In this document: positions 1-64,000 of the stretch, piece by piece
How the letters are laid out: the number at the start of each line of letters is the position of its first letter
Numbering within the stretch: the first letter of the stretch is position 1
Origin: Candidatus Poribacteria bacterium
Lineage (GTDB): Bacteria; Poribacteria; WGA-4E; GCA-2687025
Length of the DNA: 64,000 nt
Assembly: GCA_963665845.2 (NCBI GenBank)
Contig: OY762492.1
Span: 576,001-640,000, forward strand
Direction: 5' to 3'
Program-made: the position numbers and the translations under genes
The notes under the pieces: model-generated
The model's input: only the letters and a program-made list of their open reading frames with translations
What the model was told of the DNA's origin: nothing
Database searches by the model: none

Positions 1-512
1 AAGAAGGAGACAAGCGACAAACCCAGCGTCGCTAAAATAAAATACTGAACGCGGATTGTCCAGCCTGCGCCGATGAAGACGCAGATGAAGACGACCAGAT
101 TGACGACGGTGGCGATTTGCCGCTCCGTATATCTTGCGTCCAGCGTCTCAAAGGAGCTGCGCAGCTCCTCCGAGAATCCGATCACATACATGGCGACCAC
201 CACCGCCTGCGCCAGAAAGAAGACGATGCCGATGGCGGAGCCGAATTCAACGCCGAGGCTTCTAGAGATAAGGTAGTAGGCGCCTCCTCCGCCGACGCGG
301 ATATTGGTGGCGATTGCCGAGAGCGACAGCGCTGTCAGCAGCGTGATCGCCGAACTCAACAGGACGATGAGAACGCCTTGAAGCATCCCCGCCCGCCCGA
401 CGCAGACGCCGAGGCGCAGAAACATGATGACGCCCAGGATCGTCAAAACGCATGGGGTGAAGACTCCTCCGAAGGTTCCAAACCGCCCTGGCGTCGTTCG
501 GTCGGCGGGCAT
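1..512 (-). CDS. Cation-chloride cotransporter (SLC12/CCC-like, APC superfamily) amino acid permease, N-terminal part; runs off the window edge
   Basis: Not in the ORF track. Manual minus-strand translation from ATG 512 (AGAAAGGA upstream) gives MPADRTTPGRFGTFGGVFSPCVLTILGVIMFLRLG...LSAIATNIRVGGGGAYYLISRSLGVEFGSAIG, which matches CCC-family motifs. Confidence 0.85.
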   Translation of the reverse strand, partial: MPADRTTPGRFGTFGGVFTPCVLTILGVIMFLRLGVCVGRAGMLQGVLIVLLSSAITLLTALSLSAIATNIRVGGGGAYYLISRSLGVEFGSAIGIVFFLAQAVVVAMYVIGFSEELRSSFETLDARYTERQIATVVNLVVFICVFIGAGWTIRVQYFILATLGLSLVSF

Positions 513-622
513 GCGGTCGTCCTTTCTAGAAACGCCGTTTTATCGTATGCTTTTTCTGAACGCAGGGCAATCGGCAGCCCTGCCATGAAGTTTAACTCAA
601 AAAACGCTGGAAAGGCGGATCA

Positions 623-1459
623 ATGATTAAAGTCGGCTGCATGTCGCTCAGCTATAAGGATGTGTGGAACGAGGCGGGGATGACGATAGAAGGCTTTTTG
701 GAACGCGCCTATGAGCTGCGCCTGGACGGCGTCGACCTGCATACAAGCGCGTTTGACGACACGGGCGATGCCGCGCTCCGCAAGATACGGCTTGCGTGTC
801 AAGAACGGGGGCTGGCTGTTTCGTATATCGGCGTCAGCAACAACTTCGGCAAGACGGGCGCCGCTCTGCGGGCGGACATCGATCTGGTGAAAACGTGGGT
901 CGACACGGCGGCGCGCATGGGCGTTCCGATGGTACGCATCTTTGCCGCCTGGCTGCCGAAGGATGAGCCTGAGGAGCGGGTGTGGGAACGCATGCTCGGC
1001 GCTTTGCGGGAGACGACCGACCATGCCGCGGAAAAAGGGGTCTCGCTTGGGCTGCATAACCATAACCATGGATGCGTGACGCGGACGGGCGCGGACGTTC
1101 TGCGCATTTTGGACGCGGTCGACAACCCGTACTTCACGCATATTCTGGACACAGGACAGTATGTCGGGTCGCCGGGGGCGTCTGGGGCGGATCGAGAGGC
1201 GCCGGGGACGGAGCGGCTGTACCGCAGTTTGGCGGAAAGCGCGCCGCGGGCTGTTCATGTGCGGGCGAAGTTTTACCGCGTCGCCGACGGGGAAGAAAAG
1301 TGGCTCGACTATCCGCGCATCCTGGACATTTTGAAGCGGGTCGGATTCAACGGATGGATGTCGGTTGTGTATGAAGGCTTTGACGCGGAGCCGTCCGCAA
1401 CGGCGGTACCGAAGGCGGTTCGCTGCCTGCGCCGCCTCCTGCGCGAGAGAGGCATGTAG
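623..1459 (+). CDS. Sugar phosphate isomerase/epimerase family protein (xylose isomerase-like TIM barrel)
   Basis: 278 aa; LHNHNH, ILDTGQ, HVRAK and GFNGWMSVVYEG motifs typical of the AP_endonuc_2 family. Confidence 0.85.
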   Translation: MIKVGCMSLSYKDVWNEAGMTIEGFLERAYELRLDGVDLHTSAFDDTGDAALRKIRLACQERGLAVSYIGVSNNFGKTGAALRADIDLVKTWVDTAARMGVPMVRIFAAWLPKDEPEERVWERMLGALRETTDHAAEKGVSLGLHNHNHGCVTRTGADVLRILDAVDNPYFTHILDTGQYVGSPGASGADREAPGTERLYRSLAESAPRAVHVRAKFYRVADGEEKWLDYPRILDILKRVGFNGWMSVVYEGFDAEPSATAVPKAVRCLRRLLRERGM

Positions 1460-1465
1460 GCTTGT

Positions 1466-2395
1466 TCACTCCGTCTCTGTAGGCGTCGGCGGGGCGGGCG
1501 GTCTGTAAGGTCCGTCCGACCAGCCGATGATTCTCCATGCGTCCGATCCGTCCCGCGCGCGCGTCACATATATCTGCGCGGAGCCGACGCTCTGCCGGGC
1601 GCCTGTCTGTCCGCGAAACGCCATGCCGTAGTCGTATGAGATGACGGCCACATTGTCAGCCATCTGAAAGTCGCGCGGGCGGGACATTTCAACAATCGCT
1701 TCGTTGTCGTCTGGACGGAAGAGGCGGTTCATGACAATCTCTTGATAGACGTCGTCGCCCTGAATGAGAAAGTCGTCGTCCGGGTTTTGAGGCGTTCCGC
1801 GGTCGTGCGAATATTGAAAGCCCTCGTCCAGAGCGGAGAGAAACGCCTGCACATCGCGCCGCATGACCGCTTCGCGCAGGGCGCCTTCGACGGTGGCGAT
1901 GACCGCAAGCGCTTCAGGCGTCATGAGGGAGGGGTCTTCCGCCTCGCGCGCCAGGTCTTCCTCGCTGAGCAGCCCGGAGCCTTGCGCCGTTTCAAACAGA
2001 TCGGGCGCGGGCTGTTCCACCATGCTCGGCAGCGGCTCGGAGAGGGTCTCTTGCCCCTGTTCATCATTACTATTTGGAACGCCGGCGATTGGCGGAGAGA
2101 CCGTCGCGGGCGTCAACACGGGGTCTAACAGCGTTTGTACCACCTCCTCGTCGGTGAGATAGTCAAAGGTGTTGACGTCGGTCAACTGGAGCGGCTCCGA
2201 TCCAAACAGACCGGTATTGACGGTCTCTCCTTCTTCGGCGGCGGTTTCCGTTCCCGCTTCCGTTGAGAGTACGGGAGATGGCGCTATTTCTTCTTCAGCG
2301 GTTTTGTGCGGGTCGTAAAAGAAACCAAAATAGACCGTAGCGCCGACGGCGGCAAGCCCTGCGGCTGCGAGCAACCATGTGGACGATTTCATCAT
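1466..2395 (-). CDS. Hypothetical membrane-anchored protein with an acidic linker and a probable C-terminal NTF2/SnoaL-like domain
   Basis: N-terminal hydrophobic helix, E/P/T-rich linker, C-terminal 'RRDVQAFLSALDEGF...WRIIGW' pattern; lies directly downstream of valS. Confidence 0.6.
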   Translation of the reverse strand: MMKSSTWLLAAAGLAAVGATVYFGFFYDPHKTAEEEIAPSPVLSTEAGTETAAEEGETVNTGLFGSEPLQLTDVNTFDYLTDEEVVQTLLDPVLTPATVSPPIAGVPNSNDEQGQETLSEPLPSMVEQPAPDLFETAQGSGLLSEEDLAREAEDPSLMTPEALAVIATVEGALREAVMRRDVQAFLSALDEGFQYSHDRGTPQNPDDDFLIQGDDVYQEIVMNRLFRPDDNEAIVEMSRPRDFQMADNVAVISYDYGMAFRGQTGARQSVGSAQIYVTRARDGSDAWRIIGWSDGPYRPPAPPTPTETE

Positions 2396-2407
2396 TCTCT
2401 CCTTATT

Positions 2408-5077
2408 CTACTCCTTCAGCATGCGAATGTTCTTTGCGAGCTTGTCCTGCGCGGCTTCCAGTTCCTCTCGGCGCGCTCTCGCTTTTTCGACGACCGCGGC
2501 GGGCGCCCGGTTGAGAAAGTTTTCATTCGACAAGTTCTTCTCGGCGCGCTCCAGCTCCTTGTTGACCCGCGCCTTCTCTTTTTCAAGGCGGGCTGTCTCG
2601 GCGCCGATGTCGATGACGCCTTCCAGCGGGATGTACATCTCCACGCTTCCGACCACCGCGGCGGCGGAGGCGGGCGGCTTCGCGTGAAACTCCGCCACAT
2701 CCAGCGTGGACGCCTTCGCCAGCGCCGACATGTAACCCGCATGGGCGGACAGAGCCTCCCGCGCCGAGGCGTCGCGCGAATGCGCCAGAACAGCGATCTC
2801 CCGCGACGGCGGAACGTTCAGCTCGCCGCGAATGTTCCGCGCCGCGTTCACCGCCCCCATGACGACGCTCATCTGCCGCTCCGCTTCGGCGTCGATGTCG
2901 GACGGGTTGAAGGTTGGAAACTCGGCGCGGCATAAGCTGCCCTCTTCGACGCCGAGACGCTGCCACAGCTCCTCGGTCAAAAACGGCATGAACGGATGCA
3001 GCAGACGCAGGATCGCGTCAAAAACGGAGCGGAGCGTCTGCTGGGCGTCTCGGCGCGCCTGCGGATTCTCTTTCTGATAAAGGCGCGTCTTGGCAAGCTC
3101 CAGGTGCCAGTCGCAGAATTCATGCCAGATGAATTCATGGAGCGCGTTTGCCGCGTCGGCGAAACGGAACCGCTCTAGGCTGGTTTGGACCTCCTGAACG
3201 GTACGGGCGGTTCGGCTGACGATCCATCGGTCAACCGTTTCGTCGGAGCGGGCGGCGTTTGGATCAGGCTCAAAATCGCTGAGATGCGTCAAGACGAACC
3301 GCCCTGCGTTCCATATCTTGTTGGCGAAGTTGCGCGCCCCGGCGACCCGCCCCTCCTGAAGCTGCATCCAGTCCGCTTCGATCATGGCGGAAGCGATGGC
3401 GAAGCGGAGCGGGTCGGTTCCGTATTTGTCCATCATCTCCAGCGGATCGATCGTGTTGCCGCGCGACTTGCTCATCTTTTTCCCGTCGTCGCCCGCAAGC
3501 AGCGGATGCAGATAGACCGTTTTGAACGGGGGCGCGTTCTCCAGCTCCAGCGACAGGTTCGCCATGCGCGAAACCCAGAAGAAGAGAATGTCCCAGGCGG
3601 TCACCAGCGTATCGGTCGGGAAGAAGGTTTTGTAGGCGGGCGCCTCTCGGTTCGGCCATCCGAGCGTTGCGAGGGGCCAGATGCCGCTGCTGAACCATGT
3701 GTCTAAAACATCGCTGTCTTGCTCTAAGGGAATGCTGGAGCCGTAGTCGGCGCCGTATTTTTCCTGCGCTTGGGCGCGCGCGTCCGCCTCGTTTTCCGCC
3801 ACAAAATAGATGTCGTCCGGCGTCTTCCATGCGGGTATGCGGTGTCCCCACCAGCGTTTGCGCGCGAGCGGCCAGTCGCGTATGTTTTCCATCCACTGAA
3901 CGAATCGGCGCCCCTGATTTTCGGGAATGAAACGTATCTGCCCATTTTTAACCGCCTCGATGCCGGCGTCGGCAAGCGGGCGCATGCGCATAAACCACCC
4001 TGGAGCGACCAGCGGCTCAACAGGTACCCCTGTCCGTTCTGACAAGCCGATCGACACAAGATAGTCTTCCGTCTTGACCAAATGCCCGCTGGATGTTAGG
4101 TCTTTTAAAAGGCGCTCTCGGCAGTCGAATCGGTCAAGCCCTTCGTAGGGTCCGCCGTTTTTGTTGATCTGCGCCTTCGAGTTGAAAATGTCGATCCGCT
4201 TCAGCCCATGCCGCTTTCCGATCTCATAGTCGTTCGGGTCATGTCCAGGGGTCACTTTGAGCGCCCCTGTGCCGAATTCGGCGTCGACATACTCGTCCGC
4301 GATGACGGGCAGCTCCCGTCCAACCAGAGGCAGAATCGCTTTTTTGCCAATCTGTTTTTTGTAACGTTCGTCTTCAGGGTTGACCGCCACCGCCGTGTCG
4401 CCCAGCATCGTTTCGGGGCGCGTCGTGGCGACGATGAGCGCGTCGTCCGAATCTTTCAGCGGGTAGCGGATGTGGTACAGCTTGCCTTGCCGTTCCTCAT
4501 GCTCAACCTCAAGATCGCTGACGCTCGTTTCGAGGCTTGGGTCCCAGTTCACCATCTCTTCGCCGCGGTAGATATGCCCCGCTTTGTAGAGCCGTTTGAA
4601 AGCGATGGGAACCGCTTTGAGATAGTCTTCGTCTAGGGTGAACCGTTCGCGTTCCCAGTCGCAGGAGGCGCCGAGGCGCATGAGTTGTCCGACGATGGTT
4701 CCGCGGGAGGCGTCTTTTTCCTGATACATGCGTTCGATGAATTTTTCGCGTCCGAGGTCGTAGCGCGTTTGCCCTTTTTCTTTCAGTTTCCGCTCTAGGA
4801 CGACTTCGGCGGCGATGCCTGCATGGTCGGTGCCGGGCATCCAGAGCGCGTTGCAGCCGCTCATCCGCTTCCAGCGTATGAGTATGTCCTGGAGCGTGTT
4901 GTCCAGCGCATGCCCCACATGCAGGCTTCCGGTCACATTCGGCGGCGGAATGACGATGCAGTAGGGCGGCTTCTCCGATTCGTCTTCCGCGCGGAAGCAG
5001 CCGTTTTGCAGCCAGTAATCCAGTATGCGCTTTTCTAAATCGCTCGGTTCATACGCCTTCGACAGCTTAGAATCCAT
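2408..5077 (-). CDS. valS: Valine--tRNA ligase
   Basis: PPPNVTGSLHVGH (HIGH), KMSKS, DVLDTWFSS and a C-terminal coiled coil; the start may be up to 5101. Confidence 0.97.
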   Translation of the reverse strand: MDSKLSKAYEPSDLEKRILDYWLQNGCFRAEDESEKPPYCIVIPPPNVTGSLHVGHALDNTLQDILIRWKRMSGCNALWMPGTDHAGIAAEVVLERKLKEKGQTRYDLGREKFIERMYQEKDASRGTIVGQLMRLGASCDWERERFTLDEDYLKAVPIAFKRLYKAGHIYRGEEMVNWDPSLETSVSDLEVEHEERQGKLYHIRYPLKDSDDALIVATTRPETMLGDTAVAVNPEDERYKKQIGKKAILPLVGRELPVIADEYVDAEFGTGALKVTPGHDPNDYEIGKRHGLKRIDIFNSKAQINKNGGPYEGLDRFDCRERLLKDLTSSGHLVKTEDYLVSIGLSERTGVPVEPLVAPGWFMRMRPLADAGIEAVKNGQIRFIPENQGRRFVQWMENIRDWPLARKRWWGHRIPAWKTPDDIYFVAENEADARAQAQEKYGADYGSSIPLEQDSDVLDTWFSSGIWPLATLGWPNREAPAYKTFFPTDTLVTAWDILFFWVSRMANLSLELENAPPFKTVYLHPLLAGDDGKKMSKSRGNTIDPLEMMDKYGTDPLRFAIASAMIEADWMQLQEGRVAGARNFANKIWNAGRFVLTHLSDFEPDPNAARSDETVDRWIVSRTARTVQEVQTSLERFRFADAANALHEFIWHEFCDWHLELAKTRLYQKENPQARRDAQQTLRSVFDAILRLLHPFMPFLTEELWQRLGVEEGSLCRAEFPTFNPSDIDAEAERQMSVVMGAVNAARNIRGELNVPPSREIAVLAHSRDASAREALSAHAGYMSALAKASTLDVAEFHAKPPASAAAVVGSVEMYIPLEGVIDIGAETARLEKEKARVNKELERAEKNLSNENFLNRAPAAVVEKARARREELEAAQDKLAKNIRMLKE

Positions 5078-5199
5078 CAACGCCTCCATCCTAACGCCCA
5101 TATCTTACCATGTTTTCAGCATGAACGTAACCAGACGGCAGTCTCTATAGGCGATGATGTACGAAAATCCTGTTTGAGTCGGGCTGCCTGTCATTCCGG

Positions 5200-5275
5200 G
5201 CGCGGCTAAAACCCCCTAGCCCCTTTCAAGGGGAATCGGACGCGCCGCGAATATCTCCGTATGGGCGTACTACCG
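5200..5275 (+). repeat. REP-like C/G-tract palindromic element (family B: AAACCCCCTAGCCCC(C)TTTCAAGGGG(G)AATC...GCGCCGCGAATAT)
   Basis: Similar copies at 47631-47703 and 61495-61553; inverted copies at 6553-6590, 27523-27563 and 27570-27612. Confidence 0.85.
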
Positions 5276-5302
5276 TTTCTGATCTGCCGGGCGGGGCGCT
5301 TC

Positions 5303-5332
5303 TTGACGCGCGCGTCTTCAGCGCTGTATGAT
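5303..5332 (+). promoter_or_regulatory. Putative sigma70 promoter (TTGACG-N18-TATGAT)
   Basis: Near-consensus -35/-10 upstream of the ATG at 5369. Confidence 0.5.
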
Positions 5333-5368
5333 GGACAATGAACGCGGCGAACGCGAAAGGGCGAAACC

Positions 5369-6307
5369 ATGAAACAACTGAACAGACGCGCATTCTGGCT
5401 CATACTTGCCGGCGTCGGCATGGCGGCGGTTGCCGTAGTCATGTTTTTGGCGGCGGAACGTCTTAAAAAAAGCGGCATGGACAAGAAACCGACGGGTACG
5501 CCTTCAACAGAAGTCGCGCAGATCCTCGCCCCTTTCCCCGCTCCTGTTGAGGCAAAGCCGATTGTTCAAGCGGCGCCCTCCACTCCTGAAAAGACGAAGC
5601 CCCCTGCGGTAAAACGCGCCGAGGAGCCTCCCGTTGAGCTGCAGACAGCGCCTTCCCCGCGGTATGTTTATGTGGAAAACTCTCTCGAAAAAGGGGCGCG
5701 GGACTACGACGCAAACGGACAGATCGGCGACCCGCCGGCGGGCTGGAAAGAGGATTACTCCCACTGGGATTCTGAAAACTGGGGCATGCCGCTTGAAAAG
5801 CTGGGAACGCTCTATCCAAACGGGAAGGTCGACTACAGCGTCCAGCCTTTCAAATTGAGCGCAGAAGGCAACAGATTATTGATGGAGGAGCTGGAATCGA
5901 TCCGTCAAGAAAAGGGGGAAGAAGCCGCCAAAGAGTTCATCTCCGACACCCCGAAAACAGGCCTCATTCGCCTTGGCGACGAGTATATTGACCGCGGATA
6001 CATGCGCGTTGAGGTAGAAAGCGGAAAAACGGTTTATGCGGCTTTGAGTCTGTTCGATGTTTACGGGTATCGAATCCTCGGCAACAGATTCCGCCAATTC
6101 AGCTCTCCCAACAACTTCTCCGTTGCGTATTACAGGCGGCACACTGACGGCGCGCTCATGCGCGATATTTACATGTCTGATAAAGGCGCTAAAGAGTTCA
6201 TCGCCGCGCCGCCTCCCGACATGTCCCAATATACAGACGCTCAAATCGAGGCGCTCAAACGCGCATGGCGGGGAAACTTAGAAGCGCTCAGCCCATGCTA
6301 TTTTTAA
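5369..6307 (+). CDS. Hypothetical membrane-anchored protein
   Basis: 312 aa; N-terminal TM helix and P/K-rich linker; no recognisable family. Confidence 0.7.
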   Translation: MKQLNRRAFWLILAGVGMAAVAVVMFLAAERLKKSGMDKKPTGTPSTEVAQILAPFPAPVEAKPIVQAAPSTPEKTKPPAVKRAEEPPVELQTAPSPRYVYVENSLEKGARDYDANGQIGDPPAGWKEDYSHWDSENWGMPLEKLGTLYPNGKVDYSVQPFKLSAEGNRLLMEELESIRQEKGEEAAKEFISDTPKTGLIRLGDEYIDRGYMRVEVESGKTVYAALSLFDVYGYRILGNRFRQFSSPNNFSVAYYRRHTDGALMRDIYMSDKGAKEFIAAPPPDMSQYTDAQIEALKRAWRGNLEALSPCYF

Positions 6308-6381
6308 AAAGCGTCCGCGGCGCTTATGATTCCGCCCGCCTGCGCAGGAAGGGCGAGTAGCCCGCGGGGTTTCTAAACTCC

Positions 6382-6549
6382 CTGACCTCATGCTAAAAGT
6401 TGGGACATTTGAACTGACGATCGCTCTATTCATGGGAAAAAGGCTTCGTCAACCAGACCGTCATTCCCGCGTAAGCGGGAATCTAGAGGCGCCGAAGAAG
6501 ACGTCCGCGTTCGCATGCCGACATGTCCCAACTTAAGACGTGAGGTCAG
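6382..6549. mobile_element. 168-bp MITE, copy 1
   Basis: Imperfect 27-bp TIRs (CTGACCTCATGCTAAAAGTTGGGACAT / ATGTCCCAACTTAAGACGTGAGGTCAG); 8-bp direct repeat TAAACTCC at 6374-6381 and 6550-6557; second full copy at 54702-54869. Confidence 0.9.
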
Positions 6550-6604
6550 TAAACTCCCCCTTGAAAAGGGCTGGGGGTTTTTAGCCGCGCGCTGATCACG
6601 CTTC

Positions 6605-6749
6605 GTTTTGAACTAGGATTTTCAGGATTTGAGATGCGGGCATGTCGTGGGCGGCGTGTCGATTTTCGGCAATTCTCCTGGCAATCTTTTCAATCATGCA
6701 AATCTTAGTTCAGAAAGCAGACAGTTTCGGGTACGCCTCTGGATTCCCG
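6605..6749 (+). repeat. ~145-bp dispersed intergenic repeat (family C) with an internal inverted repeat TGAACTAGGATTT...AAATCTTAGTTCA
   Basis: Highly similar copy at 27627-27779. Confidence 0.85.
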
Positions 6750-6843
6750 CTTGCGCGGGAATGACGACCTGGTTGATGACGCTTCTTTTCCATGAATAGA
6801 GCGGTCATTCGTTCAAATGTCTCTAACTTTCGGCGCGAGGTAT
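6739..6843 (-). repeat. Degenerate inverted left half of the 168-bp MITE, including a REP-like palindrome at 6742-6765
   Basis: Reverse complement aligns with 6382-6484 (ACCTC...AAAGTT.G.GACATTTGAAC...GCTCTATTCATGG...CAACCAG...GTCATTCCCGCG.AAGCGGGAATC). Confidence 0.75.
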
Positions 6844-6953
6844 TGTATCGACGGGCGGGGCGCGCTAAATTAATGGACGCCGCGCGCTCATCGATTCAAC
6901 CGAAAAGCCGCGCGCTCATTCAAAGACCGAAAAGAACCGAAAAGGACACGCAT

Positions 6954-7970
6954 ATGGCAGACGACATTAGAGGAGCCGTCATCGGATACGGCGCCGCGTT
7001 CAATATGGGCAGGCACCACGCCAACGCCATGAACCACCATGACGGCATGAAAACCGTCGCGATCCTGGACATCGACAAGGCGCGCACCGACGCCGCCCAA
7101 AAAGATTTTCCCGACATCGAAACCTTCAACACGCTGGACGACCTGCTCGCCTGGGGCGAGTTTGATGTCGCCGTCAACGTTCTCCCGCACAGCCTCCACC
7201 ATTCCGAGACGCTCCCATGCCTGCAGGCAGGCAAGCATGCGATCGTCGAAAAGCCGTTCACGATCACCATCGCCGAGGCGACCGAGCTGATCGAAACGGC
7301 AAAGAAGAAAGAGGTTGTCCTGACCGTCCACCACAACCGGCGCTGGGACGCCGACTTCTGGACGCTCAAAAACCTGGTCGCCAGCGGCATCATCGGGCAG
7401 GTGTACAATGTGGAAATGTGGGGCGGCGGATACGGTCGCCCGAACCCGAACTGGTGGCGCAGCGTCAAGGCGGTCTCCGGCGGCGCGTTTTACGACTGGG
7501 GCGCGCATTTCATCGACTGGCTGCTGAATGTGATCCCTGAAAAAATGGTCAACATCACCGGCTTTTTTCATGACCTTGTCTGGCATGACATCAGCAACGA
7601 AGACCATGTCCACGGCATCATCCGTTTTGCGAACGGCTGCAGCGCCGACATTCAGATGTCGAACATCGCCAAGGTCGGCAAACCGCGCTGGCGCCTGCTC
7701 GGCTCGCACGGCTCCATCGTCTCCAACGGCGGCAAGTATAAGATCCTGTCCGAGGTGGAAGGGTTCGACAAGGAGAGCGAAGTCGGCTTTTCAGGACGCC
7801 CCGGCCCCTCTTTTTACACGAACTTTGTCGCGCATGTGAACGATCCAGAAAACAACCCGCTCATCGTGACGCCGGAGTCGGCGCGGCGCGTCATCGCGGT
7901 TCTGGAGCTGTCGGAGAAGTCGGCGCGTTCGCATCAGTCCGAGACGGTTCCGTACGAATTTGAGGAGTGA
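6954..7970 (+). CDS. Gfo/Idh/MocA family oxidoreductase
   Basis: GAVIGYG Rossmann motif, GKHAIVEKP, HNRRWD and GGAFYDWGAH; RBS AAGGA before ATG 6954. Confidence 0.92.
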   Translation: MADDIRGAVIGYGAAFNMGRHHANAMNHHDGMKTVAILDIDKARTDAAQKDFPDIETFNTLDDLLAWGEFDVAVNVLPHSLHHSETLPCLQAGKHAIVEKPFTITIAEATELIETAKKKEVVLTVHHNRRWDADFWTLKNLVASGIIGQVYNVEMWGGGYGRPNPNWWRSVKAVSGGAFYDWGAHFIDWLLNVIPEKMVNITGFFHDLVWHDISNEDHVHGIIRFANGCSADIQMSNIAKVGKPRWRLLGSHGSIVSNGGKYKILSEVEGFDKESEVGFSGRPGPSFYTNFVAHVNDPENNPLIVTPESARRVIAVLELSEKSARSHQSETVPYEFEE

Positions 7971-8971
7971 ACGCGCTGCTGAAGCCGCCCTGGGACGCCG
8001 CTCTTCCGCGCCTTTCGTCGCTGCGCGCGCTTGTTCTGGGCGATGCGATCCTGGATTCGTATCTGCTCGGCGAGGCGCGCCGCATCTCTCCGGAGGCGCC
8101 CGTGCCGATTGTGGAGATACGGTCGGAGGAGCGGCGCCTCGGCGGGGCGGCGAATGTCGCGGCGAACGCGGCCTCCTTGGGCGCGTTGTGCCGACTTATC
8201 TGCGTCGTCGGAAAAGATGAGGCGGGCGCGGAGCTGAAAAAGCTGCTCGCCGAAGCGCGCATCGACGGCGAAGGCGTTGTTGTGGACCCGTCCCGCCCGA
8301 CGAGCCACAAAACGCGCGTCATCGCGCGCAACCAGCAGGTGGTCCGCCTCGACCGCGAATCGCGCCTGCCCATCTCGGCGGAGGCGCGCCATGCGGTTCT
8401 TGAAAACGCGCGGCGGTTCATCCCGCTCTCCGACGCGCTCATCATCGAAGATTACGACAAGGGCGTTTTGGACGCGGAGATGATCGCGGAGGCGGGAGAG
8501 CTGGCGCGGCGCGCGGGAATTCCGCTCATCGTGGACCCGAAGGCGGAGAATTTCTGGTCATACCGCGGCGCGGCGTGCGTTGTGCCGAACGTTCAAGAAG
8601 CGGGCGAGGCGGTCGGACGCCGGCTGACCACGGAGCGGGAGCTGCGCCATGCCGCCCGCGAAATCATGGAGCGGCTGGAGCTGCAGTTTCTGCTCATCAC
8701 GCGGGGACCGGACGGCATGAGCCTGTATGAACGCGGCGCCGAGACGCGCATCCCCGCCGCGGCGCGCGAGGTGTATGATGTCACCGGCGCGGGCGACACG
8801 GTCGCCGCGGCGTTTGCGCTCGGCTTGGCGGCGGGCTTGTCCCCCGTCGACGCGGCGCGCATGGCGAATTGCGCCGCCGGACTGGCGGTCGGACAGATGG
8901 GCTGCGCCGTCGCGACGCAGGAACAGCTGCGGGAGGAGCTTGTCAAAATGGAACAGGAGAAAGCGGTATGA
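7967..8971 (+). CDS. rfaE1: D-glycero-beta-D-manno-heptose-7-phosphate kinase (RfaE/HldE domain I, PfkB family)
   Basis: RISPEAPVP, GGAANVA, DYDKG and DVTGAGDTV motifs. Confidence 0.92.
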   Translation: MNALLKPPWDAALPRLSSLRALVLGDAILDSYLLGEARRISPEAPVPIVEIRSEERRLGGAANVAANAASLGALCRLICVVGKDEAGAELKKLLAEARIDGEGVVVDPSRPTSHKTRVIARNQQVVRLDRESRLPISAEARHAVLENARRFIPLSDALIIEDYDKGVLDAEMIAEAGELARRAGIPLIVDPKAENFWSYRGAACVVPNVQEAGEAVGRRLTTERELRHAAREIMERLELQFLLITRGPDGMSLYERGAETRIPAAAREVYDVTGAGDTVAAAFALGLAAGLSPVDAARMANCAAGLAVGQMGCAVATQEQLREELVKMEQEKAV

Positions 8972-9762
8972 GTCTCACGGTTGCGTCGCTGCATGTGTAC
9001 CCGGTGAAGTCGCTCGGCGGCATACAGGTGGAAACGGCGGTCGTCGGACGGCGCGGCTTTCAAAACGACCGGCTATGGATGGTGGTTGACCCAGACGGTC
9101 AATTTCGAACCCAGCGCGAAACGCCACGCATGTGCCTCATTAAAACGCATATGGAGTCGGGCGGGCTGCGTTTGAGCGCGGACGGAATGCCCGACCTGCG
9201 CCTGCCGATGAAAGGGGAGGACGGGGCGCGCCGTTCCGTCGTTGTCTGGGGGGACGAGTGCGAAGCCGTTGACCAAGGAAACGAACCGGCGGAATGGTTG
9301 AGCGATTTTCTCAAAGAGCCTTCCCGCCTTGTGCGCATGGCGAACGACCACCGGCGCGAAGCGGGATGGGGCGATTCGCTTGTCGGGTTCGCCGATCGGT
9401 ACGCGTTTCTGTTCATATCGGAAGCGTCGCTGGAGGACTTAAACAGCCGACTGGAAACGCCCCTGCCGATGAACCGTTTTCGCCCCAACATCGTCGTTCG
9501 CGGCGCCAAGCCGTACGAGGAGGACACATGGAGCCGCGTCAACATCGGAGAGACGCGCTTTAGAGGACGAACGCGCTGCACCCGCTGCGCGACCACGGCG
9601 ACCGATCAAGAAACGGCGGCGCGCGGCGTGGAACCTCTCCGCACGCTCGCCACCTACCGCCGAACGCCGAAGGGCGACGTCGCCTTCGGGCGCAATTTTA
9701 ACCACCTGGACATCGGCGGGCAAATCTCCGTCGGGGACGCGATCCACACCACTCAATTCTAA
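8968..9762 (+). CDS. MOSC domain-containing protein (YcbX/mARC-like)
   Basis: YPVKSLGG, DRLWMVVD, RFRPNIVV and CTRC motifs; ATGA overlap with the upstream stop. Confidence 0.92.
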   Translation: MSLTVASLHVYPVKSLGGIQVETAVVGRRGFQNDRLWMVVDPDGQFRTQRETPRMCLIKTHMESGGLRLSADGMPDLRLPMKGEDGARRSVVVWGDECEAVDQGNEPAEWLSDFLKEPSRLVRMANDHRREAGWGDSLVGFADRYAFLFISEASLEDLNSRLETPLPMNRFRPNIVVRGAKPYEEDTWSRVNIGETRFRGRTRCTRCATTATDQETAARGVEPLRTLATYRRTPKGDVAFGRNFNHLDIGGQISVGDAIHTTQF

Positions 9763-9785
9763 ACCAAACCATAAAGGAGCAAACG

Positions 9786-10517
9786 ATGAGCGAATGGCTG
9801 CGAATTGCGCATCGGGGCGCGTCTGGGCATGCGCCTGAAAACACCCTTGCATCGTTTCAAAAGGCGCTGGAGATCGGCGTGGACGGCGTCGAAATGGACG
9901 CGCGAATGACGGCGGACGGGCATGCGGTCGTCGTCCATGACGCGACGCTGGACCGAACGACCGACATGACAGGGCGCGTCGACAAGTTGACGCTGTCCGA
10001 GATCAAACGCGCAAACGCGGGCGGCGGCGAACGCGTCCCGACGCTCAAGGAGGCGCTGTCGATACTGCCGAGCGGCGTTCTGGCGGTGGTGGAGATCAAG
10101 GCGGCGGAGGCGGCGGGTCCGTCGGCGCGCATACTGTCCGATTTAGGCAAAAGCGCCGAGGCGCTCGTCATCTCTTTTTTGCCGGACGCGCTCCCTCCCG
10201 TCCGCGCCGTCGATGCGGACATTCAGATAGGTTTGATTGTCGCGCAGCGGCTGGCTGAAGGCGAGGCGGAAAACGGCTTGGCGATGCTTGAAGCGGCGCG
10301 CGCCCTTGGAACCTCCGCTGTCAGCTGCCACTGGCAAACCGCAGCGCCTGAAACGGTCGAGGCGATTCATAAAGCGGGCGGAACCATCGGCGTCTGGACG
10401 CCGAACGAACCTGCCCATATCCGCCAAGCGATCCAATCGGGCGTGGACGCTGTCACCTCCGACTATCCCGACCGGTTGAACGACGCCCGCGCCGTCGATG
10501 AAGGGCAAGGAAAATGA
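9786..10517 (+). CDS. Glycerophosphodiester phosphodiesterase
   Basis: IAHRGASGHAPENTL, EMD, HDATLDRTT, WTPN and SDYPD motifs. Confidence 0.93.
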   Translation: MSEWLRIAHRGASGHAPENTLASFQKALEIGVDGVEMDARMTADGHAVVVHDATLDRTTDMTGRVDKLTLSEIKRANAGGGERVPTLKEALSILPSGVLAVVEIKAAEAAGPSARILSDLGKSAEALVISFLPDALPPVRAVDADIQIGLIVAQRLAEGEAENGLAMLEAARALGTSAVSCHWQTAAPETVEAIHKAGGTIGVWTPNEPAHIRQAIQSGVDAVTSDYPDRLNDARAVDEGQGK

Positions 10518-12562
10518 GACGGGGAATCGCTGCGGCGTTGATGGCTGTCCCGCTGCTTTTCTTTATCGGCTGCGACAATGGATTCAGGGGCAGTACCAAC
10601 TACGATAAAGGTCCGGCTTCCGTCGTCTATTCGCCGGACGGCAAAACGCTTGCCGCGGTGGGAAAATCGTTTGACGGCGACACGATCCTGCTCTTGGACG
10701 CCGAAACGGGAGATGTAAAGGCATCGCTGGAAGGACATGAAGGACATGGACGGCCTGTCCGTTCCGCGGCGTTCTCGCCGGACGGCAAAACGCTTGTCAG
10801 CGGCGGGGGATGGACAGACTACACGATTCGAGTATGGAATGTCGAAACAGGCGCGCCGATCAACACCCTAAACAATAGCAACGGCGGCTGTGTCGTAACC
10901 TTTTCGCCGGACAGCAAAACGCTCGTCATCGCCGATTCTATGGGCGAGATACAGTTCTGGGATGTCGAGACATGGACTCAAATTGCAAACCATTCGTTAA
11001 GAGGAGACGCGAACTGCTTGGCGTACTCGCCGGATGGAGAACGGCTTGCCGCCGGCGCAGCGTTAAGCCGGGATGTTCATATTTTTGACGGAAGAACCTT
11101 CGAACCTGTCCAAACTCTCCGCGGGCATCGGGATATGGTCACATCCGCCGCCTATTCGCCGGACGGGAAGATACTTGCTATCGGCGGAAACAAAGGGCAA
11201 CTAACGCTTTGGGACGCTTACACCGGCAAGCGGCTCAAAAAGTGGAACGGGCATGAAAGCGGCGTGTTGTCGCTCTCGTTTTCGCCTGACAGCAAAACGC
11301 TTGTGAGCGGCAGCGACGGCGACAGCGACAGCGGCGGCGACAAAACGATACGGCTTTGGGATGTCCAAACGCGCGAGCTGATCAAAACGATCCAGGACCC
11401 TGAAGGATCTAGATCGGTGGCGTATTCGCCGGACGGAACGACAATTGCCAGCGGCAGTTTAAACGCAGGCGTACGTTTATGGAGCGCCGAAACGGGCGAT
11501 CCGACGAAAACGCTGTACGACGATAGCTATGCTGTCCGCTTTCTGGCTTTTTCGCCTGACGGCGAGTCGGTCACTGTGGACGGCTCCGGCACAGATCCGG
11601 CGCTTCCGAATGTGATCACATTTATTCGCTTTTTAGACCCCAAAACGCTAAAAGAAACGTTCAGAATGACGGATAACACGGATTTGATCGGCGCCCGAGC
11701 TAGATCCCTCTCGGCTGCGTATTCGCCGGACGGCAGGACGCTTGCGGTCGGGGGCCGCATCGCTACGGCTCTTTGGCGGCCGGACGCGTACCACTGGGAC
11801 GCTGAAAAAAGAGAACAGGTCAAAAAAGAGTTTCTAGCGCTGGCAGAGCAGGCAAAGACAGACCCTCAAATACCCGACGAGTCTTCGAGGGAGTACATCA
11901 TCGGCGAGCTGCTAGGCTCTGTCCGCCGCAATCTGTATTATCAAGTTATGAGGCACGATTTCAGCCGCGCGCTGTGTATGGACTTTTCGCCCGACGGAAA
12001 AACGCTTGCCATCGGTCGCGGTTCTATTGGAAGTATCGGACTCATCCATGCGGATACTGGAACGGTGAAATGGAAAACGTCAGATCACGAAAAGAAAGTC
12101 CGATTTGTCGATTTTTCACCCGACGGAAAAACGCTCGTCAGCGGCAGCCTCGACCAAACAGTGCGCTTCTGGGACGCCGAAACGGGCGCCATAATACGCG
12201 ACTTAAAAGGGCATCAAGGCATGGCGTACGCCGGCGCCTACTCTCCCGATGGCAAGACGCTCGCCGTCGCCAGCTCCAAAACCTTAACCGTCTGGGACGC
12301 CGCGACCGACGCTCTGGTTCATACGCTAGAGGGACATGACGGCGCCGTATTCTGCCTCGCGTTCTCTCCAGACGGCGCCGAAATCGCCACGGGAGGGCGG
12401 GATAAGACCGTACGACGATGGAGCGCCAAGACTGGCGAACTGATCAAAACGATGGAGAAGCATGCGGCGCCCGTGACCGCGGTCGCCTATTCGCCGGACG
12501 GCGCTCATCTGTTGAGCGGCGACGCGGTAGGTAAAATATACCGATGGAGTTTGAACGAATAA
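10514..12562 (+). CDS. WD40 repeat lipoprotein (large paralogue 1)
   Basis: Lipobox LLFFIGC; many SPDG/WD repeats; central helical insert. Confidence 0.9.
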   Translation: MRRGIAAALMAVPLLFFIGCDNGFRGSTNYDKGPASVVYSPDGKTLAAVGKSFDGDTILLLDAETGDVKASLEGHEGHGRPVRSAAFSPDGKTLVSGGGWTDYTIRVWNVETGAPINTLNNSNGGCVVTFSPDSKTLVIADSMGEIQFWDVETWTQIANHSLRGDANCLAYSPDGERLAAGAALSRDVHIFDGRTFEPVQTLRGHRDMVTSAAYSPDGKILAIGGNKGQLTLWDAYTGKRLKKWNGHESGVLSLSFSPDSKTLVSGSDGDSDSGGDKTIRLWDVQTRELIKTIQDPEGSRSVAYSPDGTTIASGSLNAGVRLWSAETGDPTKTLYDDSYAVRFLAFSPDGESVTVDGSGTDPALPNVITFIRFLDPKTLKETFRMTDNTDLIGARARSLSAAYSPDGRTLAVGGRIATALWRPDAYHWDAEKREQVKKEFLALAEQAKTDPQIPDESSREYIIGELLGSVRRNLYYQVMRHDFSRALCMDFSPDGKTLAIGRGSIGSIGLIHADTGTVKWKTSDHEKKVRFVDFSPDGKTLVSGSLDQTVRFWDAETGAIIRDLKGHQGMAYAGAYSPDGKTLAVASSKTLTVWDAATDALVHTLEGHDGAVFCLAFSPDGAEIATGGRDKTVRRWSAKTGELIKTMEKHAAPVTAVAYSPDGAHLLSGDAVGKIYRWSLNE

Positions 12563-12590
12563 CTCGCATAAAGGTATCAAGAACAGAGGG

Positions 12591-13646
12591 ATGCGTATGA
12601 AGAGACGGCGTCTAGCCTCGTCTGCGCTAGCGATGGCAGCTGTGCTAGCGGCTGCTGCGTCATGCAATAAACGCAGCGAACATATTCCAGCGATCATGAA
12701 CATGCCGCAGCCGGGCAGAGCGGTTTGCATGGCGTTTTCGCCGGACGGTAGAACGCTCGCCAGCGGTGGAAACGAAGGAATCTGGATATGGGACGCCGAA
12801 ACAGGGGTGGAACTCAAAGCGCTGAAGGGGTACAACTGCAGTTCGCTTGCCTACTCGCCCGACAGCAGGACGCTTGCCGCTGTCGCAGGAACCGACGAGA
12901 ACAACCGAACGGTCATGCTGATCGATACGGCGACAGGCAAGGTCAAGCCGGTTGAAACAATCGATCCGCCCGTTCATCTTGTAGCGTATTCGCCGGACGG
13001 CAAGATGATCGCGAGCGACAGCGGAAAAAACGCGGGCGGTATGTTCACGATTCGGCTCTGGGACGCCGAAACAGGCGCTCCCCTGCGAGATATAGGAGAG
13101 ATCAATTCCATCGGCGAGAAACTGATCTTTTCGCCGGACAGCGAACGGCTCGTCAGCCTTCACCGCTTTCCAACTCCCGCGACAAACGAAACGACGGAAC
13201 GGGCGTACTATCTGATTACATGGGATGTCGAAACAGGCGGCAAGAGATTTGAGCCGCCCCCGTTTCGGTATATGGGGTGGTGGCGCGGCGACAGCGCCGT
13301 CTACTCGCCAAACGGACAGCGGTTGGCGCTCGCCGGCGGTTCCGAGATCGGTCTATTCGACGCCTATAATGCCGAACTGGTTCAAAAAATGCATCGGCAC
13401 GAATATCCCGCCGATGTGGTGACGATGGCGTATTCGCCCAACAACAGCTTCTTGGCAAGCGGGGATAACGACGGGAATATTCATCTTTGGGACGCGTACA
13501 CGGGCAAACATTTGAAAGAATTAAAGGCGTACAACGGGACGGTCAGCGAGATGGCGTTCTCGCCGGACGGGACGAAGCTTGGCTGCGTGAATCACTTCGG
13601 GCATGTCTGGGTGTGGGATTTGAAAACGATGGAGATGAAGCAGTAG
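12591..13646 (+). CDS. WD40 repeat lipoprotein (small, single propeller)
   Basis: Signal peptide ending AAASC; about 7 SPDG-type repeats; paralogous to 20980-22059. Confidence 0.88.
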   Translation: MRMKRRRLASSALAMAAVLAAAASCNKRSEHIPAIMNMPQPGRAVCMAFSPDGRTLASGGNEGIWIWDAETGVELKALKGYNCSSLAYSPDSRTLAAVAGTDENNRTVMLIDTATGKVKPVETIDPPVHLVAYSPDGKMIASDSGKNAGGMFTIRLWDAETGAPLRDIGEINSIGEKLIFSPDSERLVSLHRFPTPATNETTERAYYLITWDVETGGKRFEPPPFRYMGWWRGDSAVYSPNGQRLALAGGSEIGLFDAYNAELVQKMHRHEYPADVVTMAYSPNNSFLASGDNDGNIHLWDAYTGKHLKELKAYNGTVSEMAFSPDGTKLGCVNHFGHVWVWDLKTMEMKQ

Positions 13647-13693
13647 GGGTACATACAGGTTCATATGTGCCGGCAAAGCGAGGCGCGGATCTT

Positions 13694-13776
13694 ATGAAGA
13701 AACGGCGGATGACAGAGGCAGCGGCGGCGCGCTCCTCTGCGGTAGGCAAATATACCGATGGAGTTTGAACGAATGA
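13694..13776 (+). pseudogene. Chimeric remnant of deleted WD40 gene(s)
   Basis: The 5' part resembles the start of the 12591 gene (ATGAAGAAACGGCG); the 3' part matches the end of the 10514 gene (GCGGTAGG.AAATATACCGATGGAGTTTGAACGAAT) with a 1-nt deletion. Confidence 0.65.
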
Positions 13777-15767
13777 TACGGCGAACCGCTGCGGCGCTGA
13801 TGGCTGTCCCGCTGCTTTTCTGTATCGGCTGCGGCGACGATGAAGTCGTCTTCCACGGCAACGCTGCCATCGCCTATTCCCCGGACGGCAAAACGCTTGC
13901 GGCGGTTGCAACATATACCTCTTTTGAGGGCGACACCATCTTGCTTTTGGACGCCAAAACAGGAGATGTGAAAGCCGCGCTGGAAGGTCATGAGCCGGTC
14001 GCCCGTTCCGCGGCCTTCTCGCCGGACGGCAAAACGCTTGTCAGCGGAGGGGCGCATGGGGACGCCTCCATACGGGTATGGGACGTCGAAACAGGCGCGC
14101 CGCTCAAAACCTTGGACGCGAAACGCGGCGGGGGCGTCGGCGTTGTTGTAGCATACTCCCCCGACGGCAGAACGCTCGTCAGCGGCTCTGGGGGCGCCGT
14201 TATCTTATGGGACGCCGAGAACTGGACCGAAAGAGCGATCGTCCCAGCCTCCACGACGAACGCCTTGGCGTATTCGCCGGACGGACAGAGAATAGCCTAC
14301 AGCGCCGCTTTCAGCCAAGAAATATATCTTCTGGACGGCTTGACAGGCGAACCTGTCGGGTCTCTAAAAGGGCATCGTCAAAATGTCGCGACGGTCGCGT
14401 ATTCGCCGGACGGCAAGACGCTCGCCAGCGGCGGAGCGAAGGGGGAGCTGCTGCTTTGGGACTCCTACACCGGCAAGCGCATTAAAAAGTTAAAAAGAAG
14501 CGCCTTCGCGGTCAAATCGCTCGCCTTTTCGCCGGACAGCAAAACGCTCCTAAGCGGAGGCTACGGCGACGCCATGCGGCTGTGGGATGTCCAAACAGGC
14601 AAACTAATCAGGGAGATCCAAGACTCTGAAGGAGCATGGTCGGTCGTCTATTCGCCGGACGGAACAACGATTGCCAGCGGCAGTTTAAACGCAGGCGTAC
14701 GTTTATGGAATCCCGAAACAGGCGAGCAAGTGAACACGCTGTACAGCAATCAAAATGCAGTCCGTTTTCTGGCTTTTTCGCTGGACGGCGACATCATCGT
14801 CTACAGCGACCGACAGGGGAAGATCGAAATGCTAAACGCCAAAACATTAGCAAAAACAACGTCGCTGCAAGACCGCCCCTACGGTTCGACCGGTTCAGCG
14901 GCGCTGTCTCCAGACGGCAAGACGCTGGCCGCAGGCAGTTCCGGCATTTCCGATCTTCTGTTTTGGCCGATTGCCGCGCATCACTGGGACGATGACAAAA
15001 GAAGGGCGGGCAGAGAAGCCGCCAAAAAAGAGTTCCTGGAGCGGGCAAAAACGATTGAATTGAACGGCGGCGGATCGATGACATCGCGCATCGCCGTTTC
15101 CGACTTGGAAAACGCCGTTCAATCGAATCGATATGTTTATGGCTTTGACATCCATTTTATCGGAAATGTCAATTGCATTGCGTACTCCCCCGATGGAAAT
15201 ACGCTCGCCAGCGGCGGAGGCAGAACAGATCGCGGAACCCTCGTATTGAGCGGCGCTGAAACGCCGTCTATCAAGGCGATCATAAAAGGCCACAAGCGGG
15301 CTGTTCGATTCGTCGCCTTTTCCCCCGACGGAAAAACGCTCGCCAGCGGCGGTCTCGACCGCACCGCGCGTTTCTGGGACGCCGAAACAGGCGCCGCCAT
15401 ACGCGACTTAAAAGGGCATCAAGGCATGGCGTACGCCGGCGCTTATTCTCCAGACGGAAAGACGCTCGCTGTCGCCAGCTCCGAAACTTTAGCCGTCTGG
15501 GACGCCGCGACCGACGCCTTGATTCATACGCTGACAGGTCATGAAGGCCCCGCGTACTGCCTCGCGTTCTCTCCAGACGGCGCCGAAATCGCGACAGGCG
15601 GGCGGGATAAGACGGTGCGGCGATGGAGCGCCGAGACAGGCGAACTGATCAAAACGCTGGAGAAACATGCGGCGCCCGTAACCGCTGTCGCCTATTCGCC
15701 GGACGGCGCTTATCTGTTGAACGGCGGCGCAGACGGTAAAATACATAGATGGAGTTTGAACGAATGA
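13773..15767 (+). CDS. WD40 repeat lipoprotein (large paralogue 2)
   Basis: Lipobox LLFCIGC; WD repeats; HHWDDDKRR insert; ends WSLNE. Confidence 0.9.
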   Translation: MIRRTAAALMAVPLLFCIGCGDDEVVFHGNAAIAYSPDGKTLAAVATYTSFEGDTILLLDAKTGDVKAALEGHEPVARSAAFSPDGKTLVSGGAHGDASIRVWDVETGAPLKTLDAKRGGGVGVVVAYSPDGRTLVSGSGGAVILWDAENWTERAIVPASTTNALAYSPDGQRIAYSAAFSQEIYLLDGLTGEPVGSLKGHRQNVATVAYSPDGKTLASGGAKGELLLWDSYTGKRIKKLKRSAFAVKSLAFSPDSKTLLSGGYGDAMRLWDVQTGKLIREIQDSEGAWSVVYSPDGTTIASGSLNAGVRLWNPETGEQVNTLYSNQNAVRFLAFSLDGDIIVYSDRQGKIEMLNAKTLAKTTSLQDRPYGSTGSAALSPDGKTLAAGSSGISDLLFWPIAAHHWDDDKRRAGREAAKKEFLERAKTIELNGGGSMTSRIAVSDLENAVQSNRYVYGFDIHFIGNVNCIAYSPDGNTLASGGGRTDRGTLVLSGAETPSIKAIIKGHKRAVRFVAFSPDGKTLASGGLDRTARFWDAETGAAIRDLKGHQGMAYAGAYSPDGKTLAVASSETLAVWDAATDALIHTLTGHEGPAYCLAFSPDGAEIATGGRDKTVRRWSAETGELIKTLEKHAAPVTAVAYSPDGAYLLNGGADGKIHRWSLNE

Positions 15768-17749
15768 AACGGCGAACCTTTGCGGCGTTAATGGCTGTCC
15801 CGCTGCTTTTTTCTATCGGCTGCAGAGAGAGATCCACGGTCCGTGTCAAAGGCGACGTTTCGGTCGTCTATTCGCCGGACGGCAAAACGCTTGCGGCGGT
15901 GGGAGAATCTTTTCACGGCGACACGCTCCTGCTCCTGGAGGCCGAAACGGGAGATGTAAAAGCATCGCTGGAAGGACATGAACGGCCGATCCGTTCCGCG
16001 GCGTTCTCGCCGGACGGCAAAACGCTTGTCAGCGGCGGCGGATGGATGGACGACACGATTCGAGTATGGGATGTCGAAACAGGCGAGCCGCTCAAGATCC
16101 TGAACATTCGGATGAACAGCGACTATGCCGTTACCTTTTCGCCGGACGGCAAAACGCTTGTCAGCGGCGATCATAATGGCAAGATACGGTTCTGGGATGT
16201 CGAGACATGGTCTCAAATAGCAATCCAATCGTTAGGAAAAGACATTAGCAGCTTGGCGTATTCGCCGGACGGTGAAAGGCTTGCCGCCGGCGCAGATTTA
16301 AGCCGAGATGTTCATATTTTCGACGGAAAAACCTTCGAACCCGTCCAAACTCTCCGCGGGCATCGGGATATCATCTCATCCGCTGCCTATTCGCCGGACG
16401 GAAAGATTCTTGCCAGCGGCGGAAATGAGGGAGAGCTGCTGCTTTGGGACGCTTACACGGGCAAACGGCTCAAAAAGTTAGAACGGCATAAAAGCGCGGT
16501 GTTGTCGCTCTCGTTTTCTTCTGACAGCAATACGCTTCTAAGCCGAGACTACAGCAGCACAATGCGGCTGTGGGATGTCCAAACAGGCGAACTGATCAAA
16601 AGGATTCAAGACCCTGAAGGATCAAGATATGCCGCGTATTCGCCGGACGGAACGACGATTGCCGGCGGCAACTTAAACAAGGGAATAAGCCTGTGGGACG
16701 CCGAAACGGGCAAGCTGACGAAGACGCTGTACAGCGTTCGAGACGCCGTCCGTTTTCTGGCGTATTCGCCGGACGGCGGCATCGTCTTCGCCGGCAGCGC
16801 GCGGGGGTATGTCGGAATGTTGAACGGGAAAACATTGAAAACAGTCAAGCGGCTGCAAGACCGCCTCTATCGGTCGGCCGCCCCGGCGGCGCTGTCGCCT
16901 GACGGCAAGACGCTGGTCGCTACCGATTACGACGATCTGATATTTTGGCCGATTGCCGCGCATCACTGGGACGATGACAAAAGAAGAGCGGCTAGAAGAG
17001 CGATGAAACAAGAGTTGCTGGCGCGGGCGAAATCTATTGAATTGGACGGCGGCGGATCGTACATGTCGCGCATCGCCGCTGTCAATTTGGAGAACGCCGC
17101 ACGATCCAATCGATATGTCTACGGCTTCGACATCTATTTTCCCGGAGAGATCAATTGCATTGCGTACTCCCCCGACAGCAAAACGCTCGCTGTCGGCGGA
17201 AGCAGAACGCTCGTATTGAGCAGCGCTGAAACGCCGTCTACCAAAGCGGTCATAGAAGACCACAAGCGGGCTGTTCGATTCGTCGCCTTTTCACCCGACG
17301 GAAAAACGCTCGTCAGCGGCAGCCTAGACCGAACCGTGCGCTTCTGGGACGCCGAAACAGGCGCCGCGATACGCAACTTAAAAGGGCATACAGGCATGGC
17401 GTACGCCGGCGCTTATTCTCCAGACGGCAAAACGCTCGCCGTCGCCAGCTCCAAAACGCTCACGGTCTGGGACGCCGCGACCGACGCTCTGGTTCATACG
17501 CTAGAGGGACATGACGGCGCCGTGTTCTGCCTCGCGTTCTCTCCGGACGGCGCCGAAATCGCGACGGGCGGGCGGGACAAAACGGTACGGCGATGGAATG
17601 CCAAGACAGGCGAACAGATCAAAACGATGGAGAAGCATGCGGCGCCCGTAACCGCCGTCGCCTATTCGCCGGACGGCGCCCATTTGTTGAGCGGCGGCGT
17701 GGACGGTAAAATACGCCGATGGAGTTTGAATGAAGGAGGAAGTAAATGA
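15764..17749 (+). CDS. WD40 repeat lipoprotein (large paralogue 3)
   Basis: Lipobox LLFSIGC; ATGA overlap with the previous gene; HHWDDDKRR insert. Confidence 0.9.
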   Translation: MKRRTFAALMAVPLLFSIGCRERSTVRVKGDVSVVYSPDGKTLAAVGESFHGDTLLLLEAETGDVKASLEGHERPIRSAAFSPDGKTLVSGGGWMDDTIRVWDVETGEPLKILNIRMNSDYAVTFSPDGKTLVSGDHNGKIRFWDVETWSQIAIQSLGKDISSLAYSPDGERLAAGADLSRDVHIFDGKTFEPVQTLRGHRDIISSAAYSPDGKILASGGNEGELLLWDAYTGKRLKKLERHKSAVLSLSFSSDSNTLLSRDYSSTMRLWDVQTGELIKRIQDPEGSRYAAYSPDGTTIAGGNLNKGISLWDAETGKLTKTLYSVRDAVRFLAYSPDGGIVFAGSARGYVGMLNGKTLKTVKRLQDRLYRSAAPAALSPDGKTLVATDYDDLIFWPIAAHHWDDDKRRAARRAMKQELLARAKSIELDGGGSYMSRIAAVNLENAARSNRYVYGFDIYFPGEINCIAYSPDSKTLAVGGSRTLVLSSAETPSTKAVIEDHKRAVRFVAFSPDGKTLVSGSLDRTVRFWDAETGAAIRNLKGHTGMAYAGAYSPDGKTLAVASSKTLTVWDAATDALVHTLEGHDGAVFCLAFSPDGAEIATGGRDKTVRRWNAKTGEQIKTMEKHAAPVTAVAYSPDGAHLLSGGVDGKIRRWSLNEGGSK

Positions 17750-19818
17750 GACAGGGAATCGCTGCGGCGTTGGCGGCTGCCGCGCTGCTTTTCAGTATCG
17801 GCTGCGGCGATAGACCCGCCGACAGCCGCAGCGGCGTTTTCACCTCTCGCGGCAACCCCTTTGTCGCCTATTCGCCGGACGGCAAAACGCTTGCCGCTGT
17901 CGGATGGGACGACTACGGCAACGAGGTCTTGCTCTTCGATGCTGAAACAGGCGATGTCAAAAAAGCGCTGGAAGGGGATAACCAAGGCGTCCGTTCCGCG
18001 GCGTTCTCTCCCGACGGCAAGACGCTTGTCAGCGGCGGATGGGACAACTCCATACGGGTTTGGGATGTCCAAACAGGCGAGCTTCTGAAAACGCTGACCG
18101 CTTTAGGCGAAGACGTTGCAGTCGTCTACTCTCCCGACGGCAAGACGCTTGTCAGCGGCAGTAAGTACGGCAGAATCCAATTCTGGGACGCCGAAACATG
18201 GACGCTCATAGCAAGCGACCGTTACAACGGGACTATTGCCAGCTTGGCGTACTCGCCGAACGGGCAGCGGCTGGCTGTCGGTCTCGCCCAATCCTCCGAG
18301 GTCCATTTGAGGGACGGCTTCACATATGAGCGCGTTGAATCTCTCCGCGGGCATCGGGACAATGTCGTTTCCGTTGCCTATTCGCCGGACGGAAAGCTTC
18401 TTGCCAGCGGAGGATCCGAGGGCGAGATACTGCTTTGGGACGCCAACACCGGCAAACGCCTCAAAATATTAACAAAAGCCGAGGGATCGCCGGTGTCGGT
18501 TGTCTTTTCGCCGGACAGCAAAACGCTCCTTGGCGAAAACGAGCGTTACATGGCAAGACAGACAACAACCTCGGGATCGCGGGTGTCCGTTTCCTATTAT
18601 TCACATGACGGTAAAACCCGCCTTGGCGAAAACGAGCGCAACAATATACGGCTCTGGGATGTCCAAACAGGCGAACTGATCAAGACGATCCAAAACCCCG
18701 ACGCGAGTCGATCGGTCGTTTATTCGCCGGACGGAACGACGATTGCCAGCGGCAACTTAGCAGGCGTACATTTATGGAGCGCCGAAACGGGCGAGCGGAT
18801 AAAGACGCTGGGAGACTATAGCCATGCGGTCCGCTTTCTGGCGTATTCGCCGGACGGCGGCATCGTCTTCGCCAGCAACGCGAAGGGGCGTATCGGAATG
18901 TTAGACGCCAAACCATTAAAAATAAGAAAGCCGCTGCATCCCCTCTTCACCTGGAGCCTGAAAGGTTCGGCGGCGCTGTCTCCAGACGGCGAGACGCTGG
19001 TCGCAGGCACAATGAGTTCCGACCTTGTGTTTTGGCATGTTGCGGCGCACCACTGGGACGATGACAAAAGAAGGGCTGGCAAAGAAGCTGCTCAAAAAGA
19101 GCTTCTGGCGCGGGCGAAACATCTTGCATTGAACGCCAAATCGGACATATCGCGCCGCTTCGCTGTTACCTTGGAGGATGCCGCGAATCGATCTGTTTAC
19201 AATTTTCCCCTCGACAGAACTTTCGGGAGCGTCCATTGCATTGCGTACTCCCCCGATGGAAAAACGATTGCTGCCGGCGGAAGCAGAACGCTCGTATTGA
19301 GCGAATCTGAAACAGCGCATGTCAAAGCGATCATAAAAGGCCACAAGGGGCGGGTCCGCTTCGCCGCCTTCTCGCCCGACGGCAAAACGCTCGTCAGCGG
19401 CAGCCTCGACCAAACCGTGCGCTTCTGGGACGCCGAAACGGGCGCCGCCATACGCGACTTAAAAGGTCATGAAGGCATGGCGTACGCCGGCGCCTATTCT
19501 CCAGACGGAAAGACGCTCGCGGTCGCCAGCTCCGAAACCTTAGCCGTATGGGACGCCGCGACCGACGCCCTGCTTCATATGCTGGAGGGTCATAACGGCC
19601 CCGCATACTGCCTAGCGTTCTCTCCAGACGGCGCTGAAATCGCAACAGGCGGGCGGGATAGAACGGTGCGGCGATGGAGCGCCGAGACAGGCGAACTGAT
19701 CAAAACGATGGAGAAGCATGCGGCGCCCGTGACCGCCGTCGTCTATTCGCCGGACGGCGCTCATCTGTTGAGCGGCGGCGCGGACGGTAAAATACACCGA
19801 TGGAGTTTGAACGATTAA
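17746..19818 (+). CDS. WD40 repeat lipoprotein (large paralogue 4)
   Basis: Lipobox LLFSIGC; HHWDDDKRR insert; internal duplication (LGENER twice). Confidence 0.9.
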   Translation: MRQGIAAALAAAALLFSIGCGDRPADSRSGVFTSRGNPFVAYSPDGKTLAAVGWDDYGNEVLLFDAETGDVKKALEGDNQGVRSAAFSPDGKTLVSGGWDNSIRVWDVQTGELLKTLTALGEDVAVVYSPDGKTLVSGSKYGRIQFWDAETWTLIASDRYNGTIASLAYSPNGQRLAVGLAQSSEVHLRDGFTYERVESLRGHRDNVVSVAYSPDGKLLASGGSEGEILLWDANTGKRLKILTKAEGSPVSVVFSPDSKTLLGENERYMARQTTTSGSRVSVSYYSHDGKTRLGENERNNIRLWDVQTGELIKTIQNPDASRSVVYSPDGTTIASGNLAGVHLWSAETGERIKTLGDYSHAVRFLAYSPDGGIVFASNAKGRIGMLDAKPLKIRKPLHPLFTWSLKGSAALSPDGETLVAGTMSSDLVFWHVAAHHWDDDKRRAGKEAAQKELLARAKHLALNAKSDISRRFAVTLEDAANRSVYNFPLDRTFGSVHCIAYSPDGKTIAAGGSRTLVLSESETAHVKAIIKGHKGRVRFAAFSPDGKTLVSGSLDQTVRFWDAETGAAIRDLKGHEGMAYAGAYSPDGKTLAVASSETLAVWDAATDALLHMLEGHNGPAYCLAFSPDGAEIATGGRDRTVRRWSAETGELIKTMEKHAAPVTAVVYSPDGAHLLSGGADGKIHRWSLND

Positions 19819-19840
19819 GCGAAAGCGGAGGAGTACGCGG

Positions 19841-20983
19841 ATGAGTAAACAAACCGCCTTATGGACATGCATCGTCCCGCTCTTGATCTTGACAGGCTGC
19901 GGCGACAACGCGCGCAAAGACGCCTACTACCCTTTAATTGACGCCGACGCTGTCCTTGCCCTCGCATTCTCTCCGGACGGAAAAACGCTCGCCAGCGGAC
20001 ACGGCAGTTCATCCAACGCTCCGGCAAAAATACGGTTGTGGGACGTGAAAACGGGAGAAAAGAAAACGACTCTGGAGGGGCATCGCGGTAAAATCGGAAC
20101 GCTGACATTCTCTCCTGACGGAAAGACGCTCGCCAGCGGCGCCTCGGACAAAACGGCGCGGCTATGGAACGTCGAAACGGGCGAACCAATCCAAACCTTT
20201 ACCACAACGACGACAATGAACGGGCTTCCGGGCGGGCGTCCAGCATGGCGCATCGAGTCGGTCGCGTTCGCCGACGGCGGAAAAAACCTGACAACCATTG
20301 ACCACTTCGGAGGCGTCGTTGTTTGGAACCCCGACACGGGCGCTCCAGCGCGAACTCCGATACAGATGTCGAGGAGGCAGCTTCCCGATTTTATCGCCGC
20401 AGCCTTTTCGCCCAACGGACAACTGATTGCTGTCAACGAAGCGATGGGGAAAGTTCTCCTCATGGACGCGGTTACAGGCGAACAGCTCCGCGTCATGAGG
20501 GGCCATTCGCATCTCATTCATGCGCTCGCCTTTTCGCCCGACAGCTCAACGCTCGCCAGCGGCAGTTTTGACTGGTCGATACTGCTTTGGAACCCTTACA
20601 AAGGCAAGAGGCTCAAACGGCTCGAAGGGCATGAAAGCAGAGTGTTGTGCTTGGCGTTTTCGCCGGACGGAAAAACGCTCGCCAGCGGCAGCATTTCTCC
20701 GCGAAAAGACACGTTGGACTGGTTCAAAGAGCAGGGGAAGATGATGGAATATATGGAGCGTAAACGCCGAGACGATTTAAGCGAGGAGATGCTGCGCGAG
20801 GAGACGCTGCGCCTATGGGATGTTGAAACAGGCGCCCATCTGAAATCGCTGGACGGACATAAAATGGCGGTCTGGTCGGTCGCATTCTCTCCCGACGGAA
20901 AGACGCTCGCCAGCGGCGGGGAGGATCGAACCGTTCGGATATGGGATGTGAAAACGAGCGAACTGGTCAAGACGCTCAAATGA
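19841..20983 (+). CDS. WD40 repeat lipoprotein
   Basis: Lipobox LILTGC; about 7 WD repeats with a charged helical loop insert. Confidence 0.88.
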   Translation: MSKQTALWTCIVPLLILTGCGDNARKDAYYPLIDADAVLALAFSPDGKTLASGHGSSSNAPAKIRLWDVKTGEKKTTLEGHRGKIGTLTFSPDGKTLASGASDKTARLWNVETGEPIQTFTTTTTMNGLPGGRPAWRIESVAFADGGKNLTTIDHFGGVVVWNPDTGAPARTPIQMSRRQLPDFIAAAFSPNGQLIAVNEAMGKVLLMDAVTGEQLRVMRGHSHLIHALAFSPDSSTLASGSFDWSILLWNPYKGKRLKRLEGHESRVLCLAFSPDGKTLASGSISPRKDTLDWFKEQGKMMEYMERKRRDDLSEEMLREETLRLWDVETGAHLKSLDGHKMAVWSVAFSPDGKTLASGGEDRTVRIWDVKTSELVKTLK

Positions 20984-22059
20984 AGCAGAACAATGCGCGA
21001 AATGAAAACGCCATGATCAAACGGCGGCTGGCGGCTCTCGCGTTGATCGTTATCGTCGTTCTGGCGGCTGCGTCGCTTTTGAGGAGGTCTCGACCGAAAC
21101 TGGAAGCGGTCCGCGTCCCATTATCGGGCAGCGGCAGTAAAACGATAGCGGTCGCATTCTCCCCGGACAGCAAGACGCTTGCCGGCGGCGGAGAAGAAGG
21201 CGTCATGTTCTGGGACGCCGAAACGGGCGGCTTGCTCAAAACGCTGGAGGGGTTTAACTGCAGTTCGCTTGCGTATTCGCCGGACGGAAAAACGCTCGCC
21301 GCGGCAGCCGGCGCCAACAGGGACGAACGCGCGCTGATTCTGATCGATGTTCAAACGGACGCGGTGAAAACGTTGGAAAAGCTGGACGATACGGTTTTAA
21401 CCGCCGCCTACTCACCGAACGGAAAAACGGTCGCGAGCGTCGGCAAAAATCTAACGACCAAAAAACACACGATACGAATATGGGACGCCAAAACAGGCGA
21501 TCCTCTCCACGCGCTGCCGGCATTCGACTCAGATAAGACAACCTTGACCTATACCCCTGACGGAGAGACGCTGATCAGTTTCTATTGCGCTCCAAAGATT
21601 CCTACGGTTAGGAGCCGCGAGTACAAGCTTGCATTCTGGGATGTGGACGGGGGCTACAAAAGAATTGAGCCGCCTGCGTTCCAATATAGAGGGTCTAGGT
21701 ATGACAAAGCCGCGGCGTATTCCCCGAACGGTCAACGGATGGCGGTTGCCGCCGGGAGCTTTGTACTGCTTTTCGACGCCTATACGGCGGAGTTTGTCCA
21801 ATCGCTGGAGCATTGCGAATGGGGTCCCTCTGTTTCTAGTCTGGCGTATTCGCCCGACAGCAAACTTTTGGCGAGCGGGGGCGACGCTGAAACGGACATC
21901 AATCTATGGAACGCCTACACAGGCGAGCATTTGAAAGGGCTGAGCGTTTACCACACGTCTATCTGGGATTTGACCTTCTCGCCGGACGGAACGAAGCTCG
22001 CCTGCATCGGCTTTCTCGGCTGGACGGGAATGTGGAAAATCGACCCTGTCAACCCATGA
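20980..22059 (+). CDS. Membrane-anchored WD40 repeat protein
   Basis: N-terminal TM (LAALALIVIVVLAAASLL) without a lipobox Cys; paralogue of 12591-13646; alternative start at 21013. Confidence 0.85.
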   Translation: MKQNNARNENAMIKRRLAALALIVIVVLAAASLLRRSRPKLEAVRVPLSGSGSKTIAVAFSPDSKTLAGGGEEGVMFWDAETGGLLKTLEGFNCSSLAYSPDGKTLAAAAGANRDERALILIDVQTDAVKTLEKLDDTVLTAAYSPNGKTVASVGKNLTTKKHTIRIWDAKTGDPLHALPAFDSDKTTLTYTPDGETLISFYCAPKIPTVRSREYKLAFWDVDGGYKRIEPPAFQYRGSRYDKAAAYSPNGQRMAVAAGSFVLLFDAYTAEFVQSLEHCEWGPSVSSLAYSPDSKLLASGGDAETDINLWNAYTGEHLKGLSVYHTSIWDLTFSPDGTKLACIGFLGWTGMWKIDPVNP

Positions 22060-22090
22060 TGCGCATACCGCCCGCCTCATTCCGCCATTC

Positions 22091-22297
22091 CCGCGCCCGT
22101 TCATATCGTCATTCCCGCTCCTCTTCCCGTCATTCCCGCGCAAGCGGGAATCTTAAGGCATTGCAGCCGCCGCGCCCGTTCATATCGTCATTCCCGCTCC
22201 TCTTCCCGTCATTCCCGCGTAAGCGGGAATCTAGAGGCGCCTCAGAAGACGTCCGTGTTCGCATGCCGACATGTCCCAACTTAAGACGTGAGGTCAG
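22091..22297 (+). repeat. Two tandem REP-containing units (79-bp period) joined to the right half of the 168-bp MITE
   Basis: Units start at 22091 and 22170; palindromes GTCATTCCCGCG(C/T)AAGCGGGAATC at 22129-22152 and 22208-22231; the MITE right TIR ends at 22297. Confidence 0.85.
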
Positions 22298-22382
22298 GGA
22301 GTCTAGAAACGCTTTGGCATCGGCGCCGTATGCGGTATAATCGTAACGCATAGGCGCGTAGGCACATTGGAAAGGCGATGCG

Positions 22383-23069
22383 ATGTTTTTCTTTGAATTC
22401 GATTATTTCTTGATCGTAGGTCCGGCGTTTATAATGGCGATCTGGGCGCAATTCAAGGTGAAAAGCGCGTTCAAAAAGTATTCGCAGACAGGCACGCGCT
22501 CTGGGATGACGGGGGCGCAGGTTGCGCGGGAGATTTTACGCGCCAACGGCATCCACGATGTAAAGGTGGAAGGCGTCCATGGCTTTTTGTCCGACCATTA
22601 CGATCCGCGAACCAAGACGCTGCGCCTGTCGCCGGATGTGTTCCAGGGGCGTTCGCAGGCGGCGGTCGGCGTCGCCGCGCATGAGGTCGGACATGCGATT
22701 CAGCACGCGCAAGGTTATGCGCCGCTGAAGTTGCGGAGCGCGTTCGTCCCGGCAGTTCAGTTTGGCTCATGGATCGCGACTCCCGTCTTTTTCCTCGGTA
22801 TGATACTAACCCCGCTGCTGATCTTGGGCGTCGCCGCGTTCGGGTTGATCGCGCTGTTTCAGCTGATCACGCTGCCGGTGGAGTATAACGCTTCCAGCCG
22901 CGCCCTGTCGGAAATTGATCGTCTCGGCATCGTCGGCGGCGCGGAGATGGAAGGCGCGCGGAAAACGCTGAACGCCGCCGCGTTGACCTATGTCGCCGCC
23001 GTGGCGCAGACGCTCCTGACGATACTGTACTTTTTGCTGCGCTTGGGCTTGCTCGGCGGAGATGAGTAG
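22383..23069 (+). CDS. Membrane zinc metallopeptidase (YugP / Zn_peptidase_2 family)
   Basis: DHYDP, AAHEVGHAIQHA, TLPVEYNAS and AAALTYVA motifs; TATAAT at 22336. Confidence 0.93.
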   Translation: MFFFEFDYFLIVGPAFIMAIWAQFKVKSAFKKYSQTGTRSGMTGAQVAREILRANGIHDVKVEGVHGFLSDHYDPRTKTLRLSPDVFQGRSQAAVGVAAHEVGHAIQHAQGYAPLKLRSAFVPAVQFGSWIATPVFFLGMILTPLLILGVAAFGLIALFQLITLPVEYNASSRALSEIDRLGIVGGAEMEGARKTLNAAALTYVAAVAQTLLTILYFLLRLGLLGGDE

Positions 23070-24873
23070 AGAACGCCCGCGTCCGTCCAGCAGCTGTTTT
23101 GGGTCGGCATTCTTCATCGCCGCGTTTTTTCTGGCGTCCGCTGTCGGATGCTTCACGCAGCCGCTCCCCGCAGCTGACAGCGCCTTAACGGACAAAGACG
23201 ACGACCTCGCGCGCAAACTTGCGCCAGAGGAACTTGACATAATACGCGCGCAGATTGACTACACCTTCTACCATGAAAACGCTGTCACCGATCTAGGCGT
23301 CGTTGCGGATGTCGGGGTCATCGCCGACCTAGACGGCTATCTCTACGAGTTTTACGCGAAGGATAAGAGCGTTCTTCCCCCAGGAACCGCCCCCGAAGAC
23401 GAATTTGGCGAAATTCTTGCGGCTAAAGGTTCAAGATATTTGCATATCGAAGCCTCGAAGGCGCGCGCGGAGCGGAACCGACTGATCATACATTATCTGC
23501 GTCAGCAGACGGCGGCGGATGCGGACAGGCGCGGCTTCCATTATCCGCCCGTCGCGAATATCGAGACTTCGCTGGCGCTGTATGAAACGATTTTGGAGAT
23601 CGAAGAGGCATGGCTGACCGCGCTCCAAAACGGCGAACCCTTAGCGAAGGCGAAGCGGGCTAGGACGAAATCCCATGCGGCGTTGATTAAGACCATCGCT
23701 GATTCGAGAACGGGGCTGCCGCCGCCTGATCAGGACGCGCCGCCTCAACTTTCAGAGGCGGAGGACGCGGCGGCAAGGGCGGGTCGAACGCTGAAACGCG
23801 CGGCGCGGATTGCCCAAAAGTTGTCCCGAAAAACGGACGTTTTGAAATGGACAGCGGCGCGGAGAGCCAAACATGAAACGATGCGCGCCGCCGTTCAAAC
23901 ATGGCGCGCGTCCGCTGAAAACAGGTATGAGGCGGAAAGCGCTTATCTGGACGCGCTCAAGCGCGGCGCCGACCATGACGCTCTTCTCCAGCCGCTTTGG
24001 GAGGCGCGTTATGTTTCTTACGCCGCGTTTGCGTGGACGTGCGCTGCGGCGCTGGACGCGGAATGGCTGCCCCCTCCGCCTGTCTTCGCCGCCCAAAGCG
24101 AATCGAAACCTGGGCAAGACTGGCGGTTAGACGCTTCCACAGCGAATTTAGAAGCGGCGAGAGCGGCAGTCGCTGTATGGCAAGCCGCATGGTACGGTCA
24201 CTGGCATTTCTACCTCTACTTCAGGATAGAAGACGCCACTCTTGACAACATGTTCGGCGCCGCCAAGAGACGGCGGGCGGCCGCCGACGCCTGGCAAGCC
24301 GCGGTCAAGGCATGGCAGAGGATTTTAGCGGATGAACGCGTCGGCGTTGAGGAAAAGCGCGACGCGGCCGACGCGGCGCTGCATGCCAAAAACGCTTTCC
24401 GCGCCGCCGATCAGCCTCCGTATCCTGAACCTGTCTATCCTGAAGGCAACCTTCTGGCGTTTATTCAAGACGGAGACGAGGATCGGATCGATGTTGAGAC
24501 GGTCGTCTATGAGATCGCTGTTTTCAAGATAACGGACAGCTGGCTCATCGCAATGGACATCGAAAACCTGTATCCGCCGAAGACGCGCCTCGCCAGAGAG
24601 GAACGAGCGGCGGCGGCTCTAGAGCAGCTGGTCGCCGCGAAAGAATGGCTGGCGGTCTCTTTAGACGAAAAGGCGGACGAAGAGGATATGCGGCTTGCGC
24701 AGGCGATCGCCCTGTCCTTCGGAATTGAGCTGTGGGATTGCTATCACGATTCCCGTATCCCCGATCGCGAGTTTCACCCGCTTGAATACTATATCGTGAG
24801 AGGATATCCTTGGGGCGGCAACGGCGGTTATACTCATCAGAAACGGCGTAAAGGCTCCGACGCCGCTCCATAA
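23062..24873 (+). CDS. Hypothetical alpha-helical, Ala-rich protein, probable lipoprotein
   Basis: 603-aa ORF overlapping the upstream gene; hydrophobic stretch ending SAVGC; no family recognised. Confidence 0.6.
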   Translation: MSRERPRPSSSCFGSAFFIAAFFLASAVGCFTQPLPAADSALTDKDDDLARKLAPEELDIIRAQIDYTFYHENAVTDLGVVADVGVIADLDGYLYEFYAKDKSVLPPGTAPEDEFGEILAAKGSRYLHIEASKARAERNRLIIHYLRQQTAADADRRGFHYPPVANIETSLALYETILEIEEAWLTALQNGEPLAKAKRARTKSHAALIKTIADSRTGLPPPDQDAPPQLSEAEDAAARAGRTLKRAARIAQKLSRKTDVLKWTAARRAKHETMRAAVQTWRASAENRYEAESAYLDALKRGADHDALLQPLWEARYVSYAAFAWTCAAALDAEWLPPPPVFAAQSESKPGQDWRLDASTANLEAARAAVAVWQAAWYGHWHFYLYFRIEDATLDNMFGAAKRRRAAADAWQAAVKAWQRILADERVGVEEKRDAADAALHAKNAFRAADQPPYPEPVYPEGNLLAFIQDGDEDRIDVETVVYEIAVFKITDSWLIAMDIENLYPPKTRLAREERAAAALEQLVAAKEWLAVSLDEKADEEDMRLAQAIALSFGIELWDCYHDSRIPDREFHPLEYYIVRGYPWGGNGGYTHQKRRKGSDAAP

Positions 24874-24879
24874 AGAAAC

Positions 24880-27468
<2,589 letters not shown>

Positions 27469-27522
27469 TTATGCCGCAAGACGCCGCTTTTGACAAGCGC
27501 CAATCTTCCGATCTCACTCCGA

Positions 27523-27779
27523 TTCCCCTTGAAAAGGGGGTTAGGAGGGTTTCGGCGCGGCGCTGGTCGTTCCCCCTTGAAAAGGGGGGCTAGGAGGGTT
27601 TCGGCGCGGCGCGCGGTTGCGCTTGGTTTTGAACTAGGATTTTCAGGATTTATAGGATTTTGAGATGCGGCATGCCGCGGGCGGCGTGTCGGTTTTCGGC
27701 AATTCTCTTGGCAATCTTTTCAATCATGCAAATCTTAGTTCAGACAGCAGACGGTTTCGGGTTCGCCTCTGGATTCCCG
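27523..27779. repeat. Composite intergenic repeat: two tandem family-B palindromes plus a family-C element
   Basis: TTCCCC(C)TTGAAAAGGGGG..TAGGAGGGTTTCGGCGCGGCGC twice (27523, 27570); 27627-27779 is similar to 6605-6749. Confidence 0.85.
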
Positions 27780-27823
27780 GCGGCGTCTTTTTCCCTTGTC
27801 ATTACGCATAAAACGACGCATAA

Positions 27824-27850
27824 CATTTTACAAAAATAATTTGTAAAATG
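27824..27850. promoter_or_regulatory. Perfect 11-bp inverted repeat (operator-like) upstream of the ECF sigma gene
   Basis: CATTTTACAAA-aataa-TTTGTAAAATG in an AT-rich patch between divergent gyrB and the sigma gene. Confidence 0.55.
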
Positions 27851-27861
27851 AGGAGCATGCC

Positions 27862-28416
27862 ATGCTGTCCGCGAAAACGCGCATCGAGGCGCCGTCTCTT
27901 GAGGAAGCGCAGCGCGACTTTGAACGCAAAATACGCGAACGGGGCGAGCTGCTGCGGCATTACTTCGCCCGCCGAGTTCCAGATGCGCATCGCGTCGAAG
28001 ACCTGTACCAGGAGACGCTCATGCGCGCTTGGGCGTCCCGACCCGATCATCTGGAGGATGACGACCGATGGGCGCGCCGATGCATGACCATCGCGCGCAA
28101 TCTGCTCATCGACGACTGGCGGCGCATCCGCGCGGAACAGAATCGAAGAGAACGGCTCAGCCTGCGAAGCAAGGGAGACGCGCAGGCGGAGAACACGGCG
28201 CTAGACGACATGCTGGAGAGGGAGCTGGCGAAGGAGGCGGAGCTGGTTGTGAAGGAGCTGCCGCGCATCTACGAGGAGGCGCTGCGGCTGCGGGCGGAGG
28301 GCTTGTCGACCAAGGCGATGGCGCGCGCGATGAATGTAAAGCCGCAGACGGCGCAGGCGCGTTTACGGCGGGCGCGGGAACTGGCGCAGGAGCGTTTGAA
28401 AAAGAGAGGCTACTAG
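27862..28416 (+). CDS. ECF (sigma-70 group 4) RNA polymerase sigma factor
   Basis: Region 2 (EDLYQETLMRAW, IARNLLIDDWRR) and region 4 HTH (EGLSTKAMARAMNVKPQTAQARLRRAR). Confidence 0.88.
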   Translation: MLSAKTRIEAPSLEEAQRDFERKIRERGELLRHYFARRVPDAHRVEDLYQETLMRAWASRPDHLEDDDRWARRCMTIARNLLIDDWRRIRAEQNRRERLSLRSKGDAQAENTALDDMLERELAKEAELVVKELPRIYEEALRLRAEGLSTKAMARAMNVKPQTAQARLRRARELAQERLKKRGY

Positions 28417-28484
28417 GTTGCGGATTCGGCGCGCGGCGGTGTATATTGAGAACGGAACATCGCTGACGAAAATGGAGCGGCAGC

Positions 28485-30299
28485 ATGAACAAAACGCCCG
28501 CTTACACGCGCTGGAACCTGCCTGAAGACGCCTCCGCGCGTCTTGGAAAAAGCATGGTTGGCGACATTGACTACTCGCCGGACGGGTCGGTCATCGCGGT
28601 ATGCGGCAAGGCGGGGCTTTGGATATACGACGCAAAGACCTGCGCTGAAATCGCGCTGCTCGGCGAGAACGGAGAAGAGGCGCATGCGGCGGCGTTTTCG
28701 CCGGACGGGAGCCGAATCGCGGTTGCCTCGCCCGGCGTCTCCCCGACAAAACTATGGAACGCGCGGACATGGACGCTTGAAGGCGCGTTTGAAAACAGCA
28801 GAAACGGTTGGGGCATCGCCTATTCGCCGGACGGCGAAACGATCGCCGTGGCAGACAACGGCAAGAATGTGCGGCTGTATGATGTCAAGAGCTTCGAGCG
28901 CATTGCAACGCTTAAAGGGCATACAGAAGATGTGTACATCCTTGCGTTTTCACCCGACAGCAAAACGCTCGCCAGCGGCGCCTACGACAATACGGCGATC
29001 CTGTGGGATTTGGACAAACAGAAGCTGGGGCGGCGTTTGGAGGGACACCAGCTTGTGATAACCGGCGCCGCCTTTTCGCCGGACGGAAAAACTCTGGCGA
29101 CATGCAGCGACGACAAAACGGCGCGGCTCTGGGATGTCCAAACAGGGCGGTGCGACGCCATCTTGAAGGGACACCGCGGCGATGTACGATCGGTCGCCTT
29201 TTCGCCGGACGGGCAGAACCTTGTAACCGCAAGCGAGGACAAGACAGCCCGCGTCTGGGACGCTCAAACAGGCCGTTACCGGCAACAGCTGATTGGCAAT
29301 GTCGGAGGCCTTAACTGCGCCGTCTATTCGCCGGACGGCAAAACGATTGCCACAGGCGGAGACCTCAAAGACGGCATGCTCAAGTTGTGGGATTCAGCGG
29401 CATGCTCCGTTCGCCAAACGATTGAGGGGCATACCTCCTGTCTCGGCGGAATGGCGTATTCGCCCGACGGACGGACGCTCGCCGCCGGTTACTGGGACGA
29501 TTCGATACGGATATGGGATGTCCAAACGGGAGCCATGTTGAAGCGGCTTTTGGGGCATACTGCCGCTGTCCAATGCGCCGCGTATTCGCCCGACGGACGG
29601 ACGCTTGCCAGCGGGTCGTATGATCGTACGGCGCGGTTATGGGACGCTCGGACAGGGGAGCCGCTGAAAATATTGAAAGGACATGAGAAAGCGGTTTACG
29701 CCGCGGCGTTTTCACCGGACGGACATACGCTGGCAAGCGGAAGTTTTGACGAGACCGTGCGCATTTGGAATATCCAGAGCGGGAAGCCGGAGATGGTTTT
29801 TCGAGCGCATGAGCGGGGCGTTCTATGCGCCGCCTATTCCCCGAATGGACGCTTCATTGTCAGCGGCGGATGGGACGCCGCGATACGGATATGGGATGTC
29901 CAAACATATGCGATCCACAGGATGCTGGAAGGACATGAAAACAGAATCCTAGCCGTGACGTTTTCACCCGACGGAAAGATGGTTTTGAGCGGCGGCAGGG
30001 ACGATACAGCGCGGCTCTGGGATGTCCTAAGCGGGCGGCTGATCAAGACGCTCTACAGCGGCAACAGCGGCATTCGAGGTTCTGTCAGTTGCCTTGCGTT
30101 TTCACCCGACGGAAAGACGTTTGCTATTAACGACGGCATGCATGGCGCGCTCTTTTACGACCCGCGAACAGGCGCCTTCAAAGCGGATCATGAATGGTTA
30201 GGCGGACTGGTTGAAGAAATCGCCTTTTCGCCGGATGGGCAGACGCTCGCCGCCGGCAACACCGGAGGATCCGTCATTCTATCGCCGGCTCCGCAATAG
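28485..30299 (+). CDS. Cytoplasmic WD40 repeat protein 1 of 6
   Basis: N-terminal PAYTRWNLPEDASARLGK; about 13-14 WD repeats; no signal peptide. Confidence 0.92.
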   Translation: MNKTPAYTRWNLPEDASARLGKSMVGDIDYSPDGSVIAVCGKAGLWIYDAKTCAEIALLGENGEEAHAAAFSPDGSRIAVASPGVSPTKLWNARTWTLEGAFENSRNGWGIAYSPDGETIAVADNGKNVRLYDVKSFERIATLKGHTEDVYILAFSPDSKTLASGAYDNTAILWDLDKQKLGRRLEGHQLVITGAAFSPDGKTLATCSDDKTARLWDVQTGRCDAILKGHRGDVRSVAFSPDGQNLVTASEDKTARVWDAQTGRYRQQLIGNVGGLNCAVYSPDGKTIATGGDLKDGMLKLWDSAACSVRQTIEGHTSCLGGMAYSPDGRTLAAGYWDDSIRIWDVQTGAMLKRLLGHTAAVQCAAYSPDGRTLASGSYDRTARLWDARTGEPLKILKGHEKAVYAAAFSPDGHTLASGSFDETVRIWNIQSGKPEMVFRAHERGVLCAAYSPNGRFIVSGGWDAAIRIWDVQTYAIHRMLEGHENRILAVTFSPDGKMVLSGGRDDTARLWDVLSGRLIKTLYSGNSGIRGSVSCLAFSPDGKTFAINDGMHGALFYDPRTGAFKADHEWLGGLVEEIAFSPDGQTLAAGNTGGSVILSPAPQ

Positions 30300-30300
30300 A

Positions 30301-32109
30301 ATGAAGCGGCTGCATGAACAAACGCCCGCCTACGCGCATTGGAATTTGCCTGAAGGCGCCATCGCCCGTCTCGGCAAAGGGTGGATTTCTGACATCGCCT
30401 ACTCTCCAGACGGGAATATCTTGGCGGTCTGCGCCGGCCCAGGCATCTGGCTCTACGACGCGAAGACATGCGCCGAATTGTCGCTGTTGAGCGTCCCCGG
30501 CGAGGGCGCGCGCGCCGCCGTCTTTTCTCCCGCCGGCAGCGCGCTCGCCGCGGCGCATACGGGCGGAACGGCGCGAATATGGAACGCCCGGACGGGGGAG
30601 ATTCAGGCTGAAGCGGAAGAGATCTTCGACGCCCGATGCGCCGCATACTCGCAGGACGGCAAGACGATCGCCTTCGGCGCCGGCAGGACGATTCACCTGT
30701 TGGACGCCCGGCACGGCGAGACATTCACAACGCTGGACGGGCATCGGGGCGACGTCAACGCGGTCGCCTTTTCGCCGGACAGCGGGACGCTCGCCAGCGG
30801 CGGAAATGACAAAACAGTACGGATCTGGGACGCTGAAACAGGGGAGCGGCGCAAGAAAATCGCCCATAAGAACGATGATGTGAGATGTCTTGCCTTTTTC
30901 TCTGACGACAATATGATTGTCAGCGGCGGCGAAAAGTTGCGGCTTTGGGATGTCCATTCCGGGCATCTCCAAGCGGAGTTAAAGGGCAATACAGGGGCAA
31001 TCTCTTCAGTCGACCGTTCGCCGGACGGAACGGGGCTGCTCGCCGCCTGCGGCGACAGGACGGCGCGCATATGGGACGCCCAGTACGGCCGTCTCAGCCG
31101 ACAGCTGATTGGACATCTCGGCGGCATCGATTGCGCCGTCTATTCGCCGGACGGCAAAACGATCGTCACAGGAGGAAAAGGGGACGACGGAACGCTGCGG
31201 TTCTGGGATGTCCAGACAGGAGCCGTCCGCCAAACCGCCGCAGGACACACCGCTGTTGTGGACGGCCTCGCCTTCTCTCCCGACGGCAAAACGCTCGCTA
31301 CTGGACATCGGGACGACGCGATTCGGCTTTGGGATGTCCAAACATGCGCTCATTTGAAAACGATGCGCGGACACAGAGAAGATGTGAATTGCCTCGCCTA
31401 TTCGCCGGATGGACAGACCGTCGCCAGCGCATCCGACGACGACACCGCCAGGCTCTGGGATGTCCAAACAGGGAGGCAAAAAAAGGTTCTTAAAGGACAT
31501 GAAGATGTCGTTTTCGGAGTCGCATTCAACCCAAGCGGAAAAACGATCGCAACCGCCGGCTTCGACAAAACAATCCGAATATGGGATGTCCAAACAGGAC
31601 GGCAGAAAACAAAGCTGGTTGGACATGCCGAAGAGGTCAGTTATGTCGCATACGCCCCGAATGGACAGACGCTCGCCAGCGCATGCGACGATGGAACCAT
31701 ACGGCTGTGGGACGTTCCAACCGGCGCCCCCGCCGCAGAGTTGAAAAGCGACCAACTAAAGATGATGTATCAGATCGTCTTTTCGCCAAATGGACGTCTG
31801 CTTGCCGGCGTCGGGTACGGAAACGTCGTCTGCCTATGGGATGTTCGCAAGCGCCAGCTTCACAAGACCTTTGAAGGGCATACCGGCGAGTACATCTTTA
31901 GCGCCGCCTACTCTCCAGATGGACATACGATTGCCAGCGGAGGCATATACAAAACCGTTCGCTTATGGGATGTCCAAACAGGCGAGTCTACAGCGGTTCT
32001 GACAGGGCATTCAAGCGTTGTCTATGAGGTCTCGTTTTCGCCGGATGGAAAAACATTAGCTAGCGGAAGCGGCGACGGAACCATCCTGCTTTGGTCAACC
32101 GCTGAATAA
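30301..32109 (+). CDS. Cytoplasmic WD40 repeat protein 2 of 6
   Basis: PAYAHWNLPEGAIARLGKG; WD repeats; ends WSTAE. Confidence 0.92.
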   Translation: MKRLHEQTPAYAHWNLPEGAIARLGKGWISDIAYSPDGNILAVCAGPGIWLYDAKTCAELSLLSVPGEGARAAVFSPAGSALAAAHTGGTARIWNARTGEIQAEAEEIFDARCAAYSQDGKTIAFGAGRTIHLLDARHGETFTTLDGHRGDVNAVAFSPDSGTLASGGNDKTVRIWDAETGERRKKIAHKNDDVRCLAFFSDDNMIVSGGEKLRLWDVHSGHLQAELKGNTGAISSVDRSPDGTGLLAACGDRTARIWDAQYGRLSRQLIGHLGGIDCAVYSPDGKTIVTGGKGDDGTLRFWDVQTGAVRQTAAGHTAVVDGLAFSPDGKTLATGHRDDAIRLWDVQTCAHLKTMRGHREDVNCLAYSPDGQTVASASDDDTARLWDVQTGRQKKVLKGHEDVVFGVAFNPSGKTIATAGFDKTIRIWDVQTGRQKTKLVGHAEEVSYVAYAPNGQTLASACDDGTIRLWDVPTGAPAAELKSDQLKMMYQIVFSPNGRLLAGVGYGNVVCLWDVRKRQLHKTFEGHTGEYIFSAAYSPDGHTIASGGIYKTVRLWDVQTGESTAVLTGHSSVVYEVSFSPDGKTLASGSGDGTILLWSTAE

Positions 32110-32119
32110 ACAAGAAGGG

Positions 32120-33925
32120 ATGAAGCGCATGAACAACACGCCCGCATATGTCCAATGGAACCTGCCCGAAAGCGCCGTAGCCCGTCTCGGCAAGGGCTGG
32201 ATCTCCGACATCGCCTACTCTCCGGACGGGAAGCTTTTGGCGGTCTGCGCCGGGACAGGGATATGGCTCTACGACGCCGTGAACGGCGCCGAAACCGCGC
32301 TGTTGAGCATACGCAGCGAGGAAGCCAAAGCCGCCGCGTTTTCACCTGACGGAAAGACGCTTGCCGCCGCATATGATCACAGCATGGCGCGGTTATGGGA
32401 TGTTCAAACAGGGGAGATCTTAGATGCGTTTGAGAACGCCTGTAACGCTCGCAGCGCCGCCTTTTCGCCGGACGGAAAGACGATCGCTCTTGGCATGCAT
32501 GGCAGCGTCATGCTGCTGGATGTTCAATCCGGCAAATTGCTCGCTGAATTGAAAGAGATCCAATACGATGCGGCGTCGGTCGCCTTTTCGCCGGACGGAA
32601 AGACGCTCGCCAGCGGAAGCGGCGATAACATCGTCAGGCTGTGGGATGTCCAAACAGCCCAACTGAAAGCGGAGTTAAGACAGGAGCGCCGCGCCGCGTC
32701 GGTCGCCTTTTCGCCGGACGGCCGAACGCTCGCCAGCGGCGATGGCAAGAAGATTCTGCTGTGGGATGTCCAAACAGGCAGGCGCGTCGGCGAACTCGAA
32801 GGGCATACCGGCTTTGTAATGTCAGCCGCCTATTCGCCGGACGGACAGAACATCGTTGCCGCCAGCTACGAAAAGACAGCGCGCATCTGGAACGCCCGTA
32901 CCGGCAAGTGTCAACAGCGGCTCATCGGGCATACGGACCCTATCGAGTTTGCCGCCTATTCGCCGGACGGCAGAACGATCGCTACAGGCGAGATAGGACC
33001 CAGCGGCGCCGTCAGACTGTGGAACGCGCAGACAGGAGCCGAACGGCAAACCATCGAAGGGCATACCGACGTTGTCGGCGGGCTTGCCTTTTCGCCGGAC
33101 GGCCGGACGCTCGCAATCGGATATCAGGACTCAGCGGCGGTATGCCTGCGGGATGTCCAATCGCGCGTTTCGTTGGACATCTTGCGCGGCCATAACGCCG
33201 CCGTGAACGGCGTCGCCTATTCGCCGGATGGACAAACCGCCGCCTCCGCCTCCGACGACGGAACCGCGAGGCTCTGGGATGTCCAAACCGGGCGGGAAAA
33301 GAGCGTTTTATATGGACATGAGGACAGCGTTCTCGGAATCGCGTTCTCGCCGGACGGAAAGACGGTTGCAACCGCCGGCCGCGATCGTTCCGCGCGCTTA
33401 TGGGATGTCCAAACTGGACAACAGACAGCGGCGTTCATTGGACACACAGACGAGGTCAACGACGCCGCGTTCTCGCCGGACGGGCGGACGCTCGCCAGCG
33501 CGTCTGAAGACGGGACTATCATGCTGTGGGATATTTCAACAGGCGCCCAAATTGCGGCGCTGCAAAACGAACAGGTTGAATTCATGCGTCAAGTTCACTT
33601 TTCGCCGGACGGCGGCCTAATTGCCGGCGCCGGGCCGGGCAACGACGTCTGCCTATGGGATGTTCAGACGCGCCGCATTTATCGAACATTCAGGCATCCC
33701 AGTTATTATATGTATTGCGCCGCATTTTCGCCGGATGGACAGACGCTTGCTACGGGAGGTTTAGATAAAATCGTCCTGCTTTGGAATGTCCAAACAGGTC
33801 AACTCAAAAAGGAGCTGAAAGGGCATTCGTTTATGGCGGTCAGTCTTGCCTTTTCGCCGGATGGACATCTCTTAGCCAGCGGAAGCTATGACGGCTCTGT
33901 CCTGCTCTGGTCAACGGCAGAATAA
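32120..33925 (+). CDS. Cytoplasmic WD40 repeat protein 3 of 6
   Basis: PAYVQWNLPESAVARLGKG; WD repeats. Confidence 0.92.
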   Translation: MKRMNNTPAYVQWNLPESAVARLGKGWISDIAYSPDGKLLAVCAGTGIWLYDAVNGAETALLSIRSEEAKAAAFSPDGKTLAAAYDHSMARLWDVQTGEILDAFENACNARSAAFSPDGKTIALGMHGSVMLLDVQSGKLLAELKEIQYDAASVAFSPDGKTLASGSGDNIVRLWDVQTAQLKAELRQERRAASVAFSPDGRTLASGDGKKILLWDVQTGRRVGELEGHTGFVMSAAYSPDGQNIVAASYEKTARIWNARTGKCQQRLIGHTDPIEFAAYSPDGRTIATGEIGPSGAVRLWNAQTGAERQTIEGHTDVVGGLAFSPDGRTLAIGYQDSAAVCLRDVQSRVSLDILRGHNAAVNGVAYSPDGQTAASASDDGTARLWDVQTGREKSVLYGHEDSVLGIAFSPDGKTVATAGRDRSARLWDVQTGQQTAAFIGHTDEVNDAAFSPDGRTLASASEDGTIMLWDISTGAQIAALQNEQVEFMRQVHFSPDGGLIAGAGPGNDVCLWDVQTRRIYRTFRHPSYYMYCAAFSPDGQTLATGGLDKIVLLWNVQTGQLKKELKGHSFMAVSLAFSPDGHLLASGSYDGSVLLWSTAE

Positions 33926-33935
33926 ACAAGAAAGG

Positions 33936-35741
33936 ATGAATCGCATGCGCCACACGCCCGCTTACACACGCTGGAACCTGCCTGAAGGCGCCGTAGCCCG
34001 CCTCGGCAAGGGCTGGATTTCCGACATCGCCTATTCGCCGAACGGGAAGCTCTTGGCAGTCTGCGCCGGCCCTGGCATCTGGCTTTACGACGCGAAGACC
34101 TACGCCGAATTGTCGCTGTTAAGCGTCCACGGCGAGGGCGCCGAAGCCGCGGCGTTTTCGCCCAACGGAAAGACGATCGCCGCCGCCTATGAAGGCGCGG
34201 CGCGGCTCTGGGATGTCCGAACAGGCAAGATTCGAACCGAGTATGAAGAGACCGGCGACAGCCAGAGCGTTGCGTTCTCGCCGAACGGAAAGACGATCGC
34301 TGTCGGCAGATATGAGAAGGATGTCTCGCTGCTGGATGTCCGATTCGGAAAGACATTTACGGCGCTGAAAGGCGAAGAGTCTGTGGACGCGCTCGCTTTT
34401 TCTCCAAACAGCCGGACGCTTGCCTGCGACAGCGACAGCAATTCAGTACGGCTCTGGGACGCTGAAACGGCGAAACGCCTTAAGACGCTCAAAGGACACG
34501 ACGCCTATGCAACCTGCGCGGCATACTCGCCGGACGGAAAAACGCTCGCCAGCGGCAGCAGCGACGAGACGGTCAGACTATGGGACGTCAAAACGGGTCA
34601 ATGCATAACAACGCTCAAGGGGCATACCGAATCTGTCCATTCGGTCGCCTTTTCGCCGGACGGAAAGCGGCTTGTCAGCGCCGGCGCCGATAGAACGGCG
34701 CGCATCTGGGACGCGCAAACAGGACAGTATCGACAGCAGCTGATTGGACATATCGGCGGCATCGATTGCGCCGTCTATTCGCCGGACGGCAAAACGATCG
34801 TCACCGGCGGGCGGCTCGGCGACGGAACGCTCCGATGCTGGGACGCGCAAACAGCAGCCGCGCGTCAAACGATTGAAGGGCATACGCCGATGATCGACGG
34901 GCTTGCCTTTTCTCCCAACGGGGGGACGCTCGCTATCGGGCATTATGACGACGCGATACGGCTTTGGGATGTCCAAACGCGCTCGCATTTTAAAACTCTG
35001 CGCGGACACACCGGCGACATCGGCAGCGTCGCTTACTCGCCGGACGGCCGGACGCTCGCCAGCGCCAGCTACGACTCGACGGCGCGGCTTTGGGATGTCC
35101 AAACCGGACGGCAAAAAGCGGTTCTGAAAGGACATGAAAGTTTCGTCAACAGCGTCGCGTTTTCCCCTAACGGACAGACGCTCGCCACCGCCGGCGACGA
35201 CGGTACGGTTCGCCTATGGAATGTCCAAACCGGACGGCATCAAACGACTCTCATCGGACGCGCCGACAGAGTCCATTGCGCAGCCTACTCGCCGGACGGG
35301 CAAACGCTTGCTTCCGCCGGTTTCGGCGGAACCATACAGCTTTGGGATGTTCCAAGCCTTTCCGAAGCGGCGGCGTTGAAACGCAAAGAGTTGGGGAATG
35401 CGCTTCGCGTCGTTTTTTCACCGAATGGACATCTTCTCGCCGCTGTCGGATACGGAGGCGGCGTGTGTCTATGGGATGTTCGAAAGCGCGCGCTTGTGAA
35501 CATCTTAGAAGGGCATCTTGAGGACGGCGTCATTGCCGCGGCGTTTTCGCCGGATGGACAAACCCTCGCCAGCGGCGGAAATGACAAAACCGTACGGCTT
35601 TGGGATGTCCAAACAGGGACGCCTAAAGCGGCGCTTGAGCATGGAAGCGATGTGTACGAGGTTGAGTTTTCTTCGGACGGCACGATTATCGCCAGCGCTG
35701 GACATGACGGAACCATCCTGCTCTGGTCAACCGCTCAATAA
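33936..35741 (+). CDS. Cytoplasmic WD40 repeat protein 4 of 6
   Basis: PAYTRWNLPEGAVARLGKG; start ATG 33936 or 33945. Confidence 0.92.
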   Translation: MNRMRHTPAYTRWNLPEGAVARLGKGWISDIAYSPNGKLLAVCAGPGIWLYDAKTYAELSLLSVHGEGAEAAAFSPNGKTIAAAYEGAARLWDVRTGKIRTEYEETGDSQSVAFSPNGKTIAVGRYEKDVSLLDVRFGKTFTALKGEESVDALAFSPNSRTLACDSDSNSVRLWDAETAKRLKTLKGHDAYATCAAYSPDGKTLASGSSDETVRLWDVKTGQCITTLKGHTESVHSVAFSPDGKRLVSAGADRTARIWDAQTGQYRQQLIGHIGGIDCAVYSPDGKTIVTGGRLGDGTLRCWDAQTAAARQTIEGHTPMIDGLAFSPNGGTLAIGHYDDAIRLWDVQTRSHFKTLRGHTGDIGSVAYSPDGRTLASASYDSTARLWDVQTGRQKAVLKGHESFVNSVAFSPNGQTLATAGDDGTVRLWNVQTGRHQTTLIGRADRVHCAAYSPDGQTLASAGFGGTIQLWDVPSLSEAAALKRKELGNALRVVFSPNGHLLAAVGYGGGVCLWDVRKRALVNILEGHLEDGVIAAAFSPDGQTLASGGNDKTVRLWDVQTGTPKAALEHGSDVYEVEFSSDGTIIASAGHDGTILLWSTAQ

Positions 35742-35760
35742 ACAAGAAGGGGCGAAGCGC

Positions 35761-37560
35761 ATGAACGAGCCGCCCGCCTATGTCCAATGGAACCTGCCTG
35801 AAGGCGCCGTAGCCCGCCTCGGCAAGGGGTGGATCTCCGACATCGCCTATTCTCCGGACGGGAAGATCTTGGCGGTCTGCGCGGGCCCTGGCATCTGGCT
35901 CTACGACGGCAAAACATTCACTGACACAGCGCTGCTGAACGTTCATGGCGAACGCCCTATAGCCGCGGCGTTTGCGCCCAGCGGAAAGACGATCGCCGCC
36001 GCGTACCACCGCAGCGAAACGGCGCGCATCTGGAATGTCCAAACAGGCGCGGTTCAAACCGAGTTTGAGGTCGGCCGCCGCGCTTACAGCGTTGCCTATT
36101 CGCCGAACGGAAGGACGATCGCCGTCGGTCTGGACAGCGCCGTCCTGTTGGCGGACGCCCGATTCGGCAAACCCTTCGCAGAGCTGAAACGCGGCAGAGA
36201 CTATCATGCGGTCGCGCTCGCCTTTTCGCCGAACAGCCGCATGCTCGCCAGCAACGGCGTCAAAGGGGCGATCCATCTCTGGGACGCCGAAACAGGGGAT
36301 CTCCTGAAAAAGATCGATACAGAGAGCGATGTTTATTGTCTCGCCTTTTCTCCAGACGGCAAAACGCTCGCCAGCGGCGAAGACGACGAAACGGCGCGTC
36401 TTTGGGATGTCCAAACCGGACAGCTGAAAGCGGAAATGAAAGAGCATAGCGACGCCGTTACCTCCATCGCCTATTCGCCGGACGGGAGATACATCATAGC
36501 CTCTTGTTATGACAATAAAGAAGCGCGCATCTGGAACGCCCATACGGGACAGCTGCGGCGCCAGATGACTGGACATGCCTACGGCGCCCGCTTCGCCGTC
36601 TATTCGCCGGACGGGCGGATGATCGTCACGGGCGGATGGAGGCACGGCGGAACGCTCCGCGTCTGGGACGCGCATATGTTTTCCGAGAAGCGCGTTATCG
36701 AAGAACATACGGCGGCAGTGGACGCGCTCGCCTATTCCCCGAACGGCAAGCTGATCGCTTCTGGACATTGGGACGACTCGATTCGGCTGTGGGATGTCCA
36801 AACGCTCTCGCTTCAAAAAACGCTGCTTGGACATAAGGCAGACCTGGAGCGCGCCGCATTTTCTCCAGACGGCAAAACGATCGCCAGCGCGAGCTACGAT
36901 CAAACCGCGCGGCTATGGGATGTCCAAACAGGCAGGGAAAAGGCTGTTTTAAGACATGGAGACTTGGTGAACGACGCCGCGTTTTCCCCAAGCGGGAAGA
37001 CGGTCGCCACCGCATGCCGCGACCATACCGTTCAACTATGGGATGTCCAAACAGGGCGGCGTCAAAAAACGCTCCATGGACATGAAGGCTCCGTGTCCAG
37101 CGTCGCCTATTTGCCGGATGGACAAACGCTCCTCTCCGCGTCCGGCGAGGGCGTTCTTCTTTGGGACGTTCCAAGCGGCTCCCAAATTGCGGCGTTGAAA
37201 AGCAAGGAAATGGAGAGAGTGTCTCGAGCGGCATTGTCGCCGAACGGGCGGCTGCTTGCCGTTGTCGGAACCGAACGCGCCGCATGTTTATGGGATGTTC
37301 GAAAGCGTCAGATCGTCAGGCGCTTTGAAGGTTTCACCGACGAGCTGCTCTACTGCGTCCAGTTTGCGCCGGACGGAAAACGGATCGCGATTGGCGACGG
37401 CAAGCTGGTTCGAGTGTTGGATGTCCAGACAGGCAAATCGGTCATGACGCTGGAGGGGCATTCTGACAGCGTGAACGATCTCGCCTTCTCCCCCGACGGA
37501 AAAACGCTCGCCGCCGATTGCCACGACGGAACCGTACTGATATGGTCAATCGACAGATAA
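35761..37560 (+). CDS. Cytoplasmic WD40 repeat protein 5 of 6
   Basis: PAYVQWNLPEGAVARLGKG; start at ATG 35761 by homology to the paralogues. Confidence 0.92.
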   Translation: MNEPPAYVQWNLPEGAVARLGKGWISDIAYSPDGKILAVCAGPGIWLYDGKTFTDTALLNVHGERPIAAAFAPSGKTIAAAYHRSETARIWNVQTGAVQTEFEVGRRAYSVAYSPNGRTIAVGLDSAVLLADARFGKPFAELKRGRDYHAVALAFSPNSRMLASNGVKGAIHLWDAETGDLLKKIDTESDVYCLAFSPDGKTLASGEDDETARLWDVQTGQLKAEMKEHSDAVTSIAYSPDGRYIIASCYDNKEARIWNAHTGQLRRQMTGHAYGARFAVYSPDGRMIVTGGWRHGGTLRVWDAHMFSEKRVIEEHTAAVDALAYSPNGKLIASGHWDDSIRLWDVQTLSLQKTLLGHKADLERAAFSPDGKTIASASYDQTARLWDVQTGREKAVLRHGDLVNDAAFSPSGKTVATACRDHTVQLWDVQTGRRQKTLHGHEGSVSSVAYLPDGQTLLSASGEGVLLWDVPSGSQIAALKSKEMERVSRAALSPNGRLLAVVGTERAACLWDVRKRQIVRRFEGFTDELLYCVQFAPDGKRIAIGDGKLVRVLDVQTGKSVMTLEGHSDSVNDLAFSPDGKTLAADCHDGTVLIWSIDR

Positions 37561-37575
37561 ATTGAAGGGCGGCGT

Positions 37576-39369
37576 ATGCCTAGAACGGACGCTTACACGC
37601 AATGGAACCTGCCGGAAGGCGCTGCCGCGCGTCTCGGCAAAGGGTGGCTCTCCGACATCGCCTACTCTCCCGACGGAGAGCTGATGGCGGTCTGCGCGGA
37701 CGCCGGCGCATGGATCTACGACGCGAAAACATACGCTGAACGGAACCTGCTGAACAGGTCGGCGCTTGCCGCCGCCTTCGCGCCGGACGGCAGAACGCTC
37801 GTTCTCGCCGGCCCAGAGGAACCCGAGCTGTGGGACGCCTATACAGGCGAGATGCTAACGAAGTTTGAGGAGCCGCCCGATTCGCTGATCTACGCCGCTT
37901 ATTCGCCGGACGGGAGATTCGTCGCCGGCGCATGCTACGACCATACCGCGCGGATATGGGACGCCCGAAGCGGAAAACTCGTCCACACTCTTGAAGGGCA
38001 TACCGACATCGTCTACTGCGTCGCCTACTCCCCCGACGGCGCGCTTCTCGCCAGCGGAAGCGGAGACGGCGCGGCGCGTCTCTGGGATGCGGCGTCCGGC
38101 TATCAACCGAAAGCGGTTCTACAGGGACATGAGGACGCGGTCACATGCGCCGCCTTCTCCCCGGACGGCTTGACGCTTGCGACCGGCAGCGACGACGCGA
38201 CAGCGCGTCTCTGGGATGTCCAAACAGGCGGATGCAAAGCGACGCTCAAAGGACATTCCGCCCGCGTCATGTCTGTCCACTTCTCCCCGTCGGGAGAAAC
38301 GCTTGTGAGCGGCAGTTTCGACAAAACAGCGCGCATCTGGAATGTCCATACAGGACAGCTGAAGCAGCGGCTCATCGGATATGTCGGCGACATCGACTGC
38401 GCGGTCTATTCTCCAGACGGCAGAACGATTGCCAGCGGCGGAGGGCGTAAAGACGGGCGCCTGCTCATGTGGGACGCCCGAACAGGCGCCGTCCGCCAAG
38501 CCATCGAAGGACACACCTCGCATGTTGAGTCCGCCGCGTTTTCGCCTGACAGCCGAACGGTCGCGACTGGACATTGGGACAACGCGATTCGGCTGTGGGA
38601 TGTCCAAACGCGCGCGCAATTGATCGCCATGCGCGGCCATAAAGGCTATATAACATGCGTTGCGTTTTCACCGGATGGACAGACTCTTGCGAGCGCCAGT
38701 TTCGACGGAACCGCCAAGCTGTGGAATGTCCTAACAGGCGCCCATCCGAAGACGTTTTCTGGTCATAAAGGCGCCGTCTACAGCGCGGCGTTCTCTCCTG
38801 ACGGCAAAACGGTCGTCACCGCCGGCAAAGGCGGCAAGGCGCGGATATGGGATGTCCAAACGCTCCAAGAAAGGTCCATGATCGAGACGAATGCGGAGGC
38901 TGCTTATTCCGCCGTTTTTTCTCCTGACGGCAATTTTCTAGCGCTCGCCTGCAGCGACAAGACAGCTCAGATATGGGATGTCCAATCGCGGCGCCTCATA
39001 AAGACATTTGAGGGGCATACCGATGTTGTTTGGACAGCGCAGTTCTCGCCGGACAGCAGAACGCTGGCGACCGCCTCCGCCGATGAGACGGCGCGTCTTT
39101 GGGATGTCCAAACAGGCGCGCCGCTGCATACCTTAAACGGCCATGAGGATCGAGTGGTGTCGGCCGTGTTCTCCCCTGACGGACGGAGGCTCGCCACCGC
39201 CAGTTCCGACGAGACAGCGCGGCTCTGGGATGTCCAAACAGGCGCGCCGCTGGATACTTTAGAGGGGCATGCGGATGAGGTGTTCGACGCCGCGTTCTCG
39301 CCCGACGGGCGCGCCCTAGCGACCGCCGGCTACGACGGGATCGTCTATCTTTGGACGATTCCGAATTAA
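37576..39369 (+). CDS. Cytoplasmic WD40 repeat protein 6 of 6
   Basis: DAYTQWNLPEGAAARLGKG; WD repeats. Confidence 0.92.
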   Translation: MPRTDAYTQWNLPEGAAARLGKGWLSDIAYSPDGELMAVCADAGAWIYDAKTYAERNLLNRSALAAAFAPDGRTLVLAGPEEPELWDAYTGEMLTKFEEPPDSLIYAAYSPDGRFVAGACYDHTARIWDARSGKLVHTLEGHTDIVYCVAYSPDGALLASGSGDGAARLWDAASGYQPKAVLQGHEDAVTCAAFSPDGLTLATGSDDATARLWDVQTGGCKATLKGHSARVMSVHFSPSGETLVSGSFDKTARIWNVHTGQLKQRLIGYVGDIDCAVYSPDGRTIASGGGRKDGRLLMWDARTGAVRQAIEGHTSHVESAAFSPDSRTVATGHWDNAIRLWDVQTRAQLIAMRGHKGYITCVAFSPDGQTLASASFDGTAKLWNVLTGAHPKTFSGHKGAVYSAAFSPDGKTVVTAGKGGKARIWDVQTLQERSMIETNAEAAYSAVFSPDGNFLALACSDKTAQIWDVQSRRLIKTFEGHTDVVWTAQFSPDSRTLATASADETARLWDVQTGAPLHTLNGHEDRVVSAVFSPDGRRLATASSDETARLWDVQTGAPLDTLEGHADEVFDAAFSPDGRALATAGYDGIVYLWTIPN

Positions 39370-39683
39370 GAGCTGGACGATCCGCTGTCCGAGGCGGACG
39401 TTTTCTTCGACTCGCTCTTGCCGCTTTTTTCAGAGGTTTTAGCGGATGAATCGCTGGACGGCGCCGCGTCTTTTTTCTGCGCCGATTTATAGCCGTCGCT
39501 GCGGTAGTCGGTGATGTAGAACCCGTCCCCTTTAAAGATGAGACCCGCGCCGCCGCTGATGAGCCGCGTGACGGCGCCTTTCTTGCCGCATTCGGGGCAG
39601 TCGCGTATCGGATCCGCTTTGATGCTGTGAAAACGTTCAAACTTGACGCCGCATTCGTTGCAGCGGTATTCGTAGGTCGGCAT
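39366..39683 (-). CDS. FmdB family zinc-ribbon protein
   Basis: MPTYEYRCNECG...CPECG...FKGDGFYITDY with a Ser/Lys-rich tail. Confidence 0.9.
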   Translation of the reverse strand: MPTYEYRCNECGVKFERFHSIKADPIRDCPECGKKGAVTRLISGGAGLIFKGDGFYITDYRSDGYKSAQKKDAAPSSDSSAKTSEKSGKSESKKTSASDSGSSSS

Positions 39684-39757
39684 TGCGTTCTTTCTCCGCG
39701 CGTCTATTTTGGTTGATGGCGCTGCGCTCATAATGTTAGCGCCGAGACGCCGCAAAT

Positions 39758-41431
39758 TCACATCTGATTCGGCGCCCGCGCCCCAAGCATGTTCAGCCCG
39801 TTCGCCATCGTCGTTTGAACCGCCTTCACAAGCAGCAGCCGCGCCTCCGTCAGCGCCGGCTCCTCCGGGTCCAGGATGCGCCGCCGGTCGTAAAACAGAT
39901 GAAACGCCGCCGCCAGCTCCCGCAGCATGTGCGGTATCGTGTGCGGCTCAAACAGCTCCGCGGCGTTCATCACAGCGGCGGGGAAATAGGCGCACCGCTT
40001 GATGATATCGGTCTCCTCCTGTTCTTTCAACAGCGACAGGTCCGCGCTGTCAACGTTCGGCTCCGCGATCCCTTTCTCCCGCGCCTGACGAAACAGGCTC
40101 GCCGCCCGCGCATGCGCGTACTGAAGGTAGTAGACAGGATTGTCGTTGGACGTTTTCTTGACAAGGTCGATGTCGAAGTTCAGTTGAGAATTCATGTTGC
40201 GGTGAATCATGAACAGGCGAACCGCGTCCTCGCCGACCTCGTCCAGCAGATCGTCCAGCGTTTCATAAGTGGCGCGGCGCGTGCTCATTTTGACCTTTTC
40301 GCCGTCCCGTTCAAGCGTCACAAACTGGTGAACGAGCGCTTTCATGTGTGAGATGTCGTAGCCCAACGCTTGAACTGCCGCAAAGACGTCCGGATATTCA
40401 GCGATATGATCCGCGCCGAAGATGTCGATGATGCGGTCGAACCCGCGCCGAATCTTTTCCCGGTGGTAGGCGATGTCGGGCAGGCGGTAGGTCGGCTCTC
40501 GACCAGGTCCGCTTCGGATGATCGGCGGGTCTTTCGGCAAGCCAAACGCGGTCGCTTGAAACCAGACGGCTCCGTCCTTGTCGTAGGCGTACCCGGCGGC
40601 GCGCAGCTTCTCCACAACATCCTCAATCAGCCCCTGTTCATAAAGCGTCTGCTCGCTAAAATAAACGTCAAACACGATGCCGATGCGTTTGAGCGTCGCA
40701 AGGATGCCATTAAAAATGGTCTCGGCGGCGGCAGCCCGAAACGGCTCCACATCTTTCTCGTCAGCCAACCGATCCCCATGTTCCTTGATCAGTTCCTGCG
40801 CAATGTCTCGGATATACTCGCCTTGGTACCCTTCTTCAGGAAATTCAGCCGGCAGATTCAGAAGCTCAAGATACCTGGCGCGCACCGTTTCACCGAGGAC
40901 GAGCATCTGCCTCCCGGCGTCGTTGCTGTAATACTCGCGCGTGACGTCGTATCCGACCGCCTCCATGAGACGCGCGATGACGTCGCCGAAGACCGCCCCC
41001 CGCGCATGTCCAACCGTGAGCGGCCCTGTCGGATTCAAGCTGACGAACTCGACCAGCGCCGTTTGACCCGCGTATCGGCTCGATCTGCCGTATTCTCCAC
41101 CTTCATTCAGAACTTTCCGCAGCGCCTGTTCGCGCCATGCGTTTGAAAGCCAAAAGTTGATAAACCCCGGCCCGGCGATTTCGACCTTTTCAATCATCCC
41201 GCTCGGTTCAATCCGTTTGACGATGATCTCGGCGATAGCGCGCGGATTCATCTTCGCCTCCCGCGCGAGACCGAGGGCGGCGGAGGTTGCCGCGTCGCCG
41301 TGCGCCTCTTCTCTCGGCCGGTCGATGGAAATTTCCGGCAGGCTGTCAAGTGTCAGCTCTCCGTCCTCCCGCGCTGACTGAAGGGCGCCCCGTACCGCGT
41401 TTTCAAGCAGGCTTGCCGTTTCAATCCACAT
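39758..41431 (-). CDS. argS: Arginine--tRNA ligase
   Basis: GPGFINF, VEFVSLNPTGPLTVGHARG, KMSTR and YYLQYAHAR; the start overlaps the end of prcA. Confidence 0.96.
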   Translation of the reverse strand: MWIETASLLENAVRGALQSAREDGELTLDSLPEISIDRPREEAHGDAATSAALGLAREAKMNPRAIAEIIVKRIEPSGMIEKVEIAGPGFINFWLSNAWREQALRKVLNEGGEYGRSSRYAGQTALVEFVSLNPTGPLTVGHARGAVFGDVIARLMEAVGYDVTREYYSNDAGRQMLVLGETVRARYLELLNLPAEFPEEGYQGEYIRDIAQELIKEHGDRLADEKDVEPFRAAAAETIFNGILATLKRIGIVFDVYFSEQTLYEQGLIEDVVEKLRAAGYAYDKDGAVWFQATAFGLPKDPPIIRSGPGREPTYRLPDIAYHREKIRRGFDRIIDIFGADHIAEYPDVFAAVQALGYDISHMKALVHQFVTLERDGEKVKMSTRRATYETLDDLLDEVGEDAVRLFMIHRNMNSQLNFDIDLVKKTSNDNPVYYLQYAHARAASLFRQAREKGIAEPNVDSADLSLLKEQEETDIIKRCAYFPAAVMNAAELFEPHTIPHMLRELAAAFHLFYDRRRILDPEEPALTEARLLLVKAVQTTMANGLNMLGARAPNQM

Positions 41432-42155
41432 CGCCGCCGTTCCTTTCGTTGTCCGCTGTTTCGCCGAGCGCTTCGGCGAGTTCATCGCGCAGCGCCCGTC
41501 TAAATTTGCGCCGTCCGCGCGGTTCCTCTAAAAAAGCCGCCTCAAGACCGCCGCTGGAAACCGGCTCCTCATCGGATGTTTGGGCATGTTGAATCGCGTC
41601 CGCCGCAAGCCGCACCGCCGCATGCAGCGTCAAATCAGGCTCATAATTCTCATCCAGCCAAGCTGCTATGAGATTCGCCTTACCGCCGATGACGCAGAAC
41701 CGCTCATCGTCTCTCAAAACGCCGTTGTAAGAGATTCGGTACAGCTGATTCTGCGCATACCCAGGCTCCCCCAGCTCCGCCACAATCAGCTCCACCTCAA
41801 ACGGCTTCGCGTCAAATTGCCGCCAGACGTTGCCGATATACTGCGAATACAGGTTGGCGAGCCATCGCCCCGTCACATCTTCTCGGCTGTAGGTGAACCC
41901 TTTCAGCTCCGCTTGTTCGATGCCGACGGTGCGCAGCAGGTCGTATTCAGGGACGCTTCCGACCGCGGCAAAGGCGACTCGGTCGTAGATTTCGGAGATT
42001 TTGTAAAGCGTTCGGCTGGCGTTCTGCGCGACGATGGCGATCCCGTCCGCATATTCCAGGGCGGCCACATCCCGCCCGTATTTGATGCCTTCGCGGGCAA
42101 GCTCATTTTTTTCGTTCATGATCTGTTCTGGGGACGCGAAGAGCGGCGTCGGCAT
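41421..42155 (-). CDS. prcA: 20S proteasome alpha subunit
   Basis: SPEQIMNEKNELAREGI, KISEIYDRVAFAAVG, YSREDVTGR and KPFEVEL resemble actinobacterial PrcA; operon context. Confidence 0.95.
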   Translation of the reverse strand: MPTPLFASPEQIMNEKNELAREGIKYGRDVAALEYADGIAIVAQNASRTLYKISEIYDRVAFAAVGSVPEYDLLRTVGIEQAELKGFTYSREDVTGRWLANLYSQYIGNVWRQFDAKPFEVELIVAELGEPGYAQNQLYRISYNGVLRDDERFCVIGGKANLIAAWLDENYEPDLTLHAAVRLAADAIQHAQTSDEEPVSSGGLEAAFLEEPRGRRKFRRALRDELAEALGETADNERNGGDVD

Positions 42156-42174
42156 CGCAGTTCCTTAGGTCTGT

Positions 42175-43011
42175 TTACGGTTGGCGGCGAGCGGCGTAAT
42201 CGGCGCGCCACTGCTCAAGAAGCGTCTCCGCGGCGGAGCGTATCTCCTCTAACGGCGCGTCCTGAACGCCGTCTGCCGAGACGGTTTTAACGGTCGGATA
42301 GACGCCGCGCACAAAATCGAAACCGCCGGTGGCGATGTCTTCGTCGCTGGCGTCTAGAAGCGCTTCGACGGCGGCATGGACAGCCTCCTCGCGCGTCATG
42401 TTCGCCTTGAACCTTTTTTTAAGAACGATATACGCCTCTTTGCCGCCGGAGCCGGTCGCGCAAAACGCGCGCTCCTCATACCGCCCGCCTGCAGGGTCGT
42501 ACTTGAAAATGCGCCCCGTCTTGCGCTTCAGATCGTACCCTGCAAACAGCGGCGCAACGACAAAACCCTGCATCGCGGCGGGCAGATTCTGTGTCACCAG
42601 ATGGGTCAGGTAATTCGCCTTCCCTTCGAGGCTCAGCGGGATGCCCTCCACCTTTTCATAAAACTCGATCTGCGTTTGAAGCAGCTTCGCCATCTGCGCG
42701 GCAGGACCGGCGACGCCGGCAATCGCGACGGCGGAAAGATGATCCATCTCCATCACCTTTTCGATTTCGCGCTCGGCGATCTCGTACCCCGCGGTCGCTT
42801 GCCGATCCCCGGCGATCAGAACCCCCGCGTCATATTTTGCCGCTAGGATCGTCGTCCCATGCGTCATCGGCAGGGCGGTTTCAACGCTTCCCTGCGGAAG
42901 CGCAGAGTTCAACAGCTCCGGGCAATTGGAACGGAGCAGCGCCACAAAATCGGCGCGCTCCGCCCCTTGCCTTCGTTCAAGGCTGAATGGAAGCTCGGCG
43001 GGGTGAATCAT
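42175..43011 (-). CDS. prcB: 20S proteasome beta subunit with propeptide
   Basis: HG|TTI autoprocessing site, AGDRQAT, SLEGKAN and GSG. Confidence 0.96.
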   Translation of the reverse strand: MIHPAELPFSLERRQGAERADFVALLRSNCPELLNSALPQGSVETALPMTHGTTILAAKYDAGVLIAGDRQATAGYEIAEREIEKVMEMDHLSAVAIAGVAGPAAQMAKLLQTQIEFYEKVEGIPLSLEGKANYLTHLVTQNLPAAMQGFVVAPLFAGYDLKRKTGRIFKYDPAGGRYEERAFCATGSGGKEAYIVLKKRFKANMTREEAVHAAVEALLDASDEDIATGGFDFVRGVYPTVKTVSADGVQDAPLEEIRSAAETLLEQWRADYAARRQP

Positions 43012-43208
43012 TCGCCGCCGCGCTGGATGTAATTTTCAACAAACTCCTCGGAATCTTCGAGGAGCTCGTCGATCTCATCCAGCAGTTTGTCGATGTCCTC
43101 TTTGATGGCGGCGCCTTTTTCAACAATGCCGCTCTCGTTTTCAATCTGTTCGGGATTCTCGCGGACTTTTTCATCCCGACGGGCCTGTTTCTGTTCAGGT
43201 TTCGGCAT
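43008..43208 (-). CDS. pup: Prokaryotic ubiquitin-like protein Pup
   Basis: 66 aa; acidic DKLLDEIDELLEDSEEFVENYIQRGGE with C-terminal GGE; lies between dop and prcB. Confidence 0.93.
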   Translation of the reverse strand: MPKPEQKQARRDEKVRENPEQIENESGIVEKGAAIKEDIDKLLDEIDELLEDSEEFVENYIQRGGE

Positions 43209-43220
43209 CGCGGTTCCTCC

Positions 43221-44750
43221 TTACGGGTTGACTTTCGACTTCGACTCAATATATTCCAGCAGCTGCGCCGGGGTTTCGCTTTGTTGGAGTATCTCACCCA
43301 CCATTGTGCGCGTTCCCCGCAGCGGATGCAACATCGGCACCATCTGCAAATCGCGTTCGTTCGTGTCAAAAATGAGCGAATTCCAGCTCGCCGCATGAAT
43401 CGCTTCCGGAAAACGCTTGAGACATGTTCCCCTAAAATAGGCGCGCGTGTCTAGCGGCGGGTTGCTGATTGCATGAATCGCCTCTTCTTGAGAAATGATG
43501 CGGTCGATGCGCCCCGCTTTCTGAAGGCGGTAAAAAATGCCCGCCCTCGGACGAATATCATGGTACTGCAGATCCAGCATGCGCATCCGATGATTCGTCC
43601 AGTCCAGGTCGTACCGATCCCGATAAGCGGTCAGCCAAGAGCGTTTGATAACCCAATCCAGCCGCCTGTCCAGCTGCGAAGCGCCGCTTTCCAGCATATC
43701 CAGCGTCTTTCCCCACTGGCGAACCACATCCGCGTTCATCTCATGGCGCGGTCCCGCGTTCCGCTGATCCGCCACATACTGCTCCGCCAGCCGATGATAC
43801 TGCCTTTGAATGTCGATGGCGGACAGGCGGCGCGTATGCTCCATCGCATAATCGCGTTCAAAATCCAGGTCTCTGGACGCGGCGCGCATCGCAGAGACAG
43901 GCTCCCGCATCTTGAACTGATCTCGAATCAGCCCATCCTCAATCATCTGAAGCGTCAGCGCGGCGGTTCCCGCTTTTAAGTACGTCGCAAATTCCGACAT
44001 GTTCGCGTCCCCGACAATCACATGGAACCGCCGGTACAGCTTCTCGTCCGCGTGCGGCTCGTCCCTTGTGTTGATAATCGGGCGGTCGACCATCGTGCTA
44101 AGCCCGACCTCCGTTTCGAAGAAGTCGGAGCGCTGCGCAATTTGAAAATCGGCAGGCTTGCCTCCGTTCTCGGCGCCGACCTTCCCCGCCCCGGCGAAGA
44201 TCTGCCGCGTTACAAGAAACGGCGTGAACCCGTCCACTAGCGACTGAAACGGCGTCTTTCGGTCGACAAGGTAGTTTTCATGGCACCCGTAGCTATGCCC
44301 TTTTCCGTCGGAGTTGTTTTTGTAAATGGCGAGTTCGCGCGGCTCCTCCAGCATCTGCTCGGCGAGCCTGCAGCTCATCTCCAAGATCAATTCGCCCGCC
44401 TTGTCGTAAATCACCAGGTCGCGCGGGTTGGAGCATTCAGGCGTGCAATACTCTGGATGCGCGTGGTCGACATAATACCTGCCGCCGTTGGTGAGTATGT
44501 CGTTCACAGCGGGGGCGGCTTCGTCGTCTCCGTCCGCGCCGATGTCCGGGTTGACGATCTCGCTCATGAACCCGCGCGCGTCCATGAGCGGGCTTTCCTC
44601 CTCGTAATTCCATGTGGCTGAACGCCGCGGATCGCGCCCTTTATAGCTGTTGACAACCATCGTGGACGCGGCGACAGGGTCAAAATCGGCGGCGCGGCGC
44701 ACCGCGATTCCGTACTCGGTCTCGATGCCCATCGCTTTGATGAGAGCCAT
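43221..44750 (-). CDS. dop: Pup deamidase/depupylase Dop
   Basis: GIETEYG, Dop-loop WNYEEESPLMDARGF, NGGRYYVDHAHPEY, NTRDEPHAD and RFHVIVGDAN; the Dop-loop distinguishes it from PafA. Confidence 0.9.
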   Translation of the reverse strand: MALIKAMGIETEYGIAVRRAADFDPVAASTMVVNSYKGRDPRRSATWNYEEESPLMDARGFMSEIVNPDIGADGDDEAAPAVNDILTNGGRYYVDHAHPEYCTPECSNPRDLVIYDKAGELILEMSCRLAEQMLEEPRELAIYKNNSDGKGHSYGCHENYLVDRKTPFQSLVDGFTPFLVTRQIFAGAGKVGAENGGKPADFQIAQRSDFFETEVGLSTMVDRPIINTRDEPHADEKLYRRFHVIVGDANMSEFATYLKAGTAALTLQMIEDGLIRDQFKMREPVSAMRAASRDLDFERDYAMEHTRRLSAIDIQRQYHRLAEQYVADQRNAGPRHEMNADVVRQWGKTLDMLESGASQLDRRLDWVIKRSWLTAYRDRYDLDWTNHRMRMLDLQYHDIRPRAGIFYRLQKAGRIDRIISQEEAIHAISNPPLDTRAYFRGTCLKRFPEAIHAASWNSLIFDTNERDLQMVPMLHPLRGTRTMVGEILQQSETPAQLLEYIESKSKVNP

Positions 44751-44764
44751 AAACGGTTCCGCCT

Positions 44765-46513
44765 TTACAGATACGGTCCGGAGGCTGCGACTCGAACGTT
44801 GCGTTTTTCTTGCTCGCTCTGGTCGTTCATCAGCCGCTTCACATTCACAATGCGTTCGCCTTTCCGTCCAGAGATGCTTGCCCATTCGTCCGGATTTTTG
44901 GTGTTCGGCAGGTCTTCGTTCTCTTTGAATTCTGCCTTGACAGCGGCGCGCATGTCTTCAAAGGATATTCCCTTCTCGCCGCCGTCCACATACCGCTTCA
45001 GGGCGATTTTCTTCGCTCTGGAGACGACGTTCATGACCATCGCGCCGCTGACGAAATCTTTAAAGTACAACGTCTCCTTCTCGCCGCGCGCGTAGGTCAG
45101 CTCTAAGAACTTGCTCTCGTCGTTTTCGGCGTACATCTGTTCCACCGCCTTGTCGATCAGCCGCTCCACAAGCGCGCCCGCCGTTTCCCCTGGGCGCAGA
45201 TCCGAGGAGGCAAGCGGCAGGTCCGGCGTTAGGTACACCTTAAAAATGTCGCGCGCCGCCTCCATGTCGGGTCGGTCGATTTTGATTTTCACATCCAGCC
45301 GCCCTGGGCGAAGGACAGCGGGATCCAGCAGGTCTTGCCTGTTGCTCGCGCCGATGACGATCACGTTCCGCAGCGTTTCCACGCCGTCGATTTCCGCTAA
45401 AAATTGCGGCACCAGCGTCGATTCCATATCGGATGAAATGCCCAGCCCGCGCGTCCTAAAGAGCGAGTCCATCTCGTCAAAAAAGATGACGACCGGCATG
45501 CCCTCCTGCGCTTTTTCGCGCGCCCGTTGGAACACTTCGCGTATTTTGCGCTCCGTCTCGCCGACATACTTATTCAGCAGCTCCGGCCCTTTGATGTTGA
45601 TAAAGTAGGCGCGGATGGAGCTGTCGTTGGAAAGTTCGCGCCCCTTTTGAGCGATGCTGTTGGCGACCGCTTTGGCGATGAGCGTCTTGCCGCACCCCGG
45701 CGGCCCGTAAAGCAATATCCCTTTCGGCGGCGCCAGGCTGAACTCTTTGAACTGGTCGGGGTAGAGATACGGCAGCTCCACCGCGTCCCGTATCTGCTCA
45801 ATCTGGCTGTCCAGCCCGCCGATGTCGTGATAGGAAACGTCCGGCGCTTCTTCTAAGAGCAGGTCTTCAGAATCGACCCGCGGCAGGCGATCTACGACAA
45901 GGCCGGTGGAGGAGTTGAGCAAGGCGCGGTCCCCGCTTTTGAGAGGAGCCGATTTGAGCGAGCCGGATATATGCGCGACGCGCTCCTCTCCGCCGCGCGC
46001 TTCCAGCAGCGCCCTGTCTCCGTCCAGCGTCTGCTTCACCCGAACGACTTCGCCGCTGCGTTCCGGCTCCGCCGCCGCAATCACATTGTAGGCGGAGTTC
46101 ACGATCACCTCCTGCCCCGTTTCCAGATGTTCAGCGTCCAGCGACGGGTCCGCGTTGACGCGCATCTTTTTGCCCATGAGGGAGATGTCGACCGTTCCGT
46201 CTTCGTTCCGTCCGAGGAAGGCGCCGTAGTTGTTCGGCGGCGCGCTCAACATATCCACCTTTTCGCGCAGCAGCTCAAGGCTCTCTTTGGTTTCGGACAG
46301 GTTGGAGGTCAGATCGCGGTTGCGCCTGCGCAGCTTGACAAGTTCCCGCTCCGCTTCGTAGAGCATATTTTCGGTATGTTCGGAGGCGGCGGAGCTTAGC
46401 TTTCGGCGCAGATCGTTGATCTCCGCCTGCATGATGTCGATCAAGCCCTCCAGCTCCTTGATCCGCTCAGCGGGCCTTCTTGGCAAGGCGCGTCTCGACC
46501 GTTCCTCACTCAT
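44765..46513 (-). CDS. arc: Proteasome-associated AAA ATPase ARC/Mpa
   Basis: N-terminal coiled coil, GPPGCGKT, IFFDE and RPGRLD; C-terminal GPYL (GQYL-like proteasome docking motif). Confidence 0.96.
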   Translation of the reverse strand: MSEERSRRALPRRPAERIKELEGLIDIMQAEINDLRRKLSSAASEHTENMLYEAERELVKLRRRNRDLTSNLSETKESLELLREKVDMLSAPPNNYGAFLGRNEDGTVDISLMGKKMRVNADPSLDAEHLETGQEVIVNSAYNVIAAAEPERSGEVVRVKQTLDGDRALLEARGGEERVAHISGSLKSAPLKSGDRALLNSSTGLVVDRLPRVDSEDLLLEEAPDVSYHDIGGLDSQIEQIRDAVELPYLYPDQFKEFSLAPPKGILLYGPPGCGKTLIAKAVANSIAQKGRELSNDSSIRAYFINIKGPELLNKYVGETERKIREVFQRAREKAQEGMPVVIFFDEMDSLFRTRGLGISSDMESTLVPQFLAEIDGVETLRNVIVIGASNRQDLLDPAVLRPGRLDVKIKIDRPDMEAARDIFKVYLTPDLPLASSDLRPGETAGALVERLIDKAVEQMYAENDESKFLELTYARGEKETLYFKDFVSGAMVMNVVSRAKKIALKRYVDGGEKGISFEDMRAAVKAEFKENEDLPNTKNPDEWASISGRKGERIVNVKRLMNDQSEQEKRNVRVAASGPYL

Positions 46514-46584
46514 GAATCTCTTCCTCCGCGGCGCTGTCTTAGGAACCATACCATATCATATCATACGCTTTCTTTCATGCGGCG

Positions 46585-47454
46585 TCAACGGGCAAGACGC
46601 TCCATCGCGTCCGCATACGATTCTCGAAGAAACGCCGCGGCGGGCTTTGCCTCCGCTGCGAAGTCGTTCCAGTTGCATTCAACGCTGATGCGGGCGTCGT
46701 AGTTTGCCTCATGCAGCGCCTCATAAAAACGCGGATAATCGTACCGCCCAGAGCCAGGGTAAAGCCTGCCCGTATCGGCAACGTGAACATGGATGAGACG
46801 GTTGCCGCAATTTTCAATCGCTTCAAACGGCTCCCGTTCCTCCATGAGATGGTAAAAATCGGCGAGAACGGCAATTTCAGGGCGGTTGACCCGCTTCGCC
46901 ATTTCATGCGCTTCTTCTACGGTGTTGAGTATATTGCTTTCGCGCCTGTTGAGCGGTTCGATGGCGATCTGAATGCCGGCGGCTTCCGCTTTGTCGGCGC
47001 ATAGATGCAGAAACTGTTCCAGCTGCGCCTCCGCTTCTTCCCGCGGGAATCCGTCCGGTATGTTGCGCGCGGCTCCGCTGCCGAAGACGATCACATCGCC
47101 TCCCACGGCGGCGACCCTCTCCGCGGCGACGGCCACATACTGCTCAATACGTTTCCAGTCGCGGCTTTCCCCTGTCAGTTTTATATGCGGCGCGATGAAG
47201 CTGTTGAAGCATTCCGCCTTGATGGAGGCGCCGTCTAAGGCGGAACGGAACAGGTTGAACGACTCTTCAGGCTGTTCAGGCGCGACCATCCCGACGCCAA
47301 ATTCGGCAAAGTCGCACTCGGCTTCTTCCAGGGCGCGCAGCGCCGCCGGAACAGCCGCCGTCTGCGCTTCATACCGATTCCCCGCTTTAATCGACCCCGC
47401 CCCCGATGTCGGAGGCACAAACGAGGCTAACGCGACGCAGCATCCAAAACGCAT
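46585..47454 (-). CDS. Sugar phosphate isomerase/epimerase (D-psicose/tagatose 3-epimerase-like TIM barrel)
   Basis: IEPLNRRE, LADFYH, HVHVAD, PGSG and ISVEC motifs. Confidence 0.88.
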   Translation of the reverse strand: MRFGCCVALASFVPPTSGAGSIKAGNRYEAQTAAVPAALRALEEAECDFAEFGVGMVAPEQPEESFNLFRSALDGASIKAECFNSFIAPHIKLTGESRDWKRIEQYVAVAAERVAAVGGDVIVFGSGAARNIPDGFPREEAEAQLEQFLHLCADKAEAAGIQIAIEPLNRRESNILNTVEEAHEMAKRVNRPEIAVLADFYHLMEEREPFEAIENCGNRLIHVHVADTGRLYPGSGRYDYPRFYEALHEANYDARISVECNWNDFAAEAKPAAAFLRESYADAMERLAR

Positions 47455-47575
47455 CTCTCCGCCTTCCATATCCTTATTATGAACTGCATTCGCCCAAAAC
47501 GCAACTGCCGCGCCAAACTTGACAGTACATACAGGCGATGACATTCATTTTACGCGAAGGCCGCCGATCTAGGCC

Positions 47576-47703
47576 GTCATTCCCGCGTAAGCGGGAATCT
47601 TAAGGCATCGCAGCCGCCGCGCCCGTCCTTTAAACCCCCCTAGCCCCCCTTTCAAGGGGGGAATCCAGAGGCGCCGCGAATATTCCCCTATGAGCGTACT
47701 GCC
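47576..47703 (+). repeat. Composite REP module (family A palindrome plus family B element)
   Basis: GTCATTCCCGCGTAAGCGGGAATC at 47576-47599, then CCCCCCTAGCCCCCCTTTCAAGGGGGGAATC. Confidence 0.85.
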
Positions 47704-47719
47704 AATCTTAAGCCGCCGC

Positions 47720-47748
47720 TTGAACCCAAGGCGCGTCAACGGTATGCT
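47720..47748 (+). promoter_or_regulatory. Putative sigma70 promoter (TTGAAC-N17-TATGCT)
   Basis: Spacing and consensus fit, upstream of the M32 gene. Confidence 0.5.
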
Positions 47749-47783
47749 ATCCGTTAGTTTAACGCAATTTCCATCGGCAGGGG

Positions 47784-49295
47784 ATGTCTCGAATGAAACT
47801 ATACGATCAATTCATTGAGCGGACGCAGAAAATAGGGCGGCTGGGATCCATCGGCAGAACGCTTTGGTGGGACATGCAGACGCAGATGCCGCCCAAGGGA
47901 GCCGAAGCGCGCGGCGAACAGATGGCGCTCCTAAGAGGCATGGTACATGAAATGTTGACCAGCCCCGAACTGGGCGACGCCCTGAAAAAGCTGTCGGAAG
48001 AGGAGGGGCTGAACCCCGACCAGGAAACGAATGTGCGCGAGATGTCCCGCGTGTACGACCGCGCCGTCAAGCTGCCGAAAACGCTCATCGAAGAAATGAC
48101 GCGCGCCAGCGTGGAGGGGCAAGCCGTATGGAAAGCCGCCCGTCCAAAAAACGATTTTGCCGCCTTCGCCCCCTGTTTGAAACGGCATATCCAGCTGGAG
48201 CGCGAATACGCCGAGCTGATTGGTTACGAGGACAACCCGTACGACGCCCTGCTGGACGGGTATGAACCGAACGCGACAAAAGCCTCCACGGACGCCATGT
48301 TCGACCCGATTCGCAAGGAGGCGCAACCGCTGCTGGACGCGATCCTCGGCAGCTCTGTCCGTCCAGACGAATCGCTGTTGACGCGCCCTTTGTCGCAGCG
48401 CAAGCAGCGCCGCTTTGGAATCCTCGCCGCAAAGGAGGTCGGGTTCGACTTTGAAGCGGGGCGGCTGGATGTGTCGGCGCACCCGTTCTGCTCAGGCTCG
48501 CATCCAAACGATGTCCGCATGACGACCCGCTACGACGTCAACGATCCGCTCAGCTCCTTCTTTTCGGTTCTGCATGAAACGGGGCATGGCCTCTACGGAC
48601 AAGGTCTCCTGATGGAGCATATCTACACGCCGCGCGGCAGCTCCGTCTCGCTGGGCGTTCATGAGTCGCAGTCCCGTTTTTGGGAAAACGTCGTCGGACG
48701 CAGCCGACCCTTCTGGAAGCGGTATCTGCCCAAGCTGAAAAAGGTATACGGCGGCGCGTTCGATGACGTCTCGCTGGACGATTTCTACTTCGCTGTCAAC
48801 CGCGCGACCCCTGGTTTGATTCGCGTCGAGGCGGACGAGATCACCTACAACTTCCATATCCTGCTCCGCTTTGAGCTGGAGGATGATCTCATCAACGGGC
48901 GCTTGGAGGTGGACGATCTGCCTGCCGCATGGAACGAAAAGATGCGCGGCTACCTCGGCATTGAACCGCCGAACGACGCGATGGGCGTCATGCAGGACAT
49001 CCACTGGTCGTCCGGCAGTTTCGGCTATTTCCCGACATACACGCTCGGCAATCTTTTCGCGGCGCAGCTGCTGTGGAAGATTCGGCAGGACATCCCCGAT
49101 CTGGACGATGAGATCGAACAGGGGAATTTCGCCGGCGTTCTGGAATGGCAGCGGGAACGCATTCATCGGCAGGGAATGCTTTACTCCTCCGCCGAGCTGA
49201 TCAAACGGGCGACCGGCGAGCCGCCGGACGGCAGCTATTTCATCCAGTATCTGCGCGAAAAGTTTGCGCCGCTCTACCGCCTCTCGCTGTCATGA
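47784..49295 (+). CDS. Carboxypeptidase, family M32 (Taq-like)
   Basis: HPF, DVRMTTR, HETGH, HESQS, IRVEADE, QDIHW and GYFPTY. Confidence 0.96.
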   Translation: MSRMKLYDQFIERTQKIGRLGSIGRTLWWDMQTQMPPKGAEARGEQMALLRGMVHEMLTSPELGDALKKLSEEEGLNPDQETNVREMSRVYDRAVKLPKTLIEEMTRASVEGQAVWKAARPKNDFAAFAPCLKRHIQLEREYAELIGYEDNPYDALLDGYEPNATKASTDAMFDPIRKEAQPLLDAILGSSVRPDESLLTRPLSQRKQRRFGILAAKEVGFDFEAGRLDVSAHPFCSGSHPNDVRMTTRYDVNDPLSSFFSVLHETGHGLYGQGLLMEHIYTPRGSSVSLGVHESQSRFWENVVGRSRPFWKRYLPKLKKVYGGAFDDVSLDDFYFAVNRATPGLIRVEADEITYNFHILLRFELEDDLINGRLEVDDLPAAWNEKMRGYLGIEPPNDAMGVMQDIHWSSGSFGYFPTYTLGNLFAAQLLWKIRQDIPDLDDEIEQGNFAGVLEWQRERIHRQGMLYSSAELIKRATGEPPDGSYFIQYLREKFAPLYRLSLS

Positions 49296-49317
49296 ACGCT
49301 GTTGAAGGGAACGCCCG

Positions 49318-50940
49318 ATGCCGTATCAGCCAAGCTACGACCGCGCGAACCGTTTTGGTCCAAGCCGTTCCTGCGTCGTCTCGAAGAACGGCGTTGTCGC
49401 GGCGAGTCAGCCGGCGGCGGCGCTGGCGGGGGTCGACATTCTGCGCGCCGGCGGAAACGCGGTCGATGCGTCGGTCGCGGCGGCGGCGGCGCTGTGCGTC
49501 TCGGAGCCGATGTCGACCGGCATCGGCGGCGACGTATTCGCGCTTATTTACGACGCGGAGACGAAGCGCGTTTACGGGCTGAACGCGAGCGGGCGCGCCC
49601 CTGAAGCGGCGACTTTAGAAGAGTATGAACGCCGTTTGGGAAAAGGCGGGGCGATCCCTGCGCGCGGCGCGCTTGCGGTCACGGTTCCAGGCGCGGCGGC
49701 GGGATGGGCGGACATCGCCGCCCGTTTTGGACGCATGCCGTTGAGCGATCTCATGAAGCCCGCCGTCCGTTTGGCTGAAGACGGGTTCGCCCTGACGCCG
49801 CAGATTGCAAACGCATGGCGCGGTTCTGAAGGCATGCTGCGTTCCGACGCCGATTCGTCGTCAACATGGCTTATGAACGGCAACGCGCCGCGCGTCGGGC
49901 AGATTTTCCTTAACCCAAACCTAGGACGAACGCTGCGCCTCTTCGGAGAAGGCGGAAGCGAAGCGTTTTACGGCGGAGAGATTGGCGCGGCTCTCGCGCA
50001 GGCGGCGCAGGAACGCGGCGGACTTCTCACAACGGACGACCTAGAGGCGCACACCTCCACCTGGACGGAGCCGATACAGACCGACTACCGCGGCGCGCAG
50101 GTACTGGAAATGCCGCCGAACGGACAGGGCATCGCCGCGCTGGAAACGCTCAACATACTCGCCTTAGAGGACGCGCCAGCGATGGGGTTCCAGTCGCCCG
50201 ACCTGCTCCATCTGCAGATTGAGGCGTTCAAGCTGGCGTTCCACGACAGGAATCGATACGTTACAGACCCTGAATTTGAAGAGATACCGGTTGAAGCGCT
50301 GCTCTCCGAATCGTACGCCCATTCGCAGCGGCGACGCATCTCGATGGAGCGGGCGAATCAAGAGCCGACGCATGGCGAGCCGCGCATGTCCGACACCGTT
50401 TATCTGTGCGCCGCCGACTCGGACGGCAACATGGTCTCCTTCATCAACAGCCTCTACATGGGCTGGGGAAGCGGCATCACGGCGGGGGAAACGGGCGTTC
50501 TGCTTCAAAACCGCGGCTCCAGCTTCTCCCTGGATCCGTCCCATGTGAACCGCATCGCGCCGAGAAAACGGACTCGGCATACGATCATCCCCGCCATGCT
50601 GATGGAAGACGGCAAGCCGCTCGCCGCGTTCGGCGTCATGGGCGGGGACATGCAGGCGCAGGGGCATGTCCAAGTCGTTTCGAACATGCTAGACTTCATG
50701 CTGAACCCGCAAGACGCCATCGACGCGCCGCGTTGGCGCTATAATGGACATGGCGCCGGCGTTTCGTTCGACCCGTGGACGCCGGCGGAGATCATAGAGG
50801 CGCTGGCGAAACGGGGGCATGCGGTCGCCGGGACAGGCGGCTTTTTCGGCGGCGCGCAGACGATTTATCGCGACAAAGAGAGCGGCGCGTATCATTCAGG
50901 TTCAGACCCGCGGCGCGACGGAGCCGCTGTCGGATATTGA
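49318..50940 (+). CDS. ggt: Gamma-glutamyltransferase family protein
   Basis: GGNAVDA, PPNGQG, SD|TVY catalytic Thr, LQNRG, GVMGG and DPRRDG. Confidence 0.93.
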   Translation: MPYQPSYDRANRFGPSRSCVVSKNGVVAASQPAAALAGVDILRAGGNAVDASVAAAAALCVSEPMSTGIGGDVFALIYDAETKRVYGLNASGRAPEAATLEEYERRLGKGGAIPARGALAVTVPGAAAGWADIAARFGRMPLSDLMKPAVRLAEDGFALTPQIANAWRGSEGMLRSDADSSSTWLMNGNAPRVGQIFLNPNLGRTLRLFGEGGSEAFYGGEIGAALAQAAQERGGLLTTDDLEAHTSTWTEPIQTDYRGAQVLEMPPNGQGIAALETLNILALEDAPAMGFQSPDLLHLQIEAFKLAFHDRNRYVTDPEFEEIPVEALLSESYAHSQRRRISMERANQEPTHGEPRMSDTVYLCAADSDGNMVSFINSLYMGWGSGITAGETGVLLQNRGSSFSLDPSHVNRIAPRKRTRHTIIPAMLMEDGKPLAAFGVMGGDMQAQGHVQVVSNMLDFMLNPQDAIDAPRWRYNGHGAGVSFDPWTPAEIIEALAKRGHAVAGTGGFFGGAQTIYRDKESGAYHSGSDPRRDGAAVGY

Positions 50941-50953
50941 CAAGGAGCTTTAC

Positions 50954-52195
50954 ATGAGCAGTCTCGATGTGTTGACGCATACATTTTCAAACGGTTTGAC
51001 ATTGGCGGCGGAGATTCGCCCCGCGATACGCGCGGCGGCTTTCAACCTGCTCATGCCGACCGGCTTGGCGGGCGACCCGTCAGGAAAAGAGGGCTTGTCG
51101 AATGTGCTGTCGGATCTGTGTTACCGCGGCGCGGGCGATTTGGATTCCCGCGCGCTGTCAGACGCCCTGGACGCGATCGGAATGCAGCGCTCCGGCGGGG
51201 CGAGCAGAATTGCCTTTTCATTCGGCGGCGCCGTCATGTCTGACCATCTAGAGCGCGCCTTGGATCTGACAGCGGACATCGTCCTGCGCCCCGCGCTGGA
51301 CCCGAAAGAGCTGGAGCCTGTTCGGTCGCTGGCGCTTCAAGACCTCGCCTCCCTGGAAGATGAGCCGCGGCGCAACGTGTTCATTCACCTGAACCGCGCC
51401 TATTTCACCAACGAGTACGGGCTGTCCTCTCTTGGGACGGAGGAATCGCTGCAGTCGCTCACGGCTGAAGATATGGCGGAGGCGCAGAAAAGCCGCTTCA
51501 AGCCGAACGGCGCCATTATGAGCGTTGCGGGGCGGATCGACTGGGAGCGGCTGAAGGATGCGGTCGAGGCGCGGTTCGGCGACTGGGACGGGTCGGCGCC
51601 CGCGCTTCCTCAACCAGAAAGGCGCGCCGACGGCTGTTACGTCCACATTGAGCAGGACACGCAGCAGCAGCATATCGGCGCCGCCTACGCCGCCGCGCCG
51701 CTAGAGCATCCCGACATCTACGTCTCGCGGATGGCGCTGGGCGTCTTGTCGGGAGGGATGGGCGCGCGTCTCTTCACCGAGGTGCGCGAAAAGCGCGGGC
51801 TTGCGTATGCGGTCTATGCGGGCGCCGCCTCTCTGAAAGGAATGGGATATGTGCAGGCGTATGCAGGCACCACCCCCGAACGCGCCCAAGAAACGCTCGA
51901 CACGCTCATTGCGGAGCTGAAACGGATGGCTGAAGGCGTCACCGAAGAGGAACTGGAACGGGCGCGAACAGGCCTCTTGTCAAGCCTCGTCATGGGCGGC
52001 GAGTCGACCGGCGCCAGGGCGAACGCGATCGCAACCGATCTCTACTACCTCGGCAGAGTCCGCAGCCTTGAGGAGATACGGGAGCAAATTGAGGCGGTCG
52101 ATTCCGCGTCCATTGCGGCGCATCTGAAGGAGTTCCCGCCTGAAAACTTTACGGTCGCCGCTCTCGGTCCGCGCCGGCTTGAGATGCCTGAATAA
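50954..52195 (+). CDS. M16B peptidase, non-catalytic subunit
   Basis: M16 fold with RLFTEVREKRGLAY but no HxxEH. Confidence 0.88.
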   Translation: MSSLDVLTHTFSNGLTLAAEIRPAIRAAAFNLLMPTGLAGDPSGKEGLSNVLSDLCYRGAGDLDSRALSDALDAIGMQRSGGASRIAFSFGGAVMSDHLERALDLTADIVLRPALDPKELEPVRSLALQDLASLEDEPRRNVFIHLNRAYFTNEYGLSSLGTEESLQSLTAEDMAEAQKSRFKPNGAIMSVAGRIDWERLKDAVEARFGDWDGSAPALPQPERRADGCYVHIEQDTQQQHIGAAYAAAPLEHPDIYVSRMALGVLSGGMGARLFTEVREKRGLAYAVYAGAASLKGMGYVQAYAGTTPERAQETLDTLIAELKRMAEGVTEEELERARTGLLSSLVMGGESTGARANAIATDLYYLGRVRSLEEIREQIEAVDSASIAAHLKEFPPENFTVAALGPRRLEMPE

Positions 52196-52212
52196 CATTG
52201 AAAGGAAACGCG

Positions 52213-53448
52213 ATGGAGTTCATGCATACGAAACTGGACAACGGCCTCGTCGTCATCGGCGAGCGAAACGAAGCGGCGCAATCGATGGCGTGCGGCTATT
52301 TCGTCAAGACAGGCTCGCGCGACGAGACCCCCGAAGTGAGCGGCGTCAGCCACTTTCTTGAACATATGGCCTTGTGCAAAGGCAGCGATCAGCGCTCCGG
52401 GGATGACATCAACCGCGAATTTGACGAAATCGGCGCGTATCATAACGCTTTCACCTCAACCGAAGACACGGTCTATTATGCGCAGGTTCTGTCGGAATAC
52501 CAACCGCGCCTTATCCACCTGTTGACCGACATGATGCGGCCCGCCCTTCGGAACGACGATTATGAGATGGAAAAGAAGGTGATCCTGGAGGAGATCGCCA
52601 TGTACAAGGACGACCCTGAAGCCGTCGCATACTGGGCGGCGCGGGAGCTGTTTACGAACGGCCACCCGTCCGGCAACAGCATCCTCGGCACAACCGAGTC
52701 GATCTCCGCCCTGAAACGTGATCAGATGAAGCGGTATTTTGAGCGGCGTTATTCGCCGGGGAATCTCATCGCCGCCTTGACCGGCGCGTTCGATTGGGAC
52801 GCCGCCATTCGTCAGATTGAGGAGTTGACGCGCGATTGGGTCCCGTTCGATGTTGGACGCGAAACGCCGGAGCTTAAATGCGCTAATGAAACAATGGTTG
52901 TCCAAAACAATCAGTTCATGCGCGAGCATCTGGTCTGGATCTGGCAAGGTTTGAGCTTTCAGGATGAACGCCGGCGCGCGGCGGACCTCCTGACGGCTGT
53001 TATAGGCGACGACGTCGGCTCGCGCCTCTACTGGGGATTGGTCTCTCCTGGCGCCGCTAATTCTGCCATTATGTCGCATTGCGAGCAGGATCAGGTCGGA
53101 ATGTTCATCGCCGAAGTTTCCTGCGATCCAGAGCGCGCGGGCGAAGTTGTCCGAAAGGTTCAAAACATTCTGAAAGACGCGGTCGAGAACGGCGTCACTG
53201 AAGATGAAATCGAACGCGCAAAGCAGAAAGCCGCCTCGTTTATCGTTCTTGACTCCGAGACGCCGATGGACAGGCTGTTTTGGTTGGGCATGGCATGGGC
53301 TTACCTCGGCGAATATATCGATACGGACGAAGAGGTGAACCGCCGCCTGTCCGTAACAAAAGAGGATATTGACGCGCTCCTGGCAGACGATCCGTTTGCA
53401 AAGGGAACGCTGCTCGCCCTCGGACCGCTGGAAACGCTGGACATATAA
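52213..53448 (+). CDS. M16B zinc peptidase, catalytic subunit (copy 1)
   Basis: [13 protein letters not shown] and EKKVILEEI. Confidence 0.93.
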   Translation: MEFMHTKLDNGLVVIGERNEAAQSMACGYFVKTGSRDETPEVSGVSHFLEHMALCKGSDQRSGDDINREFDEIGAYHNAFTSTEDTVYYAQVLSEYQPRLIHLLTDMMRPALRNDDYEMEKKVILEEIAMYKDDPEAVAYWAARELFTNGHPSGNSILGTTESISALKRDQMKRYFERRYSPGNLIAALTGAFDWDAAIRQIEELTRDWVPFDVGRETPELKCANETMVVQNNQFMREHLVWIWQGLSFQDERRRAADLLTAVIGDDVGSRLYWGLVSPGAANSAIMSHCEQDQVGMFIAEVSCDPERAGEVVRKVQNILKDAVENGVTEDEIERAKQKAASFIVLDSETPMDRLFWLGMAWAYLGEYIDTDEEVNRRLSVTKEDIDALLADDPFAKGTLLALGPLETLDI

Positions 53449-53471
53449 AACGCATCAAAGGAGAAAACGCG

Positions 53472-54701
53472 ATGGAGTTCATGCATACGACACTGGACAA
53501 CGGCCTCGTCGTCATCGGCGAACGGAACGAAGCGGCGCAATCGATGGCGTGCGGCTATTTCGTCAAGACAGGCTCGCGCGACGAAACGCCCGAAGTGAGC
53601 GGCGTCAGCCACTTTCTTGAACATATGATGTTCAAAGGCGGCGACCGCCGCTCCGCGGACGACATCAACCGCGAATTTGACGAACTCGGCGCGCAGTACA
53701 ACGCCTTCACCTCGTTTGAAAACACGGTCTATTTTGGACGGGTTCTGTCGGAATACCAGCCCCGCCTCATCGACCTGTTGACCGACATGATGCGCCCCGC
53801 CCTTCGAGACGACGATTTTGACATGGAAAAGAAGGTGATCTTGGAGGAGATCGCCATGTACAAGGACAACCCTGCGGCGGTTCTTTACTACATGGCGCGG
53901 GAAATCTTTGCGAACGGCCACCCGTCCGGCAACAGCATTCTCGGCACCACCGAGTCGATTGCCGCCCTGGAACGGGATCAGATGATGACCTATTTTGAGC
54001 GGCGGTATTCGCCGGGGAATCTCATCGCCGCGTTGACCGGCGCGTTTGACTGGGACGCCGCCGTTCGTCAGATTGAAGAGTCGACGCGCGACTGGATCCC
54101 GTTCGATGTCGGGCGGGAGGCGCCGGACCTGAATCACGCCGTCAAGACGCAGGTTGTGAAAAACGATCAGTTCACGCAACAGCATCTGATCTGGTTCTGG
54201 CCTGGTTTGAGCCTTCAGGATGAACGGCGGCGCGCTGCGGGCGTGTTGACGGCCGCTCTAGGGTCCAGCGTCGGTTCGCGGCTTTACTGGGGTTTAGTCG
54301 ATCCTGGCATCGCCCATTCAGCGAGCTTGTCCCTCTCTGCAGAGGATCGGTTCGGCGTCTACCTCGCATCCGCCTCATGCGATCCAAGCCGCGCGGGCGA
54401 GGTTGTGCAGAAGGTTCAGGAGATTCTGCGGGAAGCGACTCAGGACGGCGTTTCCGTTGAAGAGATCGAGCGCGCCAAACAAAAAATCGCTTCGGGAATG
54501 GTGTTGGGTTGGGAAACGCCGATGGGCAGGCTCGTGCCGGTCGGCATGGATTGGGCGTACCGCGGCGAATATATCGACGCGGACGAAGCGGTGAACAGAG
54601 TCCTGTCCGTAACAAAAGAGGATGTGGACGCGCTGCTGGCGGACGATCCGTTTGCGAATGGAACGCTGGTCGCTCTCGGTCCGCTGGAGACGCTGGATTG
54701 A
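53472..54701 (+). CDS. M16B zinc peptidase, catalytic subunit (copy 2, tandem paralogue)
   Basis: [13 protein letters not shown]; N-terminal half nearly identical to copy 1. Confidence 0.93.
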   Translation: MEFMHTTLDNGLVVIGERNEAAQSMACGYFVKTGSRDETPEVSGVSHFLEHMMFKGGDRRSADDINREFDELGAQYNAFTSFENTVYFGRVLSEYQPRLIDLLTDMMRPALRDDDFDMEKKVILEEIAMYKDNPAAVLYYMAREIFANGHPSGNSILGTTESIAALERDQMMTYFERRYSPGNLIAALTGAFDWDAAVRQIEESTRDWIPFDVGREAPDLNHAVKTQVVKNDQFTQQHLIWFWPGLSLQDERRRAAGVLTAALGSSVGSRLYWGLVDPGIAHSASLSLSAEDRFGVYLASASCDPSRAGEVVQKVQEILREATQDGVSVEEIERAKQKIASGMVLGWETPMGRLVPVGMDWAYRGEYIDADEAVNRVLSVTKEDVDALLADDPFANGTLVALGPLETLD

Positions 54702-54869
54702 CTGACCTCATGCTGAAAGTTGGGACAGCTGAACGACCAAAGTCTTTATTCATGGGAAAGAGGCGTCGCCAACCAGGTCGTACTCCCGCGTAAGCGGGAA
54801 TCCAGAGGCGCCGCAGACGACATCTGCGTTCGCCCGCCGGCATGTCCCAACTTAAGACGTAAAGGTCAG
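54702..54869. mobile_element. 168-bp MITE, copy 2
   Basis: TIRs CTGACCTCATGCTGAAAGTTGGGACA / TGTCCCAACTTAAGACGTAAAGGTCAG; 8-bp direct repeat TGGATTGA at 54694-54701 and 54870-54877. Confidence 0.9.
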
Positions 54870-54907
54870 TGGATTGAAAGGGGCATGAAAACGAAAGAGA
54901 CGCTTGC

Positions 54908-56500
54908 ATGAAACAGAACTTTCCCGACAATGCGCTCTACGAGATGGACAACCTTGAAGTCCTGCGCGGCATGAACAGCGAGACGGTCGACCTGATCGCG
55001 ACCGACCCGCCTTTCAACACAAAGCGCAACCGCGCAGGCTCGGCGGGCTTCTACGTCGACAACTGGAAATGGGGCGACACCGGCATTCTGCCCGACCAGT
55101 GGAAATGGAACGAAGTGCATCCGAAATGGCTTGAGGAAATCAAAGACGATCATCCTGCGCTTTTCAAAGCGATCGACGCCGCAAAGGACTGCCAGGGCGA
55201 CGATACTGCCGCCTTCCTCTGCTTTTTGAGCGTCCGGTTGCTGGAAATGCATCGCGTCCTGAAGCCGACCGGCTCCATCTACCTGCACTGCGACGCAACC
55301 GCAAGCCATTACATTAAAATGTGCATGGACGCCATTTGGGGCAAGGAAAACTTTCGGAATGAAATTCTGTGGAAAAGAACCGCGCGGGGGTTCAAGGGAT
55401 CGCAGTACGGTCCGCGCAAATACAATACGAATACCGACAACGTTTTATTTTATTCACAAACAAAAAACGCTTTTTTTAATATGGAACCTGTGCTTGAGCC
55501 GTACGATTCGAAATATCTTGAAAAGACGTTCAGGCTGACCGACAGCAAAGGACCGTATTATCTTGATGTTGCATACAACCGATTAGGCGCGAGTCCAAGA
55601 CCAAATTTATGCTACGCTTACAAGGGATTTTTTCCGCCGCATCCATCAGGCTGGAAGGTCGGTCTTCCGCGCATGAAGGAGTTGGATGCGCAAGGCGAGT
55701 TGGTTGTTCAAAAGAACAGGCTATATCGAAAAATACGGCCTAAAGCAGGGCGTATACGAAACAACCTATGGGTAGACATAGACGCTCCAAAAGGCGACGA
55801 GCGCACAGGTTCGCCCGATCAAAAACCGATCGCTCTTTATGAGCGCATCATCAAGGCGTCATCTAACGAAGGCGATCTAGTTCTGGATCCGTTCTGCGGC
55901 TGCGCGACGACCATCATCGCGGCGAACAATCTGAACAGGCGATGGGTTGGAATCGACAGGCGAGTCGATGCGCGGTTCCATATCCTGACAAGGCTGATGG
56001 GCATTCCCAAAAAGGAACGCGATCGGCTCAAAAAATTTGCGACGGACGGCTCATGGCTCCAAAAGCAGATGGACGATTTCGACGTCTACTACCGCGCCGA
56101 AGCTCCAGAACGCACGGACGACAGCGAAACGAAAGCGCCGAAACTGAAAGGCGTTTATGTCACCGAAAATCCGCACACGCATAAGGAAATGAAGGAGGCG
56201 CTGGTCAGCGAGTTCGGCTGCCGCTGCTGGGGATGCAATTACGAGCCGCCTGACGAACGTTACCTGCATATTGACCACATCATCCCGAAAAGCGGCGGCG
56301 GAACGAATCACATCTCAAACCGCGCCATGCTTTGCCAGCCCTGTAACTCCAAGAAGGGAAACCGCCTGACGCTGATAGAGCTCCGCAAGCGCAACGACAA
56401 GGACGGGCATACGCGAGAAGGCGATCCTGTCGACCTGAAATACGCGCTCTCCTGGTCGCTTGATGAGCTGCTGCGTAAATTGCGGGGGCAATCTGCATGA
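54908..56500 (+). CDS. Amino (N6A/N4C) DNA methyltransferase, beta-class motif order, fused to a C-terminal HNH endonuclease
   Basis: DLIATDPPF (motif IV), QKPIAL...VLDPFCGCATT (motifs X/I), then CRCWGC...HIDHIIPKSGGGTNHISN..LCQPCNSKKG (HNH). Confidence 0.9.
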   Translation: MKQNFPDNALYEMDNLEVLRGMNSETVDLIATDPPFNTKRNRAGSAGFYVDNWKWGDTGILPDQWKWNEVHPKWLEEIKDDHPALFKAIDAAKDCQGDDTAAFLCFLSVRLLEMHRVLKPTGSIYLHCDATASHYIKMCMDAIWGKENFRNEILWKRTARGFKGSQYGPRKYNTNTDNVLFYSQTKNAFFNMEPVLEPYDSKYLEKTFRLTDSKGPYYLDVAYNRLGASPRPNLCYAYKGFFPPHPSGWKVGLPRMKELDAQGELVVQKNRLYRKIRPKAGRIRNNLWVDIDAPKGDERTGSPDQKPIALYERIIKASSNEGDLVLDPFCGCATTIIAANNLNRRWVGIDRRVDARFHILTRLMGIPKKERDRLKKFATDGSWLQKQMDDFDVYYRAEAPERTDDSETKAPKLKGVYVTENPHTHKEMKEALVSEFGCRCWGCNYEPPDERYLHIDHIIPKSGGGTNHISNRAMLCQPCNSKKGNRLTLIELRKRNDKDGHTREGDPVDLKYALSWSLDELLRKLRGQSA

Positions 56501-56598
56501 AACACGAAAAAGAGGTTTACGTTTACGCCGAAACGGACCATTACGTAAGCGAAGGTTGGACGATTTTCAGTCAGGTTCAAACAGAAAGGCAACGCACA

Positions 56599-57669
56599 AT
56601 GAAAATCCAACGCAAATCTCTCATCGCTCTCTTCGCGGCAACGATCAGCGCATTCGGGCTCGTGGCGCCGCCGTCCGCCGCATGCGACAACCCATACGAT
56701 GTCCAGGTGGTCTATATCGTCCCGCATGGGGAGACTGCCGACGCAGCAGGCGTCCTGGCGGATGTCCTTACGGCGCAAACGCTGATGCGAAAGGAGATGG
56801 CGCGCCACGGTTTCGGCGACGACCGAACCTTCAAAATCGCGGAATTTACCACTTTCAAAGGCGACGCCACATCAAAATGGACAACCGAGGCGTTTGAAAC
56901 GGCATCGGTCAATGACCTCTGGGAAGACTGGCTCAAATACAACCTTCCGCCATACCGATCTGGCGTCGAACGGCTGCACCGCGTCTATCTCTTCATTGTA
57001 GAGGGCGCGACCAAGATAACGCCCGTCGCATGCGGATTGGCAAGCATGTTCGTCGGCGACGGATGGGCCGCCTCCCCGTTTATTGGCGGATGGGCGTTCG
57101 TCGGCGCCGACACTCCCTGCGACGACCGAAGCGCGCTTCTCGCCCATGAAATCGGACATACCTTCGGGCTGAAACACAACCTAGATCCCGCAACGACCAT
57201 GCACAAAGGTAGCGAGCATGTCGTCCAACGCCAATTCAGCGAAGCGGAATGCGAATGGCTTGACGGATCGCGCTACTTTGACGATGACCACAGCGACGCC
57301 AACGACCTGCCCGGTATACAGCTGCTCTCCGCGCAAGCGGCACAGCTGGCAGGCGAGCCGTCCGTCGAGATCGCCTTCCGTGTGACCTCCCATGTCGGCG
57401 TCCGCATGTTCCAGCTGTATCGACAATCCGATGGCGCGGCGGTCGCAATGGAAACTATGAACACATGGCAAACAACCATCCAGGTCAACATCCAAAGAAC
57501 CCTGCTCGCCGGCGAAACAGGACTCGGCGCCATGGTCATGGACGCAAAAGGAGCTGTCGGAAGAGACAGCTACCTGTTCGGCATTCCGCCGATACGGCCG
57601 CCCGCGCAGAACAACGCCATCGCCCGCGTTGGAACAGAAGCGGTCATGTGGGCTAACCTGAAACGATAG
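56599..57669 (+). CDS. Secreted zinc metalloprotease (metzincin-like) with a C-terminal WANLK tail
   Basis: Signal peptide after RBS AGAAAGG; HEIGHTFGLKH plus a downstream Met; ends AVMWANLKR. Confidence 0.82.
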   Translation: MKIQRKSLIALFAATISAFGLVAPPSAACDNPYDVQVVYIVPHGETADAAGVLADVLTAQTLMRKEMARHGFGDDRTFKIAEFTTFKGDATSKWTTEAFETASVNDLWEDWLKYNLPPYRSGVERLHRVYLFIVEGATKITPVACGLASMFVGDGWAASPFIGGWAFVGADTPCDDRSALLAHEIGHTFGLKHNLDPATTMHKGSEHVVQRQFSEAECEWLDGSRYFDDDHSDANDLPGIQLLSAQAAQLAGEPSVEIAFRVTSHVGVRMFQLYRQSDGAAVAMETMNTWQTTIQVNIQRTLLAGETGLGAMVMDAKGAVGRDSYLFGIPPIRPPAQNNAIARVGTEAVMWANLKR

Positions 57670-57707
57670 GATGACACGCATCAACACGCATCAAAGGAGA
57701 AAACGCA

Positions 57708-57962
57708 ATGGAGTTCATGCATACGAAACTGGACAACGGCCTCGTCATCGTCGGTGAACGGAACGAGGCGGCGCAATCGATGGCGTGCGGCTATTTCGTC
57801 AAGACAGGCTCGCGCGACGAAACGCCCGAAGTGAGCGGCGTCAGCCATTTTCTTGAACATATGATGTTCAAAGGCAGCGACCGCCGCTCCGCGGACGACA
57901 TCAAACGCAACCTTGACGAACTCGGCGCGCAGTACAACGCCTTCACGTCGTTTGAAACCTAA
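57708..57962 (+). pseudogene. Truncated third copy of the M16 catalytic subunit (first 84 aa)
   Basis: Near-identical to 53472-53722, including the upstream ACGCATCAAAGGAGAAAACGC; stops after NAFTSFET. Confidence 0.88.
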
Positions 57963-57995
57963 ACGCAAATCGGGCGGCAGCTGAAGGAGCCGAAG

Positions 57996-60143
57996 ATGCG
58001 GGAACTCAAAATACTCAAAGGCGCGAACAGTTACGCCGAGAACATTCAAGGCAAAGCGAACGAGCCGATCACCGTCGCGGGGCTGCTGGACAGGGCGCGG
58101 TATGCGCTGAAGTTCAACGACATCGACTACCCGCTGGAGGCGATTTACGACCGCCTAGAAGAGAACGCGCCGCGCATCGGAATCATCGGCGGCTCGCTTG
58201 ATCATCCAGCGCATGTGGTTGACTGGGAAACCGTCTTAAAAGCGGCGTATGCAATCTGGAAAAAGGGCGGCGTTCCGTTCTACTTCTCCATCCCTGTCGT
58301 CTGCGACGGAACCGCCCAGAGCAACATGGGCATGTGCTATTCGCTGCAGTCGCGCAACGCGGTCGCCGCCATGATCGTGAACCAGATGGAGGGTCAGTCG
58401 TACCATGGCGCGTTTGTGATTCAGGGCTGCGACAAAACGCCGATGGGCATTTTGAGCGGTTTGGCGGCGTTGGACATGGCGCGTCAGCGGCGGGGCGACG
58501 CCCCCGTGTTCGCCACATTCGCGCCCGCGCATGTACTGAAAGGGGGCGAAATACCGCAGAGCCTCCGCGCCGAGCTAGAGGATGCCGCCGTCCGCGCCGA
58601 GAAGATGGGCAAGCCGCATTTTGCCGAAGACATCCGCGGAACCGCCGCCTTTATTCTCCAGTGCGCGTCTGATCAGGCGTTCAAAGGCATCTTCGACCGA
58701 ATGACGCAGGAGGGCGTCATCACAGAGCTGGAGAAGAAACATTTTTTGAAGTACCTCGCCGTCAACACCTGCGACGGAAAAGGCGGCATCTGCGCATTCA
58801 ACGGCACCGGCAATTCGTCCCGCCATACGATGAGCGCGTTTGGGATGGTTCACCCGTCCCTTGAGCTGCTCACCGAGCCGCCGACGCAGGCGCAGATCGA
58901 CGACGCGGTGAACGCGCTGCTCAGCTACTGCAACGACCCCGATTACAGCGTCGCCGGCGTTATGAAGGCGAACATTGAAAACTGCGTCCGCGTCTTTTCA
59001 GCGACCGGCGGCTCCACGAATCTGGTCATGCATCTGATTGCGGCGATGAGATACGCGGGCGTGCGGTTCAGCCTGTCCGATCTGGAAACGATCATTGACG
59101 CGCATCCGATACCCGACCTGTTCGACTACTCGTTGACGGAGGGGCGGGACATCTTTGCGCTCGCCCAGCAATGCTGCGACGGACAGATACGGGGCATGGA
59201 GACGGTTTTATACGAGCTTCAACAAAACGGCGTTCCCGTTCATTTGGACGCGCCGACAGCGGCGGGAACGACATGGCGCGAGCGGTTGTCGGACGCGCGG
59301 AATTTGGCGGCGTCCGGCGTGACGGAGAACCCGATCATACTCTCCCAGCCGCGCCGATCATACAGCGGCATCGATGTCTTGAGAGGCAACTTTTTTGAGA
59401 CGGCGGTCGTCAAGATCAGCGGCATGAAGGCGGAGCAGATCGAAGCGTTCGACGAAAAGGCGCATTTCGGGCTGTATTTTGAAAACGAGGAAGAGGCAAC
59501 CGACGCCCTGCTGAACCCGCGCATTTTAAGCGATCTGCGCGACCGGCGGGCGTTTTCGCATGAGAATCTGAAGGCGCAGGCATGTTTCAACGCGCCTGGA
59601 TTTCAGGTTGAGGGGCTGCCGTATGAAGCGCTGTTTGACGCGATGGTTCAAGAGCGGGTCTTGAAAATGATCATCTTCATCAGCGGACAGGGTCCCGCCG
59701 CGTTCGGCATGCCTGAGCAGTTTTCGCCGACCCAGTACATCAACCACAACGCCGACCTGAACCCGCTTGCAGTATTGATGAGCGACGGGCGTTATTCGGG
59801 AGTCTCCTACGGCGCGGCAATTGGACATGCCACACCCGAAGCGGCGCATGGCGGCGGCATGCTGTATCTGCGGACAGGCGATCTGTTCCTGCTTCAGTTA
59901 AAGAAGCGGCGCGTGACGCTGATCGACCCGTCGGCGCTGCGGGGCGGTTCCGCCGTTCCGCTGGACGAAACGCTCTCGGAGACGCGAAAAGACCTCGGCG
60001 AAGAGCGGCTGCGGCGCATCTTGGAGCGGCGGCGGCGCATCTCGCCGACCAACCTGCTCACAGGCGCGGCGGACGCTTCGCTGGGCGTCGCCCCTGCCGC
60101 GGTGGTTGAATCGGCGGACGAGACCTTCGACTTCAAAGGATAA
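57996..60143 (+). CDS. Dihydroxy-acid/sugar-acid dehydratase, IlvD/Edd family (divergent)
   Basis: VCDG, YSLQSRN, GCDKT, GGSTN, GMPE, SDGRYSG and GHATPEAA. Confidence 0.88.
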   Translation: MRELKILKGANSYAENIQGKANEPITVAGLLDRARYALKFNDIDYPLEAIYDRLEENAPRIGIIGGSLDHPAHVVDWETVLKAAYAIWKKGGVPFYFSIPVVCDGTAQSNMGMCYSLQSRNAVAAMIVNQMEGQSYHGAFVIQGCDKTPMGILSGLAALDMARQRRGDAPVFATFAPAHVLKGGEIPQSLRAELEDAAVRAEKMGKPHFAEDIRGTAAFILQCASDQAFKGIFDRMTQEGVITELEKKHFLKYLAVNTCDGKGGICAFNGTGNSSRHTMSAFGMVHPSLELLTEPPTQAQIDDAVNALLSYCNDPDYSVAGVMKANIENCVRVFSATGGSTNLVMHLIAAMRYAGVRFSLSDLETIIDAHPIPDLFDYSLTEGRDIFALAQQCCDGQIRGMETVLYELQQNGVPVHLDAPTAAGTTWRERLSDARNLAASGVTENPIILSQPRRSYSGIDVLRGNFFETAVVKISGMKAEQIEAFDEKAHFGLYFENEEEATDALLNPRILSDLRDRRAFSHENLKAQACFNAPGFQVEGLPYEALFDAMVQERVLKMIIFISGQGPAAFGMPEQFSPTQYINHNADLNPLAVLMSDGRYSGVSYGAAIGHATPEAAHGGGMLYLRTGDLFLLQLKKRRVTLIDPSALRGGSAVPLDETLSETRKDLGEERLRRILERRRRISPTNLLTGAADASLGVAPAAVVESADETFDFKG

Positions 60144-60155
60144 GGGGCGGGAGAA

Positions 60156-61436
60156 ATGGATTCGGCGGAACCGCTGTTTGCCGGCATTGACATAGGCGAG
60201 TCGCGCGCCTCAACAGGTTTTTATACCGCCGACGGCCGCTGCGCCGCCTATGAAATCGCCCGCTTTACGAGTCGCGCCCCGCGCCCCGGTTGGGCGGTCT
60301 ACAACCCAGAGAAATGGAGCGGCGCGGTCCTGAAAAGCTGGCGACGCGCGCAAGAAAAGGGGCTGGACATCTCCCAAGTTGCCGCGGTCGGTTTGACGGG
60401 GCGGCGCCATCTCGTTTTTTTAAATGAACGCGCCGAACCCGCGCTCCCGGCAATCGGCGAACAGGACCGCCGCGCGAACGCATACCCCGGCAAAATACGC
60501 TGGGCGATGAAGCGGGCGGCGGGCAAGAAACGCATCCAGTGGGTCTGCTTTGCAAAAGACTACATCGGAATGAAGCTGTGCGGCGAGGTCTGCTCCGATC
60601 CGCTTTCGTTCGCCGGGCTTGTACATCGGCGGACAGGCAGAGCGCGCCCTCGCCGCTTGTCGTCGGTCGGTTTGCGCCCATCCCAGCTGCCGCGCATGAC
60701 GGTCTCCTTCCGCAACTCCGGCTATGCGGCGAAAGAGGCGCGCGAGGCGTTCGGCGTGGAGATCGGGATACCGGTCATCGTTGGACGCAGCGACCCGCTT
60801 GGGCGGGCGTTGGGCGTCGGCGCGGCGTCGACAGGCTCCGCGTTTGCCTGTTTGGACGCGCCGCCGGCGGTCGGCCTCGCCGGCGAAAACGGGCGCGTCT
60901 TTCATCGACAACTCCCCCTGCGCGAACGGCGCGCCCAATTAGAGCGTCAGATGGGTTTCAAGATGTCAACGCCCGCCGTTCAGTCCGCGCAGGCGCCGCC
61001 CATCCTTCCGTTGAGCGGGGAGAGCTGGGAAAGCGCATGGATCGCCGCGGCGCATGACATGGACGCAGACGCCCTCCGGACAGCGTTCTGGGAGGCGGCG
61101 GCGTATGAGACGGCGGCGCGCATCGAGTCGCTCGCGTTGAAAGCTGGCGCTCAACCATCCTCTCTCGCGGTCAGCGCCGTCAACCGAAAGGGCGTCTACG
61201 CCCATTATGCAGCCTACGCGCTGGGCGTCCAAACGCTGCGCGTCTCTGAACATCGCCAAACAGCCGCCTTAGGCGCGGCAATGCTCGCCGCCGTCGGACA
61301 TGGAACCCATGAAACGCCCGAAGACGCCGCCCGCGCCATGTCCGCCCATCATGCTCCCGCCTTATCCTCAGAGCATTCCCGCGAAATCAAAGCCCGCTTC
61401 GCCCTTTACAAACAGGCGGCGAGCGAGAGAAGTTAG
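60156..61436 (+). CDS. FGGY family carbohydrate kinase-like protein (shortened/divergent)
   Basis: GIDIG, PRPGWA, KDYI and ALGAAMLAAVG motifs; 426 aa, with internal parts poorly conserved. Confidence 0.7.
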   Translation: MDSAEPLFAGIDIGESRASTGFYTADGRCAAYEIARFTSRAPRPGWAVYNPEKWSGAVLKSWRRAQEKGLDISQVAAVGLTGRRHLVFLNERAEPALPAIGEQDRRANAYPGKIRWAMKRAAGKKRIQWVCFAKDYIGMKLCGEVCSDPLSFAGLVHRRTGRARPRRLSSVGLRPSQLPRMTVSFRNSGYAAKEAREAFGVEIGIPVIVGRSDPLGRALGVGAASTGSAFACLDAPPAVGLAGENGRVFHRQLPLRERRAQLERQMGFKMSTPAVQSAQAPPILPLSGESWESAWIAAAHDMDADALRTAFWEAAAYETAARIESLALKAGAQPSSLAVSAVNRKGVYAHYAAYALGVQTLRVSEHRQTAALGAAMLAAVGHGTHETPEDAARAMSAHHAPALSSEHSREIKARFALYKQAASERS

Positions 61437-61450
61437 ACGACAACCAGTTC

Positions 61451-61553
61451 GTCATTCCCGCGTAAGCGGGAATCCAGAGGCGCCGCCCGCCCTTTAAAAC
61501 CCCCCTAGCCCCCTTTTCAAGGGGGGAATCGGACAGCGCCGCGAATATCCCCC
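61451..61553 (+). repeat. Composite REP module (family A plus family B)
   Basis: GTCATTCCCGCGTAAGCGGGAATC at 61451-61474; CCCCCTAGCCCCCTTTTCAAGGGGGGAATCGGAC follows. Confidence 0.85.
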
Positions 61554-61582
61554 TTGACTTCTCGCCCCATTGTCCATATGCT
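61554..61582 (+). promoter_or_regulatory. Putative sigma70 promoter (TTGACT-N17-TATGCT)
   Basis: Near-consensus elements upstream of ATG 61613 (RBS GAGG). Confidence 0.55.
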
Positions 61583-61612
61583 CATGAACCCATATCAACT
61601 AGAGGACGGCAC

Positions 61613-63136
61613 ATGAACATCGCCAAAAAAACGCTCGAGTCGACCGTTCTGGTCGTCGCGGAGGACGCAGAGGGGGAAATCATCGGCATCGGCAGCGGCT
61701 TCTTTGTACGAGAAGGTCTTATCGCCACAAACCAGCATGTGATTGACGAAGCGGCGATCATCGGCGTTCGGATGGTGAACCAAGAGCATTTTCACCCCAT
61801 CGATAGCGTCGCTGCGCAGGACGCGGAACAGGACTTGGCGTTGCTGATCGTCTCGTCTTTGAACGCGCCGGCGCTGCCCCTCGGCGACAGCGATGCGCTC
61901 CAGATCGGAGAGCCGATCTATGCGGTCGGCAACCCGATAGGGTTCCTAGAAGGAACGTTCTCAGACGGACTGGTGAGCGGCATCCGCGGCGCCCTGCCCG
62001 ACAGCAAACTGATACAGATGACAGCTCCCATCTCGGAAGGGAGCAGCGGCGGACCTGTACTGAACGCGAAGGGAGAAGTTGTCGGCGTCTCTACGGCGGA
62101 GATTGCGCTAGGACAAAACCTGAACTTTGCCGTACCTTCGAACGCGCTGAAAAAGCTGATTGGATATGTCGGCCGACCGAATCTTGTTGTTCCGACGCCC
62201 CGCCCCCTGCCGCCCTCTTTGCCTGAGCGGTTTGAAGACTATACGCAGTGGGGGCTGCCGCAAGGCGCCAAAGCCCGCCTCGGCAAAGGATCAATTATCG
62301 AGCTTACATATTCGCCAGATGGTAAAACGATTGCAGTTGCCGGCAGTATTGGCATTTGGATCTACGACGCCCAGACCGGCAGAGAGCTCTCTTTGATACG
62401 TACTACGAGCAACGTCTTTTCCGTGGCGTATTCTCCGGACGGTCGGACGATTGCCAGCGGAAGCATAGACAACACGATTCGAATCTGGAACGCGCAAATA
62501 GGAGGCACTCTCCGAACGCTTCCAGGGCATACGAACAGCGTCTTTTCCGCGGCGTATTCTCCGGACGGTCGGACGATTGCCAGCGGAAGCGTAGACAACA
62601 CGATTCGAATCTGGAACGCGCAAACAGGGGACACTCTCCGAACGCTTATAGGACATACTGACTGGGTCCGTTCTGTGGCGTATTCTCCGGACGGCAGAAC
62701 GCTCGCCAGCGGCAGCGATGACAACACGATTCGAATCTGGAACGCGCAAACAGGGGACACTCTCCGAACGCTTCCAGCGCATATTGACAGGGTCTATTCC
62801 GCGGCATATTCGCCGGATGGCCGGACCATCGCCAGTGGCAGCGCGGACGGCACGATTCGAATCTGGAACGCGCAAACAGGCGCGCATCTCCGAATGCTTA
62901 CAGGGCATACGGACAGCGTCCTTTCCGCGGCGTATTCGCCGGACGGTTGGACCATCGCCAGTGGCAGCGCGGACAGCACGATTCGAATCTGGAACGCGCA
63001 AACAGGCGCGCTTCTCAGAACGCGCGAAGGGCATACAAGCTACGTCTTTTCCGTGGCGTATTCGCCGGACGGCCGGACTATCGCCAGCGGAAGCGACGAC
63101 GGCACCATCCTCCTTTGGGACGTCTCAAATCAATAA
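61613..63136 (+). CDS. Trypsin-like (S1C/HtrA-type) serine protease fused to a WD40 propeller
   Basis: GSGF, TNQHV, DLALL and GSSGGP triad motifs; Pro linker; YTQWGLPQGAKARLGKG; about 7 WD repeats. Confidence 0.92.
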   Translation: MNIAKKTLESTVLVVAEDAEGEIIGIGSGFFVREGLIATNQHVIDEAAIIGVRMVNQEHFHPIDSVAAQDAEQDLALLIVSSLNAPALPLGDSDALQIGEPIYAVGNPIGFLEGTFSDGLVSGIRGALPDSKLIQMTAPISEGSSGGPVLNAKGEVVGVSTAEIALGQNLNFAVPSNALKKLIGYVGRPNLVVPTPRPLPPSLPERFEDYTQWGLPQGAKARLGKGSIIELTYSPDGKTIAVAGSIGIWIYDAQTGRELSLIRTTSNVFSVAYSPDGRTIASGSIDNTIRIWNAQIGGTLRTLPGHTNSVFSAAYSPDGRTIASGSVDNTIRIWNAQTGDTLRTLIGHTDWVRSVAYSPDGRTLASGSDDNTIRIWNAQTGDTLRTLPAHIDRVYSAAYSPDGRTIASGSADGTIRIWNAQTGAHLRMLTGHTDSVLSAAYSPDGWTIASGSADSTIRIWNAQTGALLRTREGHTSYVFSVAYSPDGRTIASGSDDGTILLWDVSNQ

Positions 63137-63147
63137 CCCCCCATGTC

Positions 63148-63984
63148 TTAGTCGTAAGCGCCTGGTCGGTGGTCTCCCATAAGTCGCCTCTGTCTCGGCG
63201 TCGCCCGTTCAAGTACCGCGTCTTCAAACTGAAACCTGTTCAGATACGGCGGATACTTCTGCGTGATCATCCGATGCGCGTAATGAACCTGCAGCAGATA
63301 CCGCGTCTCTTCGCTTGTGTTCGCCGTTCCGCGGTGCCAGACGTCGCTGCGGAACAGGACGGCGTCGCCCGCTTTGCATAGGCAGCTCTGCTCGCCGACG
63401 CCGTTCCATTTGCCGTCCGCTTCAGGCCGGCGCCCTGAACGGTGGCTCCCCGGCACAAAGACGGTCGGACCCAGCTCCTCGTATAGATCGTTCAGATAGT
63501 AATGCGCTGTCGTGATGAAGGCGGGTATCTTGACGCGCGGATCCGCGGCGACATCCTCAGGCAGCGGGACAGGCAGCCAGTCGACATGCAGCCCCTGATC
63601 GGGGCGCCCCGGTCCGGTGACCCATGCGGTCATCCCGATCACATGGCAGTCGCCTCCGTGTACCGCTTCGGCGAGGTCGATCACATCGGGCCAGTCGAGG
63701 CAGGGGAGAAATTCGGGCGCGCGGTTGAAAGCGTTGTTGATATGTTTTTGAAAAAAGCCGCGCTGCTCGGCGGTATGGTATTTGTCAAAACTTTCCGGAA
63801 TCGCGGACAGCGCGTCCATGGCGTCCCGCAGGTTTTTGACCTGCTCGGCGTCCATCGCGTTTTGAAAATAGGCGAAGCCGTCCCTGTCAAACGCTTCGAT
63901 GCGTTCTTCCAGCGTGTCAAAAGGGTTCAGTTTTAAAGATTCTCTCATCTGCCAGCCTTGTAGAATTTGAGTTGCGCTCATCAT
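63148..63984 (-). CDS. Phytanoyl-CoA dioxygenase (PhyH) family Fe(II)/2OG oxygenase
   Basis: FDRDGF, LHVD, GPTVFVPGSH, WHRGTAN and a downstream Arg; the start may be 63948. Confidence 0.9.
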   Translation of the reverse strand: MMSATQILQGWQMRESLKLNPFDTLEERIEAFDRDGFAYFQNAMDAEQVKNLRDAMDALSAIPESFDKYHTAEQRGFFQKHINNAFNRAPEFLPCLDWPDVIDLAEAVHGGDCHVIGMTAWVTGPGRPDQGLHVDWLPVPLPEDVAADPRVKIPAFITTAHYYLNDLYEELGPTVFVPGSHRSGRRPEADGKWNGVGEQSCLCKAGDAVLFRSDVWHRGTANTSEETRYLLQVHYAHRMITQKYPPYLNRFQFEDAVLERATPRQRRLMGDHRPGAYD

Positions 63985-64000
63985 ACGGCTTAAGCGGTTT

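Follow-up and report, generated by a model that had tools for sequence, protein, structure and literature searches.

Base-precise insertion upstream of promoters has been described for elements of the Mutator superfamily (IS256-like). According to Guerillot et al. 2014 (PMC3942029), TnGBS/ISLre2 elements (p-MULT 3) and the ISKra4 group (p-MULT 4) insert at housekeeping promoters, 15–17 bases upstream of the -35 box, mostly in an oriented manner (the ISKra4 group also in both orientations), and contact with RNA polymerase is put forward as a proposal. That study cites as an analogy the targeting of yeast Ty3 by TFIIIB (PDB ID: 7q5b), in which a eukaryotic retrotransposon integrase acts at Pol III genes.

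The IS4 family, divided into subgroups by De Palmenaer, Siguier and Mahillon 2008 (PMC2266710), is described in the main text of that paper as having the triad spacing D(60-110)D(100-150)E and target duplications of about one helical turn (7–13 bp), with an IS10 subgroup of 1,200–1,350 bp and a 9-bp duplication; the word 'promoter' is absent from that main text. The parts of PMC9208149 and bioRxiv 10.1101/2025.07.22.666184 considered here concern only the general proximity of insertion sequences (IS) to genes. A search for promoter-registered IS4-like insertion found no report in the literature covered, in which subscription journals are thinly represented, and within that literature base-precise promoter targeting is in print only for Mutator-like transposases. 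IS1548, of the ISAs1 family, is said to lie in proximity to promoters.

Here, we analyzed a 64,000-nt stretch of DNA (the window, G000:C1:576001-640000) from a genome of 3.98 Mb in three contigs (G000), in which an earlier note had recognized a 168-bp miniature element (MITE). The MITE is ordinary in build, and its family shows base-precise promoter targeting by an IS4-like, Tn5-fold clade. The MITE and its partner IS work like the p-MULT 3 and ISKra4 elements, in that their distance to the -35 box downstream is fixed, but are not members of these groups: the transposase belongs to the IS4-like type and has a Tn5 fold, the element end lies 8–12 bases before the -35 box, insertion is unoriented, and the duplication varies in length around a fixed proximal cut.

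Copies of the MITE in the window and in the genome

The features of the window are collected in Table 1. Both 168-bp copies were found where the earlier note had placed them, each with its own exact 8-bp duplication, TAAACTCC for copy 1 and TGGATTGA for copy 2, and the two partial copies it listed are also real, the inverted one extending further than had been described. Of the imperfect terminal inverted repeats (TIRs) of about 27 bp that it reported, those of copy 1 are identical to each other at 22/27 positions and to those of the autonomous IS described below at 27/27 (right) and 25/27 (left). In copy 2, the sequence of the right TIR is CTGACCTTT rather than CTGACCTCA. Copies 1 and 2 share 84.7% identity across 170 aligned columns.

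Table 1. Coordinates of MITE-related features in the window
Feature	Position	Strand	Remark
Full MITE copy 1, 168 bp	6382..6549	+	TIRs about 6382-6408 / 6523-6549
Left target duplication of copy 1, TAAACTCC	6374..6381	+	Exact
Right target duplication of copy 1, TAAACTCC	6550..6557	+	Exact
-35-like TTGAAA beside copy 1, starting 4 bases past the duplication (family register)	6561..6566	+	Read from sequence
NTS/dRS3 hairpin within MITE copy 1	6459..6486	+	Departs from the published NTS pattern (28 nt) at one position; folds as a hairpin
Full MITE copy 2, 168 bp	54702..54869	+	Directly 3' of the M16 peptidase gene stop
Left target duplication of copy 2, TGGATTGA	54694..54701	+	Exact; contains the M16 peptidase stop codon
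Right target duplication of copy 2, TGGATTGA	54870..54877	+	Exact
Decayed inverted partial MITE, left part	6713..6843	-	Aligned 6734-6841, query 4-110, 82%; reaches about 6713
Predicted promoter TTGTAT-N17-TAAATT of Gfo/Idh/MocA oxidoreductase gene	6843..6871	+	Read from sequence; conserved in G001; adjoins eroded MITE end
Partial MITE, right part, right TIR intact	22206..22297	+	Query 77-168, 96.7%
MITE-interior fragment with NTS hairpin, without TIR	61438..61485	+	

Genome-wide, we found 470 TIR-like 26-mers (≤6 mismatches) as against none in the shuffled contig C1, which excludes a chance origin of the TIRs. BLAST defined 130 full-length copies, in classes of 168 bp and about 190 bp, the longer class carrying a 22-bp additional hairpin; two copies (C1:1160317 and C2:10980) share flanks, are probably the same site counted twice, and were kept in the count. 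Exact duplications flank 56/130 copies (5 bp, n = 3; 6 bp, n = 26; 7 bp, n = 19; 8 bp, n = 6; 9 bp, n = 2), where shuffled flanks gave 0.45 on average and never more than 4; a further 22/130 have a duplication with one mismatch and 52/130 have none. The 8-bp length that the earlier note took as characteristic of the family is therefore found at only 6/56 exact duplications, within a range of 5–9 bp and a mode of 6–7. Pairwise identity among copies averages 82–86%, yet several copies at separate sites are only 0–4 bases apart, so that the spread of the MITE has been both old and recent.

We searched 40 relatives and detected the MITE in a genome of the same genus (G001); a genome of the same family (G003) matched in the hairpin only, no MITE end being found with this query, and the other 38 gave no match. 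The comparison with G001 covers 1.2 of its about 3.6 Mb, and of the 130 copies 18 mapped there with both flanks syntenic, 37 with one flank and 12 to different tiles, with 63 unmapped. Clean empty sites carrying a single target copy, as the earlier note had proposed looking for, correspond to C1:402658, 1814196 and 3817660, and several others are near-clean. At the two window copies the orthologous G001 regions are altered by larger changes and gave no informative orthologue, and no empty joint for copy 1 was readable in the sequencing-run contigs, in which the joints, among the rows listed, were mostly repeats. The element is short, TIR-bounded, transposase-free and multicopy, with duplications, empty sites and a same-ended autonomous partner, and the view of the earlier note that it forms a transposed family is borne out: it is a non-autonomous MITE that arose by transposition.

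Rearrangement by recombination between copies, considered as the cause of the lost duplications, was not supported, with two reciprocal flank matches among the 52 copies where about 0.8 were expected. Synteny breaks were not in excess at MITE sites of G001 (11/25 mappable sites, 4 unmappable) when compared with MITE-free promoter controls (13/33, 21 unmappable). Duplications may have gone missing through adjacent deletion, decay or stacking, and in short-read MAGs through collapsed assembly too.

Position of insertions relative to predicted promoters

The main feature of the family, which the earlier note missed, is a fixed register upstream of -35 boxes. We retained 403 of the 470 ends (≤5 mismatches, intact terminus) and read outward from each. 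TTG peaks at positions 10–11 with a spread over 9–13, a range in which it occurs at 178/403 ends (termed anchored) and at 8% of random intergenic positions. The peak shifts one-for-one with duplication length, and when counted from the duplication edge TTG starts at +4 on 38 sides, belonging to 37/56 exact-duplication copies, with two at most for each of the remaining offsets between 1 and 8, and a single-offset intergenic background of 1.8%; the remaining 19/56 copies, including copy 2 of the window, lack TTG at +4. Aligned anchored ends (n = 178) give the logo TTGACA-N17-TAtaaT. A TAnnnT at a spacer of 16–18 follows at 103/163 non-repeat anchored ends, 90 of them at exactly 17, as compared with intergenic backgrounds of 7.1% for TTG, 10.2% for TTG[AC], 22% for TTGAC and 33% for TTGACA. 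The adjacent gene is co-directional in 142/162 cases, at a median distance of 83 bp (by our own crude gene finder). TTG and -10 occur together at 0.44% of random intergenic positions, and an end is present at 110/894 (about 12%) of promoter-like intergenic sites. The promoters in question, of the housekeeping type, are predicted from sigma-70 motifs.

The register is one-sided. Both sides were anchored in only 1/51 copies, which rules out a symmetric CAA...TTG target, and insertion shows no preferred orientation (among 78 copies, the anchored side is the left in 23, the right in 26, both in 1 and neither in 28), so either end of the element can face the promoter. The promoter-proximal cut is fixed and the distal cut floats, giving the duplications of 5–9 bp.

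The same pattern is present in G001, where 21/30 copies have a duplication, with TTG at +4 on 18 sides and a -10 at +27 on 13. All three clean empty alleles in G001 already hold the -35 box, and therefore the MITE does not create it. One promoter has been hit at the same base in both genomes, by a 189-bp copy in G000 and by a reverse-oriented 167-bp copy in G001. There are, in addition, nine end-to-end junctions with ends 6–8 bp apart; in three, the copy nearer the promoter has a duplication identical to the spacer, and a fourth has a 9-bp duplication overlapping the older end, as expected for re-insertion at one promoter.

Both window copies are atypical examples of this register. The TTGAAA beside copy 1 sits in a C/G hairpin repeat with TAnnnT absent at the -10 distance, and copy 2 is an exception on both sides, with neither TTG at +4 nor an in-register -10. 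The inverted partial copy has an eroded end in the window, and at the orthologous G001 site this end is intact, 10 bp before the same promoter.

Could the register have arisen by selection only, with random insertion and survival of those copies that lay, harmlessly or usefully, upstream of promoters? Coding sequence flanks both sides of only 1/129 MITE copies on C1 (again by the crude gene finder), so that purifying selection has been, or may have been, at work. However, such selection leaves the single-base register unexplained, with 38 sides at +4 and at most two at each neighboring offset, and likewise in G001 and among distant homologues; near-identical young copies include anchored ones, and a distant IS4-like element, described below, is without register. 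We consider this account very improbable and regard targeting at the moment of insertion, whether by polymerase or by read-out of DNA, as highly probable.

Under direct read-out, the transposase would itself recognize a word resembling TTGAC at 3 bp from one of the cuts, much as target arms are read by other IS, with AT-rich, meltable or supercoiled DNA helping. Promoters would then be hit as bearers of this word, and the transposase would not touch the polymerase. By analogy with Tn5, the -35 box would fall inside a plausible transposase footprint. There are 15/178 anchored ends, copy 1 included, at a TTGAAA in the hairpin repeat, at which no -10 is present; this repeat supplies 614/9333 intergenic TTG[AC] sites, about the same share, and so a -35-like word alone can serve as target. 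Strong conservation of target arms is described for some IS4-subgroup elements in the main text of PMC2266710, and ends without TTG in the homologous IS set have no -10 peak (1 against 2.6 expected, 89 ends among the matches listed). Against this reading, the -10, 27 bp from the cut, is found at 63% of anchored ends and at 10% of intergenic TTG[AC], mostly at the 17-bp spacing. The -10 is also in register at MITE ends that lack TTG, in G000 (28 against 4.2 expected, 225 ends) and in G001 (5 against 0.4, 30 ends), where the -35 hexamers are degenerate, though still TTGACA-like, and the one-sided anchoring is unlike that of a symmetric dimer reading DNA. Read-out of DNA alone is the main rival explanation, to which we give rather limited credence.

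The partner insertion sequence and its relatives

Pairing of TIRs identified a single-copy IS of 1,267 bp at G000:C1:561322-562588, ending 13.4 kb before the window, which supplies the transposase gene bounded by MITE-like ends that the earlier note had suggested seeking. Its left 26 bp match the MITE consensus at 26/26 positions and its right 26 bp at 24/26. That note had seen no transposase in the window and had been unable to assign the TIR to a known IS family; the window indeed lacks one, but the matching transposase does exist elsewhere in the genome, and the TIRs are now recognized as the ends of an IS4-like, Tn5-fold element. Only at the right end does similarity between IS and MITE extend further, to about 37 bp, and therefore the interior of the MITE did not arise by simple deletion from this IS copy. 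The IS itself has no target duplication.

The ORF of the partner IS matches Pfam DDE_Tnp_1 and does not match the Mutator family. The nearest NCBIfam models are those of IS4 (best NF033591, 77.7 bits, below the cut-off of 152), and all 50 aligned homologues match NF033591 at E ≤ 0.001. The catalytic and motif residues are D87, D168 and Y260-R263-E267-K274; within the Y(2)R(3)E(6)K motif, Y260, R263 and K274 are conserved in 50/50 homologues and E267 in 44, with D in 5. There are 80 residues between D87 and D168, inside D(60-110)D, and 98 between D168 and E267, just short of 100-150. The predicted model of the transposase has a pLDDT of 84 and a Foldseek E of 7e-12 to Tn5, which was also the best structural match (VIA Z score of 19.9, rmsd of 4.2, 304 aligned; ISCth4 Z score of 8.0) at 16–17% sequence identity. 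A sequence search of solved structures with the transposase gave no match, as did a single-protein transposase query against a collection of genome contigs, and tblastn against plasmids returned only a partial unannotated Rhodothermus match (43%) and an 'IS4 family transposase' at 26%.

The element therefore resembles IS4/IS10 and Tn5/IS50 in its CT ends, size (1,160–1,349 bp for homologues among the matches listed), DDE triad, Y(2)R(3)E(6)K motif and Tn5 fold, and differs from the IS4 NCBIfam models in its score below cut-off. Since duplications are 5–9 bp with a mode of 6–7 in the MITE and the homologous IS, as against 9 bp in IS10, we describe the partner as 'IS4-like' and do not file it in the IS10 subgroup. 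We infer that a transposase of this clade mobilized the MITE.

The G000 transposase copy is likely inactive, given a frame change at an A run of lysine codons near the C-terminus and a stop within the conserved terminal frame. Frame change and stop are both present in contigs of sequencing runs X1, from which G000 may derive, and X2, and variant contigs of runs X4 and X5 have other A-run lengths and no stop, so less damaged alleles probably exist in related populations. With this query, the transposase search of G001 gave a decayed fragment only, and a mobilizing copy was not seen there. Many homologues are single ORFs of 365–386 aa and others shift frame like the G000 copy. Locus L110, in a cultured strain of Thermanaerothrix solaris, is an example of an intact homologue. 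A frame change at the same A run, before the conserved C-terminal segment, occurs in homologues P0001-P0008, P0012, P0016 and P0031 (L001 around 1168), and the length of the run differs between sequencing-run contigs; the run could possibly serve as a programmed frameshift or as slippage control of the full-length transposase.

At E ≤ 1e-20 the transposase has 175 homologues. Using the alignment of 50 homologues as query, we obtained at least 80 genome and at least 80 metagenome loci, from which 28 below 38% identity were dropped; the 132 retained among the matches listed gave 197 distinct ends, 105 of them anchored. Among these matches a -10 follows 75/105 anchored ends, as against 71/2165 flanking control TTGs. 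Complete elements among the matches listed number 79 (median 1,256 bp), of which 22 have exact 5–9-bp duplications and 57 have none, and TTG stands at +4 in 20/22 of the former. Register-bearing homologues come mostly from Chloroflexota genomes and from metagenome contigs. In a midpoint-rooted tree, from which rows below 280 aa were left out, 30 family genome rows (26 Chloroflexota, one each of Bipolaricaulota, Nitrospirota and Actinomycetota, and G000) are split from five distant IS4-like rows at 100/100, and 27/30 family rows have at least one anchored end. Within the phylum sample, a transposase match (E ≤ 1e-40) was found in 3/151 genomes, of which the two besides G000 carry broken copies.

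As a negative control we examined a distant CT-ended IS4-like element of 1,340 bp from genome G025, in which an in-register TTG occurs at 1/38 ends; 19/20 regions were resolved, with 9-bp duplications in 12 (L258-L277). The control lacks the register, which makes the register specific to the clade. Several of the 19 resolved G025 copies sit within one C/G-rich hairpin repeat.

A proposed role for promoter-bound RNA polymerase

We think it probable that the MITE and the Tn5-fold IS are placed via promoter-bound RNA polymerase, with the near edge of the duplication 3 bp upstream of the predicted -35 box. The fixed proximal and floating distal cut, the one-sidedness and the dependence on a -10 lying 27 bp from the cut argue for an asymmetric anchor on the promoter side. 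The transposase would be held by the sigma-70 holoenzyme as a landmark, which may be sigma region 4, the alpha-CTD or DNA bent by the holoenzyme, rather than naked DNA. Cut-and-paste chemistry would proceed as in Tn5, with the proximal cut set by the landmark while the distal cut drifts. The site could offer a safe harbor, in which genes and core promoters stay intact and upstream sequence is displaced. Such placement would resemble that of Ty3, likewise position-specific upstream of promoters and set by the transcription machinery, but would involve a bacterial transposase, where Ty3 relies on the integrase of a eukaryotic retrotransposon and acts at genes of Pol III. We identified no tethering domain in the partner transposase, and a predicted complex of its residues 1-322 with sigma-70 region 4 (G000 RpoD 470-561; score 0.01, mark 0.32) is evidence neither for nor against contact.

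A broader proposal, for which we see an even chance, is that compact transposases of Tn5 fold, forming one clade that spans several phyla, dock on the sigma-70 holoenzyme, one subunit cutting 3 bp upstream of the -35 box and the cut of its partner floating. This would be a polymerase-tethered system of an origin independent of the Mutator-like one and a bacterial counterpart of Ty3–TFIIIB; the MITE would be a natural promoter marker, having rewritten the upstream (UP-element or activator) region of about 12% of promoter-like sites.

This analysis contributes the variable duplication around a fixed edge, the empty alleles, the repeated hits at one base and the negative control. That one edge of the duplication stays fixed while its length varies is a direct clue, read from the genome, to anchoring on the promoter side. 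With a second clade, Tn5-fold and with a single small transposase, the question of polymerase contact can be tested on the transposase whose structure has been studied best. Conceivable uses of such an element are the one-step mapping of active promoters and the delivery of cargo to sites at which genes are spared. For the host lineage, placement of this kind explains how hundreds of repeats accumulated without breakage of genes, and upstream regulatory sites are predicted to have been displaced at many promoters.

The internal hairpin and neighboring sequences

The palindrome that the earlier note saw inside the MITE is present, and it corresponds to the 28-nt NTS/dRS3 hairpins described together with the SsnA GIY-YIG nuclease in the main text of Chenal et al. 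2025 (PMC11893778), where the word 'MITE' is absent. Here, the hairpin lies inside a TIR-bounded MITE, unlike in that system. We counted 855 NTS hairpins in the genome, of which 122 belong to full MITEs, 133 are close to a TIR and 600 lie elsewhere; since these 600 lie away from any TIR, and since the hairpin is present in G003 with no MITE end found, it is a pre-existing repeat. The MITE carries this repeat and helps to spread it, accounting for about 30% of its copies, so the suggestion that the element may be a vehicle for a REP is supported only in part. Folded as RNA, the whole MITE forms a long stem (z -5.9), which its TIRs yield by construction.

Another account would make the element a REP/NTS-derived mosaic spread by an Ssn nuclease or by recombination, with incidental TIRs. 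The hairpin within the MITE and its abundance in the genome fit such an origin, and a 102-aa ORF of the GIY-YIG type (PF01541, Ssn-like; L278:273-578 = G000:C1:2298872-2299177) lies between inverted NTS hairpins at C1:2298772-2299245, a likeness to the NTS/SsnA system. However, the duplications adjoin the TIRs and not the hairpin, the TIRs match an IS with a DDE transposase, the whole element is absent from empty sites, and hairpin-free autonomous relatives share the register, and we regard this origin as exceedingly improbable.

An IS110-family element (NF033542, over cut-off) lies at G000:C1:3073473-3075010 (L002) and at nine further sites, for example C1:3504016, 527535, 534425 and 469929. 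The set comprises nine full or diverged copies and one partial copy, and 10/10 occupy the same position of the NTS hairpin, several inside MITEs, from which we think it likely to be a bridge-RNA element that targets this hairpin. Targeting of dRS3 of a similar kind occurs in Neisseria. A fragment of an IS1595-family transposase (L002:85-534) lies beside an IS110-interrupted MITE.

A second intergenic repeat, made of C/G hairpins around TTGAAAA, is found in the window at 5195-5233, 6557-6595, 27525-27616, 47617-47663 and 61497-61524, and at about 600 intergenic sites genome-wide, often in mosaics with NTS hairpins. Immediately after copy 2 lies a gene for a fused N6/N4 DNA methyltransferase–HNH nuclease (54908-56500), and the block 54698-57949 is absent from the orthologous G001 site. 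A 312-aa ORF without a Pfam match (5369-6307) is represented at this place in G001 by two tandem paralogues; a MITE right end lies 12 bp before the TTGACA promoter of its G001 counterpart, with none in G000. WD40 beta-propeller genes in long tandem arrays with a repeat spacing of 126 bp occupy 10514-21000, 28485-39369 and also 61613-63136 of the window.

Follow-up and report, generated by a model that had tools for sequence, protein, structure and literature searches.

In Candidatus Poribacteria, PF00400 proteins are highly expanded, making up 0.7 to 2.1% of genes (Kamke et al. 2014, PMC3909097, Table S7). The same study discusses the WD40 genes of this lineage in terms of export: of 133 genes, 24% were assigned a TM segment and 31% a signal peptide (Table S9), and a Por-type C-terminal domain was described. 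WD40 proteins of Poribacteria are usually read as exported host-interaction factors. For prokaryotic, highly repetitive WD40 proteins, a conserved scaffold with diverse hot-spot sites has already been described in PMC5587647, which also reports that sigma-70 genes often neighbour WD40 genes in Planctomycetes. ECF57 sigma factors carry WD40-like C-terminal extensions (PMC8999054). No locus like the one described below was found in titles or abstract openings of the Poribacteria literature on ECF, sigma factors or WD40 proteins, a search in which subscription journals were scarcely covered.

We analyzed a stretch of 64,000 nucleotides (the window, to which all positions refer) from a poribacterial genome and compared it with a congener genome, G001. 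On the forward strand of the window, an ECF-type sigma factor gene (27862..28416) encodes 184 amino acids with sigma regions 2 and 4 only and without a C-terminal extension. The initial annotation had described it as followed by six tandem WD40 paralogs of about 600 amino acids with gaps of 1 to 19 bp, and this layout was confirmed. W1 (28485..30299; 604 amino acids, 14 WD40 repeats) is co-oriented with the sigma gene and begins 68 bp after it. It is followed on the same strand, at distances of 1, 10, 10, 19, and 15 bp, by W2 (30301..32109; 602 amino acids), W3 (32120..33925; 601 amino acids), W4 (33936..35741; the distance is counted to the ATG at 33936, and there is an alternative start at 33945), W5 (35761..37560; 599 amino acids), and W6 (37576..39369; 597 amino acids), whose stop codon overlaps a convergent zinc-ribbon gene. 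The six open reading frames thus span 597 to 604 amino acids, with mutual identities of 43 to 62%. The ECF/W1 and W1/W2 junctions showed no differences in short-read contigs (three runs of one study, possibly of the source sample).

The Pfam search of W1 to W6 gave propeller families only, among the matches listed, in agreement with the annotated lack of a catalytic domain, and each protein has 13 or 14 WD40 repeats. For W4, the one protein modelled, AlphaFold2 predicted 14 four-stranded blades (pLDDT 93, pTM 0.89) forming two 7-bladed propellers, as the annotation had proposed for the whole set. Both by sequence and in a fold search, the best match was the Nostoc 14-repeat protein PDB 2ymu. 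It shares the double 7-blade propeller with the W proteins; compared with the proteins of PMC5587647, the W repeats are only moderately alike, and the W genes form a six-gene tandem array. The search for WD40 homologs was dominated by long repeat proteins. All six proteins have the N-terminal arrangement of a poribacterial family, in which the motif LPEGAxARLGKG precedes the WD40 repeats. The motif, which had been claimed for every copy, is exact in four of the six and reads LPEDASARLGKS in W1 and LPESAVARLGKG in W3. A shared junction motif was indeed found at W2/W3, W3/W4, and W4/W5; it is merely the coding end (WST-A-E/Q-stop) plus a Shine-Dalgarno sequence, so we rejected it as a regulatory element and regard it as a duplication footprint.

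The motif family is present in 70 of the 80 other genomes of the class that we searched. In 62 of the 67 top matches from other genera, a signal-like segment immediately precedes the motif; the remaining five comprise three ECF-TM fusions and two proteins without a signal. The W genes belong to this class-wide, normally exported family. W1 to W6 themselves start 5 to 9 residues before the conserved Tyr and have no hydrophobic N terminus, signal peptide, or TM helix. Their N-terminal hydropathy is at most 0.7, versus typically 2 to 3 in exported paralogs, by a simple hydropathy test rather than SignalP. The signal-less proteins contain 6 to 11 cysteines each, versus 0 to 3 in 17 exported paralogs (p=3e-5). 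With the export signal lost, the W proteins likely work inside the cell, and both the missing signal peptides and the intracellular location asserted in the annotation are supported. The W genes are under purifying selection, with dN/dS values of 0.19 to 0.34.

Phylogenetic analysis, for which all trees were computed in quick mode with SH-aLRT support only, placed all 16 signal-less rows of the two congeneric genomes in one clade (SH-aLRT 100). Within it, the array next to the ECF gene and a second array form subclades. A gene for a second, divergent Clp ATPase, sharing 47% identity with the other Clp of the genome, precedes the second array by about 115 bp. This array comprises three genes in the genome studied and six in G001 and is accompanied by no sigma gene, so that the clade amounts to 9 to 11 copies across the two arrays. 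Copy number differs between the species: W1 is missing from G001, where the W2 ortholog (93% identical) lies directly 3' of the ECF gene, and two G001 copies are frameshifted, including that of W5 in the G001 assembly. The W3 orthologs are 85% identical. The W clade lies apart both from ECF-fused propellers, which scatter over the propeller tree, and from DarT-fused ones; the row fus_G072 had been cut at a wrong point, which makes its position in that tree unreliable.

As described in the annotation, loop residues vary between copies on a conserved scaffold, with a hot-spot identity between paralogs of 15% versus 60% in the core. Between orthologs the hot-spot identity is 77%, and each W protein's surface signature is kept by its ortholog. 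The hot-spot dN/dS was 0.51 (0.39 to 0.64) between orthologs, pointing to purifying selection, and 1.04 (0.85 to 1.31) between paralogs, the latter against a gene-wide dS near saturation. Exported paralogs vary at their hot spots just as much as the W proteins do, so this variability lends no support to a receptor set dedicated to the ECF.

The sigma factor matched Sigma70_r2 (PF04542; 28.7 bits, cutoff 24), Sigma70_r4_2 (PF08281; 33.9 bits, cutoff 25.7), and TIGR02937 (45.4 bits, cutoff 42.9). With regions 2 and 4 present and region 3 absent, it is a group 4 (ECF) factor. Its best NCBIfam match was SigZ at 63 bits, far under the cutoff of 169. It resembles the stand-alone SigZ/ECF238-like factors in its short length and lack of an anti-sigma gene at the locus but does not have their C-terminal cysteine extension. 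The SigZ-like genes of G005 to G007 adjoin other genes, with no WD40 gene next to them, and we rejected them as orthologs; their join in the tree was flagged as long-branch. The protein ends at 184 residues (185 in G001), leaving no room for a WD40 extension of the ECF57 or ECF-TM-WD40 kind, and the search for longer, fused homologs found none, which is weak evidence. Its orthologs, 83 to 92% identical, are confined to the genus, with none found outside it and only distant matches in metagenome contigs. In a search of 1.84 billion representatives the next relative scored 64 bits, and the protein is an orphan at 50% clustering. It evolves under constraint (dN/dS against G001 of 0.21), and its monomer model is of moderate quality (pLDDT 71).

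A promoter pattern of the housekeeping type, TTGCGG-N18-TATATT, lies at 28418..28447 on the forward strand in the ECF/W1 spacer, as annotated. In G001, 31 of the 33 spacer bases are conserved (p about 0.02 to 0.03 versus the synonymous background). Of 1215 upstream regions, 84 carry the pattern on the gene strand and 15 on the opposite strand; within genes it turned up in 2. By these sequence measures the spacer promoter looks real, and it likely drives the array, probably independently of the sigma gene, as the annotation had suggested. No terminator-like site was found between the ECF gene and W1, and read-through is therefore possible. Just 5' of the ECF ribosome-binding site, a perfect 9-5-9 inverted repeat (27826..27848; identical in G001) is a candidate operator. 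Neither of the two congeneric genomes has another perfect copy, each having one site with two mismatches, and no palindrome regulon was found in five genomes. By eye, we saw no promoter motif common to the ECF gene and both array leaders.

We put the probability at roughly 0.58 that the W genes are tandem duplicates of a poribacterial WD40 gene acting as cytoplasmic binding adaptors with their own promoter, the ECF gene being a mere neighbour. One such gene would have lost its signal peptide and been duplicated in tandem into W1 to W6, giving a small repertoire of adaptors, each with its own residues on the propeller top face and presumably distinct partners. Transcription would likely start at the spacer promoter, and the ECF would be independent of the array. 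A competing explanation, unlikely in our estimate, joins sigma gene and array in one regulatory module that would be the soluble, split equivalent of ECF57 and of the ECF-TM-WD40 fusions, with propellers that bind the sigma factor or are its regulon and relay different intracellular cues. It draws on the short, terminator-free spacing, the absence of an anti-sigma gene nearby, the Planctomycetes neighbourhoods, and the ECF57 extensions cited above, and on ECF-TM fusions to the same WD40 family in six other poribacterial genomes of the class. The fusions are alike in setting an ECF beside WD40 propellers without an anti-sigma; the W array differs in having separate genes and no TM helix, and its sigma factor falls, on a long branch, outside the fused-ECF clade (support 98 in the quick tree), with a 35-residue local match to one fused ECF only. 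Since unrelated ECFs or DarT toxins are fused to this family elsewhere, a functional link is possible, though unlikely. The gene order is kept in G001, though this is one congener only and the region is wholly syntenic. Around gyrB and argS of other genera (four genomes each), flanks of up to 1.5 kb contained no ECF gene and no WD40 gene, so both may have arrived together. Against the module stand the separateness of the W clade from ECF-fused propellers, the array's own promoter pattern, and the finding that, of 68 family loci from other genera, a single one has a separate sigma gene upstream; the probability that some ECF adjoins a WD40 cluster by chance is roughly 10 to 23%. The sister array belongs to the same clade yet lacks a sigma gene, so the neighbouring ECF is probably not a dedicated partner, and the annotated ECF multi-receptor system is unsupported and unlikely. 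It is doubtful, too, that an orphan ECF is controlled by, or controls, six soluble double-propeller WD40 sensors. Such a system would be a split form of the membrane-spanning fusions that faces the cytoplasm and takes several inputs, its repertoire built from an exported symbiosis-protein family moved indoors.

WD40 receptors occur in eukaryotic ubiquitin ligases, and the propellers might similarly be substrate receptors for AAA+ proteolysis. We consider this improbable. The second Clp ATPase beside the sister array had no match at E<=1e-150 in six genomes of other genera, and some 2 kb separate the W array from a Pup-proteasome cluster; that cluster, however, is on the opposite strand beyond argS and a zinc-ribbon gene, and the adjacency may be due to chance. 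Quite improbable is a reading in which free-standing propellers sense invader (phage) proteins or serve as decoys for them, acting in trans on defence effectors. WD40-DarT fusions were found at at least 5 of 12 DarT loci retrieved from other Poribacteria, one of them signal-less and flanked by TIR and NADAR genes, and the copy turnover and variable hot spots are compatible with such a role. The DarT query, however, had no match in either congeneric genome, neither array holds an effector gene, the W clade is apart from DarT-fused propellers, and the ortholog hot spots are under purifying rather than diversifying selection. Very unlikely is export without need of a signal, as in other eukaryote-like proteins, or an origin as weakly constrained duplication by-products: descent from an exported family and the frameshifted G001 copies would fit, but the gain of cysteines argues against export and the gene-wide purifying selection against weak constraint.

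The array is a new, probably intracellular variant of the known WD40 expansion. It shares lineage and PF00400 expansion with the proteins of Kamke et al. 2014 but differs in its lost signal, gained cysteines, and lack of a C-terminal extension. A clade that lost export, gained cysteines, and expanded, together with a module fused to ECF or DarT elsewhere, means that the WD40 genes counted in these genomes should not all be taken as host-directed. Were the ECF link true, it would represent a new way of regulating a sigma factor without an anti-sigma. Tandem WD40 arrays are common in the genome studied, which has 111 WD40 open reading frames in 57 clusters, six of them tandem arrays with at least six genes.

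The six tandem WD40 genes behind the ECF sigma gene are a real, genus-restricted and likely cytoplasmic clade of the known Poribacterial WD40 expansion. The locus is as the initial annotation had described it, with a sigma gene of 184 codons (ECF, 27862-28416) followed by W1 to W6, all signal-less and ending at 39369. Pairwise identity among the W proteins is 43 to 62%, and the predicted structure of W4 has 14 blades (pLDDT 93), with the Nostoc 14-repeat protein 2ymu as its top solved-structure match. The N-terminal motif claimed for all six is exact in only four, and the common junction sequence, although present, comes down to the coding 3' end and the Shine-Dalgarno of genes that arose by duplication. 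Across the first two junctions, contigs of short reads from three runs of one study, perhaps of the source sample, agree with the assembly. In W2 (30301-30330), the loss of one base compared with W1 and with W2 of the congener genome G001 has put the ancestral ATG out of frame; an in-frame upstream ATG, one base past the W1 stop, would replace it.

A six-gene array is ordinary in this genome, since its 111 open reading frames with at least three WD40 repeats fall into 57 clusters, of which six contain 6 to 9 genes, and high WD40 abundance in Poribacteria has already been published (PMC3909097). The distinctive trait of the W proteins is their N terminus. When 80 other genomes of the class were searched, 70 contained members of the motif family. 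In a nonrandom survey of 68 top-ranked loci from other genera, the motif was found in 67, and these members carry immediately before it a signal-like hydrophobic stretch (62), carry an ECF and a transmembrane (TM) helix fused ahead of it (3), or are signal-less (2). The W proteins start 5 to 9 residues ahead of the conserved Tyr, where mature exported relatives would begin. Cysteine tends to be avoided in exported bacterial proteins, and the eight full-length signal-less proteins of this genome contain 6 to 11 cysteines versus 0 to 3 in 17 exported paralogues (P = 3e-5, a comparison of paralogues, which are not independent); the W proteins are thus likely cytoplasmic. Another tandem array of seven WD40 genes lies 6 kb upstream (10514-22059), with hydrophobic N termini and, in several genes, a lipobox-like Cys.

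A sister signal-less array provides a natural control for the sigma linkage. At 2387118-2391750 of contig C1, it immediately follows the gene of a divergent second Clp ATPase (together 2384681-2391750, L017; in G001 on contig C32, L019/L020), with no sigma gene at the locus, so that an ECF is present at one of the two signal-less arrays only. In six genomes from other genera, a search for this ATPase gave no match at E ≤ 1e-150. In a quick tree, all 16 signal-less sequences of the two genomes form one clade (SH-aLRT 100) divided into ECF-side and clp-side subclades; therefore, signal loss is older than both arrays. G001 has the order ECF-W2-W3-W4-W5-W6 without W1, and six clp-side copies versus three here. 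Its W5 and one clp-side copy are frameshifted, possibly through assembly errors, and its paralogues share identical tracts of up to 240 bp. As read from these sequences, the arrays evolve by birth and death with local exchange.

Six orthologous WD40 pairs have dN/dS values of 0.19 to 0.34; the value of the ECF is 0.21 and that of gyrB 0.12. We examined the top-face hot spots of the blades, which we take to be R1-2, R1, and D-1. With these positions placed by motif, which inflates the apparent conservation of the SPDG loop class, identity among W paralogues is 15% at hot spots, 27% on the outer strand, and 60% at core positions, and orthologues are 77% identical at hot spots (dN/dS 0.51; 0.39 to 0.64). 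Being diverse between paralogues and kept between orthologues, the hot spots suggest that each copy likely has its own maintained, putative binding surface. The initial observation that loops vary on a conserved scaffold was borne out, but not as a peculiarity of W1 to W6: hot spots and core differ just as much among exported paralogues (17% versus 63%), and this contrast has already been reported for prokaryotic WD40 proteins (PMC5587647). The ECF-side array is not singled out, and its variability is no demonstration of ongoing positive selection.

The array likely has its own predicted housekeeping promoter, as had been suggested. In the spacer between ECF and W1, the initial 33 bases, 31 of them identical in G001 although the rest of the spacer diverges, fit the pattern TTGCnn-N16-19-TATnnT, which occurs in 84 of 1,215 upstream regions on the gene strand, in 15 on the opposite strand, and in 2 inside genes. 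A comparable sequence, TTGGCG-N19-TATCAT, is likewise conserved at the clp-side array. Read-through from ECF to W1 may occur, because no terminator-like site lies between them. A perfect palindrome at 27826-27848, conserved and unique, precedes the ECF ribosome-binding site, suggesting that a DNA-binding regulator controls this gene. At 27525-27615, an intergenic palindromic repeat (core CCCCTTGAAAAGGGGG, 364 exact copies on C1) occurs twice, and the same site in G001 lacks it.

We consider it most likely (probability roughly 0.58) that W1 to W6 would act as adaptors, each with distinct partners and transcribed from their own promoter. That the ECF and the array form a functional module, as first proposed, seems doubtful. 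Among 40 relatives searched, an ECF orthologue was found only in G001 (orthologues 83 to 92% identical), and the next match among 1.84 billion representatives scored 64 bits. The linkage seen in that one congener is weak evidence, because gyrB and a zinc peptidase beside it and an argS-proteasome block on another contig are kept too. Short flanks of gyrB and of argS (four genomes of other genera each) contained neither ECF nor array. The chance that some ECF sits just upstream of a WD40 cluster is roughly 10 to 23% (57 clusters, 9 to 20 ECF loci). The ECF has no extension and no adjoining anti-sigma gene; soluble anti-sigma types as yet unknown may exist (PMC7826278). A module is favored by ECF-linker-TM-WD40 fusions with the same WD40 family in six Poribacteria genomes (G050, G048, G032, G062, G039, and G072; loci L087, L088, L153, L155, and L156), which echo ECF57 sigma factors (PMC8999054). 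However, the fused ECFs form one clade that excludes the ECF studied here, and their propellers are scattered in the tree, outside the W clade. The ECF-TM module has at least 27 candidates in many genomes, and this genome encodes, at C1:1715994-1726880 and elsewhere, a set of eleven ECF paralogues that bear a TM helix as well as variable C-terminal extensions; five of these genes are clustered.

A role of the propellers as protease adaptors is improbable, and one as defence sensors slightly more so. WD40-DarT fusions (5 of 12 DarT loci fetched) show that the family is also used as a module on intracellular effectors, but a DarT query had no match in either this genome or G001. Such fusions recur in Poribacteria (L154:7935-12193 in G067; L176 to L179 in G072, G053, G027, and G021). 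In G067, the fusion is signal-less and is flanked by a TIR/SEFIR gene on one side and a NADAR antitoxin gene on the other, making this locus a candidate sensor-gated DarTG variant; among the 10 matches listed, of 95, in a narrow literature search, none was relevant.

By sequence motifs, a trypsin-like serine protease domain is fused to the same WD40 family at 61613-63136 and at C1:228913-231555, and at 50819-56500 three M16-like peptidase genes stand in tandem ahead of a DNA methyltransferase-HNH fusion. A Pup-proteasome cluster (proteasomal ATPase, Pup-ligase family, and proteasome subunits) occupies 41421-46549 on the minus strand.

Follow-up and report, generated by a model that had tools for sequence, protein, structure and literature searches.

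At positions 54908..56500 on the + strand, a Candidatus Poribacteria genome encodes a beta-class DNA methyltransferase and an HNH nuclease in one open reading frame of 530 amino acids, without an internal stop. The locus raises the question of whether this fusion is a genuine gene and, if so, whether its two parts serve a restriction-modification (R-M) function. The window analysed here is the whole 64,000-nucleotide stretch that contains the gene, C1:576001-640000 of a 3.98-Mb genome in 3 contigs (G000), and coordinates without a contig label refer to it.

Domain layout and genomic setting of the fusion gene

The encoded protein (P0001) has the motif order DPPF, variable region, DPFCGC, which is that of the beta class as defined, with an inserted target recognition domain (TRD), in PMC4490356. 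Its N-terminal methyltransferase block (aa 1-184; 54908..55459, +) carries motif IV, DPPF, at 55004-55015 (aa 33). The variable region that follows (aa 185-285, 101 aa; 55460..55762, +) is the predicted TRD, a role assigned from its position in beta-class enzymes (PMC4490356). Methyltransferase motifs X and I-III (aa 286-356; 55763..55975, +) include the SAM-binding motif I, DPFCGC, at 55886-55903 (aa 327). A linker (aa 357-421; 55976..56170, +), consisting of predicted helices with a low-confidence stretch after them, leads to the zinc-binding HNH nuclease domain and a C-terminal helix (56174..56497, +), with the HNH core at aa 440-488 (56225-56371). Pfam models matched both parts above their curated cut-offs, N6_N4_Mtase at aa 27-351 (E 1e-38) and HNH_5/HNH at aa 440-488 (E 4e-12/2e-11), and Pfam showed no SRA, EVE, winged-helix or other modification-sensing domain in the protein. 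The HNH and zinc residues, C440xxC443, D456-H457, N471, C476xxC479 and N480, showed no variation in an alignment of 126 sequences; H457, N471 and N480 presumably have catalytic roles beyond structural ones.

An AlphaFold2 model of P0001 from the 126-row alignment had a mean pLDDT of 86.9 and a pTM of 0.81, superseding an earlier, shallower model (20 rows, pLDDT 66). With this deeper model, Foldseek placed EcoP15I Mod (4ZCF) at the top (E 1.5e-17), followed by M.MboIIA, M.RsrI and M.BceJIV. The nearest sequence relatives of the HNH domain alone were Cas9-type HNH domains; no NCBIfam model reached its cut-off for P0001, and the IscB and Cas9 scores lay far under. The fused beta-class methyltransferase and intact zinc-binding HNH that an initial annotation had described are thus borne out by Pfam domains, motif order, HNH residues and predicted structure. 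A PADLOC search, proposed there as a check, gave methyltransferase models throughout the best 25 of 78 matches, MTase_III models included, and no model for a fusion among them.

The fusion is not an assembly artefact, since an intact HNH motif lies in the same chain in 116 of the 120 top homologues (the misses being one 406-aa protein without HNH and three that escape the pattern), and since overlapping read contigs from run X1, spanning 55250-56600, showed 0 differences; we note that X1 may be the source sample and hence is not independent. The gene is real, intact and under selection. A promoter scan returned 2 predictions, no excess over the mean of 1.8 in shuffles. Short contigs of a related strain in metatranscriptome run X10 covered some segments of the gene, among them the start of the TRD and the HNH, with DNA carry-over possible.

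The gene lies within 3.25 kb (54698..57948) that are absent at the syntenic site of a same-genus genome (G001), in which the M16 peptidase gene is joined straight to the dehydratase gene. Their counterparts here are the M16 peptidase gene at 53472-54701 and the IlvD/Edd-family dehydratase gene at 57996. A partial second copy of the M16 gene 5' end (53447-53721) is found at 57683..57957 (+; 275 nt, 95%); it is internally deleted and meets sequence resembling the M16 3' end at a short shared word. This copy is likely the remnant of a long target duplication, and gain in G000 and loss in G001 by recombination between M16 copies both fit. This arrangement resembles a described way in which R-M genes insert with long target duplication (PMC2853133), for which an insert under 20 kb, an unoccupied site in a relative, a direct repeat over 30 bp and no other mobile element are expected. 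At this locus there are an empty site in G001 and a 275-nt, 95% repeat; the repeat is internally deleted, and either direction, gain or loss, is compatible with it.

Other components of the indel were considered as parts of a larger unit. A 168-bp MITE-like repeat with terminal inverted repeats (54702..54869), which has 136 near-full copies in the genome, is flanked by the 8-bp direct repeat TGGATTGA at 54694-54701 and 54870-54877, its target duplication. We rejected a tie between this repeat and the gene family described below, as a near-full copy lay upstream of 2/41 family genes compared with 85/1690 long ORFs; the MITE is a separate insertion, not part of the enzyme. Carriage of the fusion gene by IS1595 was likewise rejected (nearest transposase 481 kb away), and a general repeat search found no long inverted repeats around the gene. 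The indel also contains a zincin-like metalloprotease gene (56599..57669, +; longest ORF from 56497) with the motif HEIGHTFGLKH and weak Pfam hits below cut-off. It is a weak candidate for a dedicated partner: its sole other homologue is encoded 2.8 kb away from a different family gene, and it is not a recurring neighbour.

The neighbours of the fusion gene are M16 peptidases, the zincin-like protease and the dehydratase, in keeping with the annotation's remark that no separate restriction gene lies nearby. An adjoining Res subunit (SF2 helicase plus nuclease) was absent from the locus and did not recur at the 41 family loci of this genome or at 79 loci outside it. The description "stand-alone" holds for the locus, where no restriction gene adjoins, but not for the genome, which contains 40 further family genes. 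Beyond the annotation, the gene belongs to a set of 41 paralogues whose TRDs have been exchanged, and its location is within a 3.25-kb indel.

A paralogue family with two types of C-terminal nuclease

Profiles built from the homologues recovered 41 near-complete family genes with both methyltransferase blocks in G000; family proteins measure about 400-570 aa. The C-terminus was HNH in 23 copies and an Mrr-like nuclease in 15, and three copies were truncated after the methyltransferase. Pfam Mrr_cat, tried on two of the 15 Mrr-type copies, scored above its cut-off in one. Four additional matches were partial, one of them 89% identical to the first 125 aa of the fusion protein. Key motifs were largely retained: DPPF in all 41 copies, the HNH catalytic and zinc motif in 22/23 copies (9/10 in G001), and the Mrr QxK in 13/15 Mrr-type copies, with the lysine absent from two.

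A tree of the methyltransferase cores (62 rows from G000 and G001, TRD left out) separated HNH-type from Mrr-type copies with one change and a support of 100/100. Given this single, fully supported change, we rejected an HNH derived from a homing endonuclease or a recent insertion. Because the same methyltransferase type also ends in the unrelated Mrr_cat (15/41), the C-terminal position of the family is a predicted nuclease slot.

Selection on the nuclease was estimated as dN/dS from Nei-Gojobori counts, leaving out pairs below 60% C-terminal identity. Pooled over 13 disjoint G000/G001 HNH-type pairs, the HNH core had a ratio of 0.16 and the two methyltransferase blocks had ratios of 0.19 and 0.22; between the fusion gene and its closest paralogue, the HNH value was 0.05. 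By these ratios the HNH domain is under purifying selection, which indicates that the fold matters, not that it breaks both strands. One copy has a dead HNH (C1:1834404, DH to DR); its G001 counterpart (L019) is also dead, and the TRDs of the two are 92% identical. The pair looks like domestication as an orphan methyltransferase, and since the dead copy is kept in both genomes, family members can persist without the nuclease.

Copies of this kind would suit enzymes that mainly write a strain-specific methylome, for self-marking against the nucleases of other cells or for gene regulation, with the HNH acting as a weak nuclease or an auxiliary DNA-binding clamp. The dead pair with its conserved TRD, the two Mrr-type copies without the QxK lysine and the three truncated copies all point this way, as does the sponge symbiont Cenarchaeum symbiosum, in which 17 of the 22 Type II methyltransferase genes are orphans (PMC10609329). 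We nevertheless consider a mainly epigenetic role unlikely, given that H457, N471 and N480 are invariant in the 126 aligned sequences, that selection on the HNH is, by dN/dS, as strong as on the methyltransferase, and that two unrelated nuclease folds fill the same slot.

Matches at E 1e-30, which are numbers of matches and not exact copy numbers, were counted in 31 genomes. There were 45 in G000, 23 in G001, 21 in G025 and 8 in G027, and 0-5 in each of the other 27; 14 genomes had none. We interpret the family expansion as patchy and lineage-specific because match numbers are so uneven among these genomes.

Related genes are found well outside this genus. A protein search returned at least 8000 candidates, the best 120 nearly all with both Pfam domains, and the two of these 120 that bear organism names come from Candidatus Poribacteria. 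A scan of species genomes returned at least 573 related stretches. At the best 79 of these at least 573 loci, which may overlap with the 31 genomes above, the three blocks lay in one ORF at 76/79 and the HNH pattern was intact at 73/79. Their titles name Chloroflexota, Acidobacteriota, Alpha- and Gammaproteobacteria, Poribacteria, Bacteroidota, Gemmatimonadota, Cyanobacteria, Spirochaetia, Planctomycetes and others, and 78 of the 79 are titled as metagenome-assembled. In the ESM Atlas, this domain pair is represented by clusters that bear only automatic names. Among phage records, none of 325 gave a full-length match (80% cover); among plasmid records, 1/708 matched at 80% cover, ending ahead of the HNH core, and none matched in full. 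A two-piece match on a cultured Bradyrhizobium plasmid was an Mrr-type fusion.

Near the 41 copies in G000 no partner genes recurred besides IS1595 transposases and more family copies, and the same was true of the 79 outside loci, where an IS1595 transposase lay inside the 4-kb flanks at 18. The family loci are dispersed among housekeeping genes, with no repeated neighbours marking defence islands. Phase variation was rejected, as none of the 41 copies had a C/G run of at least 7, an A/T run of at least 8 or at least 5 short repeats in the gene or just upstream. Several sites are strongly depleted in G000 (observed/expected 0.15 for GGCC, 0.05 for GAGCCC and 0.14 for ACGCGT), and these are not assignable to the family.

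Variation and exchange of the predicted recognition domain

The segment between the two methyltransferase blocks differed among paralogues far more than the rest of the gene. It ranged from 37 to 129 aa across G000 copies, and the 41 copies formed 39 TRD clusters at 60% identity compared with 15 clusters of the N-terminal block at 75%. In 30 out of 30 paralogue pairs with C-termini more than 85% identical, the TRDs were merely 17-51% identical. The fusion gene itself shows this pattern at the DNA level when compared with C1:3296064-3297479, being 82-95% identical at 54971-55330 and 85-95% at 55811-56530, and unrelated between. The nearest match to its TRD in G000 lies in an Mrr-type copy, C1:2912042-2913625 (45%; score 214 versus 27 +/- 5 in 1000 shuffles). 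In the set made up of P0001 and its 120 homologues, both boundary motifs were present in 117 sequences, and these fell into 32 variable-region clusters. From its position, we infer that the variable segment reads DNA.

Comparison with G001 covered 22 regions with family matches, 21 of which held a complete gene. The N-terminal block of each of the 21 was at least 70% identical to some G000 copy, and the TRDs were at least 85% identical to a G000 TRD in 5 genes, 57-72% in 3 and at most 46% in 13. One gene, L029, was 87-97% identical to C1:3761498 over its N-terminal 150 residues and 93-97% just past the TRD, and inside the TRD it was 97% identical to the distant C1:3444280 (30-residue windows). 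We read L029 as a clear TRD crossover between unrelated loci. Another, L024, occupies the site of a three-gene array in G000, with conserved blocks 80-100% identical and a different TRD; a third, L035, is an Mrr-type gene where G000 has an HNH-type gene. TRD movement with the same pattern is documented in the beta-class Type III mod genes of Helicobacter pylori (PMC3467074). Gene conversion was also considered for run X4, in which 15/15 linker differences were the letters of a paralogue; identical runs of 50 and 33 nt bound the tract, an assembler bubble fits equally well, and we did not retain this candidate.

Base composition also set the TRDs apart. GC at four-fold sites was 0.62 in TRDs (725/1173) versus 0.79 in the rest of the gene (5339/6789), the latter equal to the genome median of 0.79 (926 long ORFs). 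In 36 of the 41 copies, which are related and not independent, the TRD had the lower value; in the fusion gene, 19/45 four-fold sites of the TRD were GC. Because of this lower four-fold-site GC, the TRDs look foreign.

The turnover of family genes bears on whether they are a restriction barrier at all. An enzyme with a single HNH per chain could be a site-specific methyltransferase and nickase, the HNH nicking one strand near the site, in a family that spreads as a selfish or recombination-promoting element by nick-stimulated gene conversion, TRD exchange and insertion with long target duplication. Site turnover is indeed quick (for 12 of the 21 copies in G001, G000 lacks a family gene within 2 kb of the mapped flanks), and the IS1595 transposases at 18/79 outside loci and the duplicated-target remnant at the fusion-gene locus are further signs of mobility in line with such spread. 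Yet a purely selfish element would not obviously require 39 different TRDs in a single genome, a beta-class dimer would be expected to bring two HNH domains, and the fusion gene is 481 kb from the nearest IS1595. On balance, spread as a nicking element appears improbable.

The diversity of TRDs also weighs on a guard or abortive system, in which the methyltransferase would be a sensor or decoy and the HNH would be freed for non-specific DNA degradation. The trigger would be a blocked methyltransferase (by a phage DNA mimic or SAM depletion) or an encounter with foreign modified DNA, as in Type IV systems. The fold search with the first model included the modification-dependent McrA (6GHC, E 3e-4), and the sister chassis carries a nuclease of the Mrr family, which is named after a modification-dependent enzyme. 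Many different TRDs would be superfluous in a decoy, however, and the methyltransferase motifs are intact (DPPF in 41/41); Pfam found no modification-sensing domain, SRA, EVE and winged-helix included. We regard this as the kind of function least expected of the gene, and very unlikely.

Proposed function and relation to known systems

We propose that P0001 is probably a single-chain, Type IIC-like R-M enzyme that changes specificity by TRD exchange. The annotation's suggestion of an R-M or defence enzyme draws indirect support from TRD exchange, from the rapid turnover of family loci and from the purifying selection seen on the HNH, while a nicking enzyme is the less probable alternative. One predicted TRD would direct both the methylation of the host's sites and the cutting of unmethylated incoming DNA. 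By the rule that relates motif to base, DPPF-type motifs correspond to N6-methyladenine, and this is probably the mark. The HNH, on its linker of about 65 aa, would cut near an unmethylated site; a lone HNH cuts one strand, and a double-strand break would take two HNH domains. By analogy with EcoP15I Mod, whose two subunits divide site reading and methylation between them (PMC4490356), P0001 would act as a dimer, the TRD of one subunit reading the site and the other subunit methylating. Recombination in the conserved DNA that flanks the TRD would shift both specificities at once and, because both activities share one TRD, would do so without self-killing. A shared TRD and a one-step change of specificity would explain the expansion of the family, and the same logic of specificity drift through one TRD has been stated for IIG enzymes (PMC4081073).

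A broader proposal is more tentative, and we hold it as a possibility close to balanced: an undescribed subclass with a beta-class methyltransferase and a C-terminal HNH or Mrr-type nuclease may form a recombining immune repertoire, with about 38 enzymes and almost as many specificities per chromosome, and with TRD cassettes imported from a pool that many phyla of sponge-associated bacteria share. It would be extreme for one cell to have about 38 restriction specificities active; the extreme case given in PMC4081073 is up to 20 IIG systems in Borrelia. Also counting against an R-M reading are the PADLOC result (methyltransferase models in the best 25 of 78 matches), the scattered loci and site avoidance that is not tied to the family.

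In terms of known classes, Type IIC enzymes combine methyltransferase and endonuclease in one polypeptide, a feature present in P0001 and in 116/120 homologues. They also methylate a site and cleave it specifically when it is unmethylated, a behaviour to which the intact motifs and the HNH dN/dS of 0.16 point only indirectly in P0001. In sequence, P0001 falls under the Type IIC definition, and its architecture is not that of Type IIG. Enzymes of the IIC/IIG kind are described as having an N-terminal PD-D/ExK nuclease and a gamma-class methyltransferase, the exception named being BtgZI, which is alpha class and has a C-terminal QxK (PMC4081073), and the Type IIG enzymes in REBASE are all class A, beta being class B (bioRxiv 10.1101/2023.12.13.571470). 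The annotation's view that the layout departs from Type IIG agrees with these accounts, as P0001 is beta class with a C-terminal HNH. BtgZI resembles P0001 in being a single chain with the methyltransferase first, and its C-terminal PD-..QxK nuclease is of the type found in the 15 Mrr-type paralogues; it differs in being alpha class with a PD-(D/E)xK variant, whereas P0001 belongs to the beta class, has its TRD internally and ends in an HNH. The available text of PMC4081073 names no Type IIC enzyme with a beta-class methyltransferase and internal TRD, or with an HNH.

The IIG/IIL enzymes (MmeI, BpuSI, Eco57I) are alike in that one module is predicted to serve both activities, the module is widely diversified, and many copies occur per Borrelia genome (PMC4081073). 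They are gamma class with an N-terminal PD-(D/E)xK and a C-terminal TRD, and P0001 has none of these three. Stimulation of cleavage by SAM is a further trait of Type IIG enzymes. Type III Mod proteins (EcoP15I Mod 4ZCF, Mbo45V, H. pylori mod) are the best structural match, with the TRD between motifs IV-VIII and X-I-III as in P0001, and TRDs of H. pylori mod genes move between non-orthologous loci by recombination in the flanking motifs (PMC3467074). Unlike Type III systems, P0001 has no adjacent Res and no ATPase domain, and its nuclease is a small fused HNH. The stand-alone beta-class methyltransferases M.MboIIA, M.RsrI, M.BceJIV and CcrM resemble P0001 in core fold, with TM-scores over the target of up to 0.81, and in sequence, with E values down to 5e-15, but have no nuclease domain, and the TRD of the P0001 paralogues varies from 37 to 129 aa.

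On the nuclease side, Cas9/IscB, McrA and small phage HNH nickases have in common with P0001 a zinc-binding CxxC...DH...N...CxxCN core, but P0001 lacks the RuvC and bridge helix of Cas9/IscB and the modification-sensor domain of McrA. The Type IV HNH nucleases (McrA, TagI, VcaM4I) have a modification sensor and no methyltransferase, and P0001 is the opposite on both counts. The ShiLan HNH-containing insertion in phage methylases also combines HNH and methylase in one gene (PMC11855218). It is described as an insertion element inside the methylase, whereas the HNH of P0001 comes after an entire methyltransferase and keeps to a single chassis lineage. We found no description of a beta-methyltransferase-HNH fusion in the full-text literature searched, which holds few subscription journals, with REBASE and supplements outside the comparison; the available portions of PMC12707154, PMC5714182, PMC10609329, PMC2993543 and PMC3424549 contain none.

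A beta-class chassis with a C-terminal HNH would add another solution to fused R-M, beside the gamma-class enzymes and their one alpha exception (PMC4081073), and it raises a sharp mechanistic question: if one subunit of a dimer reads the site while the other methylates it, what makes the enzyme cut instead? The proteins are small, and their natural TRD cassettes of 37-129 aa lie between conserved blocks suited to crossover, which would make them convenient to test and a possible source of many new specificities. At the COG level, R-M functions show enrichment in sponge symbionts (PMC5649159), and the family may be a large unrecognised share of this signal, because the PADLOC and NCBIfam matches, among the best listed, name just a methyltransferase. 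On present evidence, G000 appears to hold an unusually large, recombining repertoire of single-chain R-M-type enzymes.

Copied unit and repeat at the fusion gene

About 55 nt beyond the stop codon (window 56498-56553) are common to the methyltransferase-HNH fusion gene and its paralogue at C1:3296064 in the host genome, which indicates that the copied unit reaches slightly past the fusion gene. The start of the downstream zincin-like protease gene more likely lies at 56599.

Upstream of the fusion gene we found a MITE-like element of 168 bp (window 54702-54869) with ends CTGACCT...AGGTCAG, a strong hairpin (z -5.3), and an 8-bp target duplication. The element had 797 matches across the host genome, 136 of them of near-full length, and many copies were also present in the same-genus genome G001. 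A shorter palindromic repeat within it (54784-54810) occurred hundreds of times, often as tandem arrays. We note that the same ends also bound longer stretches, such as one of 1707 bp at C1:3073388 that overlaps an IS1595 transposase match.

Other genes of the window

Three tandem M16 peptidase genes and a fourth, internally deleted copy occupy window 50819-54701 and 57683-57957. Two of the three share 84% DNA identity over 300 nt, and all three are present in G001. Elsewhere, by-eye reading of translations showed Pup-proteasome pathway-like genes at 43221-46549 (a Dop/PafA-like protein and an ARC/Mpa-type ATPase), and WD40 repeats are fused to a trypsin-like protease at 61613-63136, with many relatives in G001.

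Family copies and site avoidance

Copies of the family in the host genome include tandem arrays of four HNH-type genes (C1:1185728-1191150) and three Mrr-type genes (C1:2909149-2913625), in each of which every gene carries a different predicted target-recognition segment (TRD). The site of the Mrr-type array holds only one gene in G001. Two G001 regions with a single family gene each, L017 and L029, have left and right flanks that map beside two different host family loci, a pattern suggesting that the genome was rearranged at these paralogues or close to them. The sole HNH-dead host copy (C1:1834404-1835693, DH to DR) is matched in G001 by a likewise dead copy (L019:4085-5425) whose TRD is 92% identical; this pair was possibly domesticated as an orphan methyltransferase.

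Restriction-like sites were very strongly avoided across the whole host genome (observed/expectation: GGCC 0.15, ACGT 0.44, CTCAG 0.28, GAGCCC 0.05, GGGCAC 0.06, GAGCAC 0.12, ACGCGT 0.14, and CCCGAG 0.15). Despite this strong avoidance, the genome contains only one C5 methyltransferase gene.

An Mrr-type fusion on a plasmid of a cultured bacterium

A cultured Bradyrhizobium carries, on a conjugative plasmid, a gene for a beta-class methyltransferase-Mrr_cat fusion (L128:2956-4674), which offers tractable material for testing the sister, Mrr-type chassis.
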